NCBI RefSeq assembly: GCF_003018255.1
Contig: NZ_CP027440.1
Direction: 5' to 3' (one strand)
Length of the DNA stretch: 64,000 bases
From: Escherichia coli
GTDB lineage: Bacteria; Pseudomonadota; Gammaproteobacteria; Enterobacterales; Enterobacteriaceae
Part shown: one piece after another, positions 1 to 64,000 of the stretch
Layout: each line of letters starts with the position of its first letter
Position numbering within the stretch: the stretch's first letter is position 1
Made by a program: the position numbers and the translations under genes
The notes under the pieces: generated by a model
The model's database searches: none
What the model saw: the letters and a program-made list of their open reading frames with translations, nothing else
What the model was told of the DNA's origin: nothing

Positions 1-1
1 C

Positions 2-274
2 GAAGCGAGCATTGAGGAACTGGGCGAGATGCTGCTGGCGAGCTTCGAAAAACATCCGCTGCGCCATCACTTCCCACCGTTTGCGGGCTTTCGTGTTGTC
101 GAAAGTAGCAGCTACTACGGCAAAGGATATCAGGACGTAGAGCATCGTAAACCGAGCATCCGCAATGCCCGCCGCTGCCTGGACTGGGAACCCAAAATTG
201 ATATGCAGGAAACCATCGACGAAACGCTGGATTTCTTCCTGCGCACCGTTGATCTTACGGATAAACCATCATGA
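2..274 (+). CDS. arnA: C-terminal end of bifunctional UDP-glucuronate decarboxylase / UDP-Ara4N formyltransferase ArnA (partial, runs off 5' edge)
   Basis: ORF open from window edge; tail ...[30 protein letters not shown] recognised as ArnA C-terminus; stop overlaps arnD ATG (ATGA). Confidence 0.85.
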
Positions 275-1161
275 CCAAAGTAGGCTTACGCATTGATGTC
301 GATACCTTTCGTGGCACCCGTGAAGGCGTGCCGCGTCTGCTGGAAATCTTGAGTAAGCATAATATTCAGGCCAGCATTTTTTTCAGCGTCGGCCCGGACA
401 ATATGGGCCGCCATCTCTGGCGACTGGTGAAGCCACAGTTTTTGTGGAAGATGCTGCGCTCAAACGCGGCATCGCTTTATGGCTGGGATATTTTACTGGC
501 AGGTACGGCCTGGCCGGGTAAAGAGATTGGTCATGCCAATGCCGATATCATTCGTGAAGCGGCTAAACATCACGAAGTCGGCCTGCACGCCTGGGATCAC
601 CATGCCTGGCAAGCCCATAGCGGTAATTGGGATCGGCAAACAATGATCGACGATATCGCACGCGGCCTTCGCACCCTGGAAGAAATTATCGGCCAACCGG
701 TAACCTGCTCCGCAGCCGCTGGCTGGCGTGCCGACCAGCAGGTGATCGAAGCAAAAGAAGCGTTCCATTTGCGCTACAACAGCGATTGTCGTGGGGCGAT
801 GCCGTTTCGTCCACTGCTCGAATCAGGAAACCCTGGTACTGCGCAAATTCCGGTGACCTTACCCACCTGGGATGAAGTGATTGGTCGGGATGTGAAAGCA
901 GAAGATTTTAACGGTTGGTTACTCAATCGCATCCTGCGAGATAAAGGCACGCCGGTTTATACCATTCATGCAGAAGTTGAAGGCTGCGCTTATCAGCATA
1001 ATTTTGTGGATCTCCTTAAACGGGCAGCCCAGGAAGGCGTGACATTTTGCCCTTTAAGCGAACTGTTATCAGGGATGTTGCCGCTCGGACAAGTTGTTCG
1101 CGGAAATATTGCCGGACGTGAAGGCTGGCTGGGTTGCCAACAAATTGCGGGTAGTCGCTGA
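271..1161 (+). CDS. arnD: 4-deoxy-4-formamido-L-arabinose-phosphoundecaprenol deformylase
   Basis: 296-aa ORF, polysaccharide deacetylase-like sequence, position between arnA and arnT; stop overlaps arnT ATG. Confidence 0.92.
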
Positions 1162-2813
1162 TGAAATCGGTACGTTACCTTATCGGCCTCTTCGCGTTTA
1201 TTGCCTGCTATTACCTGTTACCGATCAGCACGCGTCTGCTATGGCAACCCGATGAAACGCGTTATGCGGAAATCAGTCGAGAAATGCTGGCATCCGGCGA
1301 CTGGATTGTGCCCCATCTGTTAGGGCTACGTTATTTCGAAAAACCCATTGCCGGATACTGGATTAACAGCATTGGGCAATGGCTATTTGGCGCGAATAAC
1401 TTTGGTGTGCGGGCAGGCGTTATCTTTGCGACCCTGTTAACTGCCGCGCTGGTGACCTGGTTTACTCTGCGCTTATGGCGCGATAAACGTCTGGCTCTAC
1501 TCGCCGCAGTGATTTATCTCTCATTGTTTATTGTCTATGCCATTGGCACTTATGCCGTGCTCGATCCGTTTATTGCCTTCTGGCTGGTGGCGGGAATGTG
1601 CAGCTTCTGGCTGGCAATGCAGGCACAGACGTGGAAAGGCAAAAGCGCGGGATTTTTACTGCTGGGAATCACTTGCGGCATGGGGGTGATGACCAAAGGT
1701 TTTCTCGCCCTTGCCGTGCCGGTATTAAGCGTGCTTCCATGGGTTGCAACGCAAAAACGCTGGAAAGATCTCTTTATTTACGGCTGGCTGGCGGTCATCA
1801 GTTGCGTACTGACGGTTCTCCCCTGGGGACTGGCGATAGCGCAGCGGGAGCCTGACTTCTGGCACTATTTTTTCTGGGTTGAGCATATTCAACGCTTTGC
1901 AATGGATGATGCCCAACATAGAGCTCCGTTCTGGTACTACTTGCCGGTCATCATTGCCGGTAGCCTGCCGTGGCTGGGATTACTCCCCGGAGCACTGTAC
2001 GCAGGCTGGAAAAACCGCAAGCATTCCGCAACCGTCTATTTGTTGAGCTGGACGATAATGCCGCTGTTGTTTTTCTCCGTCGCCAAAGGCAAATTGCCCA
2101 CCTATATTCTTTCTTGCTTTGCTCCTCTGGCAATGCTGATGGCGCATTACGCTTTGCTGGCAGCAAAAAATAATCCTCTGGCGTTGCGGATTAATGGCTG
2201 GATTAACATCGCTTTTGGCGTCACTGGCATTATTGCCACATTTGTGGTCTCCCCCTGGGGAGCAATGAACACGCCGGTGTGGCAAACCTTCGAGAGCTAT
2301 AAAGTCTTTTGTGCCTGGTCGATTTTTTCGCTATGGGCATTTTTCGGCTGGTACACCTTAACAAACGTCGAAAAGACCTGGTCTTTTGCCGCGCTTTGCC
2401 CGCTGGGGCTGGCGTTGCTGGTAGGATTTTCAATTCCTGACAGAGTCATGGAAGGAAAACATCCGCAATTTTTTGTCGAGATGACACAAGAATCACTTCA
2501 GCCAAGCCGCTATATTCTTACTGATAGCGTCGGTGTTGCCGCAGGTCTGGCATGGAGCCTGCAACGCGATGACATCATCATGTATCGCCAGACAGGTGAG
2601 TTGAAATACGGCCTTAATTATCCGGATGCGAAAGGGAGATTTGTCAGCGGTGATGAGTTCGCAAACTGGCTTAATCAACATCGTCAGGAGGGGATTATTA
2701 CACTCGTGCTTTCGGTTGACCGCAATGAAGATATCAACAGTCTCGCCATTCCGCCCGCAGATGCCATCGATCGTCAGGAGCGTCTGGTGCTGATTCAGTA
2801 TCGTCCCAAATGA
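1161..2813 (+). CDS. arnT: undecaprenyl-phosphate-L-Ara4N:lipid A arabinosyltransferase
   Basis: 550-aa polytopic membrane ORF; synteny; overlaps arnE start. Confidence 0.92.
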
Positions 2814-3145
2814 TCTGGCTAACATTAGTCTTTGCCAGCTTGCTTAGCGTTGCCGGGCAGTTGTGTCAGAAACAGGCAACCTGCTTTGTGGCGATAAACA
2901 AACGGCGCAAACATATCGTGCTGTGGCTGGGACTGGCGCTGGCTTGTCTTGGTCTTGCCATGGTGCTCTGGCTGCTGGTCTTGCAGAACGTACCGGTAGG
3001 CATTGCCTACCCGATGTTAAGTCTGAATTTTGTCTGGGTGACGCTGGCTGCAGTAAAACTGTGGCACGAACCGGTATCGCCGCGTCACTGGTGTGGGGTG
3101 GCGTTCATTATTGGTGGCATTGTGATCCTCGGGAGTACCGTGTAA
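2810..3145 (+). CDS. arnE: undecaprenyl-phosphate-Ara4N flippase subunit ArnE
   Basis: 111-aa hydrophobic ORF (SMR/EamA-like) directly after arnT. Confidence 0.88.
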
Positions 3146-3531
3146 TGGGCCTGATGTGGGGATTATTCAGCGTCATTATCGCCTCCGCTGCGCAATTAAG
3201 CCTGGGTTTTGCGGCGAGTCATCTGCCGCCGATGACGCACTTATGGGATTTTATCGCGGCGTTGTTAGCTTTTGGCCTGGATGCCCGGATACTGTTACTC
3301 GGGCTGCTGGGTTATCTGCTTTCCGTTTTTTGTTGGTATAAAACACTACATAAACTTGCACTAAGCAAAGCCTATGCCTTGCTCAGTATGAGTTATGTGC
3401 TGGTATGGATTGCTTCAATGGTACTTCCCGGCTGGGAAGGGACTTTTTCGCTGAAAGCACTACTGGGAGTAGCCTGTATTATGAGCGGGTTGATGCTGAT
3501 TTTCCTGCCCACAACAAAACAACGTTACTGA
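3145..3531 (+). CDS. arnF: undecaprenyl-phosphate-Ara4N flippase subunit ArnF
   Basis: In-frame ATG ([12 protein letters not shown]...) inside the 2863..3531 ORF gives the 128-aa ArnF; TAATG overlap with arnE stop. Confidence 0.88.
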
Positions 3532-3791
3532 GTTTTCCCTGCCGCTTTACACTGCCGTTCCCACTCATCGGGGCTATAACAGCTTGCAGAAAGGACTTTC
3601 ACCGTGTGCAGCTTTTCACGATTAATACAGTAAAGCGCATTCTGCAAAGGCGAGAGTAAATCCCCCACTTTCACGGCGAAGTCACTCTTCACTTCGGCGA
3701 TCATTTTTATCGCGCCGCCAGCATCGCAGAGCATAATTACATGTCTGTTATCTTGTTTATTGCAGCACGATTTTTTGACCAGCCATTCCAT
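3525..3791 (-). CDS. pmrD: PhoP-regulated connector protein PmrD
   Basis: 88-aa product [18 protein letters not shown]... from second in-frame ATG of the 98-aa ORF; convergent with arnF. Confidence 0.85.
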
Positions 3792-3900
3792 TGCATTATC
3801 CTGTTTGCTAAGAGTTTTCACATCAATTTACAGATTAACAGATAAACTCTTTATCAACGGCAATGGAATGGCAGAAATGAGAAGTGAAACGGAGGGTTAA

Positions 3901-5256
3901 TTATTGCTGGCGTTGCACCCACTCTTTTAGCGCCTGACGTGAAATTTTAATACCGCCGTTTTTCAGCTCCGGCGGCAGATTCAGCCAGCGCACCGGTTGT
4001 TGAAAACGAGCCAGCTTGTCTTTCACCCATTCGTCAAGATCAACGGTTTGCTGGTCATACTCCACCACCGCCACCGGTCGATGACCAAACTCCTTGTCGG
4101 CAACGGGGACGATAAACACCTGCAAAACCGCAGGATGTGCAGCAATTACGCGCTCGACTTCTTCCGGCTGAATACCCTCTCCGCCACTGAAGAATAGATT
4201 GTCTAAACGTCCGACAATGGTCAGCTTGCCATTATGCATCTCACCGCGATCGCGCGTAGCGTACCAGCCTTCGTCATTAACCAGTGAAACCAGTTGCCCG
4301 TTACGCCAGTAACCTTCTGCCATACTGGCAGCCCGCAGCCACACTTCATCATTAACGATTTTCACTTCCCGACCCGGCAGCGGCGAACCAACGTCTGCCA
4401 GACCGTCGGCTTCTTTCGCACACACCGTGGAGGCAAACTCGGTCAGACCATAGCCGCAAAAGCAACGAATCCCCTGCTCGCGCGCCTGTTCCGTCAACTC
4501 GACCGGGATAGCCGCGCCGCCAAGTAACACCGCTTTCAGGGAAACGGAACTGCGGTTAACCAGCAAACGCCAGAGTTGTGTTGGCACCAGTGAAGCGTGA
4601 GTACAGCCTGCCAGCATTTGCTCCAATGGCTGTTTATCACGCACCGTCATCCGCGCACCAGCGTATAACCAGCGCCACATAATTCCCTGACCGGAGACGT
4701 GAAACAGCGGTAAAGAGAGCAACCAGTCATCGTGATCGCCAAACGGAATCAACGATAACACCCCTTCGGCACTGGCAAGATGGGCCTGATAAGTATGGAC
4801 AGCGGCTTTCGGCAGCCCGGTAGAACCCGAGGTCAACGTCATTGAGCACAGACGCGTCGGCTGCCACGTAGCGGCATGTGCGCCTTCAACCCGCTGAATG
4901 TGCAGCGACGTTAATGCCGGAAACGTGTTTTCCCCATCCGGCACCAGCGCAAATTGCAGCGTAAGATTGGGGAGCAATTCCTCAAGTAACGGTTGCGGCA
5001 GCTGTGGATTCACGGGCAGCACCCGCGCCCCGCATTGCAGTAACGCCAGCCAGGCCAGCAGCGTTTGCGGCGTATTCCACGCCCGCAACATCACGCCGCT
5101 GCCCTCAACCACACCCTGCATCGCAAAGCTGGAGGCTAATTCATCGACGCGAGCACAAAGCTCGCGCCAGTTGAGTTGCTCGTCATTAAGACGTAAGGCG
5201 ATGGCTTCTCCCCGCACTTGCCGCCAGTGACGCCACGGCCAGTCAGAGAAGATCAT
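3901..5256 (-). CDS. menE: o-succinylbenzoate-CoA ligase
   Basis: 451-aa adenylate-forming enzyme ORF; last gene of men cluster; overlaps menC stop. Confidence 0.9.
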
Positions 5257-6215
5257 AACAGCCGCTCCAGTGCATCAACGTCCACTAACGGCAGCAGGCT
5301 CCCCGGCCAGCGACGAACCTGCTGCGCCTGCATCAGATCCAGCGTGTCCAGTCCCGGAATGGTGTCTGGCGTTAACCAGGCAGCAATCCGCGCCAGTTGC
5401 GTTAGACCTAAGCTCGACTCAATGGAAGAACTGATCACCGCCGTCAGCCCCAGCGCATGCGCCGCCTGCACTTGCTCGCGTACTTTCTCCAGGCTGCCCG
5501 TGAGCGTGGGTTTGATAACTACCGCGCGCACGCCCTCTTCAGCCACAAAGGCAAAATCCGGCTCGCGCAGGCTTTCATCCCAGGCAATGGCAATGCCGGT
5601 TTCACGGGCAAACGCACGCGAATCATCGCGGGTTTTGCACGGCTCTTCGAGAAACGCGATGCGGTCGCGATAATCCGGGTTAACGTATTTGGCAAACTGC
5701 TGGCCTTTCAGCGGCGTCCAGGCGCGGTTCGCGTCAAGACGCAAATGCAGATCCGGAATTGCCTCCAGCAACAGATTGACCACCATGCCGTCGCGCACGG
5801 CTTCGTACAATCCCACTTTGACCTTCGCCACTTTCTCGCCCGGCATATCGGCAAGTTTCAGGATCAGATCGTCCGGATCGCCATTACACAGTGGTGCCGC
5901 ACGATAATTGGCCGCCTGCGGGAGCGTGTCTGCCAGCTCCGCCAATGCACAGCTTACGCCAAAGGCGACGGAAGGCATTTGCGGTAGCTCGCTATCACCT
6001 GCCAGCCAGTTATTTACCCAGGCAAGCAGCCCGCTTTGTGCCTCTTCCCAGGTTTCCTGGCTGAAGCCCGGTAGTGGGGAGATCTCCCCCCACCCTTCGC
6101 GCTCGCCCTCACGCAGGCAAACATACAGCCCGTCGCGGGTTTTTAACCGCCTGTCGCGCAGAACCACCCCCGCGTCCATGGGGATCTGCCAGCGGTATAC
6201 CTGCGCGCTACGCAT
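5253..6215 (-). CDS. menC: o-succinylbenzoate synthase
   Basis: 320-aa enolase-superfamily ORF; synteny in men operon. Confidence 0.9.
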
Positions 6216-7072
6216 TACGGATTCCGTTTAAATTTGCTGAAATCAGGCTGACGTTTCTGGTTGAAAGCGTTGCGACCTTCCTGACCTTCTTCCGTCATGT
6301 AGAACAGCATGGTGGCGTTGCCCGCCAGCTCCTGCAGACCCGCCTGACCGTCACAGTCGGCGTTCAGTGCAGCTTTCAGGCAGCGCAGCGCCATCGGGCT
6401 GTTTTGCAGCATTTCACGGCACCAGCGCACGGTTTCTTTTTCCAGATCCGCCAGCGGCACCACGGTATTTACAAGGCCCATATCCAGCGCCTGTTTCGCG
6501 TCGTACTGACGGCACAGGAACCAGATTTCACGCGCTTTTTTCTGCCCGACGATGCGCGCCATGTAGGAAGCGCCCCAGCCGCCGTCGAAGGAACCGACTT
6601 TCGGGCCAGTCTGACCGAAGATGGCATTATCTGCCGCGATAGTCAGGTCGCACATCATGTGCAGAACGTGACCGCCACCAATGGAGTAGCCAGCCACCAT
6701 CGCGACAACCGGTTTCGGGCAGGTACGGATCTGACGCTGGAAGTCCAGCACGTTCAGGTGATGTACGCCGGAATCATCCTTATAGCCGCCGTAATCACCA
6801 CGCACTTTCTGGTCACCGCCGGAGCAGAACGCTTTATCGCCTGCGCCAGTCAGAATGATCACGCCGATGTTGTCGTCATAACGCGCATCTGCCAGTGCCT
6901 GGATCATCTCTTTTACCGTCAGAGGACGGAAGGCATTGCGCACCTGCGGACGATTAATGGTGATTTTTGCGATACCGTCGGTGGATTTTTCATAACGAAT
7001 GTCCTCAAAACCTTCGGAGCAGTCGTGCCATTCAACCGGTGCGTAAAGCATTGCTTCATCAGGATAAATCAT
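6215..7072 (-). CDS. menB: 1,4-dihydroxy-2-naphthoyl-CoA synthase
   Basis: 285-aa crotonase-fold ORF ([17 protein letters not shown]...). Confidence 0.93.
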
Positions 7073-7086
7073 ATTGTGTCCTTTAG

Positions 7087-7845
7087 TCAGAAACGCAAGA
7101 TCTGCGCCAGACTTGCGATTACGCCAGCGGGATTTTCCCGGTGCGCGTTATGTCCGGCGCGAGGAATGACATGGCATTCGGCAGCCAGTTCCGCCGCCAG
7201 GGCGCGGAATTTGCTGTCACGTTCACCACATAAATAATAAAACGCAAATGTGCGGGCGCTAAGGTTAGCACGTAAATCGGGCTGGACGGCGAGAGAAGTC
7301 GCCTCCAGCATGGCGGCAAGTGTTGCGCCATTATTGTTGCTGCGCAGCGCAACCAGCTCCCGGCGTTGTTCGTCATTGAGTGAGGCAAAAACAGGCTGTT
7401 GATACCAGTCAGCAAATACCGCCGTTAACGGTTCTGTGCGAAAACGCTGCGCCCATTGGCGATCGGAACGCTGACGTTCCGTGCGTTGTTCAGCATTTTG
7501 CAACCCAGGATGCCCGCCTTCGACAACACCCCCACAAAGCCCCGCCAGCCCCCGGCAAGCCGCCATCATCGCCACCCGTCCGCCAAGCGAGTACCCCACC
7601 AGCCAGAAGTTAAGGATGTTGTAACTAACTAAGGTTTTACGCAGTAAGTCGGTGACATCATCAAATCCATCGACGCTAATCGCCGCCGAACCACCGTGAC
7701 CTGGGAGATCAACATACAACCGTGAGTAGTCGGCAAACGCCTCGCCCACTTCTTGCCATTCATGGCAATCGCCGGAAAAACCGTGCAAAAACACCAGCCA
7801 GGGTAAACCTGGTTTACCGTGTTTTGCCTGCGCGTGCAGGATCAT
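7087..7845 (-). CDS. menH: 2-succinyl-6-hydroxy-2,4-cyclohexadiene-1-carboxylate synthase
   Basis: 252-aa alpha/beta hydrolase ORF between menD and menB. Confidence 0.9.
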
Positions 7846-9512
7846 AAATGGCTTACCTGCGCCAGCAGTTGCTGGAGGGTTTGCGCACCATCGGTGTCGT
7901 TAACCACCATTTCAATTACCGTGGTGGTCGGCGTGCGCCAGGCGTCGGCAAGTGCCGTTTCAAGTTCCTGCCAGTTTTGCGGACGATGATATTTCAGCTC
8001 GAACATCGCGGCGGCGTGCTCAAAATGGACGTTTTGCGGCATCAGATAGAAACGCTCACGCTCGTTTTTCGGCGTTGGCAACAGCGAGAAAATTTGCCCG
8101 CCGTTGTTGTTCACCACAATTAATACCAGCGGCGCGGAAACCTGACGTAATAACGCCAGCGCGTTGAGATCGTAAAGTGCTGAGAGATCGCCCACAATCG
8201 CCAGCGTCGGTTTGCCACTGGCCCGCTGAACGCCAGCGGCGGTCGAGAGCAGCCCGTCGATACCGCTGGCACCACGGTTGCTGTACACCGGGTAACCTGC
8301 CGGAAGTTGCGAAAGCGCATCAATCAGACGTACCACCAGGCTGTTACCAACAAACAATTGACCCTGTTCAGGCAGATAGTCGCTGATGCGATGCGCCAGT
8401 TGCGCTTCGCCAAACGCATCGCGACGGGCAATAACCGCCTGCATTGCCTGTTCCGCCAGGCGCGGAATTTCAACGCACCAGGGCTGGCGTTTTTCTGCCG
8501 GATGCTGCTCCAGCCAGTCGGCAATATTGGCAATTAAGCGACGTCCACGATGGTGTGCCGGATCAAGTCGCCCTTCGATGTCATCAACAATCCAGTACTC
8601 TTCCGGTTCACAGCTTGCCTGCCATTGCAGGAGCCGTTTGCCCGTCAGGCTGCTTCCCAGTTGCACCACAATTTGTGCCTGTTGCAGTTCGCTGGTCGCT
8701 TTGGCATTGCCTAACCAGAGATCGGCACACGGCAGCGGCTGTCCGGTTTGCGACAGCACGTCGCCAATCAGCGGCCAGCCAAGAGTTTGCGCCCACAGTG
8801 CAACTTTTTTGCCCTCTTCCGCACTCATGCGCCCGGCAACCACCACGCCGCGCTTTTGCCGCCAGAAGAACCAGTCGCGCTGTTTTTCACTTTCCAGACG
8901 AGGCGCTTCACGCAGCCACGGTTTGTCGTCCTGCCACCAGTCGCCCAGCCGCTGTTGCCAGCTAAGCCCGGTGTCGTCCATTTCGCCATACAGCGGTTCA
9001 GCAAACGGGCAGTTGATATGGACTCCGCCCGCATGAAGCGTACCGAGAGCATGGTCGATGGTAGAAACCAGCCAACGTGCAGGAATATCCTGAGTCGGGC
9101 GCGGCAGTGAAATACTGTGCGTGGGGTGAGAGGCGAACATTCCCGGCTGACGAATCGCCTGATTCGCGCCGCAGTCAATTAGCTCCGGCGGGCGATCGGC
9201 GGTTAACAGGATCAGTTTTTCTCCGGTTAACCCAGCTTCAATCAGTGCCGGATAGAGATTTGCTACCGCCGTGCCGGAGGTCACAATCACCGCCACCGGC
9301 TGCTTGCTGACTTTCGCCAGCCCCAGCGCCAAATGCCCCAGTCCACGCTCATCGAAATGGGTGTGGTGAATGAATGCGGAATTCTCCGCCGCCGCTAACG
9401 TTAACGGTGTAGAACGCGAGCCAGGGGCGATACAGATGTGTCTGACGCCGTGACGCGTTAATGCTTCCAGAATGACCGCCGCCCAGCGTCGGTTAAATGC
9501 GCTTACTGACAT
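7842..9512 (-). CDS. menD: SEPHCHC synthase (ThDP-dependent)
   Basis: 556-aa product from internal ATG ([18 protein letters not shown]...) of the over-extended 673-aa ORF. Confidence 0.9.
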
Positions 9513-9600
9513 GAGTTTGTCCGGTATCAATATTGCGGCTAAGTATAAGGAGCTACAAAAATAGATTATTGATATGAATCGGTAATGATGCGACTCATTA

Positions 9601-10896
9601 CTATTCCATTTGTAATAAAGTACGCAGCCCTGCCGCTTTGTTATCGATTTCCTGCCACTCTTGCTCGGGGTCAGAACCACGGACAATGCCCGCGCCAGCA
9701 TATAGCCGCACGACATTGCCACTGATTTTTGCTGAGCGCAGGGAAACGCAGAATTCGCTTTGTTGTAAAGAGAGATAGCCCGCAGAACCGGCGTACCATT
9801 CTCGGGTGAACGGTTCGTGACGGGCGATAAACTGTCGCGCCAGATCGCGCGGTAAGCCAGCAACTGCTGCCGTTGGCTGCAACTGATGTAAACAGATCAC
9901 ATCATCCGCTTTGTTGAGTGCAGTCCAGATACAGCGGCGAAGATGCTGCACTTTACGCAGACGCAGTACCTGCGGCGGTAAAACATCCAACGTCTGGGTA
10001 TCGGCCTGCAATCGTTGGCAGATATCCTCCACCACCAACATGTTCTCGCGCTGGTTTTTATCATCCGCCATCAGCCACTCACCTAACTGCTGCGCCTGCT
10101 TATCATCAGGATGATTTGCTACCGTTCCCGCCAGCGCTTCAGTACGCAGCGCTTTGTCACGCCGCCGCCATAACCGTTCCGGTGAAGAGCCAAGAAAAGC
10201 AATTTCGCCATCAAAGGCCATGTAAAAATGGTAGCAATTCAGATTCAGTCGACGACTGGCAGCCATCATCGCCGCCGCATTGACCGGACTTGCGAAATGC
10301 AGGTCAGTTGCCCGAGCAAGCACCACTTTGTCGAGCTCACCTTCGGCGATGGTTTTCGTTGCCAGTTCGATTAATTGCGTCCAGCCCGTTTTGTCCGGCC
10401 AGTGTTGTTCTCGGGTGGTGGTTAAATGTAACCCAGGCAAGGGTTTAATACTCACCAGTGTGGCGATAAATTCTTTTGCCTTAATCGCATCATGCTGAAG
10501 GGAGCTTTCGCTGAATAGCGTCAGCCGCAGCGTGGCTTTACCGCCACAGCGTCGCCATTCGAGGCGTGGTAAAAGTAAATTGCCCTGCGACGGGTCAAAC
10601 GCATTTAGCCCCCAGATGCGTAAGTCGGCGTGTTCCGGGTGCTGACGAAGAAACGTTTGTGCCTGGTCCAACGACGTAAAACGGGTAATCGCGCCCAGGA
10701 CGGCAGCTTCTTCATCACCATTACGTTGTTGCCAGTAGAATTGCGGGTACGTTTGCTGACTGGCCAGCCAGCTCAAGGCATCAAAAGCGTCTTTGAGAGG
10801 GAAAGGAATATCAATAACCCGAATGCCGGGTGTCGCCGGAATCTCTTGCGACAAATGGCGCAGTAGATTTTCCAGCGCCGTAGTAAGTGATTGCAC
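9601..10896 (-). CDS. menF: isochorismate synthase (menaquinone-specific)
   Basis: 431-aa chorismate-binding enzyme ORF at head of men cluster. Confidence 0.9.
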
Positions 10897-10974
10897 GCGG
10901 ACCTCTCCCTGTTAAAAGCCTCACATTATACGGGGTACGACAAAAAAAATGCAGTACCCCGGTGTAGGGAGGTT

Positions 10975-11280
10975 TTAACGGCGTGCCAGCAACAGTCCTA
11001 GTACCAGCCCAACGGCCGCGCCCACACCAATTCCTTGCCAGGGTTTTTCGTGGACGTAGTCATCAGCACGATAAACAGCCTGCTTCGCCCGATAGTAATA
11101 ACTGTCTGAAGCCTGGCTAACCCGTTTTTTCACATCATCCAGCGCTTTTTCTGCACGCGCTTTCAGCTCAACATATTTCTGATCGGCGGGATCGCCAGAG
11201 GAGCGGAGCACCTCTTCCAGTGTTTCACTAAGCAGCGTCAGGTCATCATCAATACGTGTATCACCAAACTGATTAGACAT
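10975..11280 (-). CDS. elaB: ribosome-associated tail-anchored inner membrane protein ElaB (DUF883)
   Basis: 101-aa ORF with C-terminal hydrophobic anchor. Confidence 0.88.
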   Translation of the reverse strand: MSNQFGDTRIDDDLTLLSETLEEVLRSSGDPADQKYVELKARAEKALDDVKKRVSQASDSYYYRAKQAVYRADDYVHEKPWQGIGVGAAVGLVLGLLLARR

Positions 11281-11334
11281 TCTCGTTCTCCATTTGTGTA
11301 AAACCTGTCACTAACTATAGACAAGGGTTATTGA

Positions 11335-11796
11335 TTACGCCTGAATTACCTCGCGTGCCATCCCAATGTGTGGGATACCATCTTCTTCATAAATATCGGT
11401 CACAGGGATGAAACCAAATTGCCCATAAAAGTTTTGTAAATGCGCCTGCGCCCCCAGATAAATCGGCTTCTCCGGCCAGCGGCGAGTACACGATTCCAGC
11501 GCCTTACTCATCAATTGCTGACCGATTTTTTCACCGCGTAAGGCTTCGCTGACAATCACCCGACCAATCACAACGGGTTGCAGTTCGTCGTCACTTTTCA
11601 GAATCCTCGCATACGCCACCAGTGTCCCGTTATGCCAACCGAGAATGTGGCGATTTTCTCCCTCCAGATCGTCACCATCGATATCCTGGTAAGGACAGTT
11701 TTGTTCCACTACAAATACCGCACAACGCAGTTGTAATAAGGCATAAAGCTGAGAAACGGATAAATCAGAATGATGCAGATCTTGCCAGTCGATCAT
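11335..11796 (-). CDS. elaA: GNAT family N-acetyltransferase
   Basis: 153-aa ORF, GNAT-like; synteny. Confidence 0.85.
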   Translation of the reverse strand: MIDWQDLHHSDLSVSQLYALLQLRCAVFVVEQNCPYQDIDGDDLEGENRHILGWHNGTLVAYARILKSDDELQPVVIGRVIVSEALRGEKIGQQLMSKALESCTRRWPEKPIYLGAQAHLQNFYGQFGFIPVTDIYEEDGIPHIGMAREVIQA

Positions 11797-11860
11797 GGAA
11801 GGCTCCTTTGTGCTGTTTGCTTTATACTAGCCGGAATATTTTCAGCAGCGTGATGAACTC

Positions 11861-12778
11861 ATGGAATTAATTTTTTTAGGTACTTCAGCCGGTGTGCCAA
11901 CCCGTACGCGCAATGTCACGGCAATATTACTTAACCTGCAACATCCGACCCAGAGCGGTCTTTGGTTGTTTGACTGCGGTGAAGGCACCCAGCATCAGCT
12001 ACTGCATACCGCCTTTAACCCTGGAAAACTGGACAAGATTTTTATCAGTCACCTTCATGGCGATCATCTCTTTGGTTTACCCGGCTTGCTGTGCAGTCGT
12101 TCTATGTCAGGCATTATCCAACCCTTAACGATTTATGGTCCGCACGGTATCCGTGAATTTGTGGAGACCGCGCTGCGGATTAGCGGCTCATGGACCGATT
12201 ATCCGCTGGAAATTGTCGAAATTGGCGCTGGCGAAATTTTCGATGATGGCCTGCGCAAAGTGACCGCTTATCCGCTGGAACACCCACTGGAATGCTATGG
12301 CTATCGTATTGAAGAACATGATAAACCGGGTGCATTAAATGCTCAGGCATTAAAAGCTGCTGGCGTGCCGCCTGGCCCACTGTTTCAGGCATTAAAAGCG
12401 GGCAAAACAATCACGCTGGAAGACGGAAGGCAGATTAACGGCGCAGATTACTTAGCCGCTCCAGTGCCAGGTAAAGCGCTCGCTATTTTCGGCGATACCG
12501 GCCCCTGCAATGCCGCACTTGACCTGGCTAAAGGTGTCGATGTCATGGTGCACGAAGCGACGCTGGATATAACCATGGAAGCCAAAGCCAATAGTCGCGG
12601 TCATAGCTCTACACGCCAGGCTGCGACACTGGCCCGTGAGGCTGGAGTCGGTAAGCTAATCATTACCCACGTCAGCTCGCGCTATGATGACAAAGGGTGT
12701 CAGCACCTGTTACGTGAATGCAGGTCAATTTTCCCGGTGACTGAACTAGCGAATGATTTCACCGTGTTTAACGTTTAA
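11861..12778 (+). CDS. rbn: ribonuclease BN / RNase Z (metallo-beta-lactamase fold)
   Basis: 305-aa ORF with HxHxDH motif ([16 protein letters not shown]). Confidence 0.92.
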
Positions 12779-12793
12779 CTCTGCTTATTATTA

Positions 12794-12822
12794 AAAACAG
12801 GGCGAAACTTGCCCTGTTATCG
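12794..12822 (+). terminator. candidate terminator hairpin after rbn
   Basis: ACAGGGC-GAAACTT-GCCCTGT stem-loop followed by a short U-rich tail. Confidence 0.45.
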
Positions 12823-12965
12823 CAACCCGCGCTACATATATCCACCCACACGGGTATATTGAGCGATTTTTGATATTTATTCATCTCCTCACGCACTATA
12901 TTCAGAGCAATAAGTTGCCTCTTTTTATCTTCATTCAGCACAACCTTTGCAACTAAAAGGAGCCT

Positions 12966-13085
12966 ATGATGGTTACAGTTGTCAGCAATTATTGTCAATT
13001 ATCTCAAACCCAACTCTGTCAGACATTTGCAGAAAAATTTACTGTGACCGAGGAATTACTGCAGTCTTTAAAAAAACACTTATAA
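12966..13085 (+). CDS. hypothetical 39-aa sORF ([39 protein letters not shown]), possibly a remnant of a gene lost at this locus
   Basis: AAAGGAG Shine-Dalgarno immediately upstream of tandem ATG ATG; below the ORF-track size cut-off. Confidence 0.25.
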
Positions 13086-24947: not shown

Positions 24948-26285
24948 TTACCAGCGCTCTTTCAGCAGGTTCGGCTGAATCCCATTAATCAAATGGGTAT
25001 TGCTGAACGGCTGTTTGATTCCCGCCTCAAATTCTTCGCGGAAATATTTGATGGCGCTCTGTAACGGCTCCACTGCACCAGGTGCGTGGGCACAGAAAGT
25101 TTTACCCGGGCCTAAGAATCGACACAGTTGCTCAAGTGTTTCGATATCGCCCGGCTGACCTTCGCCACGCTCCAGCGCACGCAGAATTTTCACGCTCCAC
25201 GGCAGACCGTCGCGGCACGGCGTACACCAGCCACAGGACTCACGGGCGAAAAACTCTTCCAGGTTACGCACCAGCGACACCATGTTGATCTCATGGTCAA
25301 CCGCCATCGCCAGCGCCGTACCCATACGGCTTCCCGCTTTACCGATACTTTCGAATTCCATCGGCAGATCAAGGTGCGCTTCGGTCAGGAAGTCGGTGCC
25401 AGCGCCGCCTGGCTGCCAGGCTTTGAATTTCAGACCGTCACGCATACCACCGGCGTAATCTTCGAGGATCTCGCGTGCGGTGGTGCCGAATGGCAGTTCC
25501 CACAGGCCCGGATTTTTCACCCGACCGGAGAAGCCCATCAGCTTGGTGCCAGCATCTTTACTTTTCGAGATGTTCTGATACCACTCCACGCCGTTAGCGA
25601 GGATCGCCGGAACGTTACACAGGGTTTCGACGTTATTGACACAGGTCGGTTTGCCCCATGCACCGGAGGTTGCCGGGAATGGAGGCTTCGAGCGAGGGTT
25701 AGCGCGACGCCCTTCCAGGGAGTTGATTAACGCTGTTTCTTCACCGCAGATGTAGCGCCCAGCCCCGGTATGGACGAACAATTCGAAGTCGAAACCTGTT
25801 CCCATAATGTTTTTGCCAAGCAGACCCACTTCGGTGGCTTCGGCAATGGCACGGCGCAGATTCACTGCCGCTTCGATATACTCGCCACGCAGGAAGATGT
25901 AGCCACGGTACGCTTTCAGCGCAAACGCGGAGATGAGCATACCTTCCACCAGCAGGTGCGGCAGTTGTTCCATCAGCAGGCGGTCTTTATAGGTGCCCGG
26001 CTCCATTTCATCGGCGTTACACAGCAGGTAACGGATGTTCATGGATTCGTCTTTCGGCATCAGGCTCCATTTCAGGCCGGTAGAAAAGCCCGCGCCGCCG
26101 CGCCCTTTCAGACCAGCGTCTTTTACCTGATTAACGATTTCGTCCGGAGACAGCCCGGTCAGCGCCTTACGCGCGCCTTCGTAACCGTTTTTGCTGCGAT
26201 ATTCGTCCAGCCACACTGGCTGTTTGTCATCGCGCAGACGCCAGGTCAGCGGATGCGTTTCGGGAGTACGGATAATGTTTTTCAT
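24948..26285 (-). CDS. nuoF: NADH-quinone oxidoreductase subunit F (FMN/NADH-binding)
   Basis: 445-aa ORF; overlaps nuoE stop. Confidence 0.95.
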
Positions 26286-26782
26286 TTATACCGCTCCAGC
26301 AGTTCAGGGATCGCTTCCGGGGTCAGATGCGCGTGAGTGTCCTCATCGATCATCATGTTTGGCCCTTTGTCGCAGTTCCCCAGGCAGCAAGTTGGCAGCA
26401 GCGTAAAGCGGCCATCAAATGTCGTTTGCCCTGGTTTGATGTTCAGCTTTTTCTCCAGCGCCGCCTGAATACCCTGGTAACCGTTGATGTGACAGACCAC
26501 GCTGTCGCAATAACGGATCACATGGCGACCAACCGGCTGGCGGAAGATCTGGCTATAGAACGTTGCCACGCCTTCGACGTCGCTCGCCGGAATACCCAGC
26601 ACATCGGCGATCGCGTGGATCGCGCCATCCGGCACCCAGCCACGCTGCTTCTGAACGATTTTCAGCGCTTCAATGGACGCCGCACGCGGGTCTTCGTAGT
26701 GGTGCATCTCGTGCTCAATCGCTTCACGCTCTGCCGCACTCAGCTCAAAAGCCTCGGTTTGTGGTTGTTGATTCTCGTGCAT
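26282..26782 (-). CDS. nuoE: NADH-quinone oxidoreductase subunit E
   Basis: 166-aa thioredoxin-like [2Fe-2S] ORF. Confidence 0.95.
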
Positions 26783-26784
26783 AA

Positions 26785-28587
26785 TTAGCGGTCCACATCT
26801 GACATAACAAAATCGATACTGCCCAGATAAACAATCAGGTCAGACACCAGGCTGCCGCGGATCGCCGCCGGAATTTGCTGCAAATGCGCATAACTCGGCG
26901 TACGGATACGGGTGCGATAACTCATGGTGCTACCGTCGCTGGTCAGGTAGTAACTGTTGATCCCCTTGGTCGCCTCAATCATCTGGAAAGATTCATTGGC
27001 TGGCATCACCGGACCCCACGACACTTGCAGGAAGTGGGTGATCAGGGTTTCGATATGTTGCAGCGTGCGCTCTTTCGGCGGCGGCGTGGTCAGCGGATGA
27101 TCCGCTTTGAACGGGCCTTCCGGCATGTTGTTGAGGCACTGCTCAAGAATGCGCAGACTCTGGCGCAGCTCTTCCACTTTCAGCATTACGCGGGTGTAGC
27201 AGTCAGAAACACCACCACCCACCGGGATTTCAAAGTCGAAGTTTTCATAGCCAGAATAAGGACGCGCCTTACGCACGTCGAAGTCGATCCCGGTGGCGCG
27301 CAGGCCCGCGCCAGTGGTGCCCCACTCCAGCGCCTCTTTCGCGCCATAGGCGGCAACGCCCTGGGAACGACCTTTCAGAATGGTGTTTTGCAGCGCCGCT
27401 TTCTCGTAAGACGCCAGACGTTTCGGCATCCAGTCGAGGAACTCACGCAGCAGGCGATCCCAGCCACGCGGCAGGTCGTGCGCTACACCGCCAATACGGA
27501 ACCACGCCGGGTGCATACGAAAACCCGTGATCGCTTCCACCAGATCGTAAATTTTCTGACGATCGGTAAAGGCGAAGAACACTGGCGTCATCGCGCCGAC
27601 GTCCTGAATAAAGGTGGAGATATACAGCAGGTGACTGTTGATGCGGAACAGTTCGGAGAGCATTACGCGAATGACGTTAACGCGATCCGGCACGGTGATC
27701 CCGGCCAGTTTCTCTACCGCCAGCACGTAAGGCATTTCGTTAACGCAGCCGCCGAGGTATTCGATACGGTCGGTATACGGAATGTAGCTGTGCCAGGACT
27801 GGCGTTCGCCCATTTTCTCCGCACCACGGTGGTGGTAGCCGATGTCTGGTACGCAGTCGACAATTTCTTCGCCATCAAGCTGCAAAACGATGCGGAAAGC
27901 CCCGTGCGCCGACGGGTGGTTCGGGCCGAGGTTGAGGAACATGAAGTCCTCGTTTTCGGTGCCGCGCTTCATCCCCCACTCTTCCGGTTTGAAGGTCAGG
28001 GCTTCCATCTCCAGGTCCTGTTTGGCTTTGGTCAGCTCAAACGGCGAGAATTCGGTAGCGCGCGCCGGATAATCTTTACGCAGCGGGTGACCTTTCCAGG
28101 TTTGCGGCATCATGATGCGGCGCAGGTTCGGGTGACCGTCGAAAGTAATGCCAAACAGATCCCAGGTTTCACGCTCATACCAGTTAGCGTTCGGGAACAG
28201 TTTGGTGAAGGTCGGTACGTGCAGGTCGTTTTCTGCCAGCGCCACCTTCAGCATGATGTCGCGGTTACGATCGATAGAAATCAGATGGTAGAAAACGGAA
28301 AAATCCGCGGCAGGTAACCCTTCGCGGTGTGTGCGCAGACGTTCGTCCATGCCGTGTAAGTCAAACAGCATGACGTAAGGTTTCGGCAGTTTCTTTAAGA
28401 AATCGCCCACTTCCAGTAATTGTTCACGCTTGATCCACACAACGGGAACCCCGGTGCGAGTCGCCTGAACAGTAAAGGCATCCGGCCCAAAACGGTTGCG
28501 CAGTTCGCCAATCACCGGATCATCAAGATGATCGCGGGTCTGCCAGGCGGGTTCTTGCGCGGTTAAGTCGGTCATATTGTTCACCAT
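26785..28587 (-). CDS. nuoC: NADH-quinone oxidoreductase fused subunit C/D
   Basis: 600-aa fused NuoC-NuoD ORF typical of Enterobacteriaceae. Confidence 0.95.
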
Positions 28588-28680
28588 TGCAAATGGTCCG
28601 TGGTGACTGTCGGCGCAGTAAGCTTCGCGAAATAGATTTAGGAATAAGCGAAGAAAAATTCCTTTGCCGACAGGCGCAAA

Positions 28681-29343
28681 TTAAATCTCGTCAGGTGTAC
28701 GCAGGTTGGTTACGGCAATGCGTTCACCGCGCTTGCGTTCGCGCTCTGATTGCATATTGGCGCGATAAACGCCCTGATCGCCAACCACCCAGGAGAGCGG
28801 ACGACGTTCTTTACCGATAGATTCCTGCAACAGCATCAGTGCCTGCATGTACGCTTCAGGACGCGGAGGGCAGCCCGGGATATACACATCAACCGGGATG
28901 AATTTATCGACGCCCTGCACAACGGAATAAATATCGTACATACCGCCGGAGTTGGCACAGGCACCCATTGAGATAACCCATTTTGGTTCCAGCATCTGGT
29001 CATACAGACGCTGAATAACCGGTGCCATTTTTGTAAAGCAGGTTCCTGCAACGACCATCAGGTCAGCCTGACGCGGCGAAGCTCGCAATACTTCTGCGCC
29101 AAAACGCGCCACGTCATGCACCGCGGTAAACGAAGTCACCATCTCAACGTAACAGCAGGAAAGACCGAAGTTATACGGCCAAATTGAGTTTTTACGACCC
29201 CAGTTAACCATGTCATTGAGCTTGCCCATAAACACGTTTTTATTAACTTCTTGCTCCAGAGGGTCGGTTACGATCTCCTGCTTTTGCAGGGGGTAACGGT
29301 CGTTCTCACCGTTGGGATCTATGCGGGTGAGCGTATAATCCAT
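28681..29343 (-). CDS. nuoB: NADH-quinone oxidoreductase subunit B
   Basis: 220-aa ORF with CCxxE...GxCxxxGG motif region. Confidence 0.95.
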
Positions 29344-29358
29344 CTTAATGCCTCGCGG

Positions 29359-29802
29359 TTAGCGTTGACGATTAGCGATACTGTTCGTTTCCGGGTTCAT
29401 ACGCTCGCGGCGTGAACGCGCGGGCGTCCAGTCCAGCGCGCCAATACGCACCAGATAAACCAGACCTGCCAGTAACACAAAAATAAAAATTGCAGCTTCC
29501 ACAAAGCCTACCCAGCCGCTTTCGCGGATAGAGGTTGACCATGCGAACAGATACAGCGCTTCAACGTCGAAGATAACGAAGAACATGGCCACCAGATAAA
29601 ACTTGGCGGACAGGCGTAAGCGGGCGGAGCCGACCGAGTCGATACCGGATTCAAACGGAACGTTTTTCGACCTTGCGCGTGCGCGACCGCCTAAAAACCA
29701 ACCGCCTACCAGCATCAGGCAACACAGGCCAATGGCAACGATAAGAAAGATAGCGAATGCCCAGTGATGAGCGATGACTTCAGTGGATGTTGACATACTC
29801 AT
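29359..29802 (-). CDS. nuoA: NADH-quinone oxidoreductase subunit A
   Basis: 147-aa membrane ORF; first gene of operon. Confidence 0.93.
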
Positions 29803-30347
29803 TGCTTACTCATCAAAAGTAGCGCCAGATTCACTGCTCTTCACGGCAGATGGACGCCACATCGATTCATGGGGAGGAATAAAAAAAACCTTACAATCAC
29901 TGTAGAAATTCTTTTATACAGCTAATTGATGTGGTCTTTTACTCCTTTCTATAACCTTTTGTCAACTTTAACAAAAGTTTCTTCACATTAGTTTACATAA
30001 TATCAACACCATTAGCATTTAATGCCCTTTCACCCCAGATCCTTGACGACTCCAGGATAATTAGATGTTGTTGAATCGTGTCCGTTGTGAAGCAATGGAA
30101 AAAATACGGGTCTATTTTGACAGGAATTTGTGTCGATTCCTCCCCCCAAAAGAGAGTATTTTCTTGATCTGTGACACGCTTTTGTCATTCCATAACAAAA
30201 ACGCAGCAACAAATTTACGTATTTTTTAACATCATTGTAGCAGGTGATTTTTTTCAGGCGATTATTTGTGCGTTCGGGACGTGAATCTCTGGTGATTGAA
30301 AAATGAACAGTTTTGTACGTTCTGCACGATACGAGGAAGGCTTTTTA

Positions 30348-30388
30348 CTAAAAAAAAGCCGCTGGGGTTTAAAACACCCCCAGCGGCT
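30348..30388 (-). terminator. rho-independent terminator of lrhA
   Basis: Stem AGCCGCTGGGG / CCCCAGCGGCT followed on the minus strand by T8. Confidence 0.75.
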
Positions 30389-30431
30389 CGTTTTTACACT
30401 ATTGTCTCAGAAATTATCTATGGTCCGTCGA

Positions 30432-31373
<942 letters not shown>

Positions 31374-32289
31374 TTATCACTTACTGGCGGCTCATACTGA
31401 GCTGGTTAATGCTGTGCACACACAAACAAGCAATTCCATTTGTAATGTGCCTCCCTGGCAGTTTCATCCGGAACCCGGACGAAAGTAAAAATGCATATGA
31501 GTTGCACTAAAAAAGCGACTCACATTGTTCCGTTATAATGCCTGAAGTAGATCACAGAATATATCTTCAGGAATCGCATATCTATTAAGTTACTCACTCT
31601 TTTGTATTTATGACATGCGCGTGTTTGTATAAATGTAAATGTGAGTCCTTGTTCCACTCTCGTGCAGCATCGCTGGTCATACGCGAACACGTACAAACAG
31701 CAATGGTGAGGCGGCATCAAGAGCAGGGATCCGTCATTTATGCGAGCATTTTACCCCAAAAACCTTTTATTTATAAGGGTCATTGCGAATTATCTGATGC
31801 AAAGTTATGTTATGTTAGGCAAAGTAATCTTCTATTATTAATAAGCACAACAAAACCTTTTTGAATATTAAATAATAATTAATTAGCATCATCCTCATAC
31901 ATTAATCCCGCTTAACAATAGTTTCACACCTTGCACCCATTACGACACCTCGGAAATCATCACGCTGTTAAACTCTCCGTAATGCGGAAATATCATCATC
32001 ACGATTCATTAGTGAATTCTTAAACGAGGCATTTTCAAACAATTATCTTACAGATAAAAAAACCACAGTCGCAATTAAGAATCAGAACAATTCACTACAT
32101 AACATTAATTACTAAGCATATACACCTCATTATTTTGCCACTATTAAGTTATTAACAGCACAATCGAGTCTTCCCCTCTGGCAAAATCTTATTCTGCAGA
32201 CCTTCAAAACGCCGTCCTGGGGGAGTACATTGTTCTAAGCTGACTTCCACGGCAGGGAGTGGCGATAACAGCAAAAAAGGTCAAGATTC

Positions 32290-33507
32290 ATGTCCCCCAT
32301 TGAAAAATCCAGCAAATTAGAGAATGTCTGTTACGACATCCGTGGTCCGGTGCTGAAAGAAGCAAAACGCCTGGAAGAAGAAGGTAACAAGGTACTGAAA
32401 CTGAACATCGGCAACCCTGCCCCGTTCGGTTTTGACGCGCCAGATGAAATCCTCGTTGACGTGATTCGCAACCTGCCTACCGCTCAAGGGTATTGCGATT
32501 CCAAAGGGCTTTACTCCGCGCGTAAAGCCATCATGCAGCACTACCAGGCTCGTGGCATGCGTGATGTTACCGTGGAAGATATTTACATCGGAAATGGTGT
32601 ATCGGAGCTTATCGTTCAGGCAATGCAGGCATTGCTGAACAGCGGCGACGAAATGTTGGTTCCTGCACCTGATTACCCACTATGGACCGCGGCGGTTTCG
32701 CTCTCCAGCGGTAAAGCGGTGCATTATCTTTGCGATGAATCCTCTGACTGGTTCCCGGACCTTGATGATATTCGCGCTAAAATTACGCCTCGTACGCGTG
32801 GGATCGTTATTATCAACCCAAATAACCCAACCGGCGCGGTATATTCCAAAGAGCTTTTAATGGAGATAGTGGAGATTGCACGTCAGCATAATCTCATTAT
32901 CTTCGCCGATGAAATTTATGACAAAATTCTCTACGACGACGCTGAGCATCACTCAATTGCGCCGCTGGCACCTGATCTGCTGACCATTACCTTTAACGGC
33001 CTGTCGAAAACATACCGCGTTGCAGGCTTCCGTCAGGGGTGGATGGTGTTGAACGGGCCGAAAAAACACGCCAAAGGCTACATCGAAGGTCTGGAAATGC
33101 TGGCTTCAATGCGCCTGTGTGCTAACGTTCCTGCGCAACACGCCATTCAGACCGCGCTGGGCGGTTATCAGAGCATCAGTGAATTTATTACCCCTGGCGG
33201 TCGTCTTTATGAGCAGCGTAACCGCGCATGGGAATTGATCAATGATATTCCGGGCGTTTCCTGCGTGAAACCTCGTGGTGCGCTGTACATGTTCCCGAAA
33301 ATCGACGCCAAACGCTTTAATATTCACGACGATCAGAAAATGGTGCTGGATTTCCTGTTGCAGGAAAAAGTTCTGTTGGTGCAAGGGACGGCATTCAACT
33401 GGCCGTGGCCGGATCACTTCCGCATTGTCACGCTACCGCGTGTCGATGATATCGAGCTGTCTTTGAGCAAGTTCGCGCGTTTCCTTTCTGGTTATCATCA
33501 GCTGTAA
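32290..33507 (+). CDS. alaA: glutamate-pyruvate aminotransferase (PLP-dependent)
   Basis: 405-aa class I aminotransferase ORF. Confidence 0.92.
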   Translation: MSPIEKSSKLENVCYDIRGPVLKEAKRLEEEGNKVLKLNIGNPAPFGFDAPDEILVDVIRNLPTAQGYCDSKGLYSARKAIMQHYQARGMRDVTVEDIYIGNGVSELIVQAMQALLNSGDEMLVPAPDYPLWTAAVSLSSGKAVHYLCDESSDWFPDLDDIRAKITPRTRGIVIINPNNPTGAVYSKELLMEIVEIARQHNLIIFADEIYDKILYDDAEHHSIAPLAPDLLTITFNGLSKTYRVAGFRQGWMVLNGPKKHAKGYIEGLEMLASMRLCANVPAQHAIQTALGGYQSISEFITPGGRLYEQRNRAWELINDIPGVSCVKPRGALYMFPKIDAKRFNIHDDQKMVLDFLLQEKVLLVQGTAFNWPWPDHFRIVTLPRVDDIELSLSKFARFLSGYHQL

Positions 33508-33590
33508 TCTTAATTTCACTGCCGGAGATTGCATCCGGCAGTGTTATCCCGCCACAATGACCTGATGATGTCATCATACGTAAGGTCACT

Positions 33591-34190
33591 ATGAAACAGA
33601 GCCATTTTTTTGCCCATCTCTCCCGCCTGAAACTCATTAACCGCTGGCCGCTAATGCGCAATGTGCGGACGGAAAATGTGTCCGAACACAGTTTGCAGGT
33701 AGCGATGGTCGCCCATGCGCTGGCAGCTATCAAAAATCGTAAATTTGGCGGTAATGTCAACGCCGAACGTATCGCTTTACTGGCGATGTACCACGATGCC
33801 TCAGAAGTGCTTACCGGCGATCTCCCTACCCCGGTGAAATACTTCAATTCGCAAATCGCTCAGGAATACAAGGCGATTGAAAAAATCGCTCAGCAAAAAC
33901 TGGTCGATATGGTTCCGGAAGAGTTGCGGGATATCTTTGCGCCGTTAATTGACGAGCATGCATATAGTGATGAAGAAAAATCACTGGTGAAACAGGCAGA
34001 TGCACTATGTGCATATCTGAAATGTCTGGAAGAACTCGCGGCGGGAAATAATGAATTCTTGCTGGCAAAAACGCGACTGGAAGCGACGCTTGAAGCGCGC
34101 CGCAGCCAGGAGATGGACTACTTCATGGAAGTCTTTGTTCCCAGCTTCCATCTTTCGCTCGATGAGATTAGCCAGGATTCACCGCTGTAA
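33591..34190 (+). CDS. yfbR: 5'-deoxynucleotidase (HD domain)
   Basis: 199-aa HD-domain ORF. Confidence 0.88.
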
Positions 34191-34203
34191 GCAGCCGGAG
34201 TCT

Positions 34204-34243
34204 GCGTCGCATCAGGCAATAAGCGCCGGATGCGACATCAGGC
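34204..34243. repeat. REP element between yfbR and yfbS
   Basis: GCGTCGCATCAGGC...GCCGGATGCGAC imperfect palindrome of REP type. Confidence 0.6.
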
Positions 34244-34248
34244 TCTTG

Positions 34249-36081
34249 TCAAAACGGAAACAGCATCGGGATCATCACCACACAAACCGCCATCACGATA
34301 ATGGTGAACGGTACCCCCAACTTCACAAAGTCACTGAAGCTGTAATTTCCCGGACCTAAAACCAGTGTGTTAACAGGTGAAGAAACCGGCGTCATAAAGG
34401 CGGCGGATGCTGCCATCGCCACGACCATCGCGAATGGGTAAGGCGACACCCCCATCGTTTTAGCAGCAGCCAGCGCAATCGGAGCCATCAACACCGCCGT
34501 CGCGGTATTAGAAATAAATAGCCCAATAACCGCCGACAAGACAAACAAACAACCCAGCATCATATGTGGCCCGTAACCGCCGCCAATGTCCATCAGCCCT
34601 TTCACCGCCAGCGCAACACCTCCCGTTTTCTGTAATGCCACAGCAAACGGCATCATCCCAACGATCAAAATAATGCTCGGCCAGTGTATGGATTTATAGG
34701 CGCTTTCAGCATCGATACAGCGGAATTTCCCCATCAGCAGGCAGGCGATGATAGCGGCAACAGGATTAGGAATTTCATCGGTCAGCATTAACGCCACCAT
34801 TAGCACCAGACAGAAAATGGCATGGGGTGCCTGACTGTGCGCGGGCGATGCTTCACTCACCTCTTCCGGTAAGTTCAGCGCTACGAAGTCGCGGCCCTGT
34901 TTGGCCAGCATACCGATCAGTTTCCAGTTACCCACAACCAGGATGATATCGCCCAGCAGCAGAGGCTCATCCGCCAGCGAACCTTCCAGCGCCACGCCAT
35001 TGCGCTTTAGCCCCACTACATTCAATCCGTAGCGGGTACGAAAACCAATTTCGCGCACCGATTTACCAATAAGTTCTGACTCAGGAATTAATGAAATCTC
35101 TGCCATGCCCACATCAAGGGCCTGGTCAGAAAAATACTCGCCGCGCAGTACCATCGGCTCCAGCAATTGCTCACTACAAAATTGCCGGAGATCGACATCA
35201 GCCGCAGACATATCAATAAGCAAAACGTCACGCGCGCGAAATTCAGAAACCCCATTAACGTTCACGATAACGCGACGAAAACGCCGCCAGCGTTCAACAC
35301 CGATGACGTTAGCACCATAACGTTCACGTAATTTGAGATCGTCCAGTCGTTGACCAATCATTGGCGATCCGGGGCGAATAGCCAGACGTCGCGCACGCCC
35401 GGTCAGTCGATATTCACGGATAAGATCGCGAAAGGTTCGGCGCGTCCAGCCTTCGCGTTGTGGGGTCTGGGTATCCCCTTTCAGCATGAAACGCATCACT
35501 AACATATACAAAATACCCAGCACCAGCACGACCAGGCCAATAGGTGTTACGCTAAAGAAACTGAAGCCGTGATAGCCTTCACGCAGCAATTCACTGTTGA
35601 CTACCAGGTTCGGCGGCGTCGCCACCAGCGTCATCATGCCGCTTATCAGCCCGGCAAAACTTAACGGCATCATCAGACGCGACGGCGACGTTTGCATACG
35701 CATGGCAACGCTTAACACCACGGGAATAAAGATAGCGACAACGCCGGTTGAACTCATAAACGCGCCAAGCCCCGCGACGGTCAGCATCAACAAAACCAAC
35801 ATTTTGATTTCACTGTTGCCCGCCACTTTGACCAGCCATGTCCCCATTACAGTGGCAACACCGGTACGGACCAAACCATCGCCAATAATGAACAAGGCGG
35901 CAATCAGGACAACGTTAGGATCGGAAAAGCCGGAAAATACTTCGGGGACCGTCAGCGTTCCGCTTAATGCAAACGCGACAATAACAAACAAAGCGACCGC
36001 ATCCATACGCACTCTGCCCGTCGCAAACAAGACGATGGCAACGGCCAGTAATGAAAGAACCCAAATCAATTCACCGTTCAC
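34249..36081 (-). CDS. yfbS: putative anion transporter with tandem TrkA-C (RCK_C) domains
   Basis: 610-aa polytopic ORF with central soluble region. Confidence 0.85.
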
Positions 36082-36167
36082 AACTTATCCTTGTTAATTG
36101 AGGGGGATAACTTGATTCTGCCATAAAAAAGCCCCGACGAGACGGGGCTAAATCATGATCAGGTGTT

Positions 36168-36818
36168 TCACTGAATAATAACATCGCCATTTGGCTGTTT
36201 GGTCACAGTAATTTGCTCCAGACTGTGGAGGACCAAATCGACCTCATTCAGGCGCGGGGTATCTGCCGGAGCGTTAACCGCAATGACATGGCAACCCGCC
36301 GCCAGGCCAGAAAGCACGCCAGCGGGAGCATCTTCCACCACTACACACTCCTGCGGCGCAAGCCCCAGCAGCTGCGCGCCTAGCAGATACGCATCAGGTT
36401 CTGGTTTTCCGCGCTTCACTCGCTCAGCGGTCACAAACACCTCTGGCGCGGGAAGCCCAGCTATTTTATGGCGCGCTCGCGCTACCGGCATGGAGCCAGA
36501 AGTCACAATGGCCCACGGAATACCTGCTTTATTCAAATGATTGAGTAAGGCGATTGCCCCCGGAAGTGCGGTAATACCCTCGGTTTCCGTGGCCTCGATT
36601 TGCTCCAGACGCGTAAACTCGGCGGCAATATCAGCCTCGGATTTGCCCGCCATAAAATGGCGCAAAGAGGTGATCGCCTGTTTACCGTGAATAAAAGCCA
36701 GCACCTCTTCCGGCGCTAACCCATGACGTCTGGCCCAGTTGCTCCACGCCCGTTCTACCGCAGGCAGGGAATCCACCAGCGTTCCATCAAGATCAAACAG
36801 AAAACCTTTGCACCGCAC
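36168..36818 (-). CDS. yfbT: HAD-superfamily sugar-phosphate phosphatase
   Basis: 216-aa ORF with DxD motif (FLFDLDGTLVDS). Confidence 0.88.
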   Translation of the reverse strand: MRCKGFLFDLDGTLVDSLPAVERAWSNWARRHGLAPEEVLAFIHGKQAITSLRHFMAGKSEADIAAEFTRLEQIEATETEGITALPGAIALLNHLNKAGIPWAIVTSGSMPVARARHKIAGLPAPEVFVTAERVKRGKPEPDAYLLGAQLLGLAPQECVVVEDAPAGVLSGLAAGCHVIAVNAPADTPRLNEVDLVLHSLEQITVTKQPNGDVIIQ

Positions 36819-36828
36819 GCGGGCCTCC

Positions 36829-37386
<558 letters not shown>

Positions 37387-37406
37387 TATGCGTAATCAGG
37401 GGTCAA

Positions 37407-37862
37407 TTACAAATCATCAAGGAAAGTTTTATCCAGTTGTTTGAAGGCGCGCTTAAGCGTGTCAGCTAATGCCTGGTAATCAGGCTTGCCTTCAACGGGT
37501 GCCAACACCTGTCCAGACTCCTGCAATTTACCGCGAACTTCATAAAACCAGTTAAGGATTGCAGGGGGTAATGGCGTTACAGAACGTTTGCCCAGCCACC
37601 ACAATCCCTGCATGGGTAAACTTAAGGCGAACAGCGCAGTGGCAACTGCCGGCCCAAGCTGACCGCCCAGGGCAATCTGCCAGCAGAGAGTAAATACGGC
37701 GATCGGCGGCATAAAACGGATCGCATAACGCGTCATCTTGATAACGCGATTTTCGACAAAGACCGGGGCAAGGCGTTTTTCCAGCGGCCACGTCTTTGAG
37801 TAATGCTGTCCCCGGCGAAACAAGCTAAAAAAATTAACAGAACGATTATCCGGCGTTGACAT
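37407..37862 (-). CDS. yfbV: UPF0208 inner-membrane protein
   Basis: 151-aa ORF with two predicted TM segments; divergent from ackA. Confidence 0.8.
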
Positions 37863-38199
37863 GCTTCACCTCAACTTCACATATAAAGATTCAAAAATTT
37901 GTGCAAATTCACAACTCAGCGGGACAACGTTCAAAACATTTTGTCTTCCATACCCACTATCAGGTATCCTTTAGCAGCCTGAAGGCCTAAGTAGTACATA
38001 TTCATTGAGTCGTCAAATTCATATACATTATGCCATTGGCTGAAAATTACGCAAAATGGCATAGACTCAAGATATTTCTTCCATCATGCAAAAAAAATTT
38101 GCAGTGCATGATGTTAATCATAAATGTCGGTGTCATCATGCGCTACGCTCTATGGCTCCCTGACGTTTTTTTAGCCACGTATCAATTATAGGTACTTCC

Positions 38200-39402
38200 A
38201 TGTCGAGTAAGTTAGTACTGGTTCTGAACTGCGGTAGTTCTTCACTGAAATTTGCCATCATCGATGCAGTAAATGGTGAAGAGTACCTTTCTGGTTTAGC
38301 CGAATGTTTCCACCTGCCCGAAGCACGTATCAAATGGAAAATGGACGGCAATAAACAGGAAGCGGCTTTAGGTGCAGGCGCCGCTCACAGCGAAGCGCTC
38401 AACTTTATCGTTAATACTATTCTGGCACAAAAACCAGAACTGTCTGCGCAGCTGACTGCTATCGGTCACCGTATCGTACACGGCGGCGAAAAGTATACCA
38501 GCTCCGTAGTGATCGATGAGTCTGTTATTCAGGGTATCAAAGATGCAGCTTCTTTTGCACCGCTGCACAACCCGGCTCACCTGATCGGTATCGAAGAAGC
38601 TCTGAAATCTTTCCCACAGCTGAAAGACAAAAACGTTGCTGTATTTGACACCGCGTTCCACCAGACTATGCCGGAAGAGTCTTACCTCTACGCCCTGCCG
38701 TACAACCTGTACAAAGAGCACGGCATCCGTCGTTACGGCGCGCACGGCACCAGCCACTTCTATGTAACCCAGGAAGCGGCAAAAATGCTGAACAAACCGG
38801 TAGAAGAACTGAACATCATCACCTGCCACCTGGGCAACGGTGGTTCCGTTTCTGCTATCCGCAACGGTAAATGCGTTGACACCTCTATGGGCCTGACCCC
38901 GCTGGAAGGTCTGGTCATGGGTACCCGTTCTGGTGATATCGATCCGGCGATCATCTTCCACCTGCACGACACCCTGGGCATGAGCGTTGACGCAATCAAC
39001 AAACTGCTGACCAAAGAGTCTGGCCTGCTGGGTCTGACCGAAGTGACCAGCGACTGCCGCTATGTTGAAGACAACTACGCGACGAAAGAAGACGCGAAGC
39101 GCGCAATGGACGTTTACTGCCACCGCCTGGCGAAATACATCGGTGCCTACACTGCGCTGATGGATGGTCGTCTGGACGCTGTTGTATTCACCGGTGGTAT
39201 CGGTGAAAATGCCGCGATGGTTCGTGAACTGTCTCTGGGCAAACTGGGCGTGCTGGGCTTTGAAGTTGATCATGAACGCAACCTGGCTGCACGTTTCGGC
39301 AAATCTGGTTTCATCAACAAAGAAGGTACCCGTCCTGCGGTGGTTATCCCAACCAACGAAGAACTGGTTATCGCGCAAGACGCGAGCCGCCTGACAGCCT
39401 GA
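38200..39402 (+). CDS. ackA: acetate kinase
   Basis: 400-aa ORF ([23 protein letters not shown]...). Confidence 0.96.
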
Positions 39403-39476
39403 TTTCACACCGCCAGCTCAGCTGGCGGTGCTGTTTTGTAACCCGCCAAATCGGCGGTAACGAAAGAGGATAAACC

Positions 39477-41621
39477 GTGTCCCGTATTATTATGCTGATC
39501 CCTACCGGAACCAGCGTCGGTCTGACCAGCGTCAGCCTTGGCGTGATCCGTGCAATGGAACGCAAAGGCGTTCGTCTGAGCGTTTTCAAACCTATCGCTC
39601 AGCCGCGTACCGGTGGCGATGCGCCCGATCAGACTACGACTATCGTACGTGCGAACTCTTCCACTACGACGGCCGCTGAACCGCTGAAAATGAGCTACGT
39701 TGAAGGTCTGCTTTCCAGCAATCAGAAAGATGTGCTGATGGAAGAGATCGTCGCAAACTACCACGCTAACACCAAAGACGCTGAAGTCGTTCTGGTTGAA
39801 GGTCTGGTCCCGACACGTAAGCACCAGTTTGCCCAGTCTCTGAACTACGAAATCGCTAAAACGCTGAATGCGGAAATCGTCTTCGTTATGTCTCAGGGCA
39901 CTGACACCCCGGAACAGCTGAAAGAGCGTATCGAACTGACCCGCAACAGCTTCGGCGGTGCCAAAAACACCAACATCACCGGCGTTATCGTTAACAAACT
40001 GAATGCACCGGTTGATGAACAGGGCCGTACTCGCCCGGATCTGTCCGAGATTTTCGACGACTCTTCCAAAGCTAAAGTAAACAATGTTGATCCGGCGAAG
40101 CTGCAAGAATCCAGCCCGCTGCCGGTTCTCGGCGCAGTGCCGTGGAGCTTTGACCTGATCGCGACTCGTGCGATCGATATGGCTCGCCACCTGAATGCGA
40201 CCATCATCAACGAAGGCGACATCAATACTCGCCGCGTTAAATCCGTCACTTTCTGCGCACGCAGCATTCCGCACATGCTGGAGCACTTCCGTGCCGGTTC
40301 TCTGCTGGTGACTTCCGCAGACCGTCCTGACGTGCTGGTTGCCGCGTGCCTGGCTGCCATGAACGGCGTAGAAATCGGTGCCCTGCTGCTGACTGGCGGC
40401 TACGAAATGGACGCGCGCATTTCTAAACTGTGCGAACGTGCTTTCGCTACCGGCCTGCCGGTATTTATGGTGAACACCAACACCTGGCAGACTTCTCTGA
40501 GCCTGCAGAGCTTCAACCTGGAAGTTCCGGTTGACGATCACGAGCGTATCGAGAAAGTTCAGGAATACGTTGCTAACTACATCAACGCTGACTGGATCGA
40601 TTCTCTGACGGCCACTTCTGAGCGCAGCCGTCGTCTGTCTCCGCCAGCGTTCCGTTATCAGCTGACTGAACTTGCGCGCAAAGCGGGCAAACGTATCGTT
40701 CTGCCGGAAGGTGACGAACCGCGTACCGTTAAGGCAGCCGCTATCTGTGCTGAACGTGGTATCGCAACTTGCGTACTGCTGGGTAATCCGGCAGAGATCA
40801 ACCGTGTTGCAGCGTCTCAGGGTGTAGAACTGGGTGCAGGCATTGAAATCGTTGATCCAGAAGTGGTTCGCGAAAGCTATGTTGGTCGTCTGGTCGAGCT
40901 GCGTAAGAACAAAGGCATGACCGAAACCGTTGCCCGCGAACAGCTGGAAGATAACGTGGTTCTCGGTACGCTGATGCTGGAACAGGATGAAGTTGATGGT
41001 CTGGTTTCCGGTGCTGTTCACACTACCGCAAACACCATCCGTCCGCCGCTGCAGCTGATCAAAACTGCACCGGGCAGCTCCCTGGTATCTTCCGTGTTCT
41101 TCATGCTGCTGCCGGAACAGGTTTACGTTTACGGTGACTGTGCGATCAACCCGGATCCGACCGCAGAACAGCTGGCAGAAATCGCGATTCAGTCCGCAGA
41201 TTCCGCTGCGGCCTTCGGTATCGAACCGCGCGTTGCTATGCTCTCCTACTCCACCGGGACTTCTGGTGCTGGTAGCGACGTAGAAAAAGTTCGCGAAGCA
41301 ACTCGTCTGGCGCAGGAAAAACGTCCTGACCTGATGATCGACGGTCCGCTGCAGTACGACGCTGCGGTAATGGCTGACGTTGCGAAATCCAAAGCACCGA
41401 ACTCTCCGGTTGCAGGTCGCGCTACCGTGTTCATCTTCCCGGATCTGAACACCGGTAACACCACCTACAAAGCGGTACAGCGTTCTGCTGACCTGATCTC
41501 TATCGGACCGATGCTGCAGGGTATGCGCAAGCCGGTTAACGACCTGTCCCGTGGCGCACTGGTTGACGATATCGTCTACACCATCGCGCTGACTGCGATT
41601 CAGTCTGCACAGCAGCAGTAA
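39477..41621 (+). CDS. pta: phosphate acetyltransferase
   Basis: 714-aa ORF with GTG start ([19 protein letters not shown]...). Confidence 0.96.
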
Positions 41622-41659
41622 TCTCGTCATCATCCGCAGCTTTACGCTGCGGATATCTG

Positions 41660-41691
41660 AACCGGAAATAGTCACTATTTCCGGTTTTTTA
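41660..41691 (+). terminator. rho-independent terminator of ackA-pta
   Basis: ACCGGAAATAG...CTATTTCCGGT stem followed by T6; preceded by a second hairpin at 41632..41654. Confidence 0.8.
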
Positions 41692-41810
41692 TTCTCTTAA
41701 TTTGCATTAATCCTTTCTGATTATCTTGCTTAACTGCGCTGCATCAATGAATTGCGCCATCTCAATTTGCATACTTACCACTTTGTTTTGTGCAAGGGAA
41801 TATTTGCGCT

Positions 41811-43331
41811 ATGTCCGCAATCACTGAATCTAAACCAACAAGAAGATGGGCAATGCCCGATACGTTGGTGATTATCTTTTTTGTTGCCATTTTAACCAGC
41901 CTTGCCACCTGGGTAGTTCCGGTGGGCATGTTTGACAGTCAGGAAGTGCAGTATCAGGTTGATGGTCAAACAAAAACACGCAAAGTCGTAGATCCACACT
42001 CATTTCGCATTCTGACTAACGAAGCAGGCGAACCTGAGTATCACCGCGTACAGCTGTTCACGACGGGCGATGAACGCCCGGGTCTGATGAACTTCCCGTT
42101 TGAAGGGTTAACCTCAGGATCGAAATACGGGACAGCCGTTGGCATCATCATGTTTATGCTGGTGATTGGCGGCGCGTTTGGCATTGTGATGCGTACAGGA
42201 ACCATTGATAACGGTATCCTGGCGCTTATTCGCCATACCCGCGGAAATGAAATTCTCTTTATTCCTGCGCTCTTTATTCTGTTTTCACTTGGCGGCGCGG
42301 TATTTGGTATGGGAGAAGAGGCCGTCGCCTTTGCCATTATCATCGCACCGCTAATGGTCCGGCTGGGCTATGACAGTATTACCACCGTCCTGGTGACCTA
42401 TATCGCCACGCAAATCGGTTTTGCCAGTTCGTGGATGAACCCGTTTTGTGTGGTTGTTGCTCAGGGGATTGCCGGCGTTCCGGTGCTTTCTGGCTCCGGG
42501 TTGCGCATCGTGGTGTGGGTTATCGCCACTCTGATTGGCCTGATCTTTACCATGGTGTACGCCTCACGAGTGAAAAAGAATCCTCTTCTGTCACGCGTGC
42601 ATGAGTCCGACCGCTTCTTTCGTGAAAAGCAGGCGGATGTTGAACAACGTCCGTTTACCTTTGGTGACTGGCTGGTATTGATTGTCCTGACCGCCGTAAT
42701 GGTCTGGGTGATTTGGGGCGTGATCGTTAATGCCTGGTTTATTCCAGAAATTGCCAGCCAGTTCTTCACCATGGGTCTGGTGATTGGCATCATCGGCGTT
42801 GTTTTCCGCCTTAACGGCATGACGGTTAATACCATGGCTTCATCCTTTACCGAAGGGGCGCGAATGATGATCGCCCCTGCCCTCCTGGTGGGTTTCGCCA
42901 AAGGGATTTTGCTGCTGGTCGGTAATGGTGAAGCGGGTGATGCCAGCGTGTTAAATACCATCCTCAACAGCATTGCCAATGCCATTAGCGGTCTGGATAA
43001 CGCGGTCGCGGCCTGGTTTATGTTGCTCTTCCAGGCGGTATTTAATTTCTTCGTGACATCTGGTTCTGGTCAGGCGGCGTTAACCATGCCGTTACTGGCA
43101 CCGCTTGGCGATCTGGTCGGTGTAAACCGTCAGGTTACCGTTCTGGCGTTCCAGTTTGGTGATGGCTTCAGCCACATCATTTACCCGACCTCAGCTTCGT
43201 TAATGGCAACGCTCGGTGTTTGCCGGGTGGACTTCCGTAACTGGCTGAAGGTGGGCGCGACACTGCTTGGACTGCTGTTTATTATGTCCAGCGTCGTGGT
43301 GATCGGCGCTCAGTTGATGGGCTACCACTAA
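41811..43331 (+). CDS. yfcC: putative membrane transporter (YfcC/C4-dicarboxylate anaerobic carrier-like family)
   Basis: 506-aa product from ATG (MSAITESKPTRR...); ORF track begins at an upstream GTG. Confidence 0.85.
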   Translation: MSAITESKPTRRWAMPDTLVIIFFVAILTSLATWVVPVGMFDSQEVQYQVDGQTKTRKVVDPHSFRILTNEAGEPEYHRVQLFTTGDERPGLMNFPFEGLTSGSKYGTAVGIIMFMLVIGGAFGIVMRTGTIDNGILALIRHTRGNEILFIPALFILFSLGGAVFGMGEEAVAFAIIIAPLMVRLGYDSITTVLVTYIATQIGFASSWMNPFCVVVAQGIAGVPVLSGSGLRIVVWVIATLIGLIFTMVYASRVKKNPLLSRVHESDRFFREKQADVEQRPFTFGDWLVLIVLTAVMVWVIWGVIVNAWFIPEIASQFFTMGLVIGIIGVVFRLNGMTVNTMASSFTEGARMMIAPALLVGFAKGILLLVGNGEAGDASVLNTILNSIANAISGLDNAVAAWFMLLFQAVFNFFVTSGSGQAALTMPLLAPLGDLVGVNRQVTVLAFQFGDGFSHIIYPTSASLMATLGVCRVDFRNWLKVGATLLGLLFIMSSVVVIGAQLMGYH

Positions 43332-43337
43332 AAATGT

Positions 43338-43366
43338 TAAGAGCCGCAATTGCGGCTCTTTTTTCA
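43338..43366. terminator. bidirectional terminator between convergent yfcC and yfcD
   Basis: AGAGCCGC-AATT-GCGGCTCT perfect hairpin followed by T6; overlaps yfcD stop. Confidence 0.75.
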
Positions 43367-43906
43367 TTCTGCCGTTTCAGTCTCTACGGCTTCATTTTTG
43401 GCATTGCGCTTCATCCACAACGCCAGCGCTTTCAGCGAGTCTGGAGTGAACTCATCGCAGCGTGCGGTGATTTCTTCCGGCGTCAGCCAGCAAACTTCGC
43501 TGACTTCATCTTCCTGTAGGGCGAAGGGACCGTGAGAGACGCAGCTGAACAACGCGCCCCAGACACGGCAATTTTTATCTTCGAAATAGAACTGCCCGTG
43601 CTCGGCAAAGGGGACACCGGCAATGCCCAACTCTTCTTCCGCTTCGCGACGCGCGGATTCCAGCAGTTGCTCATCGGCCTGGACTACACCGCCTGCGGTC
43701 GCATCTAACATGCCGGGTAAAAAGTCTTTTGTCTCGGTACGACGCTGGACCAGAATTTTGCCCATGCCATCATGCACGACGATGTAAGTTGCACGATGAC
43801 GCAGACACTGTGCCCGCATTTGTTCCCGGCTGGCTTGTGCAATGACTTCGTTCTCTTCATTGACAATATCCACCCATTCAGTACTTGCCAAACGACGCTG
43901 TTCCAT
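43364..43906 (-). CDS. yfcD: Nudix hydrolase
   Basis: 180-aa ORF with Nudix box ([24 protein letters not shown]). Confidence 0.88.
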
Positions 43907-43963
43907 TATCAGGAAACCTTCTTTTTCTGGCGCTCTTACGGCGCATTTTGAGTTGTGGGTAAA

Positions 43964-44518
43964 TTACGGATTAATCGCGACCTGCGCAATGATACTTTGA
44001 TCATTGAGTGCGATTACACTAAGTACGTCATTATCCAGCATGCCATAACTCGCCGGATTACCGCCTTTAGGAATACTCACCGAGCCGGGGTTGAAGTGGA
44101 AAATCTCCCCCCGCTGTTCTGCCACTGGCAGATGGGTATGACCGTACACCAGCACATCGTTCTGGTTTAAAGCAGGTAGGTTTTCCGGGCCAAACAGATG
44201 ACCATGCGTCAAAAACAGACGTTGTTTTTCCAGTAATACCTGTTGCCACGGCGCGGTTATCGGGAAATGCAAAAGCATTTGATCCACTTCGCTGTCGCAA
44301 TTGCCGCGCACAGCGATAACCTTATGTGCCACTTCATTAAGCCGTTCAGCGACTTTGGCTGGCGCGTAACCCTCCGGTAAAGCATTACGCGGGCCGTGAT
44401 TCAACACGTCGCCAAGGATCACCAGCCACTGGGCACCACTTTGGGCAAACAACTCCAGAACACGTTCCGTCGCCGGTAACGACCCATGAATGTCCGATGC
44501 AAACATCAGTTTCATCAC
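43964..44518 (-). CDS. yfcE: metallophosphoesterase / phosphodiesterase
   Basis: 184-aa ORF with calcineurin-like motifs (DIHG, GDVLNHG, GHTH). Confidence 0.88.
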   Translation of the reverse strand: MMKLMFASDIHGSLPATERVLELFAQSGAQWLVILGDVLNHGPRNALPEGYAPAKVAERLNEVAHKVIAVRGNCDSEVDQMLLHFPITAPWQQVLLEKQRLFLTHGHLFGPENLPALNQNDVLVYGHTHLPVAEQRGEIFHFNPGSVSIPKGGNPASYGMLDNDVLSVIALNDQSIIAQVAINP

Positions 44519-44521
44519 TCA

Positions 44522-45998
<1,477 letters not shown>

Positions 45999-46054
45999 CA
46001 GAAACAGGTTCTCGTGTATTATTTCATCCTAAGTAAAACAACGGAGAACCTGCA

Positions 46055-46417
46055 ATGGCACAACCTGCCGCTATTATTCGTATAAAGAACCTTCGTTTAC
46101 GTACGTTTATCGGAATTAAGGAAGAAGAAATTAACAACCGTCAGGATATTGTTATCAATGTGACTATCCACTACCCCGCCGATAAAGCGCGCACCAGCGA
46201 AGATATCAACGATGCGCTGAATTATCGCACCGTGACGAAAAACATTATTCAGCATGTAGAGAATAACCGTTTCTCTTTGCTGGAAAAATTAACTCAGGAT
46301 GTGCTCGATATCGCACGTGAACATCACTGGGTGACGTATGCTGAAGTGGAGATCGATAAACTGCACGCGCTGCGCTACGCCGATTCGGTATCCATGACCT
46401 TAAGCTGGCAGCGTTAA
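46055..46417 (+). CDS. folX: dihydroneopterin triphosphate 2'-epimerase
   Basis: 120-aa FolB/FolX-fold ORF. Confidence 0.88.
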
Positions 46418-46437
46418 CCGCCATATCGGGAGGCTGC

Positions 46438-47331
46438 ATGAAGATAGTGATCACCGGAGGGACAGGATTAATTGGTCGCCATTTGATTCCACGTTTGCTG
46501 GAGCTGGGCCATCAAATCACGGTAATGACGCGTAACCCGCAGAAAGCCAGTTCTGTTCTCGGCCCTCGGGTGGCACTATGGCAAGGGCTTGCCGATCAAA
46601 GCAACCTCAACGGCGTTGATGCGGTAATCAACCTGGCCGGAGAACCGATTGCTGATAAACGCTGGACTCACGAGCAAAAAGAGCGTCTCTGCCAAAGCCG
46701 CTGGAATATCACGCAAAAACTGGTCGATTTGATTAATGCCAGCGACACGCCGCCGTCGGTACTCATTTCCGGCTCGGCAACGGGCTATTATGGCGACTTA
46801 GGTGAAGTGGTGGTTACCGAAGAGGAACCGCCGCATAACGAATTTACTCATAAACTCTGCGCCCACTGGGAAGAAATTGCCTGCCGGGCGCAAAGTGACA
46901 AAACGCGAGTGTGCCTGCTGCGTACCGGCGTAGTGCTGGCACCGGATGGCGGTATTCTCGGTAAAATGCTGCCGCCGTTTCGTCTTGGCCTGGGCGGGCC
47001 GATTGGTTCCGGTCGGCAGTATCTGGCCTGGATTCATATTGATGATATGGTCAACGGCATTCTCTGGCTGCTGGATAACGAGCTGCGCGGGCCATTTAAT
47101 ATGGTTTCGCCCTACCCGGTACGCAATGAACAATTTGCCCATGCGCTCGGTCATGCGCTGCATCGCCCGGCTATTTTGCGCGTCCCCGCAACCGCCATTC
47201 GGCTGTTAATGGGCGAATCTTCAGTACTGGTATTAGGTGGACAACGCGCGCTGCCTAAACGGCTGGAAGAAGCGGGTTTTGCGTTTCGTTGGTACGATTT
47301 AGAAGAGGCGCTGGCGGATGTCGTTCGCTGA
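46438..47331 (+). CDS. yfcH: NAD-dependent epimerase/dehydratase family protein (DUF1731)
   Basis: 297-aa ORF with N-terminal GGTGxIG Rossmann motif. Confidence 0.85.
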
Positions 47332-47378
47332 TGTGGTTTACTGCAAACATCCGCCAGTTAACTCCCGGTGTTACAGGG

Positions 47379-47552
47379 TTAGTGGCTTTGCGCGATAAGA
47401 TCGTCTGGTGAAAGTCGGGTCACCATCATAACTAACTCTCGGTCTAAACCTCTCTCCAGCATCTCCTGAGCAATACGCAGGGCTTCTTCGCGTTTGCCAA
47501 GAATTAATCCATCATTCCGCCCTTCTTCACGTAATCTGTCAGCAATAGTCAT
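47379..47552 (-). CDS. candidate internally initiated small protein = C-terminal domain of RpnB (57 aa, [15 protein letters not shown]...), RpnS-like
   Basis: In-frame ATG at 47552 preceded on the coding strand by GAAAAGGAGAAACTG (AAGGAG SD, ~6-nt spacing) inside rpnB. Confidence 0.4.
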
Positions 47553-48281
47553 CAGTTTCTCCTTTTCTTGTGGTGCGCGTTCCGCTATCTCACCAATAAA
47601 TGCACGGAAACGCTGGGCATCCCCCGTTTGTAATACGTAATTAAACAGGGCTTTTAGCTGTCTGTCATTAGTGTTCCCTGTAACTAGCAGCGAAACAATT
47701 TGGTCGACTAATCCCAACAGATCGCGCTGACGAATATGTTTCTGAATTAACTCCAACAGCGCCATTTTGCGATGTTGCATAATCTCGTCATCCGGCACCA
47801 CGGTAATATCTACCAGCGGAAAAGCCGATGAATAAATTTTGCGGGCTATAGCAGGCTCGGCAAATTCATCAAGCCAGCAAAGTGAATAAGGATAAGGACT
47901 TCTGCAACCATGATAAAACAGCATCGGGATCACCAATGGAAGCTCTTTATAGCCTGCATCAAGATGGTTTTGCATCGCCGCAATGGAATAGCGCATCATG
48001 CGAAAAGCCATTAATTCTTCCGGCTTACTTTGGTGCTCTATCACTACATAAATATAACCCGCTCCCTCCTGCGTTTTCACAGACCACAAGAGGTCGGAAT
48101 AATATTGCCGCAGGTCTTCATCAATAAAACTGTTTGGTTCCAGTTTTAGCGTTGTTAAATCACACAGTTTGCGCAGCGGCGCGGGAAGATGAATATCAAT
48201 AAAATCCCGCGCGGTGTCTGGATGGCGTAAAAAAGATTTAAATACCGCATCATGCGGCGTGGAAGTTGTCGATATTGTCAT
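47379..48281 (-). CDS. rpnB: recombination-promoting nuclease RpnB (PD-(D/E)xK, YhgA-like)
   Basis: 300-aa ORF, Rpn/transposase_31-like N-terminal domain plus small C-terminal domain. Confidence 0.85.
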
Positions 48282-48477
48282 GGCGTTCCGTCACCCCTCA
48301 AATTTAAGATGACGCGACAATAACCACGATTAATACCCAATGCAGCAGGCAGTTTTTATCTTTGGACAGCGAATTCAGAACTATTTTTAGCGGACTGCAA
48401 CTTTTACATTTCAGCGGAAGCTGACTCGCAAATTCCCCTTGAAAATACTCCGGCAGCGTTAGCCACCGGAGGGGGAA

Positions 48478-49251
48478 TTATTTCAGCGATCCCTTAAGGA
48501 ACTGTTGCAGACGAGGGCTTTGCGGGTTACCAAATAACTGTTCTGGCGCGCCCTCTTCTTCTATTTTCCCCTGATGGAGGAAAATGACGTGAGTAGAAAC
48601 ATGGCGAGCAAAGCCCATTTCGTGAGTCACTACCACCATGGTTTTCCCCTCTTCTGCCAGTTGCTGCATAATACGTAACACTTCGCCTACCAGTTCAGGA
48701 TCGAGCGCCGAGGTAGGTTCATCAAATAGTAAAACTTCCGGTTCCATTGCCAGCGCCCTTGCGATGGAAACACGCTGTTGCTGACCACCGGACAGGTGCA
48801 CCGGGTATTTCCCCTGCGCACGTTCGTCTATCCCGACTTTTGCCAGATATTTCACCGCCCGCTCGCGCGCTTCCTGCTTGCTCAGGCCCAACACCTGAAT
48901 CGGCGCTTCCATGACGTTTTCCAGCACCGTCATATGGCTCCAGAGATTGAAGTGCTGGAATACCATCGTCAGGCGTGTGCGCAATAAGCGCAGCTGATTT
49001 TTATCGGCGACTTTGAGTTGACCGTCTTTATCGCGCACCAGATTGATCGTCTGGCCATTGACCACGATCGATCCTTCGCTCGGTTTTTCGAGGAAGTTAA
49101 TGCAGCGCAGAAAGGTACTTTTCCCCGATCCCGACGATCCGATGATGCTTATGACATCTCCGGCATTCGCTTGCAGTGAGACCCCTTTCAGCACTTCGTG
49201 TTCGCCGTAGCGTTTGTGCAAATCGATAACGTTTAATTTATTCTCGGACAT
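48478..49251 (-). CDS. hisP: histidine/Lys-Arg-Orn ABC transporter ATP-binding protein
   Basis: 257-aa ORF with Walker A (GSSGSGKST) and ABC signature (LSGGQQQR). Confidence 0.95.
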
Positions 49252-49258
49252 CGTATTC

Positions 49259-49975
49259 TCAGTGCGTTGAAGAAGGTTTCACATGCTGCAACCAGCGTTT
49301 TTCCGCTCTGCGAAAGAGGCTGATCAGGACATAAGAGATGATTAAATAGAGCACCGCGGCAATGCCGAAGGCGGTAAAAGGTTGATACGTGGCGGCGTTA
49401 ATATCGCGGGCAATTTTCAGCAGATCCGGCACCGTGGCCGTAAACGCCAGCGCAGTAGAGTGCAGCATCAGGATCACTTCGTTGCTGTATGCCGGTAACG
49501 CAATACGCAGCGCAGAAGGCAAAATAATGCAGCGATACATTTTAAAGGTCGAGAAGCCATAGGCTCTGGCGGCTTCAATTTCCCCATGCGGCACTGAACG
49601 GATTGCCCCGGCAAAAATCTCGGTAGTGTAAGCGCAGGTGTTAAGCGTCAGCGCCAGCACGGTACAGTTCAGACCACTGCGAAAAAAGGCGTTAAGGAAC
49701 TCGGTTCCCTTAACAATCTCCAGCGTGTACATGCCGGAATAAAACACCAGCAACTGAACATACAGCGGCGTACCGCGAAAAATATAGGTAAATAACCAGA
49801 TTGGAAACTGGATGTATTTATTACTTGAGACGCGACCAATCGCCAGAAACAGCGCCAGAACTCCGCCTATCACTACCGACAAAATCAGCAGCCACAGGGT
49901 GATTGCCACGCCAGTAAAGCGATAACCGTCAGTCCACAGCAGTGGTTTCCAGTATTCATGTAAGATTTCGATCAC
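49259..49975 (-). CDS. hisM: histidine/Lys-Arg-Orn ABC transporter permease
   Basis: 238-aa permease ORF; overlaps hisQ. Confidence 0.92.
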
Positions 49976-50658
49976 AGGTCAGACCTCTTCACACCCACGG
50001 AGTAGCGGCGCTCAAGGAACAGCAGCACACCATTGGAAACAGTGGTAAAAACCAGGTAAATCACGCCACAGACGATGGCGAAATAGAACGGTTCCCAGGT
50101 ACTTTTGCCTGCCAGCTGAGTGGCTTTGACCACATCTTCCAGGCCGAGTAACGAAACGAGTGCGGTAGATTTGAGGATCACCTGCCAGTTGTTGCCAATG
50201 CCTGGCAGGGCGTAACGCATCATCGCCGGAAACATGATCCGCCGAAACACTTGCCCACGAGTAAAACCGAACGCCGTCGCCGCCTCTATATGTCCTTTCG
50301 GCACTGCCATAAAAGCACCACGGAACGTTTCGGTAAAATAAGCACCGTAGATAAAACCGAGAGTGATAATACCTGCGACCATCGGATCAATATCAATCTG
50401 CCCGACGCCCATCGCCTCCGTCACCGTGTTTAGCGCAATCTGCAAACCGTAGAAAATCAGCAGCATCAACACCAAGTCCGGCACGCCTCGAATCAGCGTG
50501 GTGTACCCTTCGAAAATCAGCCCCGAAAGCCGATTTTGCGAGAGCTTACCGCCAGCGCCAATTAAACCGATAATTACAGCGAGCACTACAGAGCTGATAG
50601 CCAGCTCCAGCGTGACGAGCGCACCCTGTAAAATAACACCTGAAAACCCATACAACAT
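49972..50658 (-). CDS. hisQ: histidine/Lys-Arg-Orn ABC transporter permease
   Basis: 228-aa permease ORF. Confidence 0.92.
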   Translation of the reverse strand: MLYGFSGVILQGALVTLELAISSVVLAVIIGLIGAGGKLSQNRLSGLIFEGYTTLIRGVPDLVLMLLIFYGLQIALNTVTEAMGVGQIDIDPMVAGIITLGFIYGAYFTETFRGAFMAVPKGHIEAATAFGFTRGQVFRRIMFPAMMRYALPGIGNNWQVILKSTALVSLLGLEDVVKATQLAGKSTWEPFYFAIVCGVIYLVFTTVSNGVLLFLERRYSVGVKRSDL

Positions 50659-50747
50659 GCTGCCTGTCCTGTCGTGTGTGGTGAATTACCGCCTCTTGTC
50701 TCCCTCCGGTTACCCGAAGGGAGCGGACCTTCTTTCACCGATGGCGA

Positions 50748-51530
50748 TTAACCACCATAAACATCAAAATCGAAGTACTTTTTCGCTAATTTCTCGTAAG
50801 TACCGTCAGCGCGCATTTCGGCAAAGGCTTTGTTCAGTGCCTCGCGCAGTTCGTTATCTTCTTTACGCAGGCCCATGCCGGTCCCTACGCCAAACAGTTT
50901 TTCATCTTTAACAGACGGACCACCGAATTTGTAATCTTTACCGACGGGTTGTTTGAGGAAACCTTCGCTGGCAGCGACCTCATCCTGGAACGCGGCATCA
51001 ATACGTCCGGCAGTCAGGTCAGAATAAATGTTGTCCTGCCCCTGATAAGAAACGATTTCAATGCCTTTTGGTGCCCAATGTTCGTTACCGAACGTCTCCT
51101 GGGTGGTGCCCTGCAATACGCCTACCCGTTTGCCTTTCAGCGACTCGACTGTCGGCTGAATGTCGGAATTTTTCGCCACCACCAGACGAGAATCGGCAGC
51201 GTACAGTTTGTCGGTGAAGGCAATTTCTTGCTGACGTTTTTCCGTAATGGAAAGCGATGACATGATGGCGTCAATCTTCTTCGCTTTTAAGGACGGGATT
51301 AACGCATCCAGTGGGTTTTCGACAAACGTACATTGCGTATTGATGCGTTTGCACAACTCCTTCGCCAGATCGATATCGAAGCCAACCAGTTCGCCTTGTG
51401 AATTTTTTGATTCAAATGGCGCATAGGTCGGATCGGTACCGATGCGGATGTTTTGCGGAATCGCAGCAAACGCAGCAGTTGCGCTGGAGAAGGCCAGAAC
51501 CAGAGAGAGCGATAGCACCAGTTTTTTCAT
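50748..51530 (-). CDS. hisJ: histidine-binding periplasmic protein
   Basis: 260-aa ORF with signal peptide; paralog of adjacent argT. Confidence 0.92.
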
Positions 51531-51665
51531 AATGTCCTCAACTGACAGTCTTTTTATAGGGAATATTTACAGGTTTGTTACACTTATCGTGCCATAAAAT
51601 TGACCATCAAGGCAAAATATCCCGCCCCGTTAGACGTATTATTTTTCATTAAAAATGCTTAAGTA

Positions 51666-51720
51666 TGCATTTCAATGCACCACGATAGTGCAACAAACCT
51701 GGCGTGCACCATGATGATCA
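51666..51720. promoter_or_regulatory. cluster of operator-like palindromes between argT and hisJ (NtrC- or ArgR-type candidates)
   Basis: TGCATT-TC-AATGCA perfect palindrome overlapping TGCACC-ACGAT-AGTGCA, then GTGCACCATGATGATCA. Confidence 0.35.
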
Positions 51721-51750
51721 TTCCATCAGGTACAGTTTCCCTGCGACGTA

Positions 51751-52533
51751 TCAGTCACCGTAGACATTAAAGTCGAAATACTTTTTCGCCATCTTGTCGT
51801 AGGTACCGTCCTGACGCAGCTCGCCAAGCGCCTTATTAAACGCCGCCGTCAGTTCAGCATCATCTTTACGTAGCCCTACACCGGTACCGTCACCGAAGTA
51901 TTTTTTGTCTTTCACTGATGAGCCAGCAAAAGCGAACTCTTTACCGGCTGGTTGCTTGAGGAATCCTTCACTGGCAGCAACTTCATCTTGTAACGCAGCA
52001 TCCAGACGTCCTGCAGCCAGATCGGAATAAACCAAATCCTGGTTGGCATAGGCCACCACATCCACGCCTTTGCTACGCCAGGTCTCGTTAGCGTATGCTT
52101 CCTGGGTTGATCCCTGCAGCACACCCACATGTTTACCTTTCAGTGAATCCAGCGTTGGCTGAATCGGTGAACCTTTGGCGGCAATCAAACGAGAATCTGC
52201 GGCGTACAACTTGTCGGAGAAAGCAATCTCCTGCTGACGTTTATCGGTAATGGAGAGCGACGAAATAATGGCGTCGATTTTTTTCGCTTTTAGTGAGGGG
52301 ATCAGCGCGTCAAAGTCACTGGCAACCCAGGTACATTTCACCTGCATCCGTTTGCACATCTCGTTACCGAGATCGATATCAAAGCCAACAAAGTCACCTT
52401 TGGCATCTTTCGATGAGAACGGCGCATAGGTGGTATCGGTTCCGATACGTACCGTCTCCGGTAGCGCCGCATAGCTGGAAGCCGCTGCGGAGAGACCGAC
52501 TAACAAAGACAGAGCGAGAATCGACTTCTTCAT
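51751..52533 (-). CDS. argT: lysine/arginine/ornithine-binding periplasmic protein
   Basis: 260-aa ORF with signal peptide; upstream paralog of hisJ. Confidence 0.92.
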
Positions 52534-52560
52534 ACATAACCCTCAAGTGAAAATGGCTTT

Positions 52561-52590
52561 TTTATGTTGTGTATTGTGTTGTGTGTTTGC
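52561..52590 (-). promoter_or_regulatory. C/A-rich element in argT 5' UTR (GcvB-sRNA target-type sequence)
   Basis: Minus-strand GCAAACACACAACACAATACACAACATAAA between the sigma54 promoter and the SD (GAGGG). Confidence 0.55.
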
Positions 52591-52601
52591 AGGCTCTTTC
52601 A

Positions 52602-52617
52602 TGCAGGTCTTATGCCA
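52602..52617 (-). promoter_or_regulatory. sigma54 (-24/-12) promoter of argT
   Basis: Minus-strand TGGCATAAGACCTGCA: GG and GC spaced as in the TGGCAC-N5-TTGCA consensus, about 70 bp upstream of argT ATG. Confidence 0.65.
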
Positions 52618-52798
52618 TCTTTACGACAACAGTAACATTCAACGTTAAATATGTTAATAAGACGTTGCATTATTGTCCTAAAGTTGAAGATAGCAGGTAT
52701 GGCGGTTGAATCGCAGCGTTTCGATTCATCGAAAGGAACAAAATGTCGAGGATTTGATCGCGGTTGCAAAATTGCCCTGAAACAGGGCAACAATGAGG

Positions 52799-53368
52799 TT
52801 ATGCGCCCTGCCAGCGGGCAAAGAGATCTTCAGGAAGGGTTATCGCAAACTGGTCAAGAACACGATTAACCGTCTGATTTATCACATCATCAAGGGATTG
52901 TGGGCGATGATAAAACGCCGGAACGGGAGGCATAATCACCGCACCGATTTCTGCCGCCTGAGTCATTAAACGCAGATGGCCTAAGTGCAGTGGCGTTTCA
53001 CGCACGCAGAGCACCAACGGGCGACGCTCTTTCAGCACCACATCTGCCGCACGGGTCAGTAAGCCATCAGTATAGCTATGGACAATGCCGGACAGGGTTT
53101 TGATTGAACAGGGTAAAATCACCATCCCCAACGTCTGGAAAGAACCGGAAGAAATGCTGGCAGCAATATCGCGCGCATCGTGTGTCACATCAGCTAACGC
53201 CTGCACTTCGCGCAGGGAAAAATCCGTTTCGAGGGATAAGGTCTGGCGCGCTGCCTGGCTCATTACCAGATGCGTTTCGATATCTGTGACATCGCGCAGA
53301 ACCTGTAATAAACGCACGCCATAAATCGCGCCGCTGGCACCGCTGATGCCTACAATGAGTCGTTTCAT
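52799..53368 (-). CDS. ubiX: flavin prenyltransferase UbiX
   Basis: 189-aa flavoprotein-fold ORF downstream of purF. Confidence 0.92.
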   Translation of the reverse strand: MKRLIVGISGASGAIYGVRLLQVLRDVTDIETHLVMSQAARQTLSLETDFSLREVQALADVTHDARDIAASISSGSFQTLGMVILPCSIKTLSGIVHSYTDGLLTRAADVVLKERRPLVLCVRETPLHLGHLRLMTQAAEIGAVIMPPVPAFYHRPQSLDDVINQTVNRVLDQFAITLPEDLFARWQGA

Positions 53369-53462
53369 AAATAGTTGCCCTGTCAGACTTGCAGGCAGAC
53401 TTTGCAGGATTTCGACGGGAGTTGCAAGTCAGGGTGCCAGACCGGCACCCTGAGCGAAGGCA

Positions 53463-54981
53463 TCATCCTTCGTTATGCATTTCGAGATTTTCCACTTCGT
53501 TCTGACGTTGCACTGCTTTGGCGTCGTCATTACGTAAAGTATCGAGGAAATCGAGGTAGCCCTGATCAACGTCTTTGGTGACGTAGACGCCGTTGAATAC
53601 CGAGCATTCAAACTGCTGGATATCCGGGTTTTCAGCGCGAACGGCTTCGATCAGATCGTTCAGATCCTGGAAAATCAACCCGTCAGCACCGATGATCTGG
53701 CGAATTTCATCTACTTCGCGACCGTGAGCGATCAGTTCCGTGGCGCTCGGCATATCGATACCGTAAACGTTCGGGAAGCGAATTTCCGGTGCCGCAGAAG
53801 CGAGGTACACTTTCTTCGCTCCGGCTTCGCGTGCCATCTCGATAATCTGCTCAGAAGTGGTGCCACGGACAATGGAGTCGTCGACCAGCAAGACGTTTTT
53901 ATCGCGGAACTCGGCGCGGTTGGCGTTCAGTTTACGGCGCACGGACTTACGACGCAGCTGCTGGCCCGGCATGATGAAGGTGCGGCCAACATAGCGGTTT
54001 TTAACGAAGCCCTGGCGGTACGGTTTGCCCAGAATACGAGCAATTTCCAGCGCGATATCACACGAGGTTTCCGGAATAGGGATCACCACGTCGATATCCA
54101 GATCTTCCCATTCGCGGGCAATTTTCTCGCCCAGTTTGGTGCCCATATTCACGCGCGCGCTGTAAACGGAAATTTTGTCGATGAACGAGTCCGGGCGGGC
54201 AAAGTATACATACTCAAACAGGCACGGATTGCTGACCGGATTGTCAGCACATTGACGGGTAAACAACTGCCCTTCTTCAGTGATGTAAATCGCTTCGCCC
54301 GGCGCGACGTCACGCAGGAAATCAAAGCCCAGCGTATCGAGCGCAACGCTTTCGGAAGCGACCATATATTCTGTACGGTTCTCGTCAATATCACGTTTTC
54401 CCAGTACCAACGGACGAATACCGTTTGGATCGCGGAAAGCAACCATACCGTGGCCGATGATCATCGCCACACAGGCATACGCGCCGCGGATTAAGCGGTT
54501 TGTAGCAGCGATGGCGGCGAAAATGTTGTCGGCTTCCAGCGGATAGTGGCGGAAGTTGTCCAGTTCGCTGGCAAAGATATTAAGCAGAATTTCCGAGTCG
54601 GAAGTGGTGTTGATGTGGCGGCGTTTTTCTTCAAACAGTTTTTTTACGCAACTCGTGAGCGTTGGTCAGATTGCCGTTGTGGGCAAGCGTAATGCCATAC
54701 GGGGAGTTAACGTAAAACGGCTGCGCTTCAGAGGCGCTGGAGCTGCCAGCCGTAGGGTAACGCACATGACCAATGCCCATATTGCCCTGCAAACGCTGCA
54801 TATGGCGAGCTTCAAATACATCGCTCACCAGCCCGTTCGCTTTACGCAAACGGAAGCAGTTATTGGCATCTATGGTGATGATGCCGGCGGCATCCTGACC
54901 GCGATGCTGAAGCACCGTTAAGGCATCATAAATCGACTGGTTAACCGGCATAACACCGGCGATACCGACAATACCGCACAT
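53463..54981 (-). pseudogene. purF: amidophosphoribosyltransferase PurF, reading frame broken by a +1 insertion in a homopolymer run (or sequencing error)
   Basis: N-terminal 116-aa ORF ([10 protein letters not shown]...ELRKKTV*) and C-terminal 335-aa ORF lie in different frames; coding strand reads CGT AAA AAA ACT GTT TGA at the junction. Confidence 0.8.
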
Positions 54982-55017
54982 ACGTCTTTTTCCTCGTTAA
55001 GCCACATCTCAGAGCAC

Positions 55018-55506
55018 TTACGCTCTGGGCAAGAAACTTGACGAGCTTTGCAGATAATCAAAAAACCATCTGATGATAAAACTGAACTGCGGGATCAGCT
55101 GTGATTTGCTCCAGTCTTCGCTTTTCGACACCCCGGTAAAGGAGTCGAGAAAGAAGAGAATGGCGGCAACAATCAACACACCGCGCAACGCACCGAAACA
55201 GACGCCCAGCACCCGATCGGTGCCTGACAACCCCGTTTTCTCTACCAACTGGCCTATCACGAAGTTCACGATAGCACCAACGATCAGGGTAGCGATAAAC
55301 AGTACCGCGATGGCAATCCCATTTCGAACCAGTTCGTCTTCAAAGCCCGTAAACCAGACTGACAGGTAAGTGTAGTAATGACTGGCAACAAAGAAAGCAC
55401 AACCCCATGTCACCAGCGATAACGCTTCACGAACAAAGCCGCGGATCAGGCTAACCAGAGAGGAAAAAGCAATCACCGCGATTATGGCGTAATCAATCCA
55501 GACCAT
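55018..55506 (-). CDS. cvpA: colicin V production membrane protein
   Basis: 162-aa membrane ORF immediately upstream of purF. Confidence 0.92.
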   Translation of the reverse strand: MVWIDYAIIAVIAFSSLVSLIRGFVREALSLVTWGCAFFVASHYYTYLSVWFTGFEDELVRNGIAIAVLFIATLIVGAIVNFVIGQLVEKTGLSGTDRVLGVCFGALRGVLIVAAILFFLDSFTGVSKSEDWSKSQLIPQFSFIIRWFFDYLQSSSSFLPRA

Positions 55507-55563
55507 ATGTGTCCCACGATTTTACGCCCTGTCATCCTGTTCGGGGCGCATTCTAACAGAAAA

Positions 55564-55579
55564 AGAAAACGTTTGCGTA
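55564..55579 (-). promoter_or_regulatory. PurR operator (PUR box) upstream of cvpA-purF
   Basis: Minus-strand TACGCAAACGTTTTCT, near-perfect match to the 16-bp PUR box palindrome, about 60 bp upstream of cvpA ATG. Confidence 0.7.
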
Positions 55580-55671
55580 GGGATTTCCTTCCCGCGCATC
55601 AATAAAAATGGCGCTGAAAAAACATTCAACGCCATCGACTTTTTATGCCTTTGCGGCATCGGGCAATGCGT

Positions 55672-55755
55672 GTCGGATGCGGCGTGAACACCTTATCCGA
55701 CCTACGGTTCTACCCCTGTGTAGGCCTGATAAGACGCGCCAGCGTCGCATCAGGC
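55672..55755. repeat. BIME: two inverted REP copies between cvpA and dedD
   Basis: GTCGGATGCGGCGTGAACACCTTATCCGACCTAC and TGTAGGCCTGATAAGACGCGCCAGCGTCGCATCAGGC in opposite orientation. Confidence 0.7.
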
Positions 55756-55764
55756 AAGACCGTA

Positions 55765-56415
55765 TTAATTCGGCGTATAGCCCATTACCACGCCACTTAA
55801 GCCAGAAAGTTGCTTCAACTCACCCAGCGATCCTTTCAGCTTATCTTTCGAGGCATCAGGCCCAACCAGAATACGGGTAATTTTACCCTGCACTGGCGTG
55901 GATGGCGACGTATAAACCCGATAACCGGCACCGCGCAGCTTACCGACAATCTCATTCACTTTATCGGCATTTTTCAGCGCGCCCAGTTGCACAACATAGG
56001 CTTTACCCGTTGGCGCTGCTTTTTCTTCCACGACCGGCTTCGACGCAGGTGGTGCTTCAACCTTCGGTTTAGGCGACTCCACCGGTTTCGGCTTCGGTGG
56101 GGCGACCGGTGCAGGTTCCGGTTCAAACTCGGTGTTATTGACTGCAATAGTGGCCGGATCGAGCGACGGTGCTGCGGCATCACCTGCCCGCACCTCTTCC
56201 GCTGCGCCTTCCGGCGGCTGCGTCGGCAGCGCCTGGGTGGCGGCTGGCATCATATCAGGCTCATCGCGATCGCCCGCTTTCGGCACCAGCGGGATAGCCG
56301 CGAACTCATCCTGATAATGTTTTTTCTGCCCGTCCAGCAGCCCTGGAAGTACAATCACCCCCAGCGCCACCAGCACGATCGTGCCCACTAACCGATTCTG
56401 AAACTTACTTGCCAC
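55765..56415 (-). CDS. dedD: cell-division protein DedD (SPOR domain, Pro/Lys-rich linker)
   Basis: Probable GTG start giving MASKFQNRLVGT... (alternative ATG at 56433); C-terminal SPOR-like domain; overlaps folC 3' end. Confidence 0.8.
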   Translation of the reverse strand: MASKFQNRLVGTIVLVALGVIVLPGLLDGQKKHYQDEFAAIPLVPKAGDRDEPDMMPAATQALPTQPPEGAAEEVRAGDAAAPSLDPATIAVNNTEFEPEPAPVAPPKPKPVESPKPKVEAPPASKPVVEEKAAPTGKAYVVQLGALKNADKVNEIVGKLRGAGYRVYTSPSTPVQGKITRILVGPDASKDKLKGSLGELKQLSGLSGVVMGYTPN

Positions 56416-57673
56416 CGCTTCTCCTCGCGTCAATCACTTCCATGACATGTGCGACCGTGTGGAACGAACCACACACCAGCACGGTATCTTCCGCTTTAGC
56501 GTCCGCCATTGCGGCATCCCATGCCTGCGCCACGCTATCAAATGATTTGCCGTTACCCAAATGCTCAAGCAGTTGTTCTGCCGTGGCACCGCGCGGCCCT
56601 TCCAGTGGCGCACAATACCAGTCATCAACCACGCTTTTCAACCAGGCCAGAGTTCCGGCAATATCTTTATCATGTAGCATACCGATAACCGCCAGCACGC
56701 GCCCGTTTTTCGGTAGCGCTTTCATACGCCCGGTGAGATATTCCGCCGCATGTGGATTATGCGCGACATCAAAAATAACGCGTGGCGACTCGCTCACAAT
56801 CTGGAAACGTCCCGGCAAAATTGCGCTGGCAATCCCGTCGCGAATGGCATTTTCACTGACCTCCAGCCCGCTGGCACGCAGTGCCGCCAGCGCCGTTGCG
56901 GCATTCGGTTGCGGGACAAGCGGCAACGGCAGATTTTTCAGCGTGCCGTGAGCATCGCTAAACGCCCAGTCATGATCGGTGACGGAATAGTTCCACTCAA
57001 CGCCCCGACGTTGTAACAGTGCACTTTTTTCCTGCGCCACATCAGCAATGGTAGAAGGCATTTCCGGCTCACCGACAATTGCCGGTTTTTCGCTGCGGAA
57101 GATGCCTGCTTTCTCGCGACCAATGCTTTCGCGATCTGGCCCCAGCCAGTCGGTATGATCCAGCGCAATGCTGGTTACTACCGCAACATCGGCATCGACA
57201 ATATTGGTTGCGTCCAGACGACCGCCCAGCCCTACTTCCAGAATCACCACGTCAAGTTGTGCCTGTTTGAACAGCCACAACGCCGACAGCGTACCGTACT
57301 CGAAATAGGTCAGGGAAATATCACCGCGTGCCGATTCAATCTCCGCAAAAGAGGCGGTGTGGGCCGATTCCGGCAATTCCTGGCCCTGCACACGTACGCG
57401 CTCGGTATAACGCACCAGATGCGGCGAACTGTAGACGCCCACTTTGTACCCTGCCGCCATCAGAATCGACTCCAGCGTACGGCAAGTGGTGCCTTTGCCA
57501 TTCGTACCCGCAACGGTAAACACAAATGGCGCAGGTTTCAGGACGCCAAGACGCGCCGCGACCTGGCTCACGCGCTCAAGGCCGAGATCGATAGTTTTAC
57601 TGTGCAGGTTTTCCAGATAAGAAAGCCACGAAGCCAGAGGCGACGCGGCTTGAGGAGTGCGTTTGATAATCAT
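56405..57673 (-). CDS. folC: dihydrofolate synthase / folylpolyglutamate synthase
   Basis: 422-aa Mur-ligase-family ORF. Confidence 0.93.
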   Translation of the reverse strand: MIIKRTPQAASPLASWLSYLENLHSKTIDLGLERVSQVAARLGVLKPAPFVFTVAGTNGKGTTCRTLESILMAAGYKVGVYSSPHLVRYTERVRVQGQELPESAHTASFAEIESARGDISLTYFEYGTLSALWLFKQAQLDVVILEVGLGGRLDATNIVDADVAVVTSIALDHTDWLGPDRESIGREKAGIFRSEKPAIVGEPEMPSTIADVAQEKSALLQRRGVEWNYSVTDHDWAFSDAHGTLKNLPLPLVPQPNAATALAALRASGLEVSENAIRDGIASAILPGRFQIVSESPRVIFDVAHNPHAAEYLTGRMKALPKNGRVLAVIGMLHDKDIAGTLAWLKSVVDDWYCAPLEGPRGATAEQLLEHLGNGKSFDSVAQAWDAAMADAKAEDTVLVCGSFHTVAHVMEVIDARRSGGK

Positions 57674-57742
57674 GGTATCCGCTGATTCGTTACGGTGAGA
57701 ATAGCAAAAGGGCAGAGCCAGTGGCCCTGCCCTTATCAGTTA

Positions 57743-58657
57743 TCAGGCCTCAGGTTCCTGATCTGGTACCGGTGGCACCACTACGCCTTCACGCGGCGCT
57801 TCAGGATTCGGCGCTGGCAGATTCATCAACTTCGCCAGAATGCTCGCCAGTTTCAGGCGCATTTCCGGACGACGGACGATCATGTCGATCGCGCCTTTCT
57901 CGATCAGGAATTCACTGCGCTGGAATCCTGGCGGCAGTTTTTCGCGAACGGTCTGTTCGATAACACGCGGACCGGCAAAGCCGATTAACGCTTTCGGTTC
58001 AGCGATGTTGAGATCGCCCAGCATGGCGAAACTTGCAGAAACACCGCCCATGGTAGGGTCGGTCAGCACGGAGATGTACGGCAAGCCGCGCTCCTGCATT
58101 TTTGCCAGCGCCGCAGAGGTTTTCGCCATCTGCATCAGCGACATCAGTGCTTCCTGCATACGTGCGCCACCAGAGGCGGAGAAGCAGATCAGTGGGCAGT
58201 TATCTTCCAGCGCCTGCTCAACGGCACGCACGAAACGTGCACCTACCACAGACCCCATGGAACCGCCCATAAAGGCGAACTCGAATGCCGCAGCGACAAC
58301 TGGCATTCCATACAGGGTGCCTTTCATCACCACCAGCGCATCTTTTTCGCCGGTTTCTTTCTGCGCAGATGCCAGACGGTCTTTATACTTCTTGGAGTCA
58401 CGAAACTTCAGCACATCTTTCGGCTCAAGCTCGCTACCCAGCTCCACAAGGCTTCCTTCATCTAACAGGCTATGCAGGCGATTACGCGCTGTCATACGCA
58501 TGTGATGGTCACACTTCGGACAGACCTCAAGATTACGTTCCAGCTCAGCGCGGTATAAAACCTGACCGCAGCTATCACACTTAGTCCACACCCCTTCAGG
58601 AATGCTCGCCTTGCGGGTGGGAGTAATGTTGCTTTTAATTCGTTCAATCCAGCTCAT
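57743..58657 (-). CDS. accD: acetyl-CoA carboxylase carboxyltransferase beta subunit
   Basis: 304-aa product from [16 protein letters not shown]... with CxxC...CxxC zinc finger; ORF track extends 28 codons upstream. Confidence 0.93.
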
Positions 58658-58812
58658 TAGGGACCTTTCTGTCTGAACCTGGTTCGATGCCAGTTTTATC
58701 TTTGGGGACGCATAATGCCATTTTTGCCCCCAACAGACCATGAATGTTGCACATTAAAACATAACAGCCCGAAACTTTGGATAAAAAAGTGGTCGAACCG
58801 CGGAGTTACTTT

Positions 58813-59472
58813 TTATTTTGCGGCGCGTGCCGCAGCGCGTTTGTGGCGAATAAATTCGAAAACACCTGGCAATATTGAAACAAAAATAATGCCAACAATC
58901 ATCAGTTTAAGGTTGCTCTGAATGAAGGGGAGCGTTCCGAAGAAATAACCCGCGTAGGTAAAAATCAGTACCCATAGCAACGCGCCGATGACGTTAAAAG
59001 CGGCGAAATGACGATACGACATGTGGCCCATTCCCGCAACGAACGGCGCGAACGTTCTGACGATCGGCACAAAACGGGCGAGAATAATCGTTTTGCCGCC
59101 ATGTTTCTCATAAAACTGATGAGTCTTATCAAGATAACTGCGACGAAAGATTTTCGAATCCGGATTACTGAACAGTTTGTCACCAAATAACCGTCCAATG
59201 GTGTAGTTCACCGCGTCACCCACAATCGCGGCGATCAGCATCAGCACCACCATCATATGGACGTTGAGATCGTTGGTTTCCAGTGATGCCAACGCACCGG
59301 CAACAAACAGCAATGAATCACCCGGTAAAAACGGCGTTACCACCAGACCGGTTTCACAGAACAAAATTAAGAACAAAATGGCATAAACCCAGACGCCATA
59401 CTCCGCGACCAGTTCTGCCAGATGCACGTCAATGTGCAGGATAAAATCGATGAGGAAATAAATCAGGTCCAT
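58813..59472 (-). CDS. dedA: DedA family inner membrane protein
   Basis: 219-aa membrane ORF. Confidence 0.9.
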
Positions 59473-59554
59473 ATTAGCCTATGCCTTGTACTCGTCATCT
59501 TTCAGGCTGTAACTACGTTGGCTACAGCCTGAAATGTTCCGAGCATTATTCTTG

Positions 59555-60367
59555 TTAGTCCGCCAGAAATAGCGGGCCCATTGGCGGTTTTGGAAGATCA
59601 TACCGGTCAGGGTAATCCACCGCGACCAGATACAGCCCTTCCGCTTTTGCCGTTGCTGCCGCCAGCGTTCTGTCCTTTGCCGCCAGCAACTCTGCTATCC
59701 AGCTCTCCGGCTGGTTGTGGGCACCGACTTCCATCAGGCTGCCGACAATATTCCTGACCATATGATGTACAAAGGCATTCGCTTTGATATCTACCACCAC
59801 ATAAGGACCGTGACGCGTGACATTAATATGCATAACGTTGCGCCACGGGGTTCGGGACTGGCACTGCACCGCACGGAACGAGGTGAAATCATTCTCGCCC
59901 AGCAAGCATTGCGCAGCCCGATGCATCCGTTCAGCGTCCAGCGGTTCGTAAAAATGGGTTACCCCTTTACTCAGTACCGCCGGGCGCAGCCGATGATTGT
60001 AGATGATGTAGCGATAACGGCGAGCCGTGGCGCTAAATCGGGCATGAAAATCATCAGGTACAGCTTTAACCCAACGCACGGCGATGTCACCAGGTAAATT
60101 CGCATTTACGCCCAACGTCCACGCAGCGTCTTTGCGCTGTGCGGTCGTTTCGAAATGCACAACCTGCCCGGTACCGTGTACACCGGCGTCAGTACGCCCG
60201 GCGCAGAAGACGGTGATGGGTTCGTTCGCCACCTGGGAGAGCGCCTTTTCCAGCTTCTCCTGCACACTGCGGACTTCATTCTGCCGTTGCCAGCCGTAAT
60301 ACCTACTGCCGTCGTACTCAATGCCCAGCGCAATTTTATAAACTGGCGGTTGTTGCTGGTCGGACAT
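59555..60367 (-). CDS. truA: tRNA pseudouridine(38-40) synthase
   Basis: 270-aa ORF; overlaps usg stop. Confidence 0.93.
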
Positions 60368-61380
60368 TAGTACAGATACTCCTGCACCAGTTTCTCGGCG
60401 ATTTTTACTGCCATCAGCGCGCCGCCAAAGCGAACGTTATCGGCCACCGACCAGAACTGAACTTGCTCCGGCATACCGTAGTCATTACGTACGCAGCCAA
60501 CAGAAAGATGCGGCGTACCAGAAGCATCTCCTACCTGAGTCGGGAATTCGTTCTCTTCAGAGAGCACAATATCTTCGCCCTGAGCAAACGCATCACGCGC
60601 TTCTTCTGCCGCCAGCGGACGCAGTGCTTCAAAGTTGACCATCTGGGCATGACCGTAGAATACCGGTGCCTGGACGACGCTTGCCGAAATCATCAGCCCT
60701 TCGTCCTGCAGGATTTTGCGTACTTCGTCAACGATACGACGTTCTTCACGCACGCTACCTTCGCTATCCGGCAGTAACGGCAGCATGTTGAACGCCAGCT
60801 GACGCCCGAAGAAATCTTCTTCGTCAATCGGAATGCCATTGAGTAATTTAGCACTCTGCCCCGCTAACGCATCGACCGCTTTTTTGCCCTGGGCGGAGGC
60901 TGAAATCAGGCTGGTAACGCTGATACGTGATAAACCGCCCTGATCAATTAGCGGTTTCAGTGCCGCCAGCAGCTGGCTGGTCAGACTGTCCGGTACGGCG
61001 ATGACATTCCGGTTGCGGTAATCGGTCAGTACAAACGGGTTTACTTCCGGCACTACCAGCGGTACGTCAGGTTCGAGAGCAAACAATCCGCTGCTGTCGA
61101 TCACCAGACAACCTGAGTTGGTCGCTTCTTCAACCCAGGCAGCGGTAGCTTCTTTGCCTGCGACAAAAAATGCCAGCTGCGCCTGCGTCCAGTCAAATTC
61201 AGCGGCATCCTGCACGGTGATTGTCTTACCACCAAAGCGCAGTTGTTCGCCTGCGCTTTCGTTACGTGCCAGTGCATAAATTTCCCCAACCGGGAACTGA
61301 CGTTCAGCCAGCGTTTCAAGCAGGGCTTCGCCCACAGCGCCAGTTGCGCCCAGGACGGCAATGTTCCAGCCTTCAGACAT
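60367..61380 (-). CDS. usg: USG-1 protein (aspartate-semialdehyde dehydrogenase homolog)
   Basis: 337-aa ORF with N-terminal Rossmann motif (VLGATGAVG). Confidence 0.9.
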
Positions 61381-61445
61381 GGTGGTTTACTCCAGAAATA
61401 GCAAAGCTCCCTGCCAATGTTACAGCAGAGAGCATGAAGAAGAGA

Positions 61446-62582
61446 TTAACGTGCCGGATGATGAACGGCGTTAAAACCCAGTTTACACAGCAATGATGCC
61501 GCACTGGCGTCATCACAAATTACATACAGAGATGACCATTCACGGCGCTCAAGATAGTTTTTGCGCAGTTTATCGAACTCACCCGGTATCCCGGCGACTT
61601 TACGCAGTGGCGCATCATCGCGGCGCACATCATACACCAAATGCACCAGCCTTTTCAGCGTCGGTTGATCGAGCGGACCATGCAGCGTAATGCGACCAAA
61701 CTCTGGCGCGGGCAGTAATGTATCCAGCGCAACGTGTTGTTCATGCCCAATGAATTTGCTATAGGCTTCAAACACTTGCGTAGTACCGCGTGCTTTACCT
61801 TCCAGGGTATAGCCTGCAATATGCGGCGTGCCGATATCCACTTTTGTCAGCAATTCCACATTAAGTTCCGGCTCGCCTTCCCAGACATCCAGCACCACGC
61901 TTAACTTCTGGCCTTCATTCAGGCAGGTCAGCAGCGCGGTATTATCGACGACTGCGCCACGGCAGGCGTTAATCAGAATCGCTCCGGGCTTCAGGCTACG
62001 GATCAGTTTTTCATCCGCCAGATGTCGCGTTTTGTACGGACCATCTTTAAAGAGTGGCGTATGGAAAGTCAGAATATCCGCATGCTGGACTAATTCATCC
62101 AGCGAGCGGAAATCGCCCTCATCCCCACGGTCGGCGCGAGGCGGATCGCAAAGCAAGGTTGTAATCCCTAACGCTTCCAGTCGTGCCTGTAAACGCCGAC
62201 CAACGTTACCAACGCCCACGATCCCCACGGTACGCTCGTGCAGTGAAAATCCATCGCGTTCAGCAAGCATCAGCAGTGAGGAGAAAACATATTCCACTAC
62301 TGCAATCGCATTACAGCCAGGTGCAGCGGAAAAACCAATTCCCGCCTGCTTTAACCATGTGTCATCAACATGGTCTGTCCCCGCGGTGGCAGTGCCAACA
62401 AATTTAATGGGTTTTCCTGCCAGCAAAGATTCATTCACTTTCGTGACCGAACGCACCATCAGCGCATCCGCGTCTGCCAGTTGAGCCACGGGGATGGGAC
62501 GCCCGGGAACCGCGGTCACCTCACCCAAACGGCTAAATAAGTCGCGGGCATAAGGCATATTTTCATCAACAAGGATTTTCAC
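61446..62582 (-). CDS. pdxB: erythronate-4-phosphate dehydrogenase
   Basis: 378-aa D-2-hydroxyacid dehydrogenase-family ORF. Confidence 0.93.
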
Positions 62583-62680
62583 GTTTGTGTTACCTGTATG
62601 AGACGAGAGTTAACCGGACAAGTGTGCCATAATCTCGCGGCCAGGCATACTTGCGAAGATTTCAGGTATAAGGATACGTA

Positions 62681-64000: not shown

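Follow-up and report, generated by a model that had tools for sequence, protein, structure and literature searches.

The rpnB gene of an Escherichia coli chromosome contains the internal start of the published RpnB-L/RpnB-S toxin-antitoxin pair and encodes a long form of RpnB-S

Introduction

A site of internal initiation of translation (iTIS) is present in all five rpn genes of Escherichia coli K-12, as established by ribosome profiling with Onc112 and retapamulin and by SPA-tagging of the five small proteins (Zhong et al. 2023, PNAS 120:e2307382120, PMC10400941). Overexpression of K-12 RpnB is toxic and induces the SOS response in vivo, and RpnB-L*, in which the internal ribosome-binding site (RBS) and start codon are mutated, is more growth-inhibitory when overexpressed (Zhong et al. 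2023, PMC10400941). RpnB-S supplied in trans blocks SOS induction by RpnB-LS whereas RpnA-S does not, RpnB-S does not neutralize RpnA-LS, and the block of SOS induction is lost when D29 of RpnB-S is changed to a stop (PMC10400941). The Mg-dependent DNA endonuclease activity of RpnA was demonstrated in vitro, and its activity residues are D11, D63, E82, Q84 (at the K position), R94, and D165 of the PDDE motif (Kingston 2017). Mutating the RBS and start codon eliminates RpnA-S, and the RpnA complex is composed of two L and two S subunits, with S inhibiting DNA cleavage and high pH dissociating the complex (PMC10400941). In RpnC, one extra four-residue repeat in just one partner abolishes neutralization; such repeats start 8–20 residues after the initiating Met of RpnS (PMC10400941). 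An internal transcription start has been reported in every rpn gene, the short transcript outnumbering the full-length mRNA, and RpnP2 is the only Rpn member with demonstrated anti-phage activity (PMC10400941). The gene-within-a-gene rpn work was the subject of a commentary by Koonin.

Other shorter in-frame products of internal starts within genes of nuclease systems, such as McrB-S and Cas11d, resemble RpnB-S in modulating the full-length protein, although the families are unrelated. McrB-S is a large fragment without the N-terminal DNA-binding domain, unlike the 5–6 kDa RpnB-S tail. Cas11d within cas10d is cited in the rpn work (PMC10400941).

Results

The rpnB locus and its nuclease domain

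The window, by which we mean the whole 64,000-nucleotide stretch of DNA that was analysed, is core chromosome extending from arnD to yfcJ. A segment of 1401 nt at rpnB matches a RefSeq E. coli chromosome at 100%, where the gene is annotated as rpnB with yfcH and hisP as its flanks. The full-length gene and its main domain are as follows.

47379..48281, minus strand: rpnB-L, 300-aa toxin, recombination-promoting nuclease RpnB (stop codon counted in)
47655..48260, minus strand: Transposase_31/YhgA-like PD-(D/E)XK nuclease domain, residues 8–209 (PF04754, E 2.8e-91)

The PF04754 match covers model positions 1–202 of 203, and RpnB of the window scores 189.4 bits against TIGR01784, for which the cut-off is 52.1. 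The protein is 98% identical to K-12 RpnB, and an alignment shows that each of the activity residues listed above for RpnA is kept in both proteins and in the paralogs. On this basis the window allele probably encodes a DNA endonuclease that would be toxic and SOS-inducing when overexpressed.

Two further matches of the full-length protein were noted. NCBIfam NF007418 (“ISNCY family transposase”) also matches RpnB with 465 bits, which is below its cut-off of 583 bits. A search of PDB sequences returned designer pentatricopeptide proteins with E ~1e-14; this match was rejected as an artefact in which about 10 weak helical-hairpin matches are summed, each repeat contributing ~6 bits and no single stretch being significant. 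The part of the protein that resembles the designer-PPR consensus repeat is the helix-turn-helix of RpnB-S, at RpnB residues 257–291 (47382..47510, minus strand).

An internal ribosome-binding site and start codon within rpnB

At the iTIS the minus strand reads ...GCA CCA CAA GAA AAG GAG AAA CTG ATG ACT ATT GCT..., from which the following elements were assigned.

47559..47564, minus strand: internal Shine-Dalgarno (SD) sequence AAGGAG, codons of Lys240-Glu241
47558..47553, minus strand: spacer AAACTG, 6 nt, between AAGGAG and ATG
47550..47552, minus strand: internal initiation codon ATG, in frame, Met244 of RpnB-L and Met1 of RpnB-S
47379..47552, minus strand: rpnB-S, the antitoxin, a 57-aa ORF lying in frame within rpnB-L (stop codon counted in)

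The original prediction placed an AAGGAG with about 6-nt spacing before an in-frame ATG at 47552 inside rpnB, and this can be read directly from the minus strand; translation from that ATG to the stop codon yields exactly the 57-residue C-terminal peptide that had been proposed. Only the Gln codon before Glu-Lys-Glu was misread, as it had been given as CAG and is CAA. The duplex of AAGGAG with the anti-SD sequence has an energy of -8.7 kcal/mol, and the predicted unpaired probability of the hexamer is 0.70 compared with a local mean of 0.52.

The gene corresponds to that of RpnB-L/RpnB-S in K-12 MG1655 (b2305), which lies in the same locus, yfcH-rpnB-hisP, and carries an identical signal at Met244, with SD, spacer, and ATG (AAGGAG-AAACTG-ATG) the same base for base. 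Position 29 counted from Met244 in K-12 RpnB is Asp, and the published K-12 start is the same codon as the ATG at 47552, because the D29 mutation fits a start at M244 only. The feature in the window is therefore the published RpnB-L/RpnB-S gene-within-a-gene toxin-antitoxin, already known and correctly rediscovered. Neutralization of a toxic Rpn nuclease by an intragenic small protein, which had also been suggested for the window, has been demonstrated for K-12 rpnB (PMC10400941). Since the two RpnB proteins are 98% identical, we infer that the window allele, here called the long allele, likewise produces an RpnB-S that would specifically neutralize its cognate RpnB-L.

Conservation of the internal start

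Of the 441 internal in-frame ATGs in the 62 long ORFs of the window, none but the one in rpnB is preceded at 4–9 nt by a 5- or 6-mer SD core. From the frequency of AAGGAG, however, ~0.18 internal SD and ATG sites are expected per 64-kb window, and for this reason the lone occurrence is not significant; within the window sequence by itself the signal is only weakly better than chance. Comparison of alleles and homologs changes the picture, as the conservation then points to far more than chance. In all 11 E. coli rpnB alleles that were sampled over the whole identity range, GAAAAGGAGAAACTGATGAC, comprising SD, spacer, and ATG, is invariant, whereas diversity within the gene peaks 30–130 nt downstream of it. 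In each of the five K-12 rpn paralogs, this position likewise holds an in-frame ATG with an SD-like stretch 6–7 nt ahead of it. An alignment of 14 Rpn sequences, with identity down to 28% (Rickettsia), shows a start codon in the Met244 column in every case (13 ATG and 1 GTG), immediately preceded by a purine-rich SD-like stretch in every case, although the residues encoded by that stretch vary among the homologs (KE, GE, RE, GD, ED, EG, QE, and TG). For 13 homologs, the duplex formed here with the anti-SD sequence has an energy of -4.3 to -11.0 kcal/mol, compared with a mean of -1.64 kcal/mol for the 128 other in-frame ATGs of the homolog genes. Among synonymous recodings of the SD, a fraction of 0.08–0.67 was equally strong or stronger. 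Because the amino acids specified there already require codons rich in purines, recoding does not separate selection on SD nucleotides from selection on Lys-Glu or Gly-Asp residues. Taken together, an internal SD and ATG inside the rpnB gene of the window are confirmed as real and conserved.

The alignment includes eight plasmid homologs. Plasmid Rpn proteins (RpnP2-LS and others) share the domain layout of RpnB, are 28–55% identical to it, and reside on mobile replicons. In all eight, the start codon and SD-like stretch at the Met244 column are followed by a variable number of G-x-x-x tetrad repeats; the repeats are often many more than in RpnB, with S forms of up to 85 aa.

A candidate internal promoter

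A scan with the sigma-70 consensus detected no convincing promoter near the iTIS, the best match being GTGAAA-18-TATATT at 499 nt upstream. The scan missed one further element because its -10 hexamer has no A at position 2.

47640..47668, minus strand: candidate internal promoter ATGACA-17 nt-TTTAAT, ~88 nt upstream of the internal ATG

ATGACA is common to rpnA, rpnB, rpnD, and rpnE. The whole element, a weak candidate with a poor -10 hexamer, may be the internal promoter that was reported or a mere trace of the conserved coding sequence for TNDxQ...LFNY.

Predicted structure of RpnB-S

The crystal structure of RpnA-S (PDB ID 7TH0) comprises 49 aa starting at RpnA Met244, which is homologous to Met244 of RpnB, and the N terminus MTIA(D/E)RLR(E/Q)EG is common to RpnA-S and RpnB-S of the window. 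The two small proteins are 42% identical (E 2e-10), with a single 8-residue gap located exactly at the hypervariable site described below. An AlphaFold2 model of the window RpnB-S, built from 14 RpnS sequences, is predicted to contain three helices (residues 3–33, 38–45, and 49–56) with a pLDDT of 82.6. The top Foldseek match of the model in the PDB is 7TH0 (probability 1.00, TM 0.60/0.74), so that the predicted fold of RpnB-S matches that of RpnA-S, with three helices and a long first helix.

Allele variation in RpnB-S

Nucleotide diversity among the 11 alleles is concentrated in two cassettes of RpnB-S, outside of which it is 0.07 or less.

47492..47522, minus strand: hypervariable cassette 1, residues 11–21 of RpnB-S within helix 1, nucleotide diversity 0.233
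47421..47456, minus strand: variable cassette 2, RpnB-S residues 33–44, diversity 0.177

Cassette 1 has a long form of 11 aa in the window compared with GAMQGKH in K-12, a difference that consists of a 12-nt/4-aa block (47511..47522) and substitutions. RpnB-S of K-12 accordingly has 53 aa compared with 57 aa in the window, which has one more four-residue unit together with the substitutions in helix 1. The indel that distinguishes window-type from K-12-type alleles begins at about S-residue 12, in agreement with the published position of the repeats. To survey its distribution, the last 222 nt of the window rpnB were compared with E. coli genomes, giving matches in 4755. The match is at ≥95% in 1223 of these, and the sampled ones, at ≥96.4%, are 222 nt in length and of the long form; in the remaining 3532 it is below 95%, and the sampled ones, at ≤92.3%, are 210 nt and of the short form. 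Extrapolated in this way, roughly one in four of the E. coli genomes that carry rpnB would have the long RpnB-S.

In cassette 2 the 12-aa form of the window is replaced by EKGFDHEVILTL in O157:H7-type alleles, a dense block substitution in the region of helix 2 that leaves the repeat number unchanged. Residue 33 of RpnB-S is E in the window and D in K-12. Cassette 2 and the tetrad indel in helix 1 combine into at least three RpnB-S haplotypes. Gene conversion from the K-12 rpn paralogs was considered as the source of the cassettes and rejected, as there were no significant DNA matches.

Distribution and annotation of rpnB and rpnB-S

All but one of the 5426 complete E. coli genomes have matches to the rpnB flanks, and about 670 of these 5425 match at the hisP and yfcH flanks only (window ~47358..48371), indicating that rpnB is an accessory gene. 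In strain 1290, the ~1-kb rpnB segment is swapped for ~25 nt of unrelated sequence, leaving a clean empty site at which no insertion sequence (IS) or repeat scar was seen. The rpnB gene of strain 361 (L012 120..1010) is a W66* pseudogene, with the stop in the nuclease part and with the internal SD, ATG, and RpnS frame intact; this strain would have lost the toxin and retained a potential antitoxin. In strain ECNB21-M121 (L024 664..2620), IS903B is inserted in rpnB immediately 3' of the internal start, and the leftover C-terminal rpnB fragment was named “ISNCY family transposase” by PGAP.

No RpnB-S coding sequence (CDS) is annotated in the RefSeq records of K-12 or of strain DETEC-S792. The K-12 record (L001 2150..3040; L004 17959..19338) gives mcrB-S its own CDS and contains no RpnS CDS of any kind. 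The exact 57-aa RpnB-S has been gene-called on 45 public contigs and the 53-aa form on 698; these entries are mostly named “hypothetical protein” or “transposase”, a misleading transposase name that recurs for database fragments of the size of RpnB-S. The window and DETEC-S792 are 99.4–99.9% identical with indels elsewhere, and the rpnB segment is 100% identical. Compared with DETEC-S792, the window has no IS200C copy between nuoA and lrhA (~30352..30357) and has a shorter nuoM-nuoL intergenic region (17771..17932; ~160 compared with 228 nt).

Discussion

The rpnB gene of the window is very probably a single-gene toxin-antitoxin module, with RpnB-L translated from the annotated start and RpnB-S from the internal AAGGAG-N6-ATG. 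Ribosomes that initiate at the annotated start would produce RpnB-L, a putative 300-aa PD-(D/E)XK DNA endonuclease, which in excess and without RpnB-S would cause DNA damage and growth inhibition. Other ribosomes would start at Met244, probably mostly on a shorter transcript from the internal promoter, and produce RpnB-S, a predicted 57-aa three-helix protein with the same sequence as the C-terminal tail of RpnB-L. The long first helix of RpnB-S would bind the matching tail of RpnB-L and thereby block the nuclease until some signal frees RpnB-L. By analogy with RpnA, the stoichiometry of the RpnB L-S complex is likely to be RpnA-like. Because S is nested in L, a change in the repeat region alters L and S together, and the two products of each allele would therefore go on matching one another while being shielded from the remaining Rpn copies.

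The module in the window may defend against phage. The phage-defence role that the original prediction ascribed to Rpn nucleases is so far a finding for plasmid-borne RpnP2-LS only (PMC10400941), and rpnB of the window has housekeeping neighbors. No PADLOC 2.0 model matches the window rpnB, most likely because the 2023 models predate or omit Rpn, and no defence island is found within the window. A different reading accepts that L and S work as described and denies the chromosomal RpnB a role in phage defence, making it either a self-restrained housekeeping or recombination nuclease or a decaying selfish module. The limitation of protection to plasmid RpnP2 is consistent with this reading, and housekeeping roles are allowed for by the authors of that work (PMC10400941); overexpression has also been tied to RecA-independent recombination (Kingston 2017). 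Furthermore, rpnB lies between yfcH and hisP in core metabolic surroundings; ~12% of E. coli genomes have no rpnB, and W66* or IS903B inactivates it in others. On the other side, diversity within rpnB is far higher in the RpnB-S region than anywhere else, which fits arms-race selection, and an enrichment of rpn genes in the vicinity of defence genes has been reported (PMC10400941). We regard the absence of a defence role as a real possibility, though not as the expected outcome.

Ribosome pausing at internal SD-like sequences has been proposed, a claim that is disputed. A small protein could arise when RpnB-L is cleaved by proteases, or the internal SD could just pause elongating ribosomes, with no initiation in either case. 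Nothing in the present analysis favors this, and it is very improbable, as profiling with initiation inhibitors gives a signal in all five rpn genes, RpnA-S is lost upon mutation of the RBS and start, mutations that in RpnB raise toxicity, and the internal short transcript is in excess over the full-length mRNA (PMC10400941); the 57-aa ORF is, in addition, called by itself on the 45 contigs noted above. That the SD-like hexamer and the ATG arise by chance from the codons for Lys-Glu-Lys-Leu-Met, with no separate protein, would accord with the number of such sites expected per 64-kb window and with synonymous recoding, which gives no sign of codon-level SD selection, but it is next to negligible given the invariance of SD and ATG in 11 alleles and their presence in the same column of 14 homologs despite differing residues, and for K-12 it is refuted by the SPA-tag blots and iTIS mutants (PMC10400941).

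With the single-gene toxin-antitoxin module as the preferred reading, the analysis adds little to published knowledge; it shows that a gene-within-a-gene antitoxin can be recognized from sequence alone, the internal SD and ATG at the domain boundary being recognizable by eye, while standard annotation still leaves out RpnB-S. The sole modestly new angle may be that the cassettes define classes that do not cross-react. As proposed here, the two mosaic cassettes would divide RpnB in E. coli into mutually non-neutralizing classes, with cassette 2 acting independently of repeat number, a tentative and on the whole doubtful proposal. If the classes are true, RpnB-S of the window would not restrain K-12-type or O157-type RpnB-L, and cassette 2 would be a second specificity determinant that published work does not address. 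The natural RpnB-S variants, namely the long and short forms and the two helix-2 cassettes, provide a ready set for tests of L-S specificity.

Follow-up and report, generated by a model that had tools for sequence, protein, structure and literature searches.

A single-copy RNA hairpin in the hisJ-hisQ spacer of Escherichia coli, a candidate mRNA decay barrier at the position held by REP elements in Salmonella

What lies between hisJ and hisQ in Escherichia coli, and could it do there what a pair of REP elements is said to do at the same junction in Salmonella? The hisJ-hisQ REP pair (BIME/REPIN) of Salmonella typhimurium was reportedly described by Higgins et al. in 1982 and Stern et al. in 1984, at first under the name 'intercistronic regulatory element', and its published role is said to be the setting of hisJ against hisQMP expression through the stability of the upstream mRNA; post-transcriptional control of the his transport operon is also reported to be the subject of work by Stern, Prossnitz and Ames in 1988. 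We examined the corresponding E. coli spacer in a stretch of 64,000 nucleotides (the window), in which open reading frames and their translations place argT-hisJQMP on the minus strand, with the genes in the order purF, ubiX, argT, hisJ, hisQ, hisM and hisP (Table 1). A preliminary description of the spacer had pointed to an imperfect GC-rich inverted repeat, had likened it to REP elements and had supposed that it stabilizes the hisJ segment of the message.

A 289-nt query over the hisJ-hisQ site was matched to complete E. coli genomes, 5424 of 5426 of which contain it at 95% identity or more with the genes annotated as hisJ and hisQ; the hisJ annotation is carried by E. coli genomes matching at 98-100% identity. 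The gap is also 89 nt long in K-12 MG1655, which differs from the window by three substitutions over 131 aligned nt. The final codon of hisJ accounts for one of them, and the other two lie immediately 5' of the inner hairpin, which is itself unchanged. A small open reading frame on the minus strand that runs across the hairpin (50586-50738, GTG start, 50 aa) was rejected because the spacers of other genera contain many indels and unrelated sequences, leaving no conserved reading frame.

Table 1. Features of the argT-hisJQMP region and of the hisJ-hisQ spacer, in window coordinates.
Feature	Position	Strand	Basis or details
purF-ubiX intercistronic hairpin	53429-53453	minus	UCAGGGUGCCGGUCUGGCACCCUGA; U-less, GC-rich, ΔG -19.5
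argT	52533-51751	minus	
hisJ, histidine periplasmic binding protein, upstream cistron	50748-51530	minus	ORF and translation
hisJ-hisQ intercistronic spacer, 89 nt	50659-50747	minus	
Extended structure, outer helix P1 around P2	50691-50728	minus	minimum free energy fold of 50690-50733
Inner hairpin P2	50700-50723	minus	5' arm 50723-50714 CUCCCUUCGG, GUAA loop 50713-50710, 3' arm 50709-50700 CCGGAGGGAG
CA-rich single-stranded stretch, predicted GcvB R1 seed pairing site	50658-50683	minus	CACCACACACGACAGGACAGGCAGC-A; overlaps the hisQ ribosome-binding site
Weak hisQ Shine-Dalgarno candidates	AGGA 50670-50667; AGG 50665-50663	minus	read from the sequence
hisQ, membrane permease subunit, downstream cistron	49972-50658	minus	ORF and translation
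hisM	49259-49975	minus	
hisP	48478-49251	minus	
Intrinsic terminator at the operon end after hisP	48448-48471	minus	10-bp stem then UAUUUUC; ΔG -18.0

A repeat finder returned exactly the arms quoted in the preliminary description, CTCCCTCCGG (50700-50709) and CCGAAGGGAG (50714-50723), each 10 nt long, 90% complementary and separated by a 4-nt loop. The repeat is imperfect, as had been said, on the plus strand, where it has a C·A mismatch, but not on the mRNA strand, where a G·U pair leaves ten pairs uninterrupted. The resulting hairpin, P2, reads CUCCCUUCGG-GUAA-CCGGAGGGAG in the mRNA and has 7 G-C pairs and one G·U among its 10 bp; it starts 24 nt after the hisJ stop codon and ends 41 nt before the hisQ ATG. 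Its sense fold has a predicted ΔG of -18.6 kcal/mol (z -4.2), with none of 200 shuffles folding as well, and the antisense (plus-strand) fold is weaker by 5.5 kcal/mol, at -13.1 kcal/mol. Taken within its spacer context P2 has a z of -4.3 (0 of 200 shuffles), and the entire spacer one of -2.97 (1 of 200 shuffles). By strength P2 is approximately the fifth distinct uninterrupted minus-strand hairpin of the 64-kb window, and it is not on the plus-strand list. Given its strength beyond the shuffles and its rank in the window, the hairpin is more than a product of chance, though strong intergenic hairpins are common in the E. coli genome.

Around P2 the extended fold predicts a short outer helix, P1, in which GUCCG (50728-50724) pairs with bases within 50698-50691, and an A-rich internal loop, ACAAGAG (50699-50693), lies on the 3' side between P2 and the 3' strand of P1. 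Other very strong hairpins of the window are found at 39407-39431, 57708-57734 and 59500-59534 (ΔG -20 to -22), the first of which folds well on both strands, as expected of a bidirectional terminator.

The hairpin is not a REP element, because the REP core is missing and the sequence is single-copy, and the 'REP-like' of the preliminary description is accordingly wrong as a family label. Even with up to 2 mismatches allowed, the REP core CTTATC[C/A]GGCCTAC has no match in the E. coli spacer or the spacers of the other Escherichia loci. As controls, the same scan was positive in all 16 long Salmonella and Citrobacter spacers, and the pattern found 4 REP cores elsewhere in the 64-kb window (a convergent pair at 55692-55733, and single motifs at 17883-17896 and 4780-4793). 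A 40-nt hairpin query (blastn, word size 11, E ≤ 10) was matched in 5425 of the 5426 complete E. coli genomes, at a median of 1 site in each. The spacer does contain an extragenic, transcribed, imperfect palindrome, a trait that it shares with REP elements but one that is generic and insufficient for membership. The K-12 record shows no repeat features even at real REPs, and the absence of a REP there was not counted. An Rfam covariance-model scan of 48000-53000 (E ≤ 10) reported no relevant family and one unrelated chance match, at 51666-51684.

For comparison across the family we collected 80 Enterobacteriaceae loci with HisQ as the query and delimited the hisJ-hisQ spacer in each, obtaining lengths of 57 to 289 nt. 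Most of the non-REP spacers (59 of 64) carry a GC-rich hairpin without interruptions, at about -14 to -23 kcal/mol. The distance from the hisJ stop to the start of this hairpin is 8-27 nt (median 23), and that from its end to the hisQ ATG is 18-60 nt (median 40). The simple scan missed the other five, of which four give an interrupted fold and the fifth is a doubtful assembly. Stems are bulged in L055, L063 and L079; the full fold recovers the first two, and the third, L079, is the doubtful assembly, which contains a homopolymer error. The 289-nt spacer (L060) carries an Atlantibacter-type hairpin, and the L053 spacer has a different hairpin. The hairpin sequences themselves form unrelated classes: CUCCCUUCGG is the Escherichia type, CUCCCUCCUGC is found in some Citrobacter, CCCCUCCC in Enterobacter, Lelliottia, Kosakonia, Leclercia and others, CCAUCGCGCGC in Klebsiella and Raoultella, a hairpin beginning CCCAUCG in Kluyvera and GCGCCCCGG in Atlantibacter, with further types besides. 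Within E. coli, the 40-nt query is identical over the inner hairpin in nearly all of 5425 genomes.

Covariation was assessed separately for class A (Escherichia, Citrobacter, Enterobacter and relatives) and class B (Klebsiella, Raoultella, Kluyvera, Pluralibacter and relatives). Because plain MAFFT followed by RNAalifold gave a register-shifted and weak consensus for class A, that alignment was dropped and the class was realigned with a covariance model (43 sequences, 41 distinct rows). In this alignment, which is structure-fitted and so biased towards the given structure, 91.5% of cells are paired as opposed to 44-61% with the partners slid, double-sided changes occur in 6 of 13 pairs, and the covariation score is 0.262 as opposed to 0.152 when shuffled (0 of 500). 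The class B alignment, made with plain MAFFT from 18 sequences, is unfitted and free of this bias; here 90% of cells are paired (29-51% with the partners slid), 8 of 12 pairs are compensatory, and the score is 0.515 compared with 0.238 when shuffled, again 0 of 500. The outer helix covaries as well, the Escherichia/Citrobacter type having GCC/GGC in P1 and the Enterobacter type GUG/CAC, with pair counts of UA:28 CG:8 UG:3 and GC:30 CG:10.

The pairing is also biased towards one strand. Among 51 distinct hairpins the sense fold is stronger than the antisense fold in 33, equal in 10 and weaker in 8, the sequences being non-independent, and G·U pairs on the mRNA strand account for 32 of 480 stem pairs, with the sense strand more stable by a Wilcoxon test (p = 3e-5, on the same non-independent sequences). 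The compensatory changes, the fixed position and the sense-strand bias together show that an RNA hairpin at the hisJ-hisQ position is under selection on the mRNA strand, largely irrespective of its sequence. Such structural conservation is evidence that a hairpin is selected, and not of the process that the hairpin serves.

The REP elements of this junction give a second view of what is kept. The 16 long REP-bearing spacers come from two Salmonella subspecies and 14 Citrobacter loci, and other Citrobacter species retain the simple hairpin. The REP module, a convergent pair in 15 of the 16 spacers and a single REP in L012, takes in alignment the place of the inner hairpin only; the flanks around it are kept, with GATAAAGCCC on the 5' side and AAAAGAGGC on the 3' side, then CACCACACACGACAGGACAGGCAGC-AUG. 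By position and by replacement, the E. coli hairpin is the apparent functional counterpart of the Salmonella REP pair. Both are located at the same operon junction between the same flanks (GATAAAGCCC ... AAAAGAGGC ... CACCACACACGACAGGACAGGC) and both are stable sense-strand structures without a U tract, whereas the E. coli hairpin is a unique sequence of 24 nt that is present once per genome, is about 100 nt shorter and has no REP core. Since the class A type is common to Escherichia, part of Citrobacter and the Enterobacter group, we take the simple hairpin to be the older of the two; this phylogenetic distribution suggests that the hairpin came first and was later replaced by the REP pair.

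The site has also received an insertion sequence. In E. coli TUM14697 (NZ_CP128888.1; L002 1451-3003) the IS50-like element ISEc13 interrupts the hisJ-hisQ hairpin within its loop, with TCGGGTAACC duplicated on both sides, so that the stem is split and hisJ is separated from hisQMP. Only this one genome of the 5426 has the insertion.

The 3' half of the spacer contains a GcvB target site, which the preliminary description had passed over. A search restricted to the R1 seed region of K-12 gcvB placed the best predicted duplex at spacer nt 66-90 (50682-50658), ACCACACACGACAGGACAGGCAGCA, with a ΔG of -22.8, and where the inner hairpin is overlapped the R1 duplexes are no stronger than -12.1. An RNAduplex run of the spacer with full-length GcvB was discarded, as it gave meaningless long-range pairings where the R1-restricted search gave a localized site. 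The weak hisQ Shine-Dalgarno (AGGA/AGG) lies inside the predicted GcvB site, the CA-rich region is largely unpaired in the centroid fold, and an ACAGGRC block at the Shine-Dalgarno is near-invariant across all 80 loci. Experimental support comes from Miyakoshi et al., by whom hisQ was verified as a GcvB R1 target (PMC9299463). It was chosen, as 'hisJ-hisQ', from RIL-seq, CLASH and MAPS data and was tested by an intraoperonic GFP fusion; GcvB represses this hisJ-hisQ fusion and ΔR1 relieves the repression (PMC9299463). That the GcvB site contributes independently to low hisQ expression is documented.

Between the hairpin and the GcvB site, directly 3' of the stem, class A and REP-type spacers keep an A-rich AAAAGA(G) motif, ACAAGAG in E. 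coli (50693-50699), which may be an (ARN)n site for Hfq or an internal loop under constraint. A different arrangement is seen in many Enterobacter, Leclercia and Lelliottia spacers, where the hisQ Shine-Dalgarno, AGGGC, is predicted to pair with CCCC after the hisJ stop, at spacer nt 2-11 (for example in L028, L030, L038, L043, L045 and L054). As modeled, this Enterobacter-type pairing suggests translational coupling through ribosome-dependent unmasking. Long-range sequestration of the hisQ Shine-Dalgarno was considered and rejected as part of the E. coli element, with 0% partner mass in Escherichia, and the pairing was also not recovered by RNAalifold.

As to what the E. coli hairpin does, we consider it on balance probable, by analogy with the systems discussed below, that it is a barrier to 3'→5' exonucleases that stabilizes the hisJ mRNA. 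The stem-loop would be carried both on the hisJQMP transcript and on the argT-hisJQMP read-through transcript, its 10-bp GC-rich inner helix with a GNRA loop being seated on the short outer helix. Entry for the exonucleases would be provided by a cut in the mRNA, or by a premature 3' end, in the unstructured A-/CA-rich stretch downstream, which would be the same region where Hfq and GcvB act on the hisQ ribosome-binding site. From there, 3'→5' decay by PNPase, RNase II and others would halt at the base of the hairpin, and because the exonucleases would stall at the stem, the RNA ending in hisJ would persist and outlive the hisQMP part, which would be lost. The stem-loop begins 24 nt past the hisJ stop codon, a distance at which melting by a terminating ribosome is not expected. 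Acting together, the barrier, the weak hisQ ribosome-binding site and repression by GcvB would be expected to yield more binding protein than membrane components.

The spacer has what would be expected of such a stabilizer, namely a stable sense-strand stem-loop in a co-transcribed spacer (-18.6 against -13.1 kcal/mol) and a structure kept by selection, as judged from covariation and positional conservation. Exonuclease stalling at stems of this size is said to be established biochemistry, in work attributed to Spickler and Mackie (2000). A 10-bp stem can nevertheless be degraded by RNase R or with the help of the degradosome helicase RhlB, and given these activities the protection that it affords may be modest.

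The intercistronic REP of E. coli malE-malF was reportedly proposed as a block to 3'→5' exonucleases by Newbury et al. in 1987. In that operon, as in hisJ-hisQ, the hairpin follows the binding-protein gene of an ABC importer and is proposed to favor the binding protein over the membrane subunits; the malE-malF element is a REP, however, and the hisJ-hisQ hairpin a single-copy, lineage-specific sequence. We know of no sRNA that derives from the hisJ-hisQ hairpin. At gltI-gltJ, a conserved Rho-independent terminator gives rise to a short gltI mRNA and to the SroC sponge (Miyakoshi et al. 2015, PMC4474525). Both glt and his are amino-acid ABC operons of the GcvB regulon in which a structure right after the binding-protein gene splits the fates of the cistrons, although the gltI-gltJ element is described as a genuine terminator and the his hairpin is without a U tract. 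The hisJ-hisQ hairpin is most likely an unannotated member of a long-known class of operon-internal stabilizers, and as such will not surprise a specialist.

If the hairpin does act as a decay barrier, the E. coli his transport operon would rely on a single-copy hairpin of its own for what REP sequences became famous for in Salmonella, and the function would reside in a stable stem at the hisJ-hisQ position and not in REP as such. Hairpins and REP modules would turn over at this one site between fixed flanks, which include the outer helix, the A-rich motif and the site for GcvB, and the 89-nt spacer would offer a natural system in which a decay barrier and an sRNA target set the subunit ratios of an ABC transporter. 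This would be a refinement of textbook post-transcriptional operon control.

A more elaborate version, which we regard as doubtful though conceivable, would join the CA-rich GcvB site, the A-rich stretch and the hairpin into one integrated switch for discoordinate expression. Pairing of GcvB/Hfq at the hisQ ribosome-binding site would then trigger RNase E cleavage or Rho termination just downstream, and the hairpin would shield the hisJ mRNA from the 3' decay that follows, so that the sRNA would lower the membrane and ATPase components, which are shared with ArgT, and spare the binding protein. As a corollary, the Salmonella REP pair would have taken over a pre-existing stabilizer role, replacing the inner stem on the same outer helix.

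It is also possible, but in our judgment improbable, that the hairpin works during transcription, as a leaky terminator or attenuator at which some RNA polymerases stop after hisJ, unaided or via NusA, NusG or Rho; the hisJ:hisQMP ratio would then be set as the RNA is made and not by its decay. The stem-loop is GC-rich, like that of a terminator (10 bp, 7 G-C, ΔG -18.6), and is similar in stability to the stem of the hisP terminator (-18.0), the tail in spacers of the Atlantibacter type is in part rich in U (4-5 T in 10 nt), and the paralogous gltIJKL architecture has its Rho-independent terminator in the gltI-gltJ spacer (PMC4474525). The tail of the E. coli stem, however, is ACAAGAGGCG, with no U tract (0 T in 10 nt), and in the 62 homologous spacers scored the tail has 0 T in 39 and 1 T in 12. 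In place of a U tract the conserved 3' flank has its opposite, a run rich in A (AAAAGA), and a terminator scan reports the hisP terminator but not the hisJ-hisQ hairpin. A canonical intrinsic terminator was rejected because no U tract follows the stem.

Mapped RNA 3' ends bear on the decay barrier as well as on termination. Term-seq of cells in LB and M63 (Adams et al. 2021) has no 3' end in the spacer (none in K-12 2425930-2425989, and no hisJ or hisQ entry), and it has none at the hisP terminator either; since the hisP terminator is missing too, the absence from the spacer is weak evidence, and the operon probably did not reach the threshold. Neither hisJ nor hisQ is listed in the supplements of TERMITe and SMRT-Cappable-seq, and the literature searched yielded no E. 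coli 3'-end, half-life or expression data for the hisJ-hisQ site. A mapped end is available for the purF-ubiX hairpin, which starts 10 nt past the purF stop and has a stem of 10-11 bp, with a mismatch in the second pair in K-12. The 'primary purF' 3' end of Adams et al. 2021, at K-12 2428685, corresponds to window position 53427, 2 nt beyond this stem, demonstrating that U-less hairpins do mark stable 3' ends in the E. coli genome. Like the hisJ-hisQ hairpin, the purF-ubiX hairpin is a U-less GC-rich stem in a co-directional spacer; unlike it, it belongs to another operon, is of unrelated sequence and is the one of the two with a mapped Term-seq 3' end.

As with leaky termination, we give little credence to the idea that the hairpin is chiefly a scaffold or insulator for sRNA action, locking away its G-rich and CU-rich arms, presenting the A-rich stretch to Hfq and keeping the GcvB site and the hisQ ribosome-binding site single-stranded, with any effect on hisJ mRNA stability secondary. 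The arrangement would fit, in that the GcvB site is directly downstream of the hairpin, AAAAGA(G) is conserved immediately 3' of it in class A and REP-type spacers, and the CA-rich region is predicted to be largely unpaired. Class B spacers (Klebsiella, Kluyvera and others), however, have a strong hairpin although they lack AAAAGA and the long CA-rich run or show them in much reduced form, and elsewhere a 100-nt REP module can stand in for the hairpin; both observations point to a generic structural role.

That the palindrome has no function as RNA, being a neutral relic (a mobile-DNA remnant or target), a DNA-level cruciform or a protein-binding site, is highly unlikely: REP elements and an IS have inserted at exactly the hairpin position, so the site is permissive or attractive for mobile DNA, but compensatory changes keep the pairing in two independent sequence classes, the tolerance of G·U is specific to the mRNA strand, at 32 of 480 stem pairs, and nearly all of 5425 E. 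coli genomes have the inner hairpin unchanged. An antisense or plus-strand RNA, or a DNA cruciform, was likewise disfavored, since the fold of the plus strand contains a C·A mismatch and loses 5.5 kcal/mol relative to the sense fold, and since G·U pairs recur on the sense strand.

Other ends were noted along the operon. Rho termination regions are listed within argT (2427233) and hisP (2423859). A very strong Term-seq 3' end at K-12 2427825 (window about 52567, minus strand) lies in the argT 5' UTR, 34 nt upstream of the argT start, where a CA-rich stretch, ACACACAACACAAUACACAAC, ends; argT is among the listed targets of GcvB.

Follow-up and report, generated by a model that had tools for sequence, protein, structure and literature searches.

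The stacked palindromes between argT and hisJ in Escherichia coli as a likely upstream control module of hisJQMP, with an NtrC site beside an ArgR operator

The window analyzed here, a 64,000-nucleotide stretch of an E. coli chromosome, carries argT-hisJ-hisQ-hisM-hisP on its minus strand. The argT gene (51751-52533, minus strand) is separated from hisJ (50748-51530, minus strand; ATG at 51530, with hisQ, hisM and hisP following) by a 220-bp spacer at 51531-51750. A 501-bp query spanning this spacer (window 51400-51900) had matches in 5425 of 5426 complete genomes, annotated as argT and hisJ, and within the spacer K-12 differs from the window only at 51742 and 51736, neither of which falls in an element discussed below. 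Read along the hisJ strand, the spacer contains TGTACC (51734-51729), GGTGCA (51710-51705), the dyad TGCACTATCGTGGTGCA (51692-51676), a 3-bp gap, ARG box 1, TTT, ARG box 2, 17 bp, TTGCCT (51615-51610) and, 18 bp later, CACGAT (51591-51586), followed by a Shine-Dalgarno sequence and the hisJ start codon. An initial annotation of this DNA had drawn attention to stacked palindromes in the spacer; all three sequences that it quoted are found where it placed them within 51531-51750, among them GTGCACCATGATGATCA at 51704-51720. Farther downstream, the hisJ-hisQ spacer holds a G+C-rich stem-loop, CTCCCTTCGGGTAACCGGAGGGAG (50698-50727, minus strand), which may be an mRNA-stabilizing or attenuating hairpin that sets the ratio of hisJ to hisQMP expression.

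The most conspicuous NtrC-like element in the spacer is a putative high-affinity NtrC (GlnG) dimer site, TGCACTATCGTGGTGCA, at 51676-51692 on the minus strand, which agrees with the consensus at 11 of 12 positions. The initial annotation had read it as TGCACC-ACGAT-AGTGCA, one mismatch from TGCACC-N5-GGTGCA, and this description holds: on the hisJ strand, it is the sole match with at most one mismatch in the 64 kb. Shuffled sequences yield 0.16 such matches per window (~5e-4 per 220 bp), and a chance origin for the dyad was rejected. GTGCA/TGCAC pentamers are likewise abundant in the spacer (four observed versus 0.4 expected). The quality of TGCACTATCGTGGTGCA equals that of glnAp2 site 1 (with the glnA sites taken from the MG1655 sequence), and its centre (51684) lies at about -116 from a predicted sigma54 start at ~51568. 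The consensus itself, TGCACC(A/T)4TGGTGCA, is credited to Ames & Nikaido 1985.

Two weaker elements accompany this dyad on the minus strand. The first, ATGATCATCATGGTGCA (51705-51721), matches 8 of 12 positions overall and has an intact right half, GGTGCA (6/6, 51710-51705); it is the orthologue of a site at -166 in other genera, and among genera its GGTGCA reaches at least 90% conservation. Its centre (51713) is 29 bp, or about three helical turns, from that of the strong site. The second (51718-51734; left half TGTACC, 51734-51729) is a weak 8/12 match that we tentatively assign as a further upstream half-site element: its aligned counterpart in Citrobacter, Salmonella and Enterobacter is a TGCACC located at about -178, and it is variable within Escherichia. 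Counted together, the spacer has one strong NtrC dyad, the only site of full quality, and two 8/12 elements upstream, whose centres precede its own by 29 and 42 bp. Other genera have two to three NtrC-like sites of at least 9/12, at spacings of ~30 and 22 bp.

Two 18-bp imperfect palindromes (WNTGAATWWWWATTCANW) that stand 3 bp apart at 51671-51633 match the definition of an ArgR operator. ARG box 1 (AATGCATACTTAAGCATT; 51654-51671, minus strand) is the promoter-distal half, assigned from a double-box scan and the published layout, and begins 3 bp downstream of the NtrC dyad; its core, TGCATAnTTAAGCA, is nearly invariant across genera. The promoter-proximal ARG box 2 (AATGAAAAATAATACGTC; 51633-51650, minus strand), assigned from the same scan, has a conserved left half, ATGCAAAAAA. 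The pair scores 24/32 and ties for best among 127,924 window positions, ~5 sd above the mean (10.6, sd 2.7). The other double ARG-box match with this score, GCTGAAAAAACATTCAACGCCATCGACTTTTTATGCCTT (55613-55651), is flanked by a 162-aa ORF (55018-55506; cvpA, judging from its position) and the gene upstream of that ORF.

This arrangement agrees with what has been published for hisJ. [quoted passage not shown] The same summary describes ArgR repression of PhisJ as weak, direct and not due to steric exclusion, on the basis of footprinting and in vitro transcription, and an ArgR ChIP-exo signal has also been reported at hisJ. In the window, ARG box 2 ends exactly 17 bp before TTGCCT, the same spacing to the -35 element as published, so the predicted boxes at 51671-51633 fit the published operator. 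The initial annotation had named NtrC and ArgR as candidate binding factors; both appear to be right, at adjacent but distinct sites.

Comparison across the Enterobacteriaceae suggests that this layout is shared well beyond Escherichia. We collected 80 hisJ loci and aligned 42 upstream regions (alignment A1), 37 of them from outside Escherichia. Among these 37, conservation is concentrated in a few islands (GGTGCA, TG..C...TGGTGCA, TGCATAnTTAAGCA, ATGCAAAAAA, TTTTGCCTTG and TGGCACGATAAcTGCA), with little else retained. The 42 regions have a common order of NtrC sites, ARG boxes, TTTGCC and then TGGCAC-N5-nTGCA; in the other genera, the centres of the NtrC-like sites fall at about -166, -136 and -114 relative to the start that TGGCAC predicts. 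The ARG core and TGGCAC are separated by an unvarying 73-75 bp. The GGTGCA half of the strong dyad is at least 90% conserved outside Escherichia. Within Escherichia, the 12 specified NtrC positions are unchanged even in lineages whose 220-bp spacer carries up to 29 substitutions, and in E. albertii, all 29 spacer substitutions also spare the ARG box 1 core and TGGCAC...GTGTA. Several genera carry a G+C-rich, terminator-like or REP-like hairpin right after the argT stop (Klebsiella and Raoultella, L074 and L068, as well as other loci; A1 columns 120-175), which Escherichia, Salmonella and Citrobacter lack.

The stacking of palindromes appears to be a by-product of this layout in one lineage. 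The perfect 6-2-6 palindrome of the initial annotation is indeed present at 51666-51679 (TGCATT-TC-AATGCA on the plus strand, TGCATT-GA-AATGCA on the minus strand), but it is no independent site. It marks where two sites meet, as GGTGCAtt of the NtrC right half runs into gaaaTGCAta, the left half of ARG box 1. Perfect 6-N(0-6)-6 palindromes occur at ~0.54 per 220 bp in the window, and 11% of spacer shuffles hold at least two; by itself, the 6-2-6 palindrome is at chance frequency and unremarkable. The palindromes are stacked because both operators hold TGCA cores and stand back to back. In the 42-sequence alignment, the 6-2-6 palindrome is confined to Escherichia, where the gap between the NtrC site and the ARG box core is 6 bp, versus 25-27 bp elsewhere. 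Judging from the alignment, a deletion of ~20 bp (two helical turns) in the Escherichia lineage removed the proximal NtrC-like site and moved the strong site to -116, and this deletion produced both the back-to-back arrangement and the palindrome.

A sigma54-like -24/-12 element, TGGCAC-GATAA-GTGTA (TGGCACGATAAGTGTA; 51579-51594, minus strand), lies 116 bp downstream of the strong NtrC site and overlaps the probable sigma70 -10 element. The initial annotation had reported no convincing sigma54 element for hisJ, a statement that has to be amended, since this element exists. It is weak: it scores 12.1 bits, compared with at least 16.1 bits for the 26 Salmonella sigma54 promoters from which the matrix was built (this training minimum being the argT score), and is about sixth-best in the window under this Salmonella-trained matrix. 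Its orthologues are near-canonical (TGGCACGATAACTGCA in Citrobacter and TGGCACGATAGTCGCA in S. Typhimurium), conservation of TGGCAC among genera is 90% or more, and the -12 GTGTA also occurs in the sigma54-bound Salmonella hydN promoter, TGGCACGATTCGTGTATA. The Salmonella orthologue TGGCACGATAGTCGCATC has been tabulated as a predicted sigma54 promoter, and a footnote to that supplement mentions evidence, citing Ames & Nikaido 1985, that the Salmonella hisJ sequence "is not an active promoter". Published sigma54 ChIP-seq lists contain no site at hisJ, and RpoN gSELEX gave no peak there; a RegulonDB-based analysis counts hisJ among sigma54 targets and names hisJ and astC together as also ArgR-regulated. 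Alternatively, TGGCACGAT could be conserved as the TGn and extended -10 of a sigma70 promoter.

Of the candidate sigma70 promoters, TTGCCT-18-CACGAT fits the literature best. Its probable -35 element, TTGCCT (51610-51615, minus strand), follows from the published 17-bp spacing to the ARG boxes and lies in the conserved block TTTTGCCTTG, while CACGAT (51586-51591, minus strand), after an 18-bp spacer, is the probable -10, for which TG at 51594-51593 could serve as an extension. The promoter favored by the initial annotation, TTGATG-17-ATAAGT, is present (51610-51605 and 51587-51582), but TTGCCT-18-CACGAT agrees better with the published work. The gSELEX authors instead predict TTGAAA-16-TTTAAT for hisJQMP (PMC3946193). 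This alternative (51648-51675, minus strand) would lie wholly inside the palindrome and ARG box 1, with its TTGAAA -35 inside the palindrome, and is not conserved outside Escherichia. A sigma70 and terminator consensus scan of 51400-51900 returned no promoter, recovering neither published one, and one weak terminator-like site (51636-51623), and inspection by eye for an IHF site between enhancer and promoter gave GGTCAATTTTATG, a poor match, as the best. A conserved block, GGGCAGAATnTTTTGCCTTG (51609-51627, minus strand), overlaps the putative -35 and contains a short inverted repeat, GGCA...TGCC, that reads GGCG...TGCC in E. coli and GGTA...TGCC in Salmonella; adjoining it, the terminator scan weakly flagged CGTCTAACGGGGCG and a T-run.

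Mutations selected in the laboratory also fall in this core promoter. During co-culture evolution of histidine auxotrophs, mutations upstream of hisJ that improve histidine uptake recurred at -61/-62, -71 and -86, three places that lie within 51579-51616, outside the flagged palindromes and the NtrC and ArgR sites. The GC>AA change at -61/-62 (51591-51592) converts CACGAT to TACGAT and TGGCAC to TGTTAC. It thus improves the putative -10, which supports CACGAT as the sigma70 element, and destroys the sigma54-like -24, the loss of which was tolerated, or even beneficial, under those conditions. The -71 mutation is an AATT insertion at 51601. The T at -86 (51616) belongs to the T-run ahead of TTGCCT; its substitution by any other base was beneficial, which suggests loss of a negative element. 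[quoted passage not shown]

Occupancy data place NtrC in the spacer. Brown et al. 2014 performed NtrC ChIP-seq on nitrogen-starved cells, with reads mapped to NC_000913.2, and assigned their peak 12 (2424941-2425021, 23.7-fold) to hisJQMP. Since an NC_000913.2 position equals the window position plus 2373280, this peak converts to 51661-51741 and covers TGCACTATCGTGGTGCA; the conversion was checked with hisJ (2426006-2426788 in MG1655 version.3) and with the centre of the sigma54 motif at argT (2425890 in version.2, window 52610). The ChIP windows are 80 bp wide with a resolution of ~80-150 bp, which locates NtrC in the spacer and not to the base, and a window may sit more than 100 bp from known NtrC sites, as at glnA, where its centre is more than 130 bp off the classical sites. 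The operon hisJQMP is reported to be Ntr-activated, not Ntr-repressed, and the table of Brown et al. 2014 cites expression analysis for it. Together with the published ArgR boxes, the NtrC peak supports the proposal of the initial annotation that this is a regulatory site for hisJQMP.

The position of the NtrC window relative to the promoter differs between hisJ and other targets. The distance between window centre and sigma54 motif centre is 11-48 bp at glnA, glnK, glnH, nac, astC, yeaG and argT. At hisJ, by contrast, it is 114 bp, with the window centre upstream of the sigma54-like element and right over the cluster of NtrC consensus sites. This offset from the seven other promoters may be resolution noise. 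Alternatively, NtrC at hisJ may not engage a promoter-bound holoenzyme.

The region upstream of argT has its own lineage-specific features. Escherichia lacks a ~30-bp segment at 52791-52799, between the ubiX stop and a palindrome at 52790-52772. In many other genera, this segment carries an NtrC-like dyad ~220 bp upstream of the argT sigma54 start, as in Pseudocitrobacter (TGCACCAATGTGGTGCT) and K. pneumoniae (CGCACTATAGTGGTGCA). The palindrome is a perfect 8-3-8 inverted repeat (TTGCCCTG-TTT-CAGGGCAA; 52772-52790, minus strand) with AATTTTG behind it. It comes shortly after the end of ubiX, is conserved across genera and resembles an intrinsic terminator for cvpA-purF-ubiX.

Taken together, the stacked palindromes of the argT-hisJ spacer probably form the upstream control module of hisJQMP, with an NtrC site beside an ArgR operator; this good degree of confidence applies to the identity of the elements alone, as NtrC enhancer and ArgR operator. 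Under nitrogen limitation, phosphorylated NtrC would bind the strong dyad at 51692-51676, with the half-quality sites at 51721-51705 and 51734-51718 probably helping to assemble the active NtrC oligomer. Arginine-bound hexameric ArgR would bind 51671-51654 and 51650-51633 and bend the DNA. In the mechanism that we consider most likely, the NtrC oligomer would then loop over the ARG boxes to the weak sigma54 promoter TGGCAC-N5-GTGTA (51594-51579), which would overlap the sigma70 promoter that ArgR weakly represses. Whether NtrC activates a sigma54 promoter at hisJ in this way is, in our judgment, evenly balanced.

Other roles for these sequences could be proposed. In one, the palindromes would act at the RNA level, as hairpins of the argT 3' UTR that serve as terminator or stabilizer. 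The spacer RNA does fold somewhat better than shuffled sequences (z = -2.65), but 51660-51725 has no G+C-rich stem followed by a U run, no Rfam family scored above threshold (the best match being at chance level, E = 0.88), and genera with an argT terminator hairpin carry it separately, directly after the stop codon. Furthermore, none of the six dyad pairs is changed on both sides across the 42 sequences: variation is in the left half and GGTGCA is invariant, and this lack of compensatory change is the pattern of a protein site rather than of a hairpin. Scanning, pair changes and folding likewise gave no Rho-independent argT terminator at 51660-51725. The hairpin reading was rejected on folding and pair counts, and we regard it as extremely improbable. 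Also very unlikely is that NtrC does not activate at all and instead modulates sigma70 transcription: it would either block the predicted TTGAAA-16-TTTAAT promoter, in the way that it represses glnAp1, or compete with ArgR. The close packing of sites is consistent with such interference: the NtrC site ends one base ahead of the TTGAAA -35, and with an ARG box starting 3 bp away, the in vivo footprint of ArgR (~93 bp) would overlap the NtrC site. The lack of reported sigma54 occupancy in ChIP-seq and gSELEX and the footnote calling the Salmonella sequence inactive point the same way. However, hisJQMP is reported to be Ntr-activated and not Ntr-repressed, TTGAAA-16-TTTAAT is a prediction restricted to Escherichia, and modulation would leave the conserved enhancer-like geometry relative to TGGCAC unexplained.

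A less remote, though still unlikely, explanation is that the NtrC sites mainly serve the argT sigma54 promoter (52617-52602) as a remote downstream enhancer at ~0.93 kb, with hisJQMP induced by read-through from argT. It is established that NtrC enhancers can act over kilobases. E. coli has no NtrC-like site of at least 9/12 upstream of argT (the best is 8/12), while about half of the other genera have the -220 site, and Klebsiella and Raoultella a second at -190 (alignment A2), in the segment missing from Escherichia. The NtrC ChIP signal at argT is 5.4-fold and was added by hand, compared with 23.7-fold at hisJ; sigma54 was detected by ChIP-seq at argT and not at hisJ; a terminator scan and folding revealed no convincing intrinsic terminator between argT and hisJ; and others have treated argT-hisJQMP as one operon. 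On the other hand, an argTp-lacZ fusion moved to the lac locus was still Ntr-responsive, which suggests that argTp does not need the hisJ-proximal enhancer. The fixed spacing between the NtrC sites and TGGCAC across genera points to the hisJ-proximal promoter as the partner, and genera that keep argT-proximal sites keep the hisJ-proximal ones too. An evolutionary version of the idea seems slightly harder still to credit: the hisJ-proximal enhancer, as the only strong NtrC site left in the argT-hisJQMP cluster of Escherichia, would have been repurposed as a shared enhancer. From its place inside the transcribed region, ~0.93 kb downstream, it would drive the sigma54 promoter of argT, with hisJQMP induced by read-through. 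The -12 element of the hisJ sigma54-like sequence, which has GT in Escherichia versus GC in orthologues, would then be read as decay.

The control module favored here, with NtrC and ArgR sites upstream of hisJQMP, is already documented in E. coli, and is real but ordinary. The result matters little beyond annotation: this is a textbook-era promoter under nitrogen and arginine control, and occupancy of the spacer by NtrC and ArgR has been published. It does illustrate that an eye-catching stack of palindromes can be merely two ordinary operators standing back to back. The sigma54-like element overlooked earlier is real, but weak in Escherichia. Two lineage-specific deletions, one in the argT-hisJ spacer and one upstream of argT, have rearranged the NtrC sites of the cluster, which raises the small question of which promoter NtrC drives.

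Comparison with glnAp2 reveals the same dyad type, with TGCACCAACATGGTGCT and AGCACTATATTGGTGCA at glnA corresponding to TGCACTATCGTGGTGCA at hisJ. The hisJ sites at about -116 and -145 resemble those of glnAp2, at -108 and -140 (re-derived from MG1655), before a TGGCAC -24; both promoters have extra low-quality sites, and both are bound by NtrC in vivo in the same ChIP-seq set. Unlike glnAp2, hisJ has one full-quality site, a -12 with GT instead of GC, no reported sigma54 occupancy, and an ArgR operator filling the space between enhancer and promoter. In this last respect, the closer parallel is the astCADBE operon, which is said to have ArgR sites between its NtrC sites and its sigma54 promoter. 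Both loci present an NtrC enhancer, ARG boxes and a sigma54-type -24/-12 in the same order, bringing nitrogen and arginine signals to an arginine-related operon. They differ in that astC has a strong, sigma54-occupied promoter, and in that ArgR is reported to help activation at astC, whereas weak repression of sigma70 transcription is its sole demonstrated effect at hisJ.

The Salmonella dhuA (hisJ) region has the orthologous spacer, in which the orthologue of the flagged site, TGCACCATTTTGGTGCA, is a perfect consensus match (S. diarizonae) and TGGCACGATAGTCGCATC has been discussed as a sigma54-like promoter. It differs in a -12 that keeps GC and in a gap from the NtrC site to ARG box 1 that is ~21 bp longer, on account of which no 6-2-6 palindrome is formed there. 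The operators of artJ, artPIQM and the arg regulon are, like that of hisJ, composed of two 18-bp imperfect palindromes 3 bp apart. In contrast to these, the hisJ operator has boxes of the TGCAT rather than the TGAAT type and lies upstream of the -35 element instead of over it, with repression that is weak and non-steric.

Follow-up and report, generated by a model that had tools for sequence, protein, structure and literature searches.

The argT control region of Escherichia coli: a sigma-54 promoter followed by a C/A-rich leader complementary to the small RNA GcvB

Gene context of the argT control region

The region lies in a window of 64 kb (the whole stretch of DNA that was analysed), which is a segment of the E. 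coli chromosome carrying purF-ubiX-argT-hisJQMP. When a 501-nt query spanning the region was compared with complete E. coli genomes, a match was found in 5425 of the 5426, always chromosomal and annotated as ubiX and argT. The open reading frames on the minus strand follow the order dedD, cvpA, purF, ubiX (53368..52799), argT (52533..51751), hisJ (51530..50748), hisQ, hisM and hisP. The RefSeq annotation of argT was taken from genomes that are 99.8% identical over the 501-nt control region, and RefSeq gives no annotated features in the ubiX-argT spacer. At the two ends of this spacer the following features were placed:

51751..52533, minus strand: argT coding sequence, 260 aa, lysine/arginine/ornithine periplasmic binding protein (ORF and RefSeq annotation)
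52768..52790, minus strand: ubiX intrinsic terminator hairpin, TTGCCCTG-TTT-CAGGGCAA followed by TTTT (read from the sequence)

The hairpin begins 9 nt past the ubiX stop codon (52801..52799) and bounds the argT control region on its upstream side. It was left unflagged by a terminator consensus scan because its T-run has only four T. At Rfam gathering thresholds no match was obtained in the argT region, the sole match of the window being a nuoG cis-regulatory RNA (RF01748, 50.3 bits, 24903..24945, minus strand).

In purF (minus strand), a run of seven A (CGTAAAAAAACTG) was observed at 54636..54642, whereas the 5425 E. coli genomes that match all have six A; the best matches agreed at 200 of 201 positions, with one gap. 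The extra A splits purF into ORFs 54981..54631 and 54470..53463, and either the frameshift is genuine, which would leave the strain auxotrophic for purines, or the extra A is a sequencing error in the homopolymer. The 3' part of argT (51931..52030) showed 14 substitutions within 100 bp when compared with the otherwise near-identical genome NZ_AP025214. Gene conversion from hisJ was considered as the source of this cluster and rejected, hisJ being matched by the window allele at 8 sites, by the other allele at 5 and by neither of them at 6. Given that conversion from hisJ fails to explain the substitutions, the cluster is probably an allelic recombination tract.

The sigma-54 promoter and its surroundings

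Between the ubiX hairpin and the argT leader, the features listed below were identified on the argT strand.

52602..52617, minus strand: sigma-54 (RpoN) core promoter argTp, TGGCAT (-24 element), AAGAC, CTGCA (-12 element)
52591 (+/-1 nt), minus strand: predicted transcription start, 12 nt after the -12 GC (from sigma-54 promoter geometry)
52652..52657, minus strand: TTAACA in an AT-rich block, -66..-61 from the predicted start (from alignment)
52687..52696, minus strand: upstream block CTGCTATCTT, -105..-96 from the predicted start (from alignment)

The promoter sequence TGGCATAAGACCTGCA runs from 52617 to 52602, with the GG at 52616-52615 and the GC at 52604-52603, which is the canonical sigma-54 spacing (10 nt between). 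The original prediction had read 52602..52617 as fitting the -24 GG / -12 GC geometry of sigma-54, and its strings and coordinates were right and the GG/GC spacing exact. Compared with the consensus TGGCAC-N5-TTGCW, 9 of 11 positions agree, GG and GC being in register, and the motif is followed on the same strand, at a distance of 69 nt, by the argT ATG.

The bare sigma-54 pattern alone is not diagnostic. The number of GG-N10-GC occurrences in the window was 720 (680 expected), and TGGCAY-N6-TGCW was observed 5 times against 1.05 expected, a count that was reached by 2 of 100 shuffles. The other four TGGCAY-N6-TGCW matches were discarded, all of them being located within ORFs, and their K-12 coordinates, which are approximate because the coordinate conversion is approximate, are absent from the main text of the sigma-54 ChIP-seq paper. 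Among the 14 sigma-54-like matches in the window, argTp was the sole one that is truly intergenic and closely precedes a gene of the same strand. A sigma-70 consensus scan of 51400..53000 returned no promoters on the argT strand.

Orthologous loci were retrieved using a degenerate pattern made from the ArgT-specific peptide GTDTTYAPF, so that the upstream DNA was unconstrained. TGGCAY-N6-TGCA was found 71-90 nt before the ATG in every one of the enterobacterial argT loci (46/46), which represent at least nine genera and include Escherichia, Salmonella, Citrobacter, Pseudocitrobacter, Kluyvera, Buttiauxella, Cedecea and others. In an alignment of 19 sequences from 9 genera, TGGCA and TGCA were invariant and the spacer and flanks drifted. 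Fixed -24 and -12 elements separated by a drifting spacer are the pattern expected of a functional sigma-54 core.

Published data place sigma-54 at this sequence in vivo. In E. coli K-12, the intergenic ChIP-seq site OS22 has an identical 17-mer (ATGGCATAAGACCTGCA) and was assigned to argT with a distance of 58; the table of that study codes argT as 'P', meaning that the promoter was predicted in EcoCyc and unconfirmed experimentally before then (PMC4591121). The argT (STM2355) site of Salmonella LT2 has an identical 18-mer, gave a ChIP-chip signal and was associated with a 3.5-fold wild type/rpoN expression ratio (PMC3844500). In addition, an in-vitro RpoN gSELEX screen gave a peak in the argT/ubiX spacer, NtrC ChIP-seq gave a weak peak at argT (score 5.4, starred) and one paper puts argT under a sigma-54/NtrC promoter. 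Sigma-54 occupancy and the dependence on NtrC and RpoN are established in this literature. The OS22 site, the rpoN dependence in Salmonella, the gSELEX peak and the conservation in 46/46 loci all agree with the earlier claim that argT is an Ntr-regulated sigma-54 gene. Control by ArgR was also considered and set aside, argT being called apparently not ArgR-regulated in the literature, unlike hisJQMP.

In a metabolic-engineering study, 'argTp' was the strongest of 12 sigma-54 promoter parts. The reporter fragment, as placed by the primers given there (including argTp-F), is 198 bp long and corresponds to 52789..52592 of the window; on this placement it runs from the ubiX terminator hairpin to the base preceding the predicted start. 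The predicted start at 52591 agrees both with the published 58-nt distance and with the 3' end of this fragment (52592), and we infer from the promoter geometry that argT transcription starts there, to within 1 nt.

Further upstream, nine of the ten columns of the CTGCTATCTT block were invariant in the alignment of 19 sequences from 9 genera and the tenth was at least 80% conserved, with diverging flanks, which makes the block a candidate activator or architectural site. For TTAACA, the last five positions (TAACA) were invariant in the same alignment and the first T was conserved in at least 80% of the sequences, the surroundings again being divergent; as a candidate, this hexamer may be a site of the DNA-bending/IHF type or a -35-like element of a sigma-70 promoter. 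An NtrC-type palindrome search gave none at either of these two blocks.

More generally, no palindrome with at least 9/10 matches to TGCAC-N7-GTGCA was found upstream of argTp, and the sole 8/10 match there is the ubiX terminator hairpin. A perfect palindrome is located in the argT-hisJ spacer:

51676..51692, no strand: perfect NtrC-type palindrome TGCAC-N7-GTGCA, the sole one in 64 kb, 58 nt after the argT stop

This palindrome is about 900 bp downstream of argTp and, after coordinate conversion, coincides with a strong NtrC ChIP-seq peak that has been labelled hisJQMP. About 85 bp downstream of it, and 64 nt before the hisJ ATG, is a sigma-54-like motif (TGGCACGATAAGTGTA, 51594..51579), the -12 element of which has GT for GC in every Escherichia locus (GTGTA), whereas Citrobacter, Kluyvera and Pseudocitrobacter have CTGCA or CTGCT there. 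For hisJ, no entry is given in the main text of the E. coli sigma-54 ChIP-seq paper. With the -12 GC lost from the hisJ-proximal motif that it would normally serve, the palindrome might in Escherichia act on argTp, in whole or in part, as a natural enhancer from about 900 bp downstream; this would account for the lack of a visible NtrC palindrome upstream and for the weak NtrC ChIP signal at argTp. We consider such a role improbable. Since the 198-bp argTp fragment, which contains upstream DNA only, is very active on a plasmid, the downstream site would be at most auxiliary and not required.

The C/A-rich leader and its pairing with GcvB

The leader between the predicted start and the argT coding sequence was divided into three features.

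52565..52591, minus strand: C/A-rich GcvB R1 target UGCAAACACACAACACAAUACACAACA, leader nt 1-27, -58..-32 from the AUG
52545..52564, minus strand: A-rich linker UAAAAAAGCCAUUUUCACUU, 20 nt between the GcvB site and the Shine-Dalgarno sequence (SD), variable among genera
52540..52544, minus strand: SD GAGGG, 6 nt before the AUG, -11..-7

After argTp the order is CATGAAAGAGCC, UGCAAACACACAACACAAUACACAACAUAAAAAAGCC, a short linker, GAGGG (52544..52540), six nucleotides and the AUG at 52533; the stretch ACACACAACACAATACACAACATAAAA is found within 52587..52558 on the argT strand. The C/A tract (52565..52591) has 8 overlapping ACA triplets, and the 35 nt from 52592 to 52558 are composed of A21 C10 T3 G1 (A or C at 31/35 positions). 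When both strands of the 64 kb were searched, 35-nt segments with at least 32 A+C were found only at the argT leader, and the tract is clearly well beyond chance. The leader had been described in the original prediction as roughly 55 nt long and C/A-rich, with a GAGGG SD; the C/A richness and the SD were correct, whereas the length, counted from the predicted start, is 58 nt. The mean unpaired probability of leader nt 1-27 was 0.89, and the tract is left unpaired in the minimum free energy (MFE) structure. The core of the SD (GAGG/AGGG) is kept across genera in the alignment. The linker has U4 in this lineage and U3 in other E. coli, and an assembly error was ruled out as the source of the extra U, the nearest complete genome having U4 as well.

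An out-of-frame AUG (AUGUAUG) is present 4 nt upstream of the argT start (52534..52537) and opens an overlapping frame of 50 codons; it was found in Escherichia, Salmonella, most Citrobacter and some other genera, though not in all. In E. albertii, 12 nt of the C/A tract are missing (compared with 52565..52580 of the window) and the leader is 45 nt long, and the length of the tract differs among other genera too. Judging from the aligned leaders, this length variation suggests change by slippage, and tract length may tune the sensitivity to GcvB.

The complementarity to GcvB was calculated with the K-12 GcvB sequence, gcvB being located outside the window; of 5425 E. coli records, taken one per genome, 5389 have GcvB at an identity of at least 99%. 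The R1 seed (nt 63-92, of which nt 64-91 are paired) forms a 26-bp duplex with leader nt 1-27 (52591..52565), with an energy of -36.8 to -37.0 kcal/mol. In 1000 dinucleotide shuffles of the leader this energy was never attained (mean -20.1, z = -5.9). Nor was -36.8 attained when the 27-nt core was shuffled 2000 times with its C/A composition kept (mean -14.6, best -29.8), so the match is sequence-specific and goes beyond composition. Pairing of the leader with R1 had been put forward as a check on the original prediction, and the -36.8 kcal/mol duplex lies far beyond the shuffled controls. A duplex of full-length GcvB with the leader (-77.9 kcal/mol, end-to-end) was unrealistic and was replaced by the R1-restricted calculation.

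When overlapping tiles from both strands of the window were ranked for R1 pairing, the argT leader site came first of 6392. The runner-up (35967..35999, plus strand, -34.9 kcal/mol) is antisense within a 610-aa ORF and was treated as chance, and the R1-pairing sites at 25201..25233 and 5333..5304 were dismissed as G/C-rich and not of the C/A type.

Among the orthologous leaders, of which 33 are distinct, an R1-complementary tract was present within about 3 nt of the predicted +1 in all (33/33), despite indels. The R1 pairing energies ranged from -25.5 to -36.8 kcal/mol, as compared to shuffle means of about -17 to -21, and for 24 of the 33 none of 300 shuffles reached the observed energy; the E. 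coli R1 sequence was used in these calculations for all genera, not the gcvB of each genus. The promoter motif with its conservation, the complementarity, its specificity, the predicted accessibility of the tract and its conservation were all obtained from the sequences analysed here.

An interaction between GcvB and argT has been documented in vivo. In a 2021 study of the GcvB regulon, argT is listed first among the targets of the ABC-transporter group, with R1 as the seed, and chimeras of argT and GcvB were recovered in E. coli by RIL-seq (5,814 / 2,754 / 40,963 / 129), with values of 205 for CLASH and 64.2 for MAPS; the regulon table gives argT as 'Conserved' for E. coli and as 'Verified' for Salmonella (PMC9299463). 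The interaction is treated as verified in an IntaRNA benchmark (citing Sharma et al. 2007), the argT site has been noted as lying upstream from the ribosome-binding site (RBS), like those of gltI and livJ, and the GcvB-argT interface was localised in E. coli by proximity ligation (TRIC-seq) in a 2025 preprint. ACA/CA-rich GcvB sites have been described as translation enhancers that lack a strict spacing to the SD and are silenced by GcvB (PMC3879156). Both the in-vivo interaction between GcvB and argT and the repression in Salmonella are established by this published work. The R1 duplex computed here and the publication of argT as an R1 target support the predicted GcvB site in the C/A-rich leader.

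Two layers of argT control and known systems

Taken together, these findings make it very probable that this is the two-layer control region already known for argT, consisting of a sigma-54/NtrC promoter and a C/A-rich leader that is targeted by GcvB. Sigma-54 RNA polymerase would bind TGGCAT-N5-CTGCA (52617..52602) as a closed complex, and only its remodelling by phosphorylated NtrC, made under nitrogen limitation, would allow transcription from about 52591. The first 27 nt of the resulting leader, predicted to be unstructured and showing near-perfect complementarity to R1, the GU-rich seed of the Hfq-dependent sRNA GcvB, would pair with GcvB when amino acids and peptides are plentiful, and less ArgT would then be synthesized. 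GcvB and Hfq may do this by masking the 5'-terminal ACA enhancer and/or through Hfq/RNase E-mediated decay. Since the duplex (-58..-32) stops 20 nt before the SD, the mechanism at argT is most likely enhancer silencing and/or decay and not occlusion of the SD, the enhancer-silencing step at argT specifically being one that we infer. In the Ntr and GcvB regulons, NtrC and sigma-54 are on when nitrogen is scarce and GcvB is made in rich medium. The net result would be a transporter that is made in nitrogen scarcity and held down in amino-acid abundance.

One alternative is that the C/A tract is solely a cis-acting translation enhancer (ACA, 30S recruitment) and that the complementarity to GcvB has no regulatory effect in E. 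coli. ACA/CA-rich tracts boost translation alone and at variable distances from the SD, the argT tract carries 8 overlapping ACA triplets, and the E. coli entry for argT in the regulon table is 'Conserved', reporter-level verification in this species not having been found. However, the duplex energy of the tract was not matched by composition-preserving shuffles (0/2000, best -29.8 compared with -36.8), GcvB-argT chimeras number in the thousands in E. coli and come from several independent methods, and repression was verified in Salmonella, where the duplex is shorter. Moreover, an enhancer role and a GcvB role are compatible, the published model being that GcvB silences the enhancer. We therefore regard an enhancer that acts alone as very unlikely.

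Even smaller is the probability that the sigma-54 motif is a chance match and that argT transcription really depends on a sigma-70 promoter within that spacer. The count of the bare motif in the window (5) exceeds expectation, though most of the copies are inside genes, the near-invariant TTAACA upstream could be a -35 element, and the accessible part of the argTp reporter study gives no rpoN dependence for its fragment. These points are outweighed by the in-vivo sigma-54 occupancy of this exact sequence, the RpoN gSELEX peak and rpoN-dependent expression in Salmonella, and by -24 and -12 elements that are invariant over at least nine genera while the spacer between them drifts; the consensus scan gave no sigma-70 promoter on the argT strand and the literature gives sigma-54/NtrC control. 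A minor additional sigma-70 start at argT may exist. Least credible of all is the idea that the C/A tract is a slippage-prone simple repeat without selected function, which would fit the variation in tract length among genera and the 12 nt missing in E. albertii but hardly the presence of an R1-complementary C/A tract at the same place, in the first transcript nucleotides, in 33/33 distinct leaders, the pairing energies unreached by 300 shuffles in 24 of these 33, or the fact that this is the most C/A-dense tract in 64 kb.

The sigma-54/NtrC promoter with a GcvB-targeted leader consequently remains the reading that we prefer, and the duplex, the accessibility, the orthologous leaders and the published GcvB data all support the view, expressed in the original prediction, that the leader is likely a post-transcriptional control element. 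Both layers of argT control have already been published and the locus holds no new biology. It shows argT as a textbook transporter gene that is gated twice, by nitrogen starvation at transcription and by amino-acid abundance at the mRNA, and since both layers were read correctly from the sequence alone, the locus can serve as a positive control for a scan.

Compared with promoters of the glnAp2 / glnHp2 type, argTp has in common the -24/-12 core, an NtrC ChIP signal and membership of the Ntr regulon. In the glnAp2 / glnHp2 type, clear NtrC palindromes are found 100-140 bp upstream, whereas argTp has none there with at least 9/10 matches. The closest system is the published argTp (argTr) of E. 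coli K-12 and S. Typhimurium LT2 itself: the core sequence is identical here, the promoter likewise lies between the ubiX terminator and argT, and the leader is 58 nt in both. The present lineage differs by the extra U in the leader linker (U4 compared with U3), which is outside both elements, and by nothing of substance.

For the leader, the yifK and dppA ACA enhancers that are silenced by GcvB (Yang, Figueroa-Bossi and Bossi 2014, PMC3879156) have clustered ACA triplets inside the GcvB target, as does argT. The argT tract differs from them in its location at the very 5' terminus of the mRNA, with 20 nt between it and the SD, and its enhancer activity is presumed. In its position (-58..-32, upstream of the RBS and not over the SD) the argT site is like those of gltI and livJ. 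The 26-bp duplex of E. coli (-36.8 kcal/mol) is longer than that of Salmonella subspecies (-26.7 to -28.0 kcal/mol) or of E. albertii (-27.5 kcal/mol). As in the GcvB R1 targets dppA, oppA, gltI, livJ, livK and STM4351 (Sharma et al. 2007, as cited), the 5' UTR of a gene for a periplasmic binding protein carries a single-stranded tract that is rich in C and A and poor in G, and argT is a founding member of this set of ABC-transporter targets (Sharma et al. 2007, as cited).

Follow-up and report, generated by a model that had tools for sequence, protein, structure and literature searches.

A surplus adenine in purF of an Escherichia coli chromosome: an assembly error or a very recent mutation rather than a special coding mechanism

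The purF gene in the 64,000-nucleotide stretch of Escherichia coli DNA analyzed here (hereafter the window) is written in two reading frames, and this raises the question of whether the sequence records an error of the assembly, a recent mutation, or a frameshift that the cell decodes. The entire locus (53463..54981, minus strand) occupies 1,519 nt compared with 1,518 nt in relatives, and the frame is lost at coding nt 337 to 343. At the junction, the coding strand, which is the minus strand, reads GAG TTG CGT AAA AAA ACT GTT TGA, with CAC as the codon before GAG. The A7 homopolymer within it (T7 on the plus strand, 54639..54645) consists of the codons for Lys113 and Lys114 plus one surplus A, and the same run is A6 in relatives. 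An N-terminal ORF of 116 aa (54631..54981, minus strand) comprises PurF residues 1 to 114 followed by Thr-Val, ends with ELRKKTV, and is closed by a TGA stop at 54631..54633, while a C-terminal ORF of 335 aa (53463..54470, minus strand) starts with GTG at 54470 (333 aa if ATG 54464 is the start) and covers PurF residues from about 171 to 505.

When one A was removed in silico, purF became a single ORF of 505 aa. The repaired protein had the same sequence as the PurF of the strains JNE23-011 and JNE112863 (WP_000334221.1) and differed from K-12 PurF solely by D445E, and, apart from the surplus A, every base of the gene was the same as in the JNE genomes. An earlier note, made from the letters of this DNA, had described purF as two ORFs of 116 aa (54631..54981) and 335 aa (53463..54470), had given the junction as CGT AAA AAA ACT GTT TGA (ELRKK-TV-stop) and the plus-strand T-run as 54639..54645, and had expected a PurF of about 505 aa upon removal of one A; our reading of the minus strand and the repaired ORF bore out each of these points. 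The note had also called for the A-run to be counted against a reference purF, and the count was six in relatives and seven here. The purF lesion is present in the sequence as described, with A7 where other E. coli have A6.

We then asked what the two ORFs retain of the enzyme, using TIGR01134, the NCBIfam equivalog model for PurF, whose curated cutoff is 350 bits for the whole-protein score. The 116-aa ORF scored 153.4 bits and the 335-aa ORF 340.2 bits, so that neither reached the cutoff as written, while the repaired 505-aa protein passed it with 542.5 bits, identifying the locus as purF. In Pfam terms, the glutamine amidotransferase domains cover residues 65-214 of full-length PurF and the Pribosyltran domain covers residues 287-395. 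The chain breaks at residue 114, within the class-II glutamine amidotransferase domain and before the phosphoribosyltransferase domain begins. The MCGIVG start with the N-terminal nucleophile Cys is present on the 116-aa ORF and the phosphoribosyltransferase domain is on the other one, and no single chain holds the Cys nucleophile, the glutaminase domain, and the phosphoribosyltransferase domain together. Since neither fragment reaches the TIGR01134 cutoff and the glutaminase domain is interrupted, loss of function is expected if the base is real; the allele as written is a null one.

Two ways in which activity might survive the break were considered and rejected. A working enzyme made of two pieces is incompatible with a break inside the glutaminase domain and with the absence of PurF residues 115-170 from both ORFs. 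Separate translation of the phosphoribosyltransferase fragment was rejected since a search for a Shine-Dalgarno-like sequence before GTG 54470 and ATG 54464 found none at either start.

The window corresponds to the E. coli chromosome from arnA to yfcJ, with arn, men, ela, nuo, lrhA, alaA, ackA-pta, hisJQMP-argT, ubiX, purF, cvpA, dedD, folC, and accD, and its gene order is that of annotated relatives. Genes were scored as intact if they had a correct start, no internal stop, and a length divisible by three. Among the 62 complete genes of the window, purF was the sole broken one; the remaining genes had been called intact in the earlier note, and all 61 of the 61 others were.

The genes cvpA (55018..55506, minus strand), which is directly upstream of purF, and ubiX (52799..53368, minus strand), which is located 94 nt downstream of the purF stop, are both intact, and cvpA, purF, and ubiX are arranged head to tail on the minus strand. 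Upstream of cvpA, a PurR-operator-like sequence, AAGAAAACGTTTGCGT (55563..55578), carries two mismatches to the palindromic consensus; it was the single match in the window, a number that did not exceed chance, as at least one match occurred in 45 of 100 shuffled sequences. Its position fits that of the site that we take to be the operator of the purF operon. According to a published description (PMC6705877), cvpA precedes purF, and there are polar effects on the latter. A perfect 8-bp inverted repeat, AGGGTGCC-GGTCT-GGCACCCT (53430..53452, minus strand), is present in the 94-nt gap between purF and ubiX; no T-run follows it, and hence it does not resemble an intrinsic terminator.

Two further features of the region were recorded. 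In the annotation of relatives, elaD, encoding a deubiquitinase, is represented only by a 111-nt remnant pseudogene at 12966..13076, and the window is collinear there. DedD (55765..56415) is 216 aa long both in the window and in the genomes closest to it, and 220 or 224 aa long in other lineages, the difference being an in-frame 12-nt indel.

Comparison with close relatives placed the lesion in time. No RefSeq complete E. coli genome was an exact match to the window; the closest complete genomes were those of JNE23-011 and JNE112863, human isolates from Japan, to which the window aligned end to end over 64,000 bases with 88-89 substitutions and one indel, namely the purF A. Compared with strain 64.1, the purF base was again the only indel (36.9 kb). 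The length of homopolymer runs was compared as well. The window contains 61 runs of at least six bases (44 with six bases, 11 with seven, 5 with eight, and 1 with nine), and the length differed from that in relatives at 1 of the 61, the purF run; all 16 other runs of seven to nine bases agreed with relatives. As such, A7 runs are not unusual in this DNA, with 24 matches in the window versus 18.4 expected by chance. An assembly that is generally or systematically noisy is therefore excluded.

The substitutions that distinguish the window from the JNE genomes were clustered in pta (39600..40650), yfcG-folX (45900..46200), and rpnB-hisPMQJ-argT (48000..52500), with only 13 in the first 39 kb, a pattern resembling that of recombination tracts within a near-clonal background. 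FolC (56405..57673) carries a rare E246K change relative to the JNE genomes, and the identical protein is encoded by about 70 contigs, every one of which bears the name E. coli.

The exact FolC protein with E246K served as a lineage marker for finding contigs of the same lineage. The 24 contigs that were read with this allele showed three kinds of neighborhood, with an intact purF of 505 aa in every one shown. A clone-mate draft, GCA_031666675.1, matched the window over 17,597 bases with 0 substitutions, the sole difference being the purF base: this draft has an A6 run and an intact 505-aa purF. The DNA of the clone-mate past the end of the window matched at 100% only the two JNE genomes. The extra A is thus private to this assembly and is missing from a near-identical one. 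Since the base is private and purF carries no other change, the event would be either very recent or non-biological. An ancient, lineage-wide pseudogene was rejected, as purF is intact in relatives and clone-mates.

To see where else the allele occurs, A7 carriers were counted as exact 81-mer matches among the RefSeq complete E. coli genomes that have this region (n = 5,425, out of 5,426 searched). The A7 81-mer was found in 2 of the 5,425, 2014EL-1343-2 (NZ_CP024228.1) and NCTC9022 (NZ_LR134237.1), and purF is annotated as a "frameshifted" pseudogene in both. The two genomes resemble the window in the 81-mer (100%), the 1,519-nt locus, and the flanking cvpA and ubiX. 2014EL-1343-2 (O25:NM) and NCTC9022 have other chromosomal backgrounds, with 28-61 substitutions over 2.7 kb relative to the window, and because the backgrounds differ, their A7 runs represent independent events or errors and not common ancestry. 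In NCTC9022 the adjoining dedD is frameshifted too; in CP024228, purF is the sole pseudogene in 50 kb. The identical allele is thereby already catalogued as "frameshifted" in two public genomes and is an ordinary kind of feature. No account of a purF frameshift arising naturally in E. coli or Shigella came up in searches of the literature.

In a wider set of public assemblies, the exact 116-aa product was present on about 21 contigs, representing at least six haplotypes, and the contigs with 116-aa or 333-aa fragments were 97-98% identical to the window. These contigs were of different quality. Four of those encoding the 116-aa product (L006, L008, L009, and L010) had many broken neighboring genes, L008 showing 87 gap openings in 19 kb, and such fragmented neighbors in A7 contigs are the signature of long-read consensus errors. 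In two short-contig drafts with the 116-aa product (L011 and L012) the neighbors were intact, and one contig from a sequencing run was the same as K-12 MG1655 over 11,070 bases save the extra A. Given these clean contigs, real A6-to-A7 mutants probably exist. In metagenome contigs, which derive from short reads, A6 was found at 70 places and A7 at 0, and an A7 30-mer had no match in a species-representative genome collection or in the metagenome contigs. An A5 variant, encoding a 162-aa product, was much commoner than A7 in public assemblies (91, 63, 35, 35, 20, and 16 contigs as cluster members), and this excess may reflect under-calling of homopolymers in long-read assemblies.

Whether purF is hit more often than comparable runs was examined with in-silico 6-to-7 expansions of other coding A/T6 runs in the window, both as truncated products and as 81-mers. 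In RefSeq complete genomes, the control 81-mers were found in 0 of 4,869 for menB, 1 of 5,345 for alaA (another NCTC assembly), and 0 of 5,407 for usg, compared with the 2 of 5,425 for purF. In a large protein collection, the truncated products were found on 12 contigs for menB, 11 and 6 for usg, 7 for alaA, 3 for hisM, and 1 for folC, compared with 12 for purF. A purF-specific hotspot or a selected loss of the gene was rejected on the grounds that the counts at control runs were similar. Nor did the length of the run vary among close relatives more than that of comparable tracts, as it would at a phase-variable locus. These data point to a generic, low-rate, and roughly even process behind 6-to-7 calls, not to selection on purF, and this process could consist of consensus errors, random slippage mutations, or both.

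We favor, by a modest preference, the explanation that the extra A is a consensus error in which the assembly gave the homopolymer one base too many. The preference comes from the base being private, purF being without decay, the same call appearing in error-prone long-read assemblies, and purF showing no excess over control runs. Under this explanation the organism's own purF would most likely have the normal A6 and encode a normal 505-aa amidophosphoribosyltransferase, and the truncation, in which translation would end after residue 114 and two foreign residues inside the glutaminase domain, would belong to the sequence as written. For the call in this assembly, error and not a new mutation is what we infer. 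Against an error stands the cleanness of the window: with one indel in 64 kb and with the longer runs, which should be more error-prone, in agreement with relatives, an error here could only be an isolated, residual one. The occurrence of the same A7 in clean contexts (the K-12 MG1655-identical contig, L011, L012, and CP024228) also speaks against it. The laboratory behind the JNE genomes used short reads to polish its earlier genomes, which were hybrid assemblies (PMC10793325), and if the source of the window was made likewise, it is unlikely that an A6/A7 error in a unique region would have been left uncorrected.

The same observations lend weight to a real and very recent slipped-strand insertion that added one base to the A6 run, either in the isolate or in the course of laboratory passage on rich medium, and left purF null or at most very leaky; we regard this as a serious possibility, although not the likelier one. 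It agrees with the otherwise high quality of the window, in which longer homopolymers equal those of relatives, and with the identical event in the K-12-like contig and in clean contigs on other backgrounds; the presence of A7 on at least six haplotypes implies that the event recurs independently. The locus also has the two marks of a slipped-strand pseudogene, a frameshift in a mononucleotide run and a premature stop, and the scores of the fragments and the site of the break imply that function is lost if the base is real. A purF deletion mutant of Shigella sonnei was obtainable and, as a single strain, survived starvation without a significant defect (PMC13098226), and we would expect auxotrophs to persist on rich laboratory media. 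However, the deletion mutant was outcompeted under starvation (PMC13098226), so that a natural population is expected to purge the allele, and the A7 frequency, being not above that of control runs, gives no sign that purF loss is selected. The privacy of the allele, set against A6 in a clone-mate with 0 substitutions over 17.6 kb, and the lack of secondary decay also weigh against a real insertion, as does its low prior: by our own estimate from published E. coli mutation rates, a private real indel in a given 64 kb between near-identical clones is improbable. That purF is otherwise the same as intact alleles, with no further decay, fits a very recent event or an error alike. If real, the insertion is hours to years old and is not an evolved gene loss. 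The earlier note had offered inactivation or a homopolymer error as the two causes, with a slight lean to error, and the present evidence leaves the balance the same.

The earlier note had raised slippage-dependent expression as well, which as a designed mechanism found no support: A6 is the state of the population, the run is too short, and a compensating shift has only 11 codons in which to act. In its general form, this explanation holds that the frameshift is real and is bypassed, either because RNA polymerase slips and drops one A or because tRNA-Lys slips by +1 on AAA-A, or that the run is a reversible A6/A7 switch producing purine-auxotrophic subpopulations. We consider it very improbable. 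What can be said for it is that a +1 slip within the run re-pairs perfectly (AAA to AAA) and would restore exact wild-type PurF, and that A5 and A7 length variants of the purF run recur in public assemblies. Yet the shifted arrangement is unconserved: of the 5,425 complete genomes all but 2 have A6, as do the clone-mate and all 70 metagenome places, and hits at purF are no more frequent than at control runs. In the 0 frame the run is followed by ACU, not a stop, and the 15 nt before the run hold no Shine-Dalgarno-like motif. ACU is not a rare codon in E. coli, and typical phase-variable tracts are longer than the purF A7. With seven bases, the run is not a slippery tract of sufficient length for E. 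coli RNA polymerase, and it has no ribosomal stimulator.

Published measurements of slippage and suppression can be compared with what purF would require. RNA sequencing found 0.39% insertions by E. coli RNA polymerase on A7, but with GFP reporters rescue was undetectable at A runs shorter than 8, and no rescue by deletion, which is the direction needed at purF, occurred on any poly(A) run tested (PMC6260861). Non-programmed frameshift suppression in E. coli has been measured at 1-10%, in rescue windows of 56-91 codons (PMC10861913), versus 11 codons at purF. This stretch of 11 codons (54631..54665, minus strand), which extends from the last upstream stop of the C-terminal frame to the premature TGA, is the only one in which a compensating +1 shift by the ribosome could bring the two frames together. 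An A7 allele would be expected to yield no more than a fraction of a percent of the normal amount of PurF. An extended version, in which the purF AAA AAA run is a recurrent, reversible A5/A6/A7 switch that generates purine-auxotrophic subpopulations in independent lineages, with a slippage trickle of PurF in A7 cells, and acts as a weak housekeeping-gene analogue of a contingency locus, which would recall the heterogeneity of purF in Campylobacter jejuni, strikes us as highly unlikely. The sequence gives no apparent sign of deliberate frameshift decoding.

The consequences differ between the two leading explanations. If the extra A is an error, the annotation gains a spurious "frameshifted" pseudogene at purF and nothing else follows. 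If it is real, the first committed step of purine synthesis would be null and the strain would be expected to need purine and, probably, thiamine, which would affect its behavior in minimal media and in infection models; in addition, about 1.17 kb of purF mRNA would be left untranslated, and the resulting polarity could lower ubiX expression. More generally, public E. coli assemblies contain private 6-to-7 calls in coding A/T runs, at a rate that is low and about the same from gene to gene, and single calls of this kind without read support are not to be taken as biology. The finding is an ordinary feature, an error or a very recent mutation, and not a special coding mechanism.

This assignment can be placed beside known systems. 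Recoding at A-rich slippery sites occurs in dnaX (A AAA AAG, -1) and at prfB (CUU UGA C, +1), and in insertion-sequence transposases transcriptional slippage takes place on A/T runs of at least 9. Slippage of this kind is also reported for Citrobacter rodentium tssM (PMC4256274). A frame change within an A run read by tRNA-Lys is what purF has in common with these systems, from which it differs in its shorter run (7), in a shift of +1 and not -1, and in lacking a stimulator, a stop or rare codon where the shift would occur, and conservation of the shifted arrangement. [quoted passage not shown] The likeness there is the same gene with variant alleles within populations; the alleles described there are, however, viable and not homopolymer frameshifts, and comparable within-lineage variation was not seen among the genomes compared here. 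Slipped-strand frameshift pseudogenes share with purF the +1 change in a mononucleotide run, the stop two codons on, and fragments below the cutoff, but purF lacks their secondary decay and spread in the lineage. Lastly, compared with the homopolymer errors of long-read-only assemblies, the window differs in having no other such change in 64 kb, and it matches them in a single-base change in a coding A/T run that is private to one assembly.

Follow-up and report, generated by a model that had tools for sequence, protein, structure and literature searches.

The question raised by this locus is what to make of an operon for de novo purine synthesis in which the operator appears intact and purF carries one additional base in a homopolymer run: is the operon decaying, was it hit by a very recent mutation, or is the extra base an error of the assembly? 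The window, by which we mean the whole stretch of 64,000 nucleotides that was analysed, corresponds to the E. coli chromosome from arnD to flk. On its minus strand, dedD (55765..56415, 216 aa) is the upstream neighbour and is followed by a hairpin, the operator, cvpA (55018..55506), purF (53463..54981) and ubiX (52799..53368), which matches the known cvpA-purF-ubiX arrangement downstream of dedD. The cvpA gene, annotated under this name in both JNE23-011 and K-12, is intact with 162 aa and differs from its K-12 counterpart by 4 nt and 1 aa, and ubiX, the third gene of the operon, is intact with 189 aa. With 1519 nt, purF is frameshifted.

Several features of the neighbourhood are recorded here in their own right. 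The dedD gene encodes 216 aa in the window and in JNE23-011 and 220 aa in K-12-like strains, the difference being an in-frame 12-bp polymorphism in a repetitive part of the gene (56032..56044, minus strand). Between purF and ubiX, 10 nt past the stop codon of purF, the minus strand contains a GC-rich stem-loop (53430..53452) whose stem has 9 bp (CAGGGTGCC ggtct GGCACCCTG); as a T-run is missing, it is probably not an intrinsic terminator. REP/BIME-like palindromic units are found between dedD and the cvpA promoter (55650..55760), and alignments to other strains break or overlap there, which indicates variation in copy number or arrangement between strains. Far from the operon, positions ~12966..13076 map to a 111-nt pseudogene remnant of elaD (deubiquitinase) that is annotated in JNE23-011, the lineage having no intact elaD. 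Among 5,426 complete E. coli genomes, a single one gave no match at all to the cvpA-purF region, and this genome may have undergone a deletion of the operon.

The preliminary description placed a PUR box at 55564-55579. Indeed, the sequence given for it, TACGCAAACGTTTTCT, is present there on the cvpA strand (minus) and the site is real, but its register is off by one base: the canonical 16-bp palindromic register of the PurR operator in the cvpA-purF-ubiX promoter is 55563..55578 (minus strand ACGCAAACGTTTTCTT; plus strand AAGAAAACGTTTGCGT). In this register the 16-mer shows two mismatches to the perfect palindrome ACGCAAACGTTTGCGT and one mismatch, on either strand, to the published consensus ACGNAAACGTTTGCNT. 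By both measures it is the sole site in the 64-kb window, with 0.04 expected in each case; for the palindrome this rate was derived from shuffles, 4 out of 100 of which reached one match. The centre of the operator is AAACGTTT with its central CpG step, and it is at this CpG that the hinge helices of PurR reportedly kink the DNA (Schumacher et al. 1994). All 16 letters are those of the PurR site determined by ChIP-chip for cvpA-purF-ubiX in K-12, AAGAAAACGTTTGCGT (Cho et al. 2011, Table 1; PMC3159470). Judged by its sequence, the 16-mer at 55563..55578 is the classical purine repressor operator of the E. coli cvpA-purF-ubiX operon. Both this operator and the architecture of the operon were already known, and what the window holds is the K-12 purF operator itself and no variant of it.

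The surroundings of the operator are equally well conserved. The 116 bp 5' of the cvpA ATG, which hold the PUR box, the motif TGtTAGAAT and the leader, are 100% identical to K-12 MG1655 by direct alignment. A control region of 134 bp reaches at least 95% identity in every one of the 5,425 complete E. coli genomes and at least 99% in 4,232 of these. Of the 25 other E. coli loci that include the 38-nt core with the operator and the -10 element, 24 have this core unchanged, and the single deviation comes from the noisiest assembly. The claim that promoter and operator are intact is thereby borne out. Within this region, TGtTAGAAT (55550..55558, minus strand; identical in K-12) is a candidate extended -10 element, with the TAGAAT hexamer at 55555..55550 and a gap of 7 nt to the operator, which itself covers the position where a -35 element would be expected. 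No canonical -35/-10 pair was called in the consensus promoter scan, which demands a -35 hexamer, as would be expected with the operator at this position. The terminator scan returned a terminator-like hairpin with a T-run downstream of dedD (55607..55636, minus strand; one loop SNP relative to K-12), a candidate for separating the cvpA promoter from upstream transcription.

PurR, a dimeric member of the LacI family, requires hypoxanthine or guanine as a ligand in order to bind its imperfect palindrome (Rolfes and Zalkin 1988; Schumacher et al. 1994; Cho et al. 2011). From the geometry of the site and this known biology, we propose that PurR carrying hypoxanthine or guanine would bind the palindrome at 55563..55578 and that, since the operator covers the place of the -35 element and lies 7 nt from the -10 element, the bound repressor would block RNA polymerase and switch the operon off when purines are plentiful. 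In the ChIP-chip study, the purF site was occupied by PurR only with adenine added, and many PurR sites were located between -35 and -10 (Cho et al. 2011; PMC3159470). The purR gene lies outside the 64-kb window, and the operon, previously called normally regulated, may be presumed to be so. A run-off transcription study on sigma-S (PMC3141248) lists a transcript running opposite to cvpA that comes from the intergenic region in front of this gene, here the dedD-cvpA interval at positions 55507..55764 of the window.

The lesion in purF is an A7 run at 54639..54645 (minus strand; CGTAAAAAAACTG), where intact purF has A6, at codons 113-114 (Lys-Lys). The gene comprises 1519 nt against 1518 nt in the intact form, its reading frame breaks after codon 114, and a premature UGA follows two codons past the run (54631..54633, minus strand). 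This leaves an N-terminal fragment of 116 aa plus stop (54981..54631, minus strand), ending in ...ELRKKTV, and a C-terminal ORF at 54470..53463 on the same strand. PurF would be expected as a single frame of about 505 aa, uniting the glutaminase (Cys1) and the phosphoribosyltransferase; here, the glutaminase domain is cut short and the two domains lie on separate ORFs, and at the equivalent loci Pfam GATase_6 was assigned to the N-terminal and Pribosyltran to the C-terminal fragment. Taking away one A yields a complete frame of 1518 nt, identical to WP_000334221.1 and 100% identical to the intact purF of JNE23-011. Compared with K-12, the corrected gene differs in 31 codons, 30 of these differences being synonymous and one non-synonymous (D445E).

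The age of this lesion can be judged against JNE23-011 (NZ_AP045067.1), the nearest complete genome, which is collinear with the window over the full 64 kb and shows no insertion; the best complete RefSeq genomes have 99.8-99.96% identity to the window. An origin from Shigella was considered and rejected, since 64 kb free of insertions would be improbable in a genome so rich in IS elements. Positions 1..33538 differ from JNE23-011 by 12 SNPs and no indels, and positions 33400..64000 by 77 SNPs and one indel, the purF A, so that beside 89 SNPs the extra base is the only indel in 64 kb. From 52485 to 56921 the two sequences are identical save for that A. Homopolymer runs of at least six bases have the same length in 60 of 61 cases, including all 16 other runs of at least seven, and purF is the only broken CDS among the 62 full-length genes in the window. 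The assertion that a single-base homopolymer change is the only defect of the operon therefore stands. The dN/dS-like comparison of the operon proposed in the preliminary description revealed no further disabling changes, the corrected purF being 100% identical to the intact allele. Since no other change separates the purF of the window from that allele, there is no sign of long-term decay, and with one lesion only, and 30 synonymous codon differences to one non-synonymous against K-12, the earlier reading as either a recent mutation or an artefact is supported. The SNPs relative to JNE23-011 are unevenly distributed and clustered, with 12 across the initial 33.5 kb against 77 across the final 30.6 kb, which suggests recombination tracts.

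A survey of public genomes bears on that choice. Among 5,425 complete RefSeq E. coli genomes, 5,423 have neither A7 nor A5, and A7 occurs in two, O25:NM 2014EL-1343-2 (NZ_CP024228.1; CP024228 in the following) and NCTC9022 (NZ_LR134237.1). Both show the same A6-to-A7 change with the same 116-aa product, and in both purF was flagged 'frameshifted' by the NCBI pipeline PGAP. Their backgrounds are unrelated to that of the window, with 54 and 32 mismatches, respectively, over the 2.9-kb operon; as far as the alignments tell, their A7 runs are independent events or errors and not a matter of shared ancestry. In CP024228, the purF A7 is the lone pseudogene within 50 kb, and in NCTC9022 the neighbouring dedD is frameshifted as well.

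In a large protein collection, the exact 116-aa product was present on 12-21 contigs, three accessions being from NCTC assemblies, which we take to be PacBio-only. Ten A7 loci were retrieved, all of them 1.8-3% diverged from the window; together with the window they represent at least seven haplotypes, none of them close to the window. As these haplotypes are dozens of SNPs apart, the A7 change is best regarded as polyphyletic. Seven carriers are single contigs of more than 1 Mb, and many other split genes were seen in 4 of the 10 loci examined. For two further carriers, on short contigs of 42 kb and 15.6 kb, the flanks retrieved contain no split genes; one of these two (L013) has one further indel relative to the window. 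A scan of one genome per GTDB species found no A7 allele. The exact 333-aa C-terminal fragment occurs in 183 blocks; for the 10 loci retrieved from these, identity to the window is 97-98%.

The same run also occurs with one base deleted. This A5 form, which gives a 162-aa product (...ELRKNCLKK...), was seen on no fewer than 266 public contigs, spread over several haplotypes, and in none of the 5,425 complete RefSeq genomes, and the two A5 loci examined (L022 and L024) belong to heavily fragmented assemblies. The pattern suggests a systematic deletion error of long-read data.

As a control, nine other A6/T6 runs, all located in neighbouring genes, were given a simulated +1 change, and the truncated products were looked up in the protein collection. 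For seven of the nine runs the product was present: cvpA +T on 63 contigs with the exact product, menB +A on 12, usg +T on 11 (three accessions share the form of the NCTC ones), usg +A on 6, hisM +T on 3, flk +A on 2 and folC +A on 1, while hisJ +A and yfbR +A were each found on none. The count for purF A7 (12-21 contigs) falls within this range. The A7 of purF is thus at background level for homopolymer length changes in public assemblies, and much of this background goes with long-read data. Public long-read assemblies repeatedly miscall the purF A run, as they do similar runs in the genes nearby. The idea that purF is a particular mutational hotspot was considered and rejected, the frequency of A7 being no higher than that of the control runs. 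The look-up of simulated frameshifts offers a cheap test of whether a recurrent frameshift is special or background. In the case of cvpA +T (T6 run, 55061..55066 region, codon 148), the product of 149 aa has several NCBI accessions and loses the last 13 residues only, and it may be a tolerated real variant.

The explanation we prefer, and consider somewhat more probable than even, is a miscall of this homopolymer by the assembly as the source of the extra A, in which case the operon of the living strain would be intact and normally regulated. In its favour, the identical A7 recurs in at least seven unrelated haplotypes, its carriers are often long-read, noisy assemblies (seven contigs above 1 Mb, three NCTC accessions, 4 of 10 loci with many split genes), the A5 version is present on at least 266 contigs yet in 0 of 5,425 complete genomes, and the +1 products at the control runs are about as frequent as purF A7. 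Moreover, purF is a core biosynthetic gene, the real loss of which would be selected against outside rich media. A noisy assembly should, however, err elsewhere too, and the window is clean, with 60 of 61 runs of at least six bases agreeing with JNE23-011. In CP024228, too, the defect stands alone over 50 kb, and if the two short-contig carriers without split genes in the flanks shown are short-read assemblies, A7 would be a genuine allele there.

These last observations speak equally for a real and very recent replication-slippage mutation in the isolate, below an operator as described here, an explanation that we rate a little under an even chance. The extra A is the sole indel in 64 kb with 60 of 61 runs concordant, the same isolated defect is seen in CP024228 and the two short-contig drafts, and homopolymer slippage is the commonest mechanism of spontaneous frameshifts. 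The lack of further change fits a young event just as it fits an artefact; the control region would be intact because there was no time for it to decay. Against a real mutation stands the presence of A7 in just 2 of the 5,425 complete RefSeq genomes, as well as a frequency in public data that equals that of arbitrarily chosen control runs and goes with noisy, long-read assemblies. Its carriers are polyphyletic and nowhere make up a lineage, which means that the allele fails to persist, and the loss of a core biosynthetic gene is costly outside rich medium.

If A7 is real nevertheless, only the 116-aa fragment of the glutaminase domain would be made, and the strain would be auxotrophic for purines, probably with a partial need for thiamine as well. 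About 1.2 kb of untranslated purF mRNA could lower the expression of ubiX through polarity, and rare +1 shifts or transcriptional slippage before the UGA could yield traces of the full-length enzyme.

From there it is a long step to a purF run that serves as a phase-variable contingency tract (A6/A7/A5) or as a recoding site restoring some full-length PurF, which we hold to be very improbable. Under such a scheme, A6 at codons 113-114 would act as a recurrent on/off switch for de novo purine synthesis, with recurrent A7 and A5 alleles and a leaky, reversible auxotrophy, a role to which we give only a slight chance; +1 frameshifting or transcriptional slippage on AAA-AAA-A just before the UGA would partly rescue PurF, and the intact PurR-controlled promoter would keep driving this auxotrophy. 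It is true that both the lengthened (+1) and the shortened (-1) version of the run are seen repeatedly, in many backgrounds, and that, with the UGA two codons past the run, a +1 shift there would lead to a full-length protein with two substitutions. Runs of 6-7 are short, though, true tracts and efficient slippage sites usually having 8-9 or more bases, and the variants are no more frequent than those of the control runs; among the 5,425 curated complete genomes, two have A7 and none has A5. The sequence shows no obvious stimulatory element, whether Shine-Dalgarno-like or structural, and the run is neither a long tract nor enriched in length variants over comparable tracts, as would be expected of a phase-variable one. 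A long-standing pseudogene, in a lineage without need for de novo purine synthesis and with a decaying operon, deserves next to no credence, as beyond the frameshift itself nothing favours it, the whole operon and promoter show no added change relative to the intact allele, 30 synonymous codon differences from K-12 face a single non-synonymous one, cvpA, ubiX, the operator and the -10 element are unaltered or intact, and none of the marks of a decaying pseudogene (several lesions, relaxed constraint, damaged signals) was found.

The purF 'pseudogene' of the window should not be read as gene decay or as evidence of a purine-auxotrophic lifestyle. Its value for annotation is that the purF event amounts to a single base at a homopolymer, without evolutionary age. 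The biological weight of the locus is small, the purF operator being among the best-characterised repressor sites of E. coli and unchanged here.

In comparison with K-12 MG1655, the purF operator of the window is the same 16-mer at the same distance of 57 bp from the cvpA ATG and within the same upstream 116 bp. The gene order cvpA-purF-ubiX is the same as well, and the control region reveals no difference at all; differences appear downstream, namely the A7 of purF (A6 in K-12) and the 31 codons, which are typical of strain divergence. The other PUR boxes of E. coli, among them those of purT, purC, purMN and pyrD, are built on the same palindrome of 16 bp around a central AAACGTTT (Cho et al. 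2011, Table 1). Compared with these other boxes of the pur regulon, the purF box is distinguished by a weaker promoter-proximal half-site, reading TTTTCTT in place of TTTGCGT.

Follow-up and report, generated by a model that had tools for sequence, protein, structure and literature searches.

REP-related palindromes in three intergenic spacers of an Escherichia coli chromosomal segment: a one-unit BIME-2, a lone Y-like REP and a presumed head-to-head relic

Introduction

Descriptions of REPs and BIMEs go back to the 1980s, reports of their copy-number polymorphism and of their targeting by IS1397 date from 1997-1999, and Escherichia coli K-12 carries 355 annotated REP elements. A REP of this species is an imperfect palindrome of 35-40 nt that follows a Y, Z1 or Z2 consensus from head to tail. 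The copy of the K-12 RefSeq record that we searched for annotated REP features contained none. Among the composite elements the BIME-2 class is defined by Y and Z2 units of alternating orientation with a short linker that lacks an IHF site between them, a definition that restates the Bachellier/Gilson classification, and variation of its copy number between strains has been described previously (PMC3333891). As DNA, BIME-2 binds gyrase (PMC2817692, PMC3333891), and both gyrase binding and cleavage of the class go back to Espeli & Boccard (1997, cited in PMC2817692). REPs are also bound and cleaved by RAYT (TnpA_REP), a single-copy enzyme (PMC3333891, PMC3479197) whose binding requires a GTAG at the hairpin foot together with a bulged hairpin (PMC3479197) and which cuts at CC/T sites (PMC3479197, PMC3333891). 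Insertions into E. coli REPs are made by IS1397, of the IS3 family, and IS621, of the IS110 family (PMC1525189), the first of which is known as a REP-specific insertion sequence from the work of Bachellier, Clément and colleagues (cited in PMC1525189).

At the level of RNA, transcribed REPs withstand 3'-5' exonucleases and set stable 3' ends, with Rho often terminating downstream (PMC6061677), and a 2026 preprint describes one REP that partially terminates transcription in a Rho-dependent manner and also stabilizes the upstream mRNA (bioRxiv 10.64898/2026.03.23.713779). The same preprint reports a higher ratio of upstream to downstream expression in tandem gene pairs with REPs and higher expression of both genes in convergent pairs with REPs, effects that were strongly context-dependent and not uniform genome-wide. 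Here we describe three REP-related palindromes within one segment of the E. coli chromosome and compare them, within the segment and across complete genomes, with these systems.

Three REP-related sites in the window

The window, by which we mean the whole 64-kb stretch of DNA analysed, is a piece of the E. coli chromosome that runs arn–men–nuo–ackA/pta–his–purF–dedD–folC. As annotated in strain 104 and K-12 MG1655, its gene order is arnA-T, pmrD, menE-F, elaB/A, rbn, yfbL/M, nuoN-A, lrhA, alaA, yfbR, yfbS, hxpA, yfbU/V, ackA, pta, yfcC-H, folX, rpnB, hisPMQJ, argT, ubiX, purF, cvpA, dedD, folC, accD, dedA, truA, usg, pdxB and flk. Spacer positions were taken from the annotations of K-12 and of strain 104, which is 99.1-99.7% identical to the window and collinear with it throughout except in the nuoL–nuoM spacer. 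On these annotations the palindromes that an earlier note had assigned to cvpA–dedD, nuoM–nuoL and yfbR–yfbS were correctly placed in both position and gene context, and all three are extragenic. Site 1 lies in the dedD–cvpA spacer (55507-55764; 258 bp, both genes on the minus strand), site 2 in the nuoM–nuoL spacer (17772-17934; 163 bp, both genes on the minus strand, within the nuo operon) and site 3 in the yfbR–yfbS spacer (34191-34248; 58 bp, between convergent genes).

The three sites are real, correctly located and ordinary, and their biology is already known. Taken together they are very probably best explained as members of the REP/PU family that would act as hairpins and on 3' ends, with site 1 a single-unit BIME-2, site 2 a lone Y-like REP and site 3 a head-to-head relic. 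They are unexceptional for E. coli, as had been supposed, and their identity withstood a check of whether the sequences recur elsewhere in E. coli genomes: all three do so over some 5,425 genomes at medians of 10 places per genome for the 801-bp query containing site 1 (60,184 places in all), 15 for the 44-nt element of site 2 and 7 for the 47-nt element of site 3, each a lower bound set by BLAST sensitivity. For site 1 this median identifies a dispersed repeat rather than a local palindrome.

The description of all three as classical REP palindromes stands for site 1, where the units match their consensus at 30/32 (Y) and 38/38 (Z2) positions, and for site 2, as a REP variant with an exact tail, but not for site 3, which consists of heads only. 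A search by REP/BIME pattern, the check that had been proposed, divides the sites in the same way, recovering sites 1 and 2 and finding at site 3 neither the tail nor the GTAG foot. The full head-to-tail pattern has one match in the window and none in 100 shuffles, while the 14-nt tail motif occurs exactly at just three places in the 64 kb, two of them at site 1 and one at site 2. Neither the tail-motif scan nor a comparison of the window with the Y, Z1 and Z2 consensus sequences by blastn-short revealed additional REPs elsewhere, and none of the three sites in the window carries an inserted element, as the earlier note had observed.

Beyond correct annotation the significance of the sites is small. 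For practical purposes the dedD–cvpA spacer is a length-variable marker that ranges from 167 to >620 bp across E. coli, and the nuoL–nuoM spacer comes in two unrelated forms. The sites also illustrate that REP-like palindromes are not always complete REPs, which is relevant to predicting the targets of TnpA_REP or IS1397.

The dedD–cvpA spacer carries a one-unit BIME-2

On its sequence, site 1 (55671-55757) is a textbook one-unit BIME-2, its Y REP joined tail to tail through a linker to an exact Z2 REP; in turn, the three blocks read TGTCGGATGCGGCGTGAACACCTTATCCGACCTAC, GGTTCTACCCCTGT and GTAGGCCTGATAAGACGCGCCAGCGTCGCATCAGGCAA on the plus strand. The two inverted copies reported to form a BIME at 55672..55755 are a Y unit on the plus strand and, across the linker, a Z2 unit on the minus strand. 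The Y-type palindromic unit (55671..55705) has exact head and tail motifs, agrees with the Y consensus at 30 of 32 positions between 55674 and 55705, and ends in the foot CTAC (55702-55705), which is GTAG on the minus strand. It is followed by a linker of the short 'S' type of BIME-2 (55706..55719) that holds no IHF site and, at only 14 nt, has no room for the IHF site of a BIME-1. The inverted Z2-type REP (55720..55757), which reads TTGCCTGATGCGACGCTGGCGCGTCTTATCAGGCCTAC on the minus strand, presents its GTAG on the plus strand at 55720-55723 and matches the Z2 consensus over its whole length. Both units conform to the consensus sequences published for Y and Z2 in K-12 (PMC2817692, Table 1). 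Assignment of site 1 to BIME-1 or RIP, which combine Y with Z1 across a long L linker bearing an IHF site, was considered and rejected, the partner here being Z2 throughout, with Z1 fitting only the shared ends, and the linker being too short.

As minus-strand RNA, which is the sense of dedD, the two units are predicted to fold independently, the Y unit alone at -17.5 kcal/mol (z -2.9), the Z2 unit at -21.4 kcal/mol (z -4.4) and the pair at -42.2 kcal/mol (z -3.7). Along that strand the dedD stop codon (55767-55765) is followed by 9 nt, the Z2 unit, the linker, the Y unit, some 35 nt, a terminator-like hairpin, a PurR-like box and cvpA, an order that places the BIME within the 3' untranslated region of folC-dedD and just upstream of the cvpA-purF control region. 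The hairpin (55597..55636, minus strand), with 12 pairs, a T tract and the tail TTTATTGATG, resembles an intrinsic terminator and is the sole such site found in 55400-55900; it follows the BIME on the dedD transcript and probably marks where the folC-dedD unit ends. The box (55565..55578; GAAAACGTTTGCGT, or ACGCAAACGTTTTC on the minus strand), which we take to resemble the PurR operator consensus, belongs to the control region of cvpA-purF, which is under PurR control, and lies outside the repeat.

Site 1 is thus like other BIME-2 elements of E. coli in its Y unit and exact, inverted Z2 unit, its short tail-to-tail linker without an IHF motif and, across strains, its tandem units of 91 bp numbering 0 to 5, although in the window it has one unit, unlike the typical multi-copy BIME-2. 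Its inverted REP pair with GTAG feet also corresponds to the form that RAYT is proposed to mobilize in REPIN/RAYT systems such as the Pseudomonas REPINs or TnpA_REP (YafM) of E. coli. Unlike those systems, no RAYT gene is present among the genes annotated for the stretch, and only polymorphism in presence/absence and copy number suggests that site 1 is mobile.

Copy number, the empty allele and IS1397 at the dedD–cvpA locus

The cvpA–dedD query finds matches in 5,425 of 5,426 complete E. coli genomes, strain 104 being 100% identical in the query region, and across the 5,426 the locus holds between 0 and 5 units at a period of exactly 91 bp. The spacer accordingly measures 258 bp in the window and in K-12, with one unit, 440 bp in EC958, with three, and 531 bp in O157:H7 and DA61218, with four; at 167 bp in RIVM_C037884 it has no REP and no unit. 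A further form, of 235 bp in ST648, retains about one unit but has seven unrelated nucleotides in place of the 30 nt that make up its linker and both GTAG/CTAC feet, a net loss of 23 bp. In a sample of 60 genomes one unit was present in 39, two in 1, three in 7, four in 8 and five in 1, the remainder comprising two with the form shortened by 23 bp, one empty and one with a split locus, proportions that are rough because the sample was evenly spaced down a ranking and not drawn at random.

With a 45-nt probe that seeds only across the empty junction, the empty allele was counted in 136 of the 5,426 genomes. Its edges form an imperfect direct repeat, CATC(G/A)GGCAA, with nine of ten positions in agreement, and because the left copy resembles a worn Z2 head we infer that this allele is probably a contraction rather than a site that was never occupied.

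A 600-nt query made of the flanks alone is contiguous in 5,416 of 5,425 genomes and split in the other 9. In JNE25-003, the one split locus of the nine that was examined, an IS1397 (IS3 family) sits in the loop of a Z2 unit within a five-unit array, with GCCA duplicated (L021:3637-5694). Comparison of the sites across strains for IS insertions, as suggested beforehand, was therefore informative, the cvpA–dedD BIME ranging from 0 to 5 units with an IS in a few genomes and sites 2 and 3 yielding no split locus. The accompanying statement that REPs are insertion hot-spots for RAYT-type, IS200-like transposases does not hold: RAYT acts on REPs, whereas it is IS1397 and IS621 that insert (PMC1525189), and IS1397 is what occurs at cvpA–dedD.

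Whether the changes in copy number are the work of the host or of TnpA_REP is finely balanced. We put at about even chances the explanation that units of 91 bp are gained and lost by replication slippage or unequal homologous recombination, with no part played by TnpA_REP. The strict period, the near-identity of the units within an array and the imperfect direct repeat at the edges of the empty allele all favour it, as does a single genome, NZ_OX030728, in which 26 bp of the site 3 hairpin are duplicated in tandem between direct repeats of CATCAGGC (L012:392-475), so that slippage-type amplification takes place in an element devoid of any GTAG foot. On the other hand, in vitro work shows TnpA_REP recombining BIME substrates and amplifying them through exactly the CC/T sites present at site 1 (PMC3333891), and the ST648-type allele has lost precisely the feet and linker where this enzyme cuts. 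By inspection against the published requirements (PMC3333891, PMC3479197), sites 1 and 2 both offer the GTAG with a bulged hairpin and the CC/T sites in TGCC/TGAT and CC/TAC, and site 3 does not.

A lone Y-like REP and an alternative spacer between nuoL and nuoM

Site 2, TGTCGGATGCACCGCGAATGCGGCTTATCCGACCTAC (17860..17896, plus strand), is a solitary REP of Y-like type whose centre is variant, and it is transcribed on the minus strand as part of the nuo operon. Its tail is an exact copy of the 14-nt motif CTTATCCGACCTAC and its foot CTAC lies at 17893-17896, while its head GTCGGATGCACC is near consensus, agreeing with GYCKGATGCGRC at 9 of 12 positions and escaping a head scan that tolerated one mismatch. 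The RNA hairpin, with a predicted energy of -25.3 kcal/mol (z -7.3), begins 38 nt past the stop codon of nuoL and forms part of a larger predicted fold. In its near-consensus head, exact tail, CTAC foot, bulged stem-loop, extragenic position and dispersed relatives site 2 is like a single REP of the Y class, but it departs from the Y consensus in its divergent central stem and loop, which are 2 nt longer (CACCGCGAATGCGG versus CGGCGTGAACGC), and from the single REPs found at operon ends in lying inside an operon, between nuoL and nuoM.

The site 2 spacer of the window matches that of K-12, and among strains with the 163-bp spacer the differences concentrate in the central stem and loop of site 2. 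Of 5,423 genomes matched, 4,699 have this 163-bp spacer with the REP and the other 724, which include O157:H7 and strain 104, an unrelated spacer of 230 bp without it; no genome shows a split locus, and thus a large insertion, at site 2. Genomes that lack the REP at nuo still yield full-length relatives of site 2 with 84% identity, one of them being the Y unit in a BIME that lies downstream of speB.

The 230-bp spacer (L010:373-602) holds a dispersed palindromic repeat of its own, of about 118 bp with the ends TCAGGC...GCCTGA, which is found at a median of 4 places per genome and also lies between pheM and pheS. An Rfam search with this repeat returned nothing; the ERIC primer sequences, taken whole, align with it poorly, but its central 21 nt agree by eye with the ERIC core at 18 of 21 positions. 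Over window positions 17932-31999, from nuoL through lrhA, identity to strain 104 is 99.14%, compared with 99.6-99.7% on either side, and the fall in identity exactly at the swapped nuoL–nuoM spacer suggests a recombination boundary.

Proposed roles as hairpins at 3' ends or as DNA sites for gyrase

By analogy with the family, the transcribed hairpins would most likely block 3'-5' exonucleases and so define and stabilize the 3' end of the upstream message, and would in addition partially attenuate the downstream message through Rho. Site 1 would then stabilize the 3' end of dedD, site 2 would favour nuoA-L over nuoM-N, and site 3 would protect both convergent messages. As DNA, a BIME-2 such as site 1 would bind gyrase and serve as substrate both for TnpA_REP and for recombination, which would account for the expansion and contraction of the 91-bp units and for the landing of IS1397 in the loop. 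Among the listed supplementary entries of one E. coli 3'-end study, no 3' end falls at the K-12 coordinates that match the three loci. The G·U wobbles that stem substitutions create between strains fall sometimes on the mRNA strand and sometimes on the opposite one, neither being consistently favoured, so that the sequences give no sign of selection on an RNA form over a DNA form.

An action mainly as DNA, in which the BIME of site 1 would bind gyrase and insulate the folC-dedD unit topologically from the cvpA-purF promoter rather than stabilize RNA, is possible though unlikely in our estimation. As a Y+Z2 BIME-2 it belongs to the class reported to be bound and cleaved by gyrase (PMC2817692, PMC3333891), it lies between two transcription units of the same direction and just upstream of a promoter region, and the separate terminator-like hairpin downstream of it would already end the dedD transcript. 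However, strong gyrase binding has been described for multi-unit BIME-2 elements, whereas the window has one unit, and the BIME is dispensable, given that 136 genomes do without it and others have up to five units or an IS.

The yfbR–yfbS hairpin as a probable relic of a BIME junction

Site 3 (34197..34246) is predicted to fold as a hairpin of about 20 bp that fills the 58-bp gap and consists of a Z2 head and a Y/Z head with 7 nt (AATAAGC) between them. Its arms, 34206-34217 and 34225-34236, are 92% complementary, the folding energy is -30.3 kcal/mol (z -4.95) on one strand and -27.4 kcal/mol (z -4.16) on the other, and the hairpin begins 6 nt past the stop codon of yfbR and 3 nt past that of yfbS. 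On the minus strand, 34219-34204 are the first 16 nt of Z2 without mismatch, including the TT that precedes the head (E=3.6e-4 within the window), and on the plus strand 34225-34236 are the 12-nt head GCCGGATGCGAC. Searches of the site for a CTTATC...CCTAC tail and for GTAG/CTAC found neither. The possibility that the flanks are eroded REP tails overlapping the stop codons was not supported by alignment against shuffles: the flanks, which reach both stop codons, match REP tails no better than shuffled sequence (left p=0.99, right p=0.03-0.35), the sole hint being ATCAGGC in the right flank, directly after the head (p about 0.03-0.1).

The order GCGTCGCATCAGGC, 7 nt, GCCGGATGCG is that of the head-to-head junctions in complete BIMEs, such as the inner junctions of the O157 dedD–cvpA array or the element at acs-yjcH, where both the sequence and the 7-nt spacing are the same. 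It is this identity of arrangement that explains why the 47-nt element recurs at a median of 7 places per genome, and the one other place examined is indeed a complete BIME junction. Unlike a complete BIME, site 3 is without both outer halves (GATAAG...GTAG and CTTATC...CTAC), and the pairing is between its two heads rather than between each head and a tail of its own. We therefore read site 3 as a REP fragment, the relic of a BIME junction in which two REP 5' halves stand head to head, and not as a classical REP; with tail and GTAG both missing, its REP ancestry rests on the 16-nt and 12-nt heads and on the geometry of the junction.

That site 3 was never a REP or BIME, being instead a bidirectional hairpin specific to the locus that protects or terminates the 3' ends of yfbR and yfbS and came to look like REP heads by convergence on a GC-rich palindrome, is improbable. 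The missing tail and feet and the failure of the flanks to align with REP tails speak for it, as do the results from other genomes, in which megablast with a 651-bp query returns one copy per genome, covered to at least 80% in a single place in all 5,425, so that no genome has a large insertion at site 3. The 47-nt element is identical in 4,944 genomes (91%), constancy that also fits this explanation and yet is statistically unremarkable, there being only about 11 variable sites in the 651 bp. Against convergence stand the exact match to the Z2 head with its preceding TT, the head on the opposite strand at the canonical head-to-head spacing, and the recurrence of the element, in the one case examined as part of a complete BIME.

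Liang, Rudd and Deutscher reportedly found in 2015 that a REP within 15 nt of the stop affects translation termination. The relic might have been exapted and kept as one hairpin that serves both convergent genes, protecting both 3' ends and perhaps damping translation termination of both, since terminating ribosomes would need to unwind it, and the dedD BIME might likewise tune DedD output by lineage, a thoroughly speculative proposal to which we attach very little weight.

Other features of the window

The 16-nt sequence GCGCCGGATGCGACAT, inside the coding sequence of nuoG (22813-22828, minus strand), matches part of site 3 exactly, which is probably a coincidence (E=5e-4, one query among several). 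A nuoG RNA motif (RF01748) is recognized by Rfam at 24903-24945 on the minus strand, scoring 50.3 bits compared with a gathering score of 33, and no other Rfam family was detected in the 64 kb.

Between nuoN and rbn, strain 104 has just yfbM, yfbL and a 111-bp remnant of an elaD pseudogene, in a region that by collinearity lies at about 13,000-14,600 of the window; K-12 has yfbK, yfbN, yfbO, yfbP and an intact elaD there as well. The dedD gene is 651 bp long in strain 104 and ST648 (window 55765-56415) and 663 bp in K-12, O157 and EC958, the 12-bp difference being in frame, within the gene and outside the spacer.
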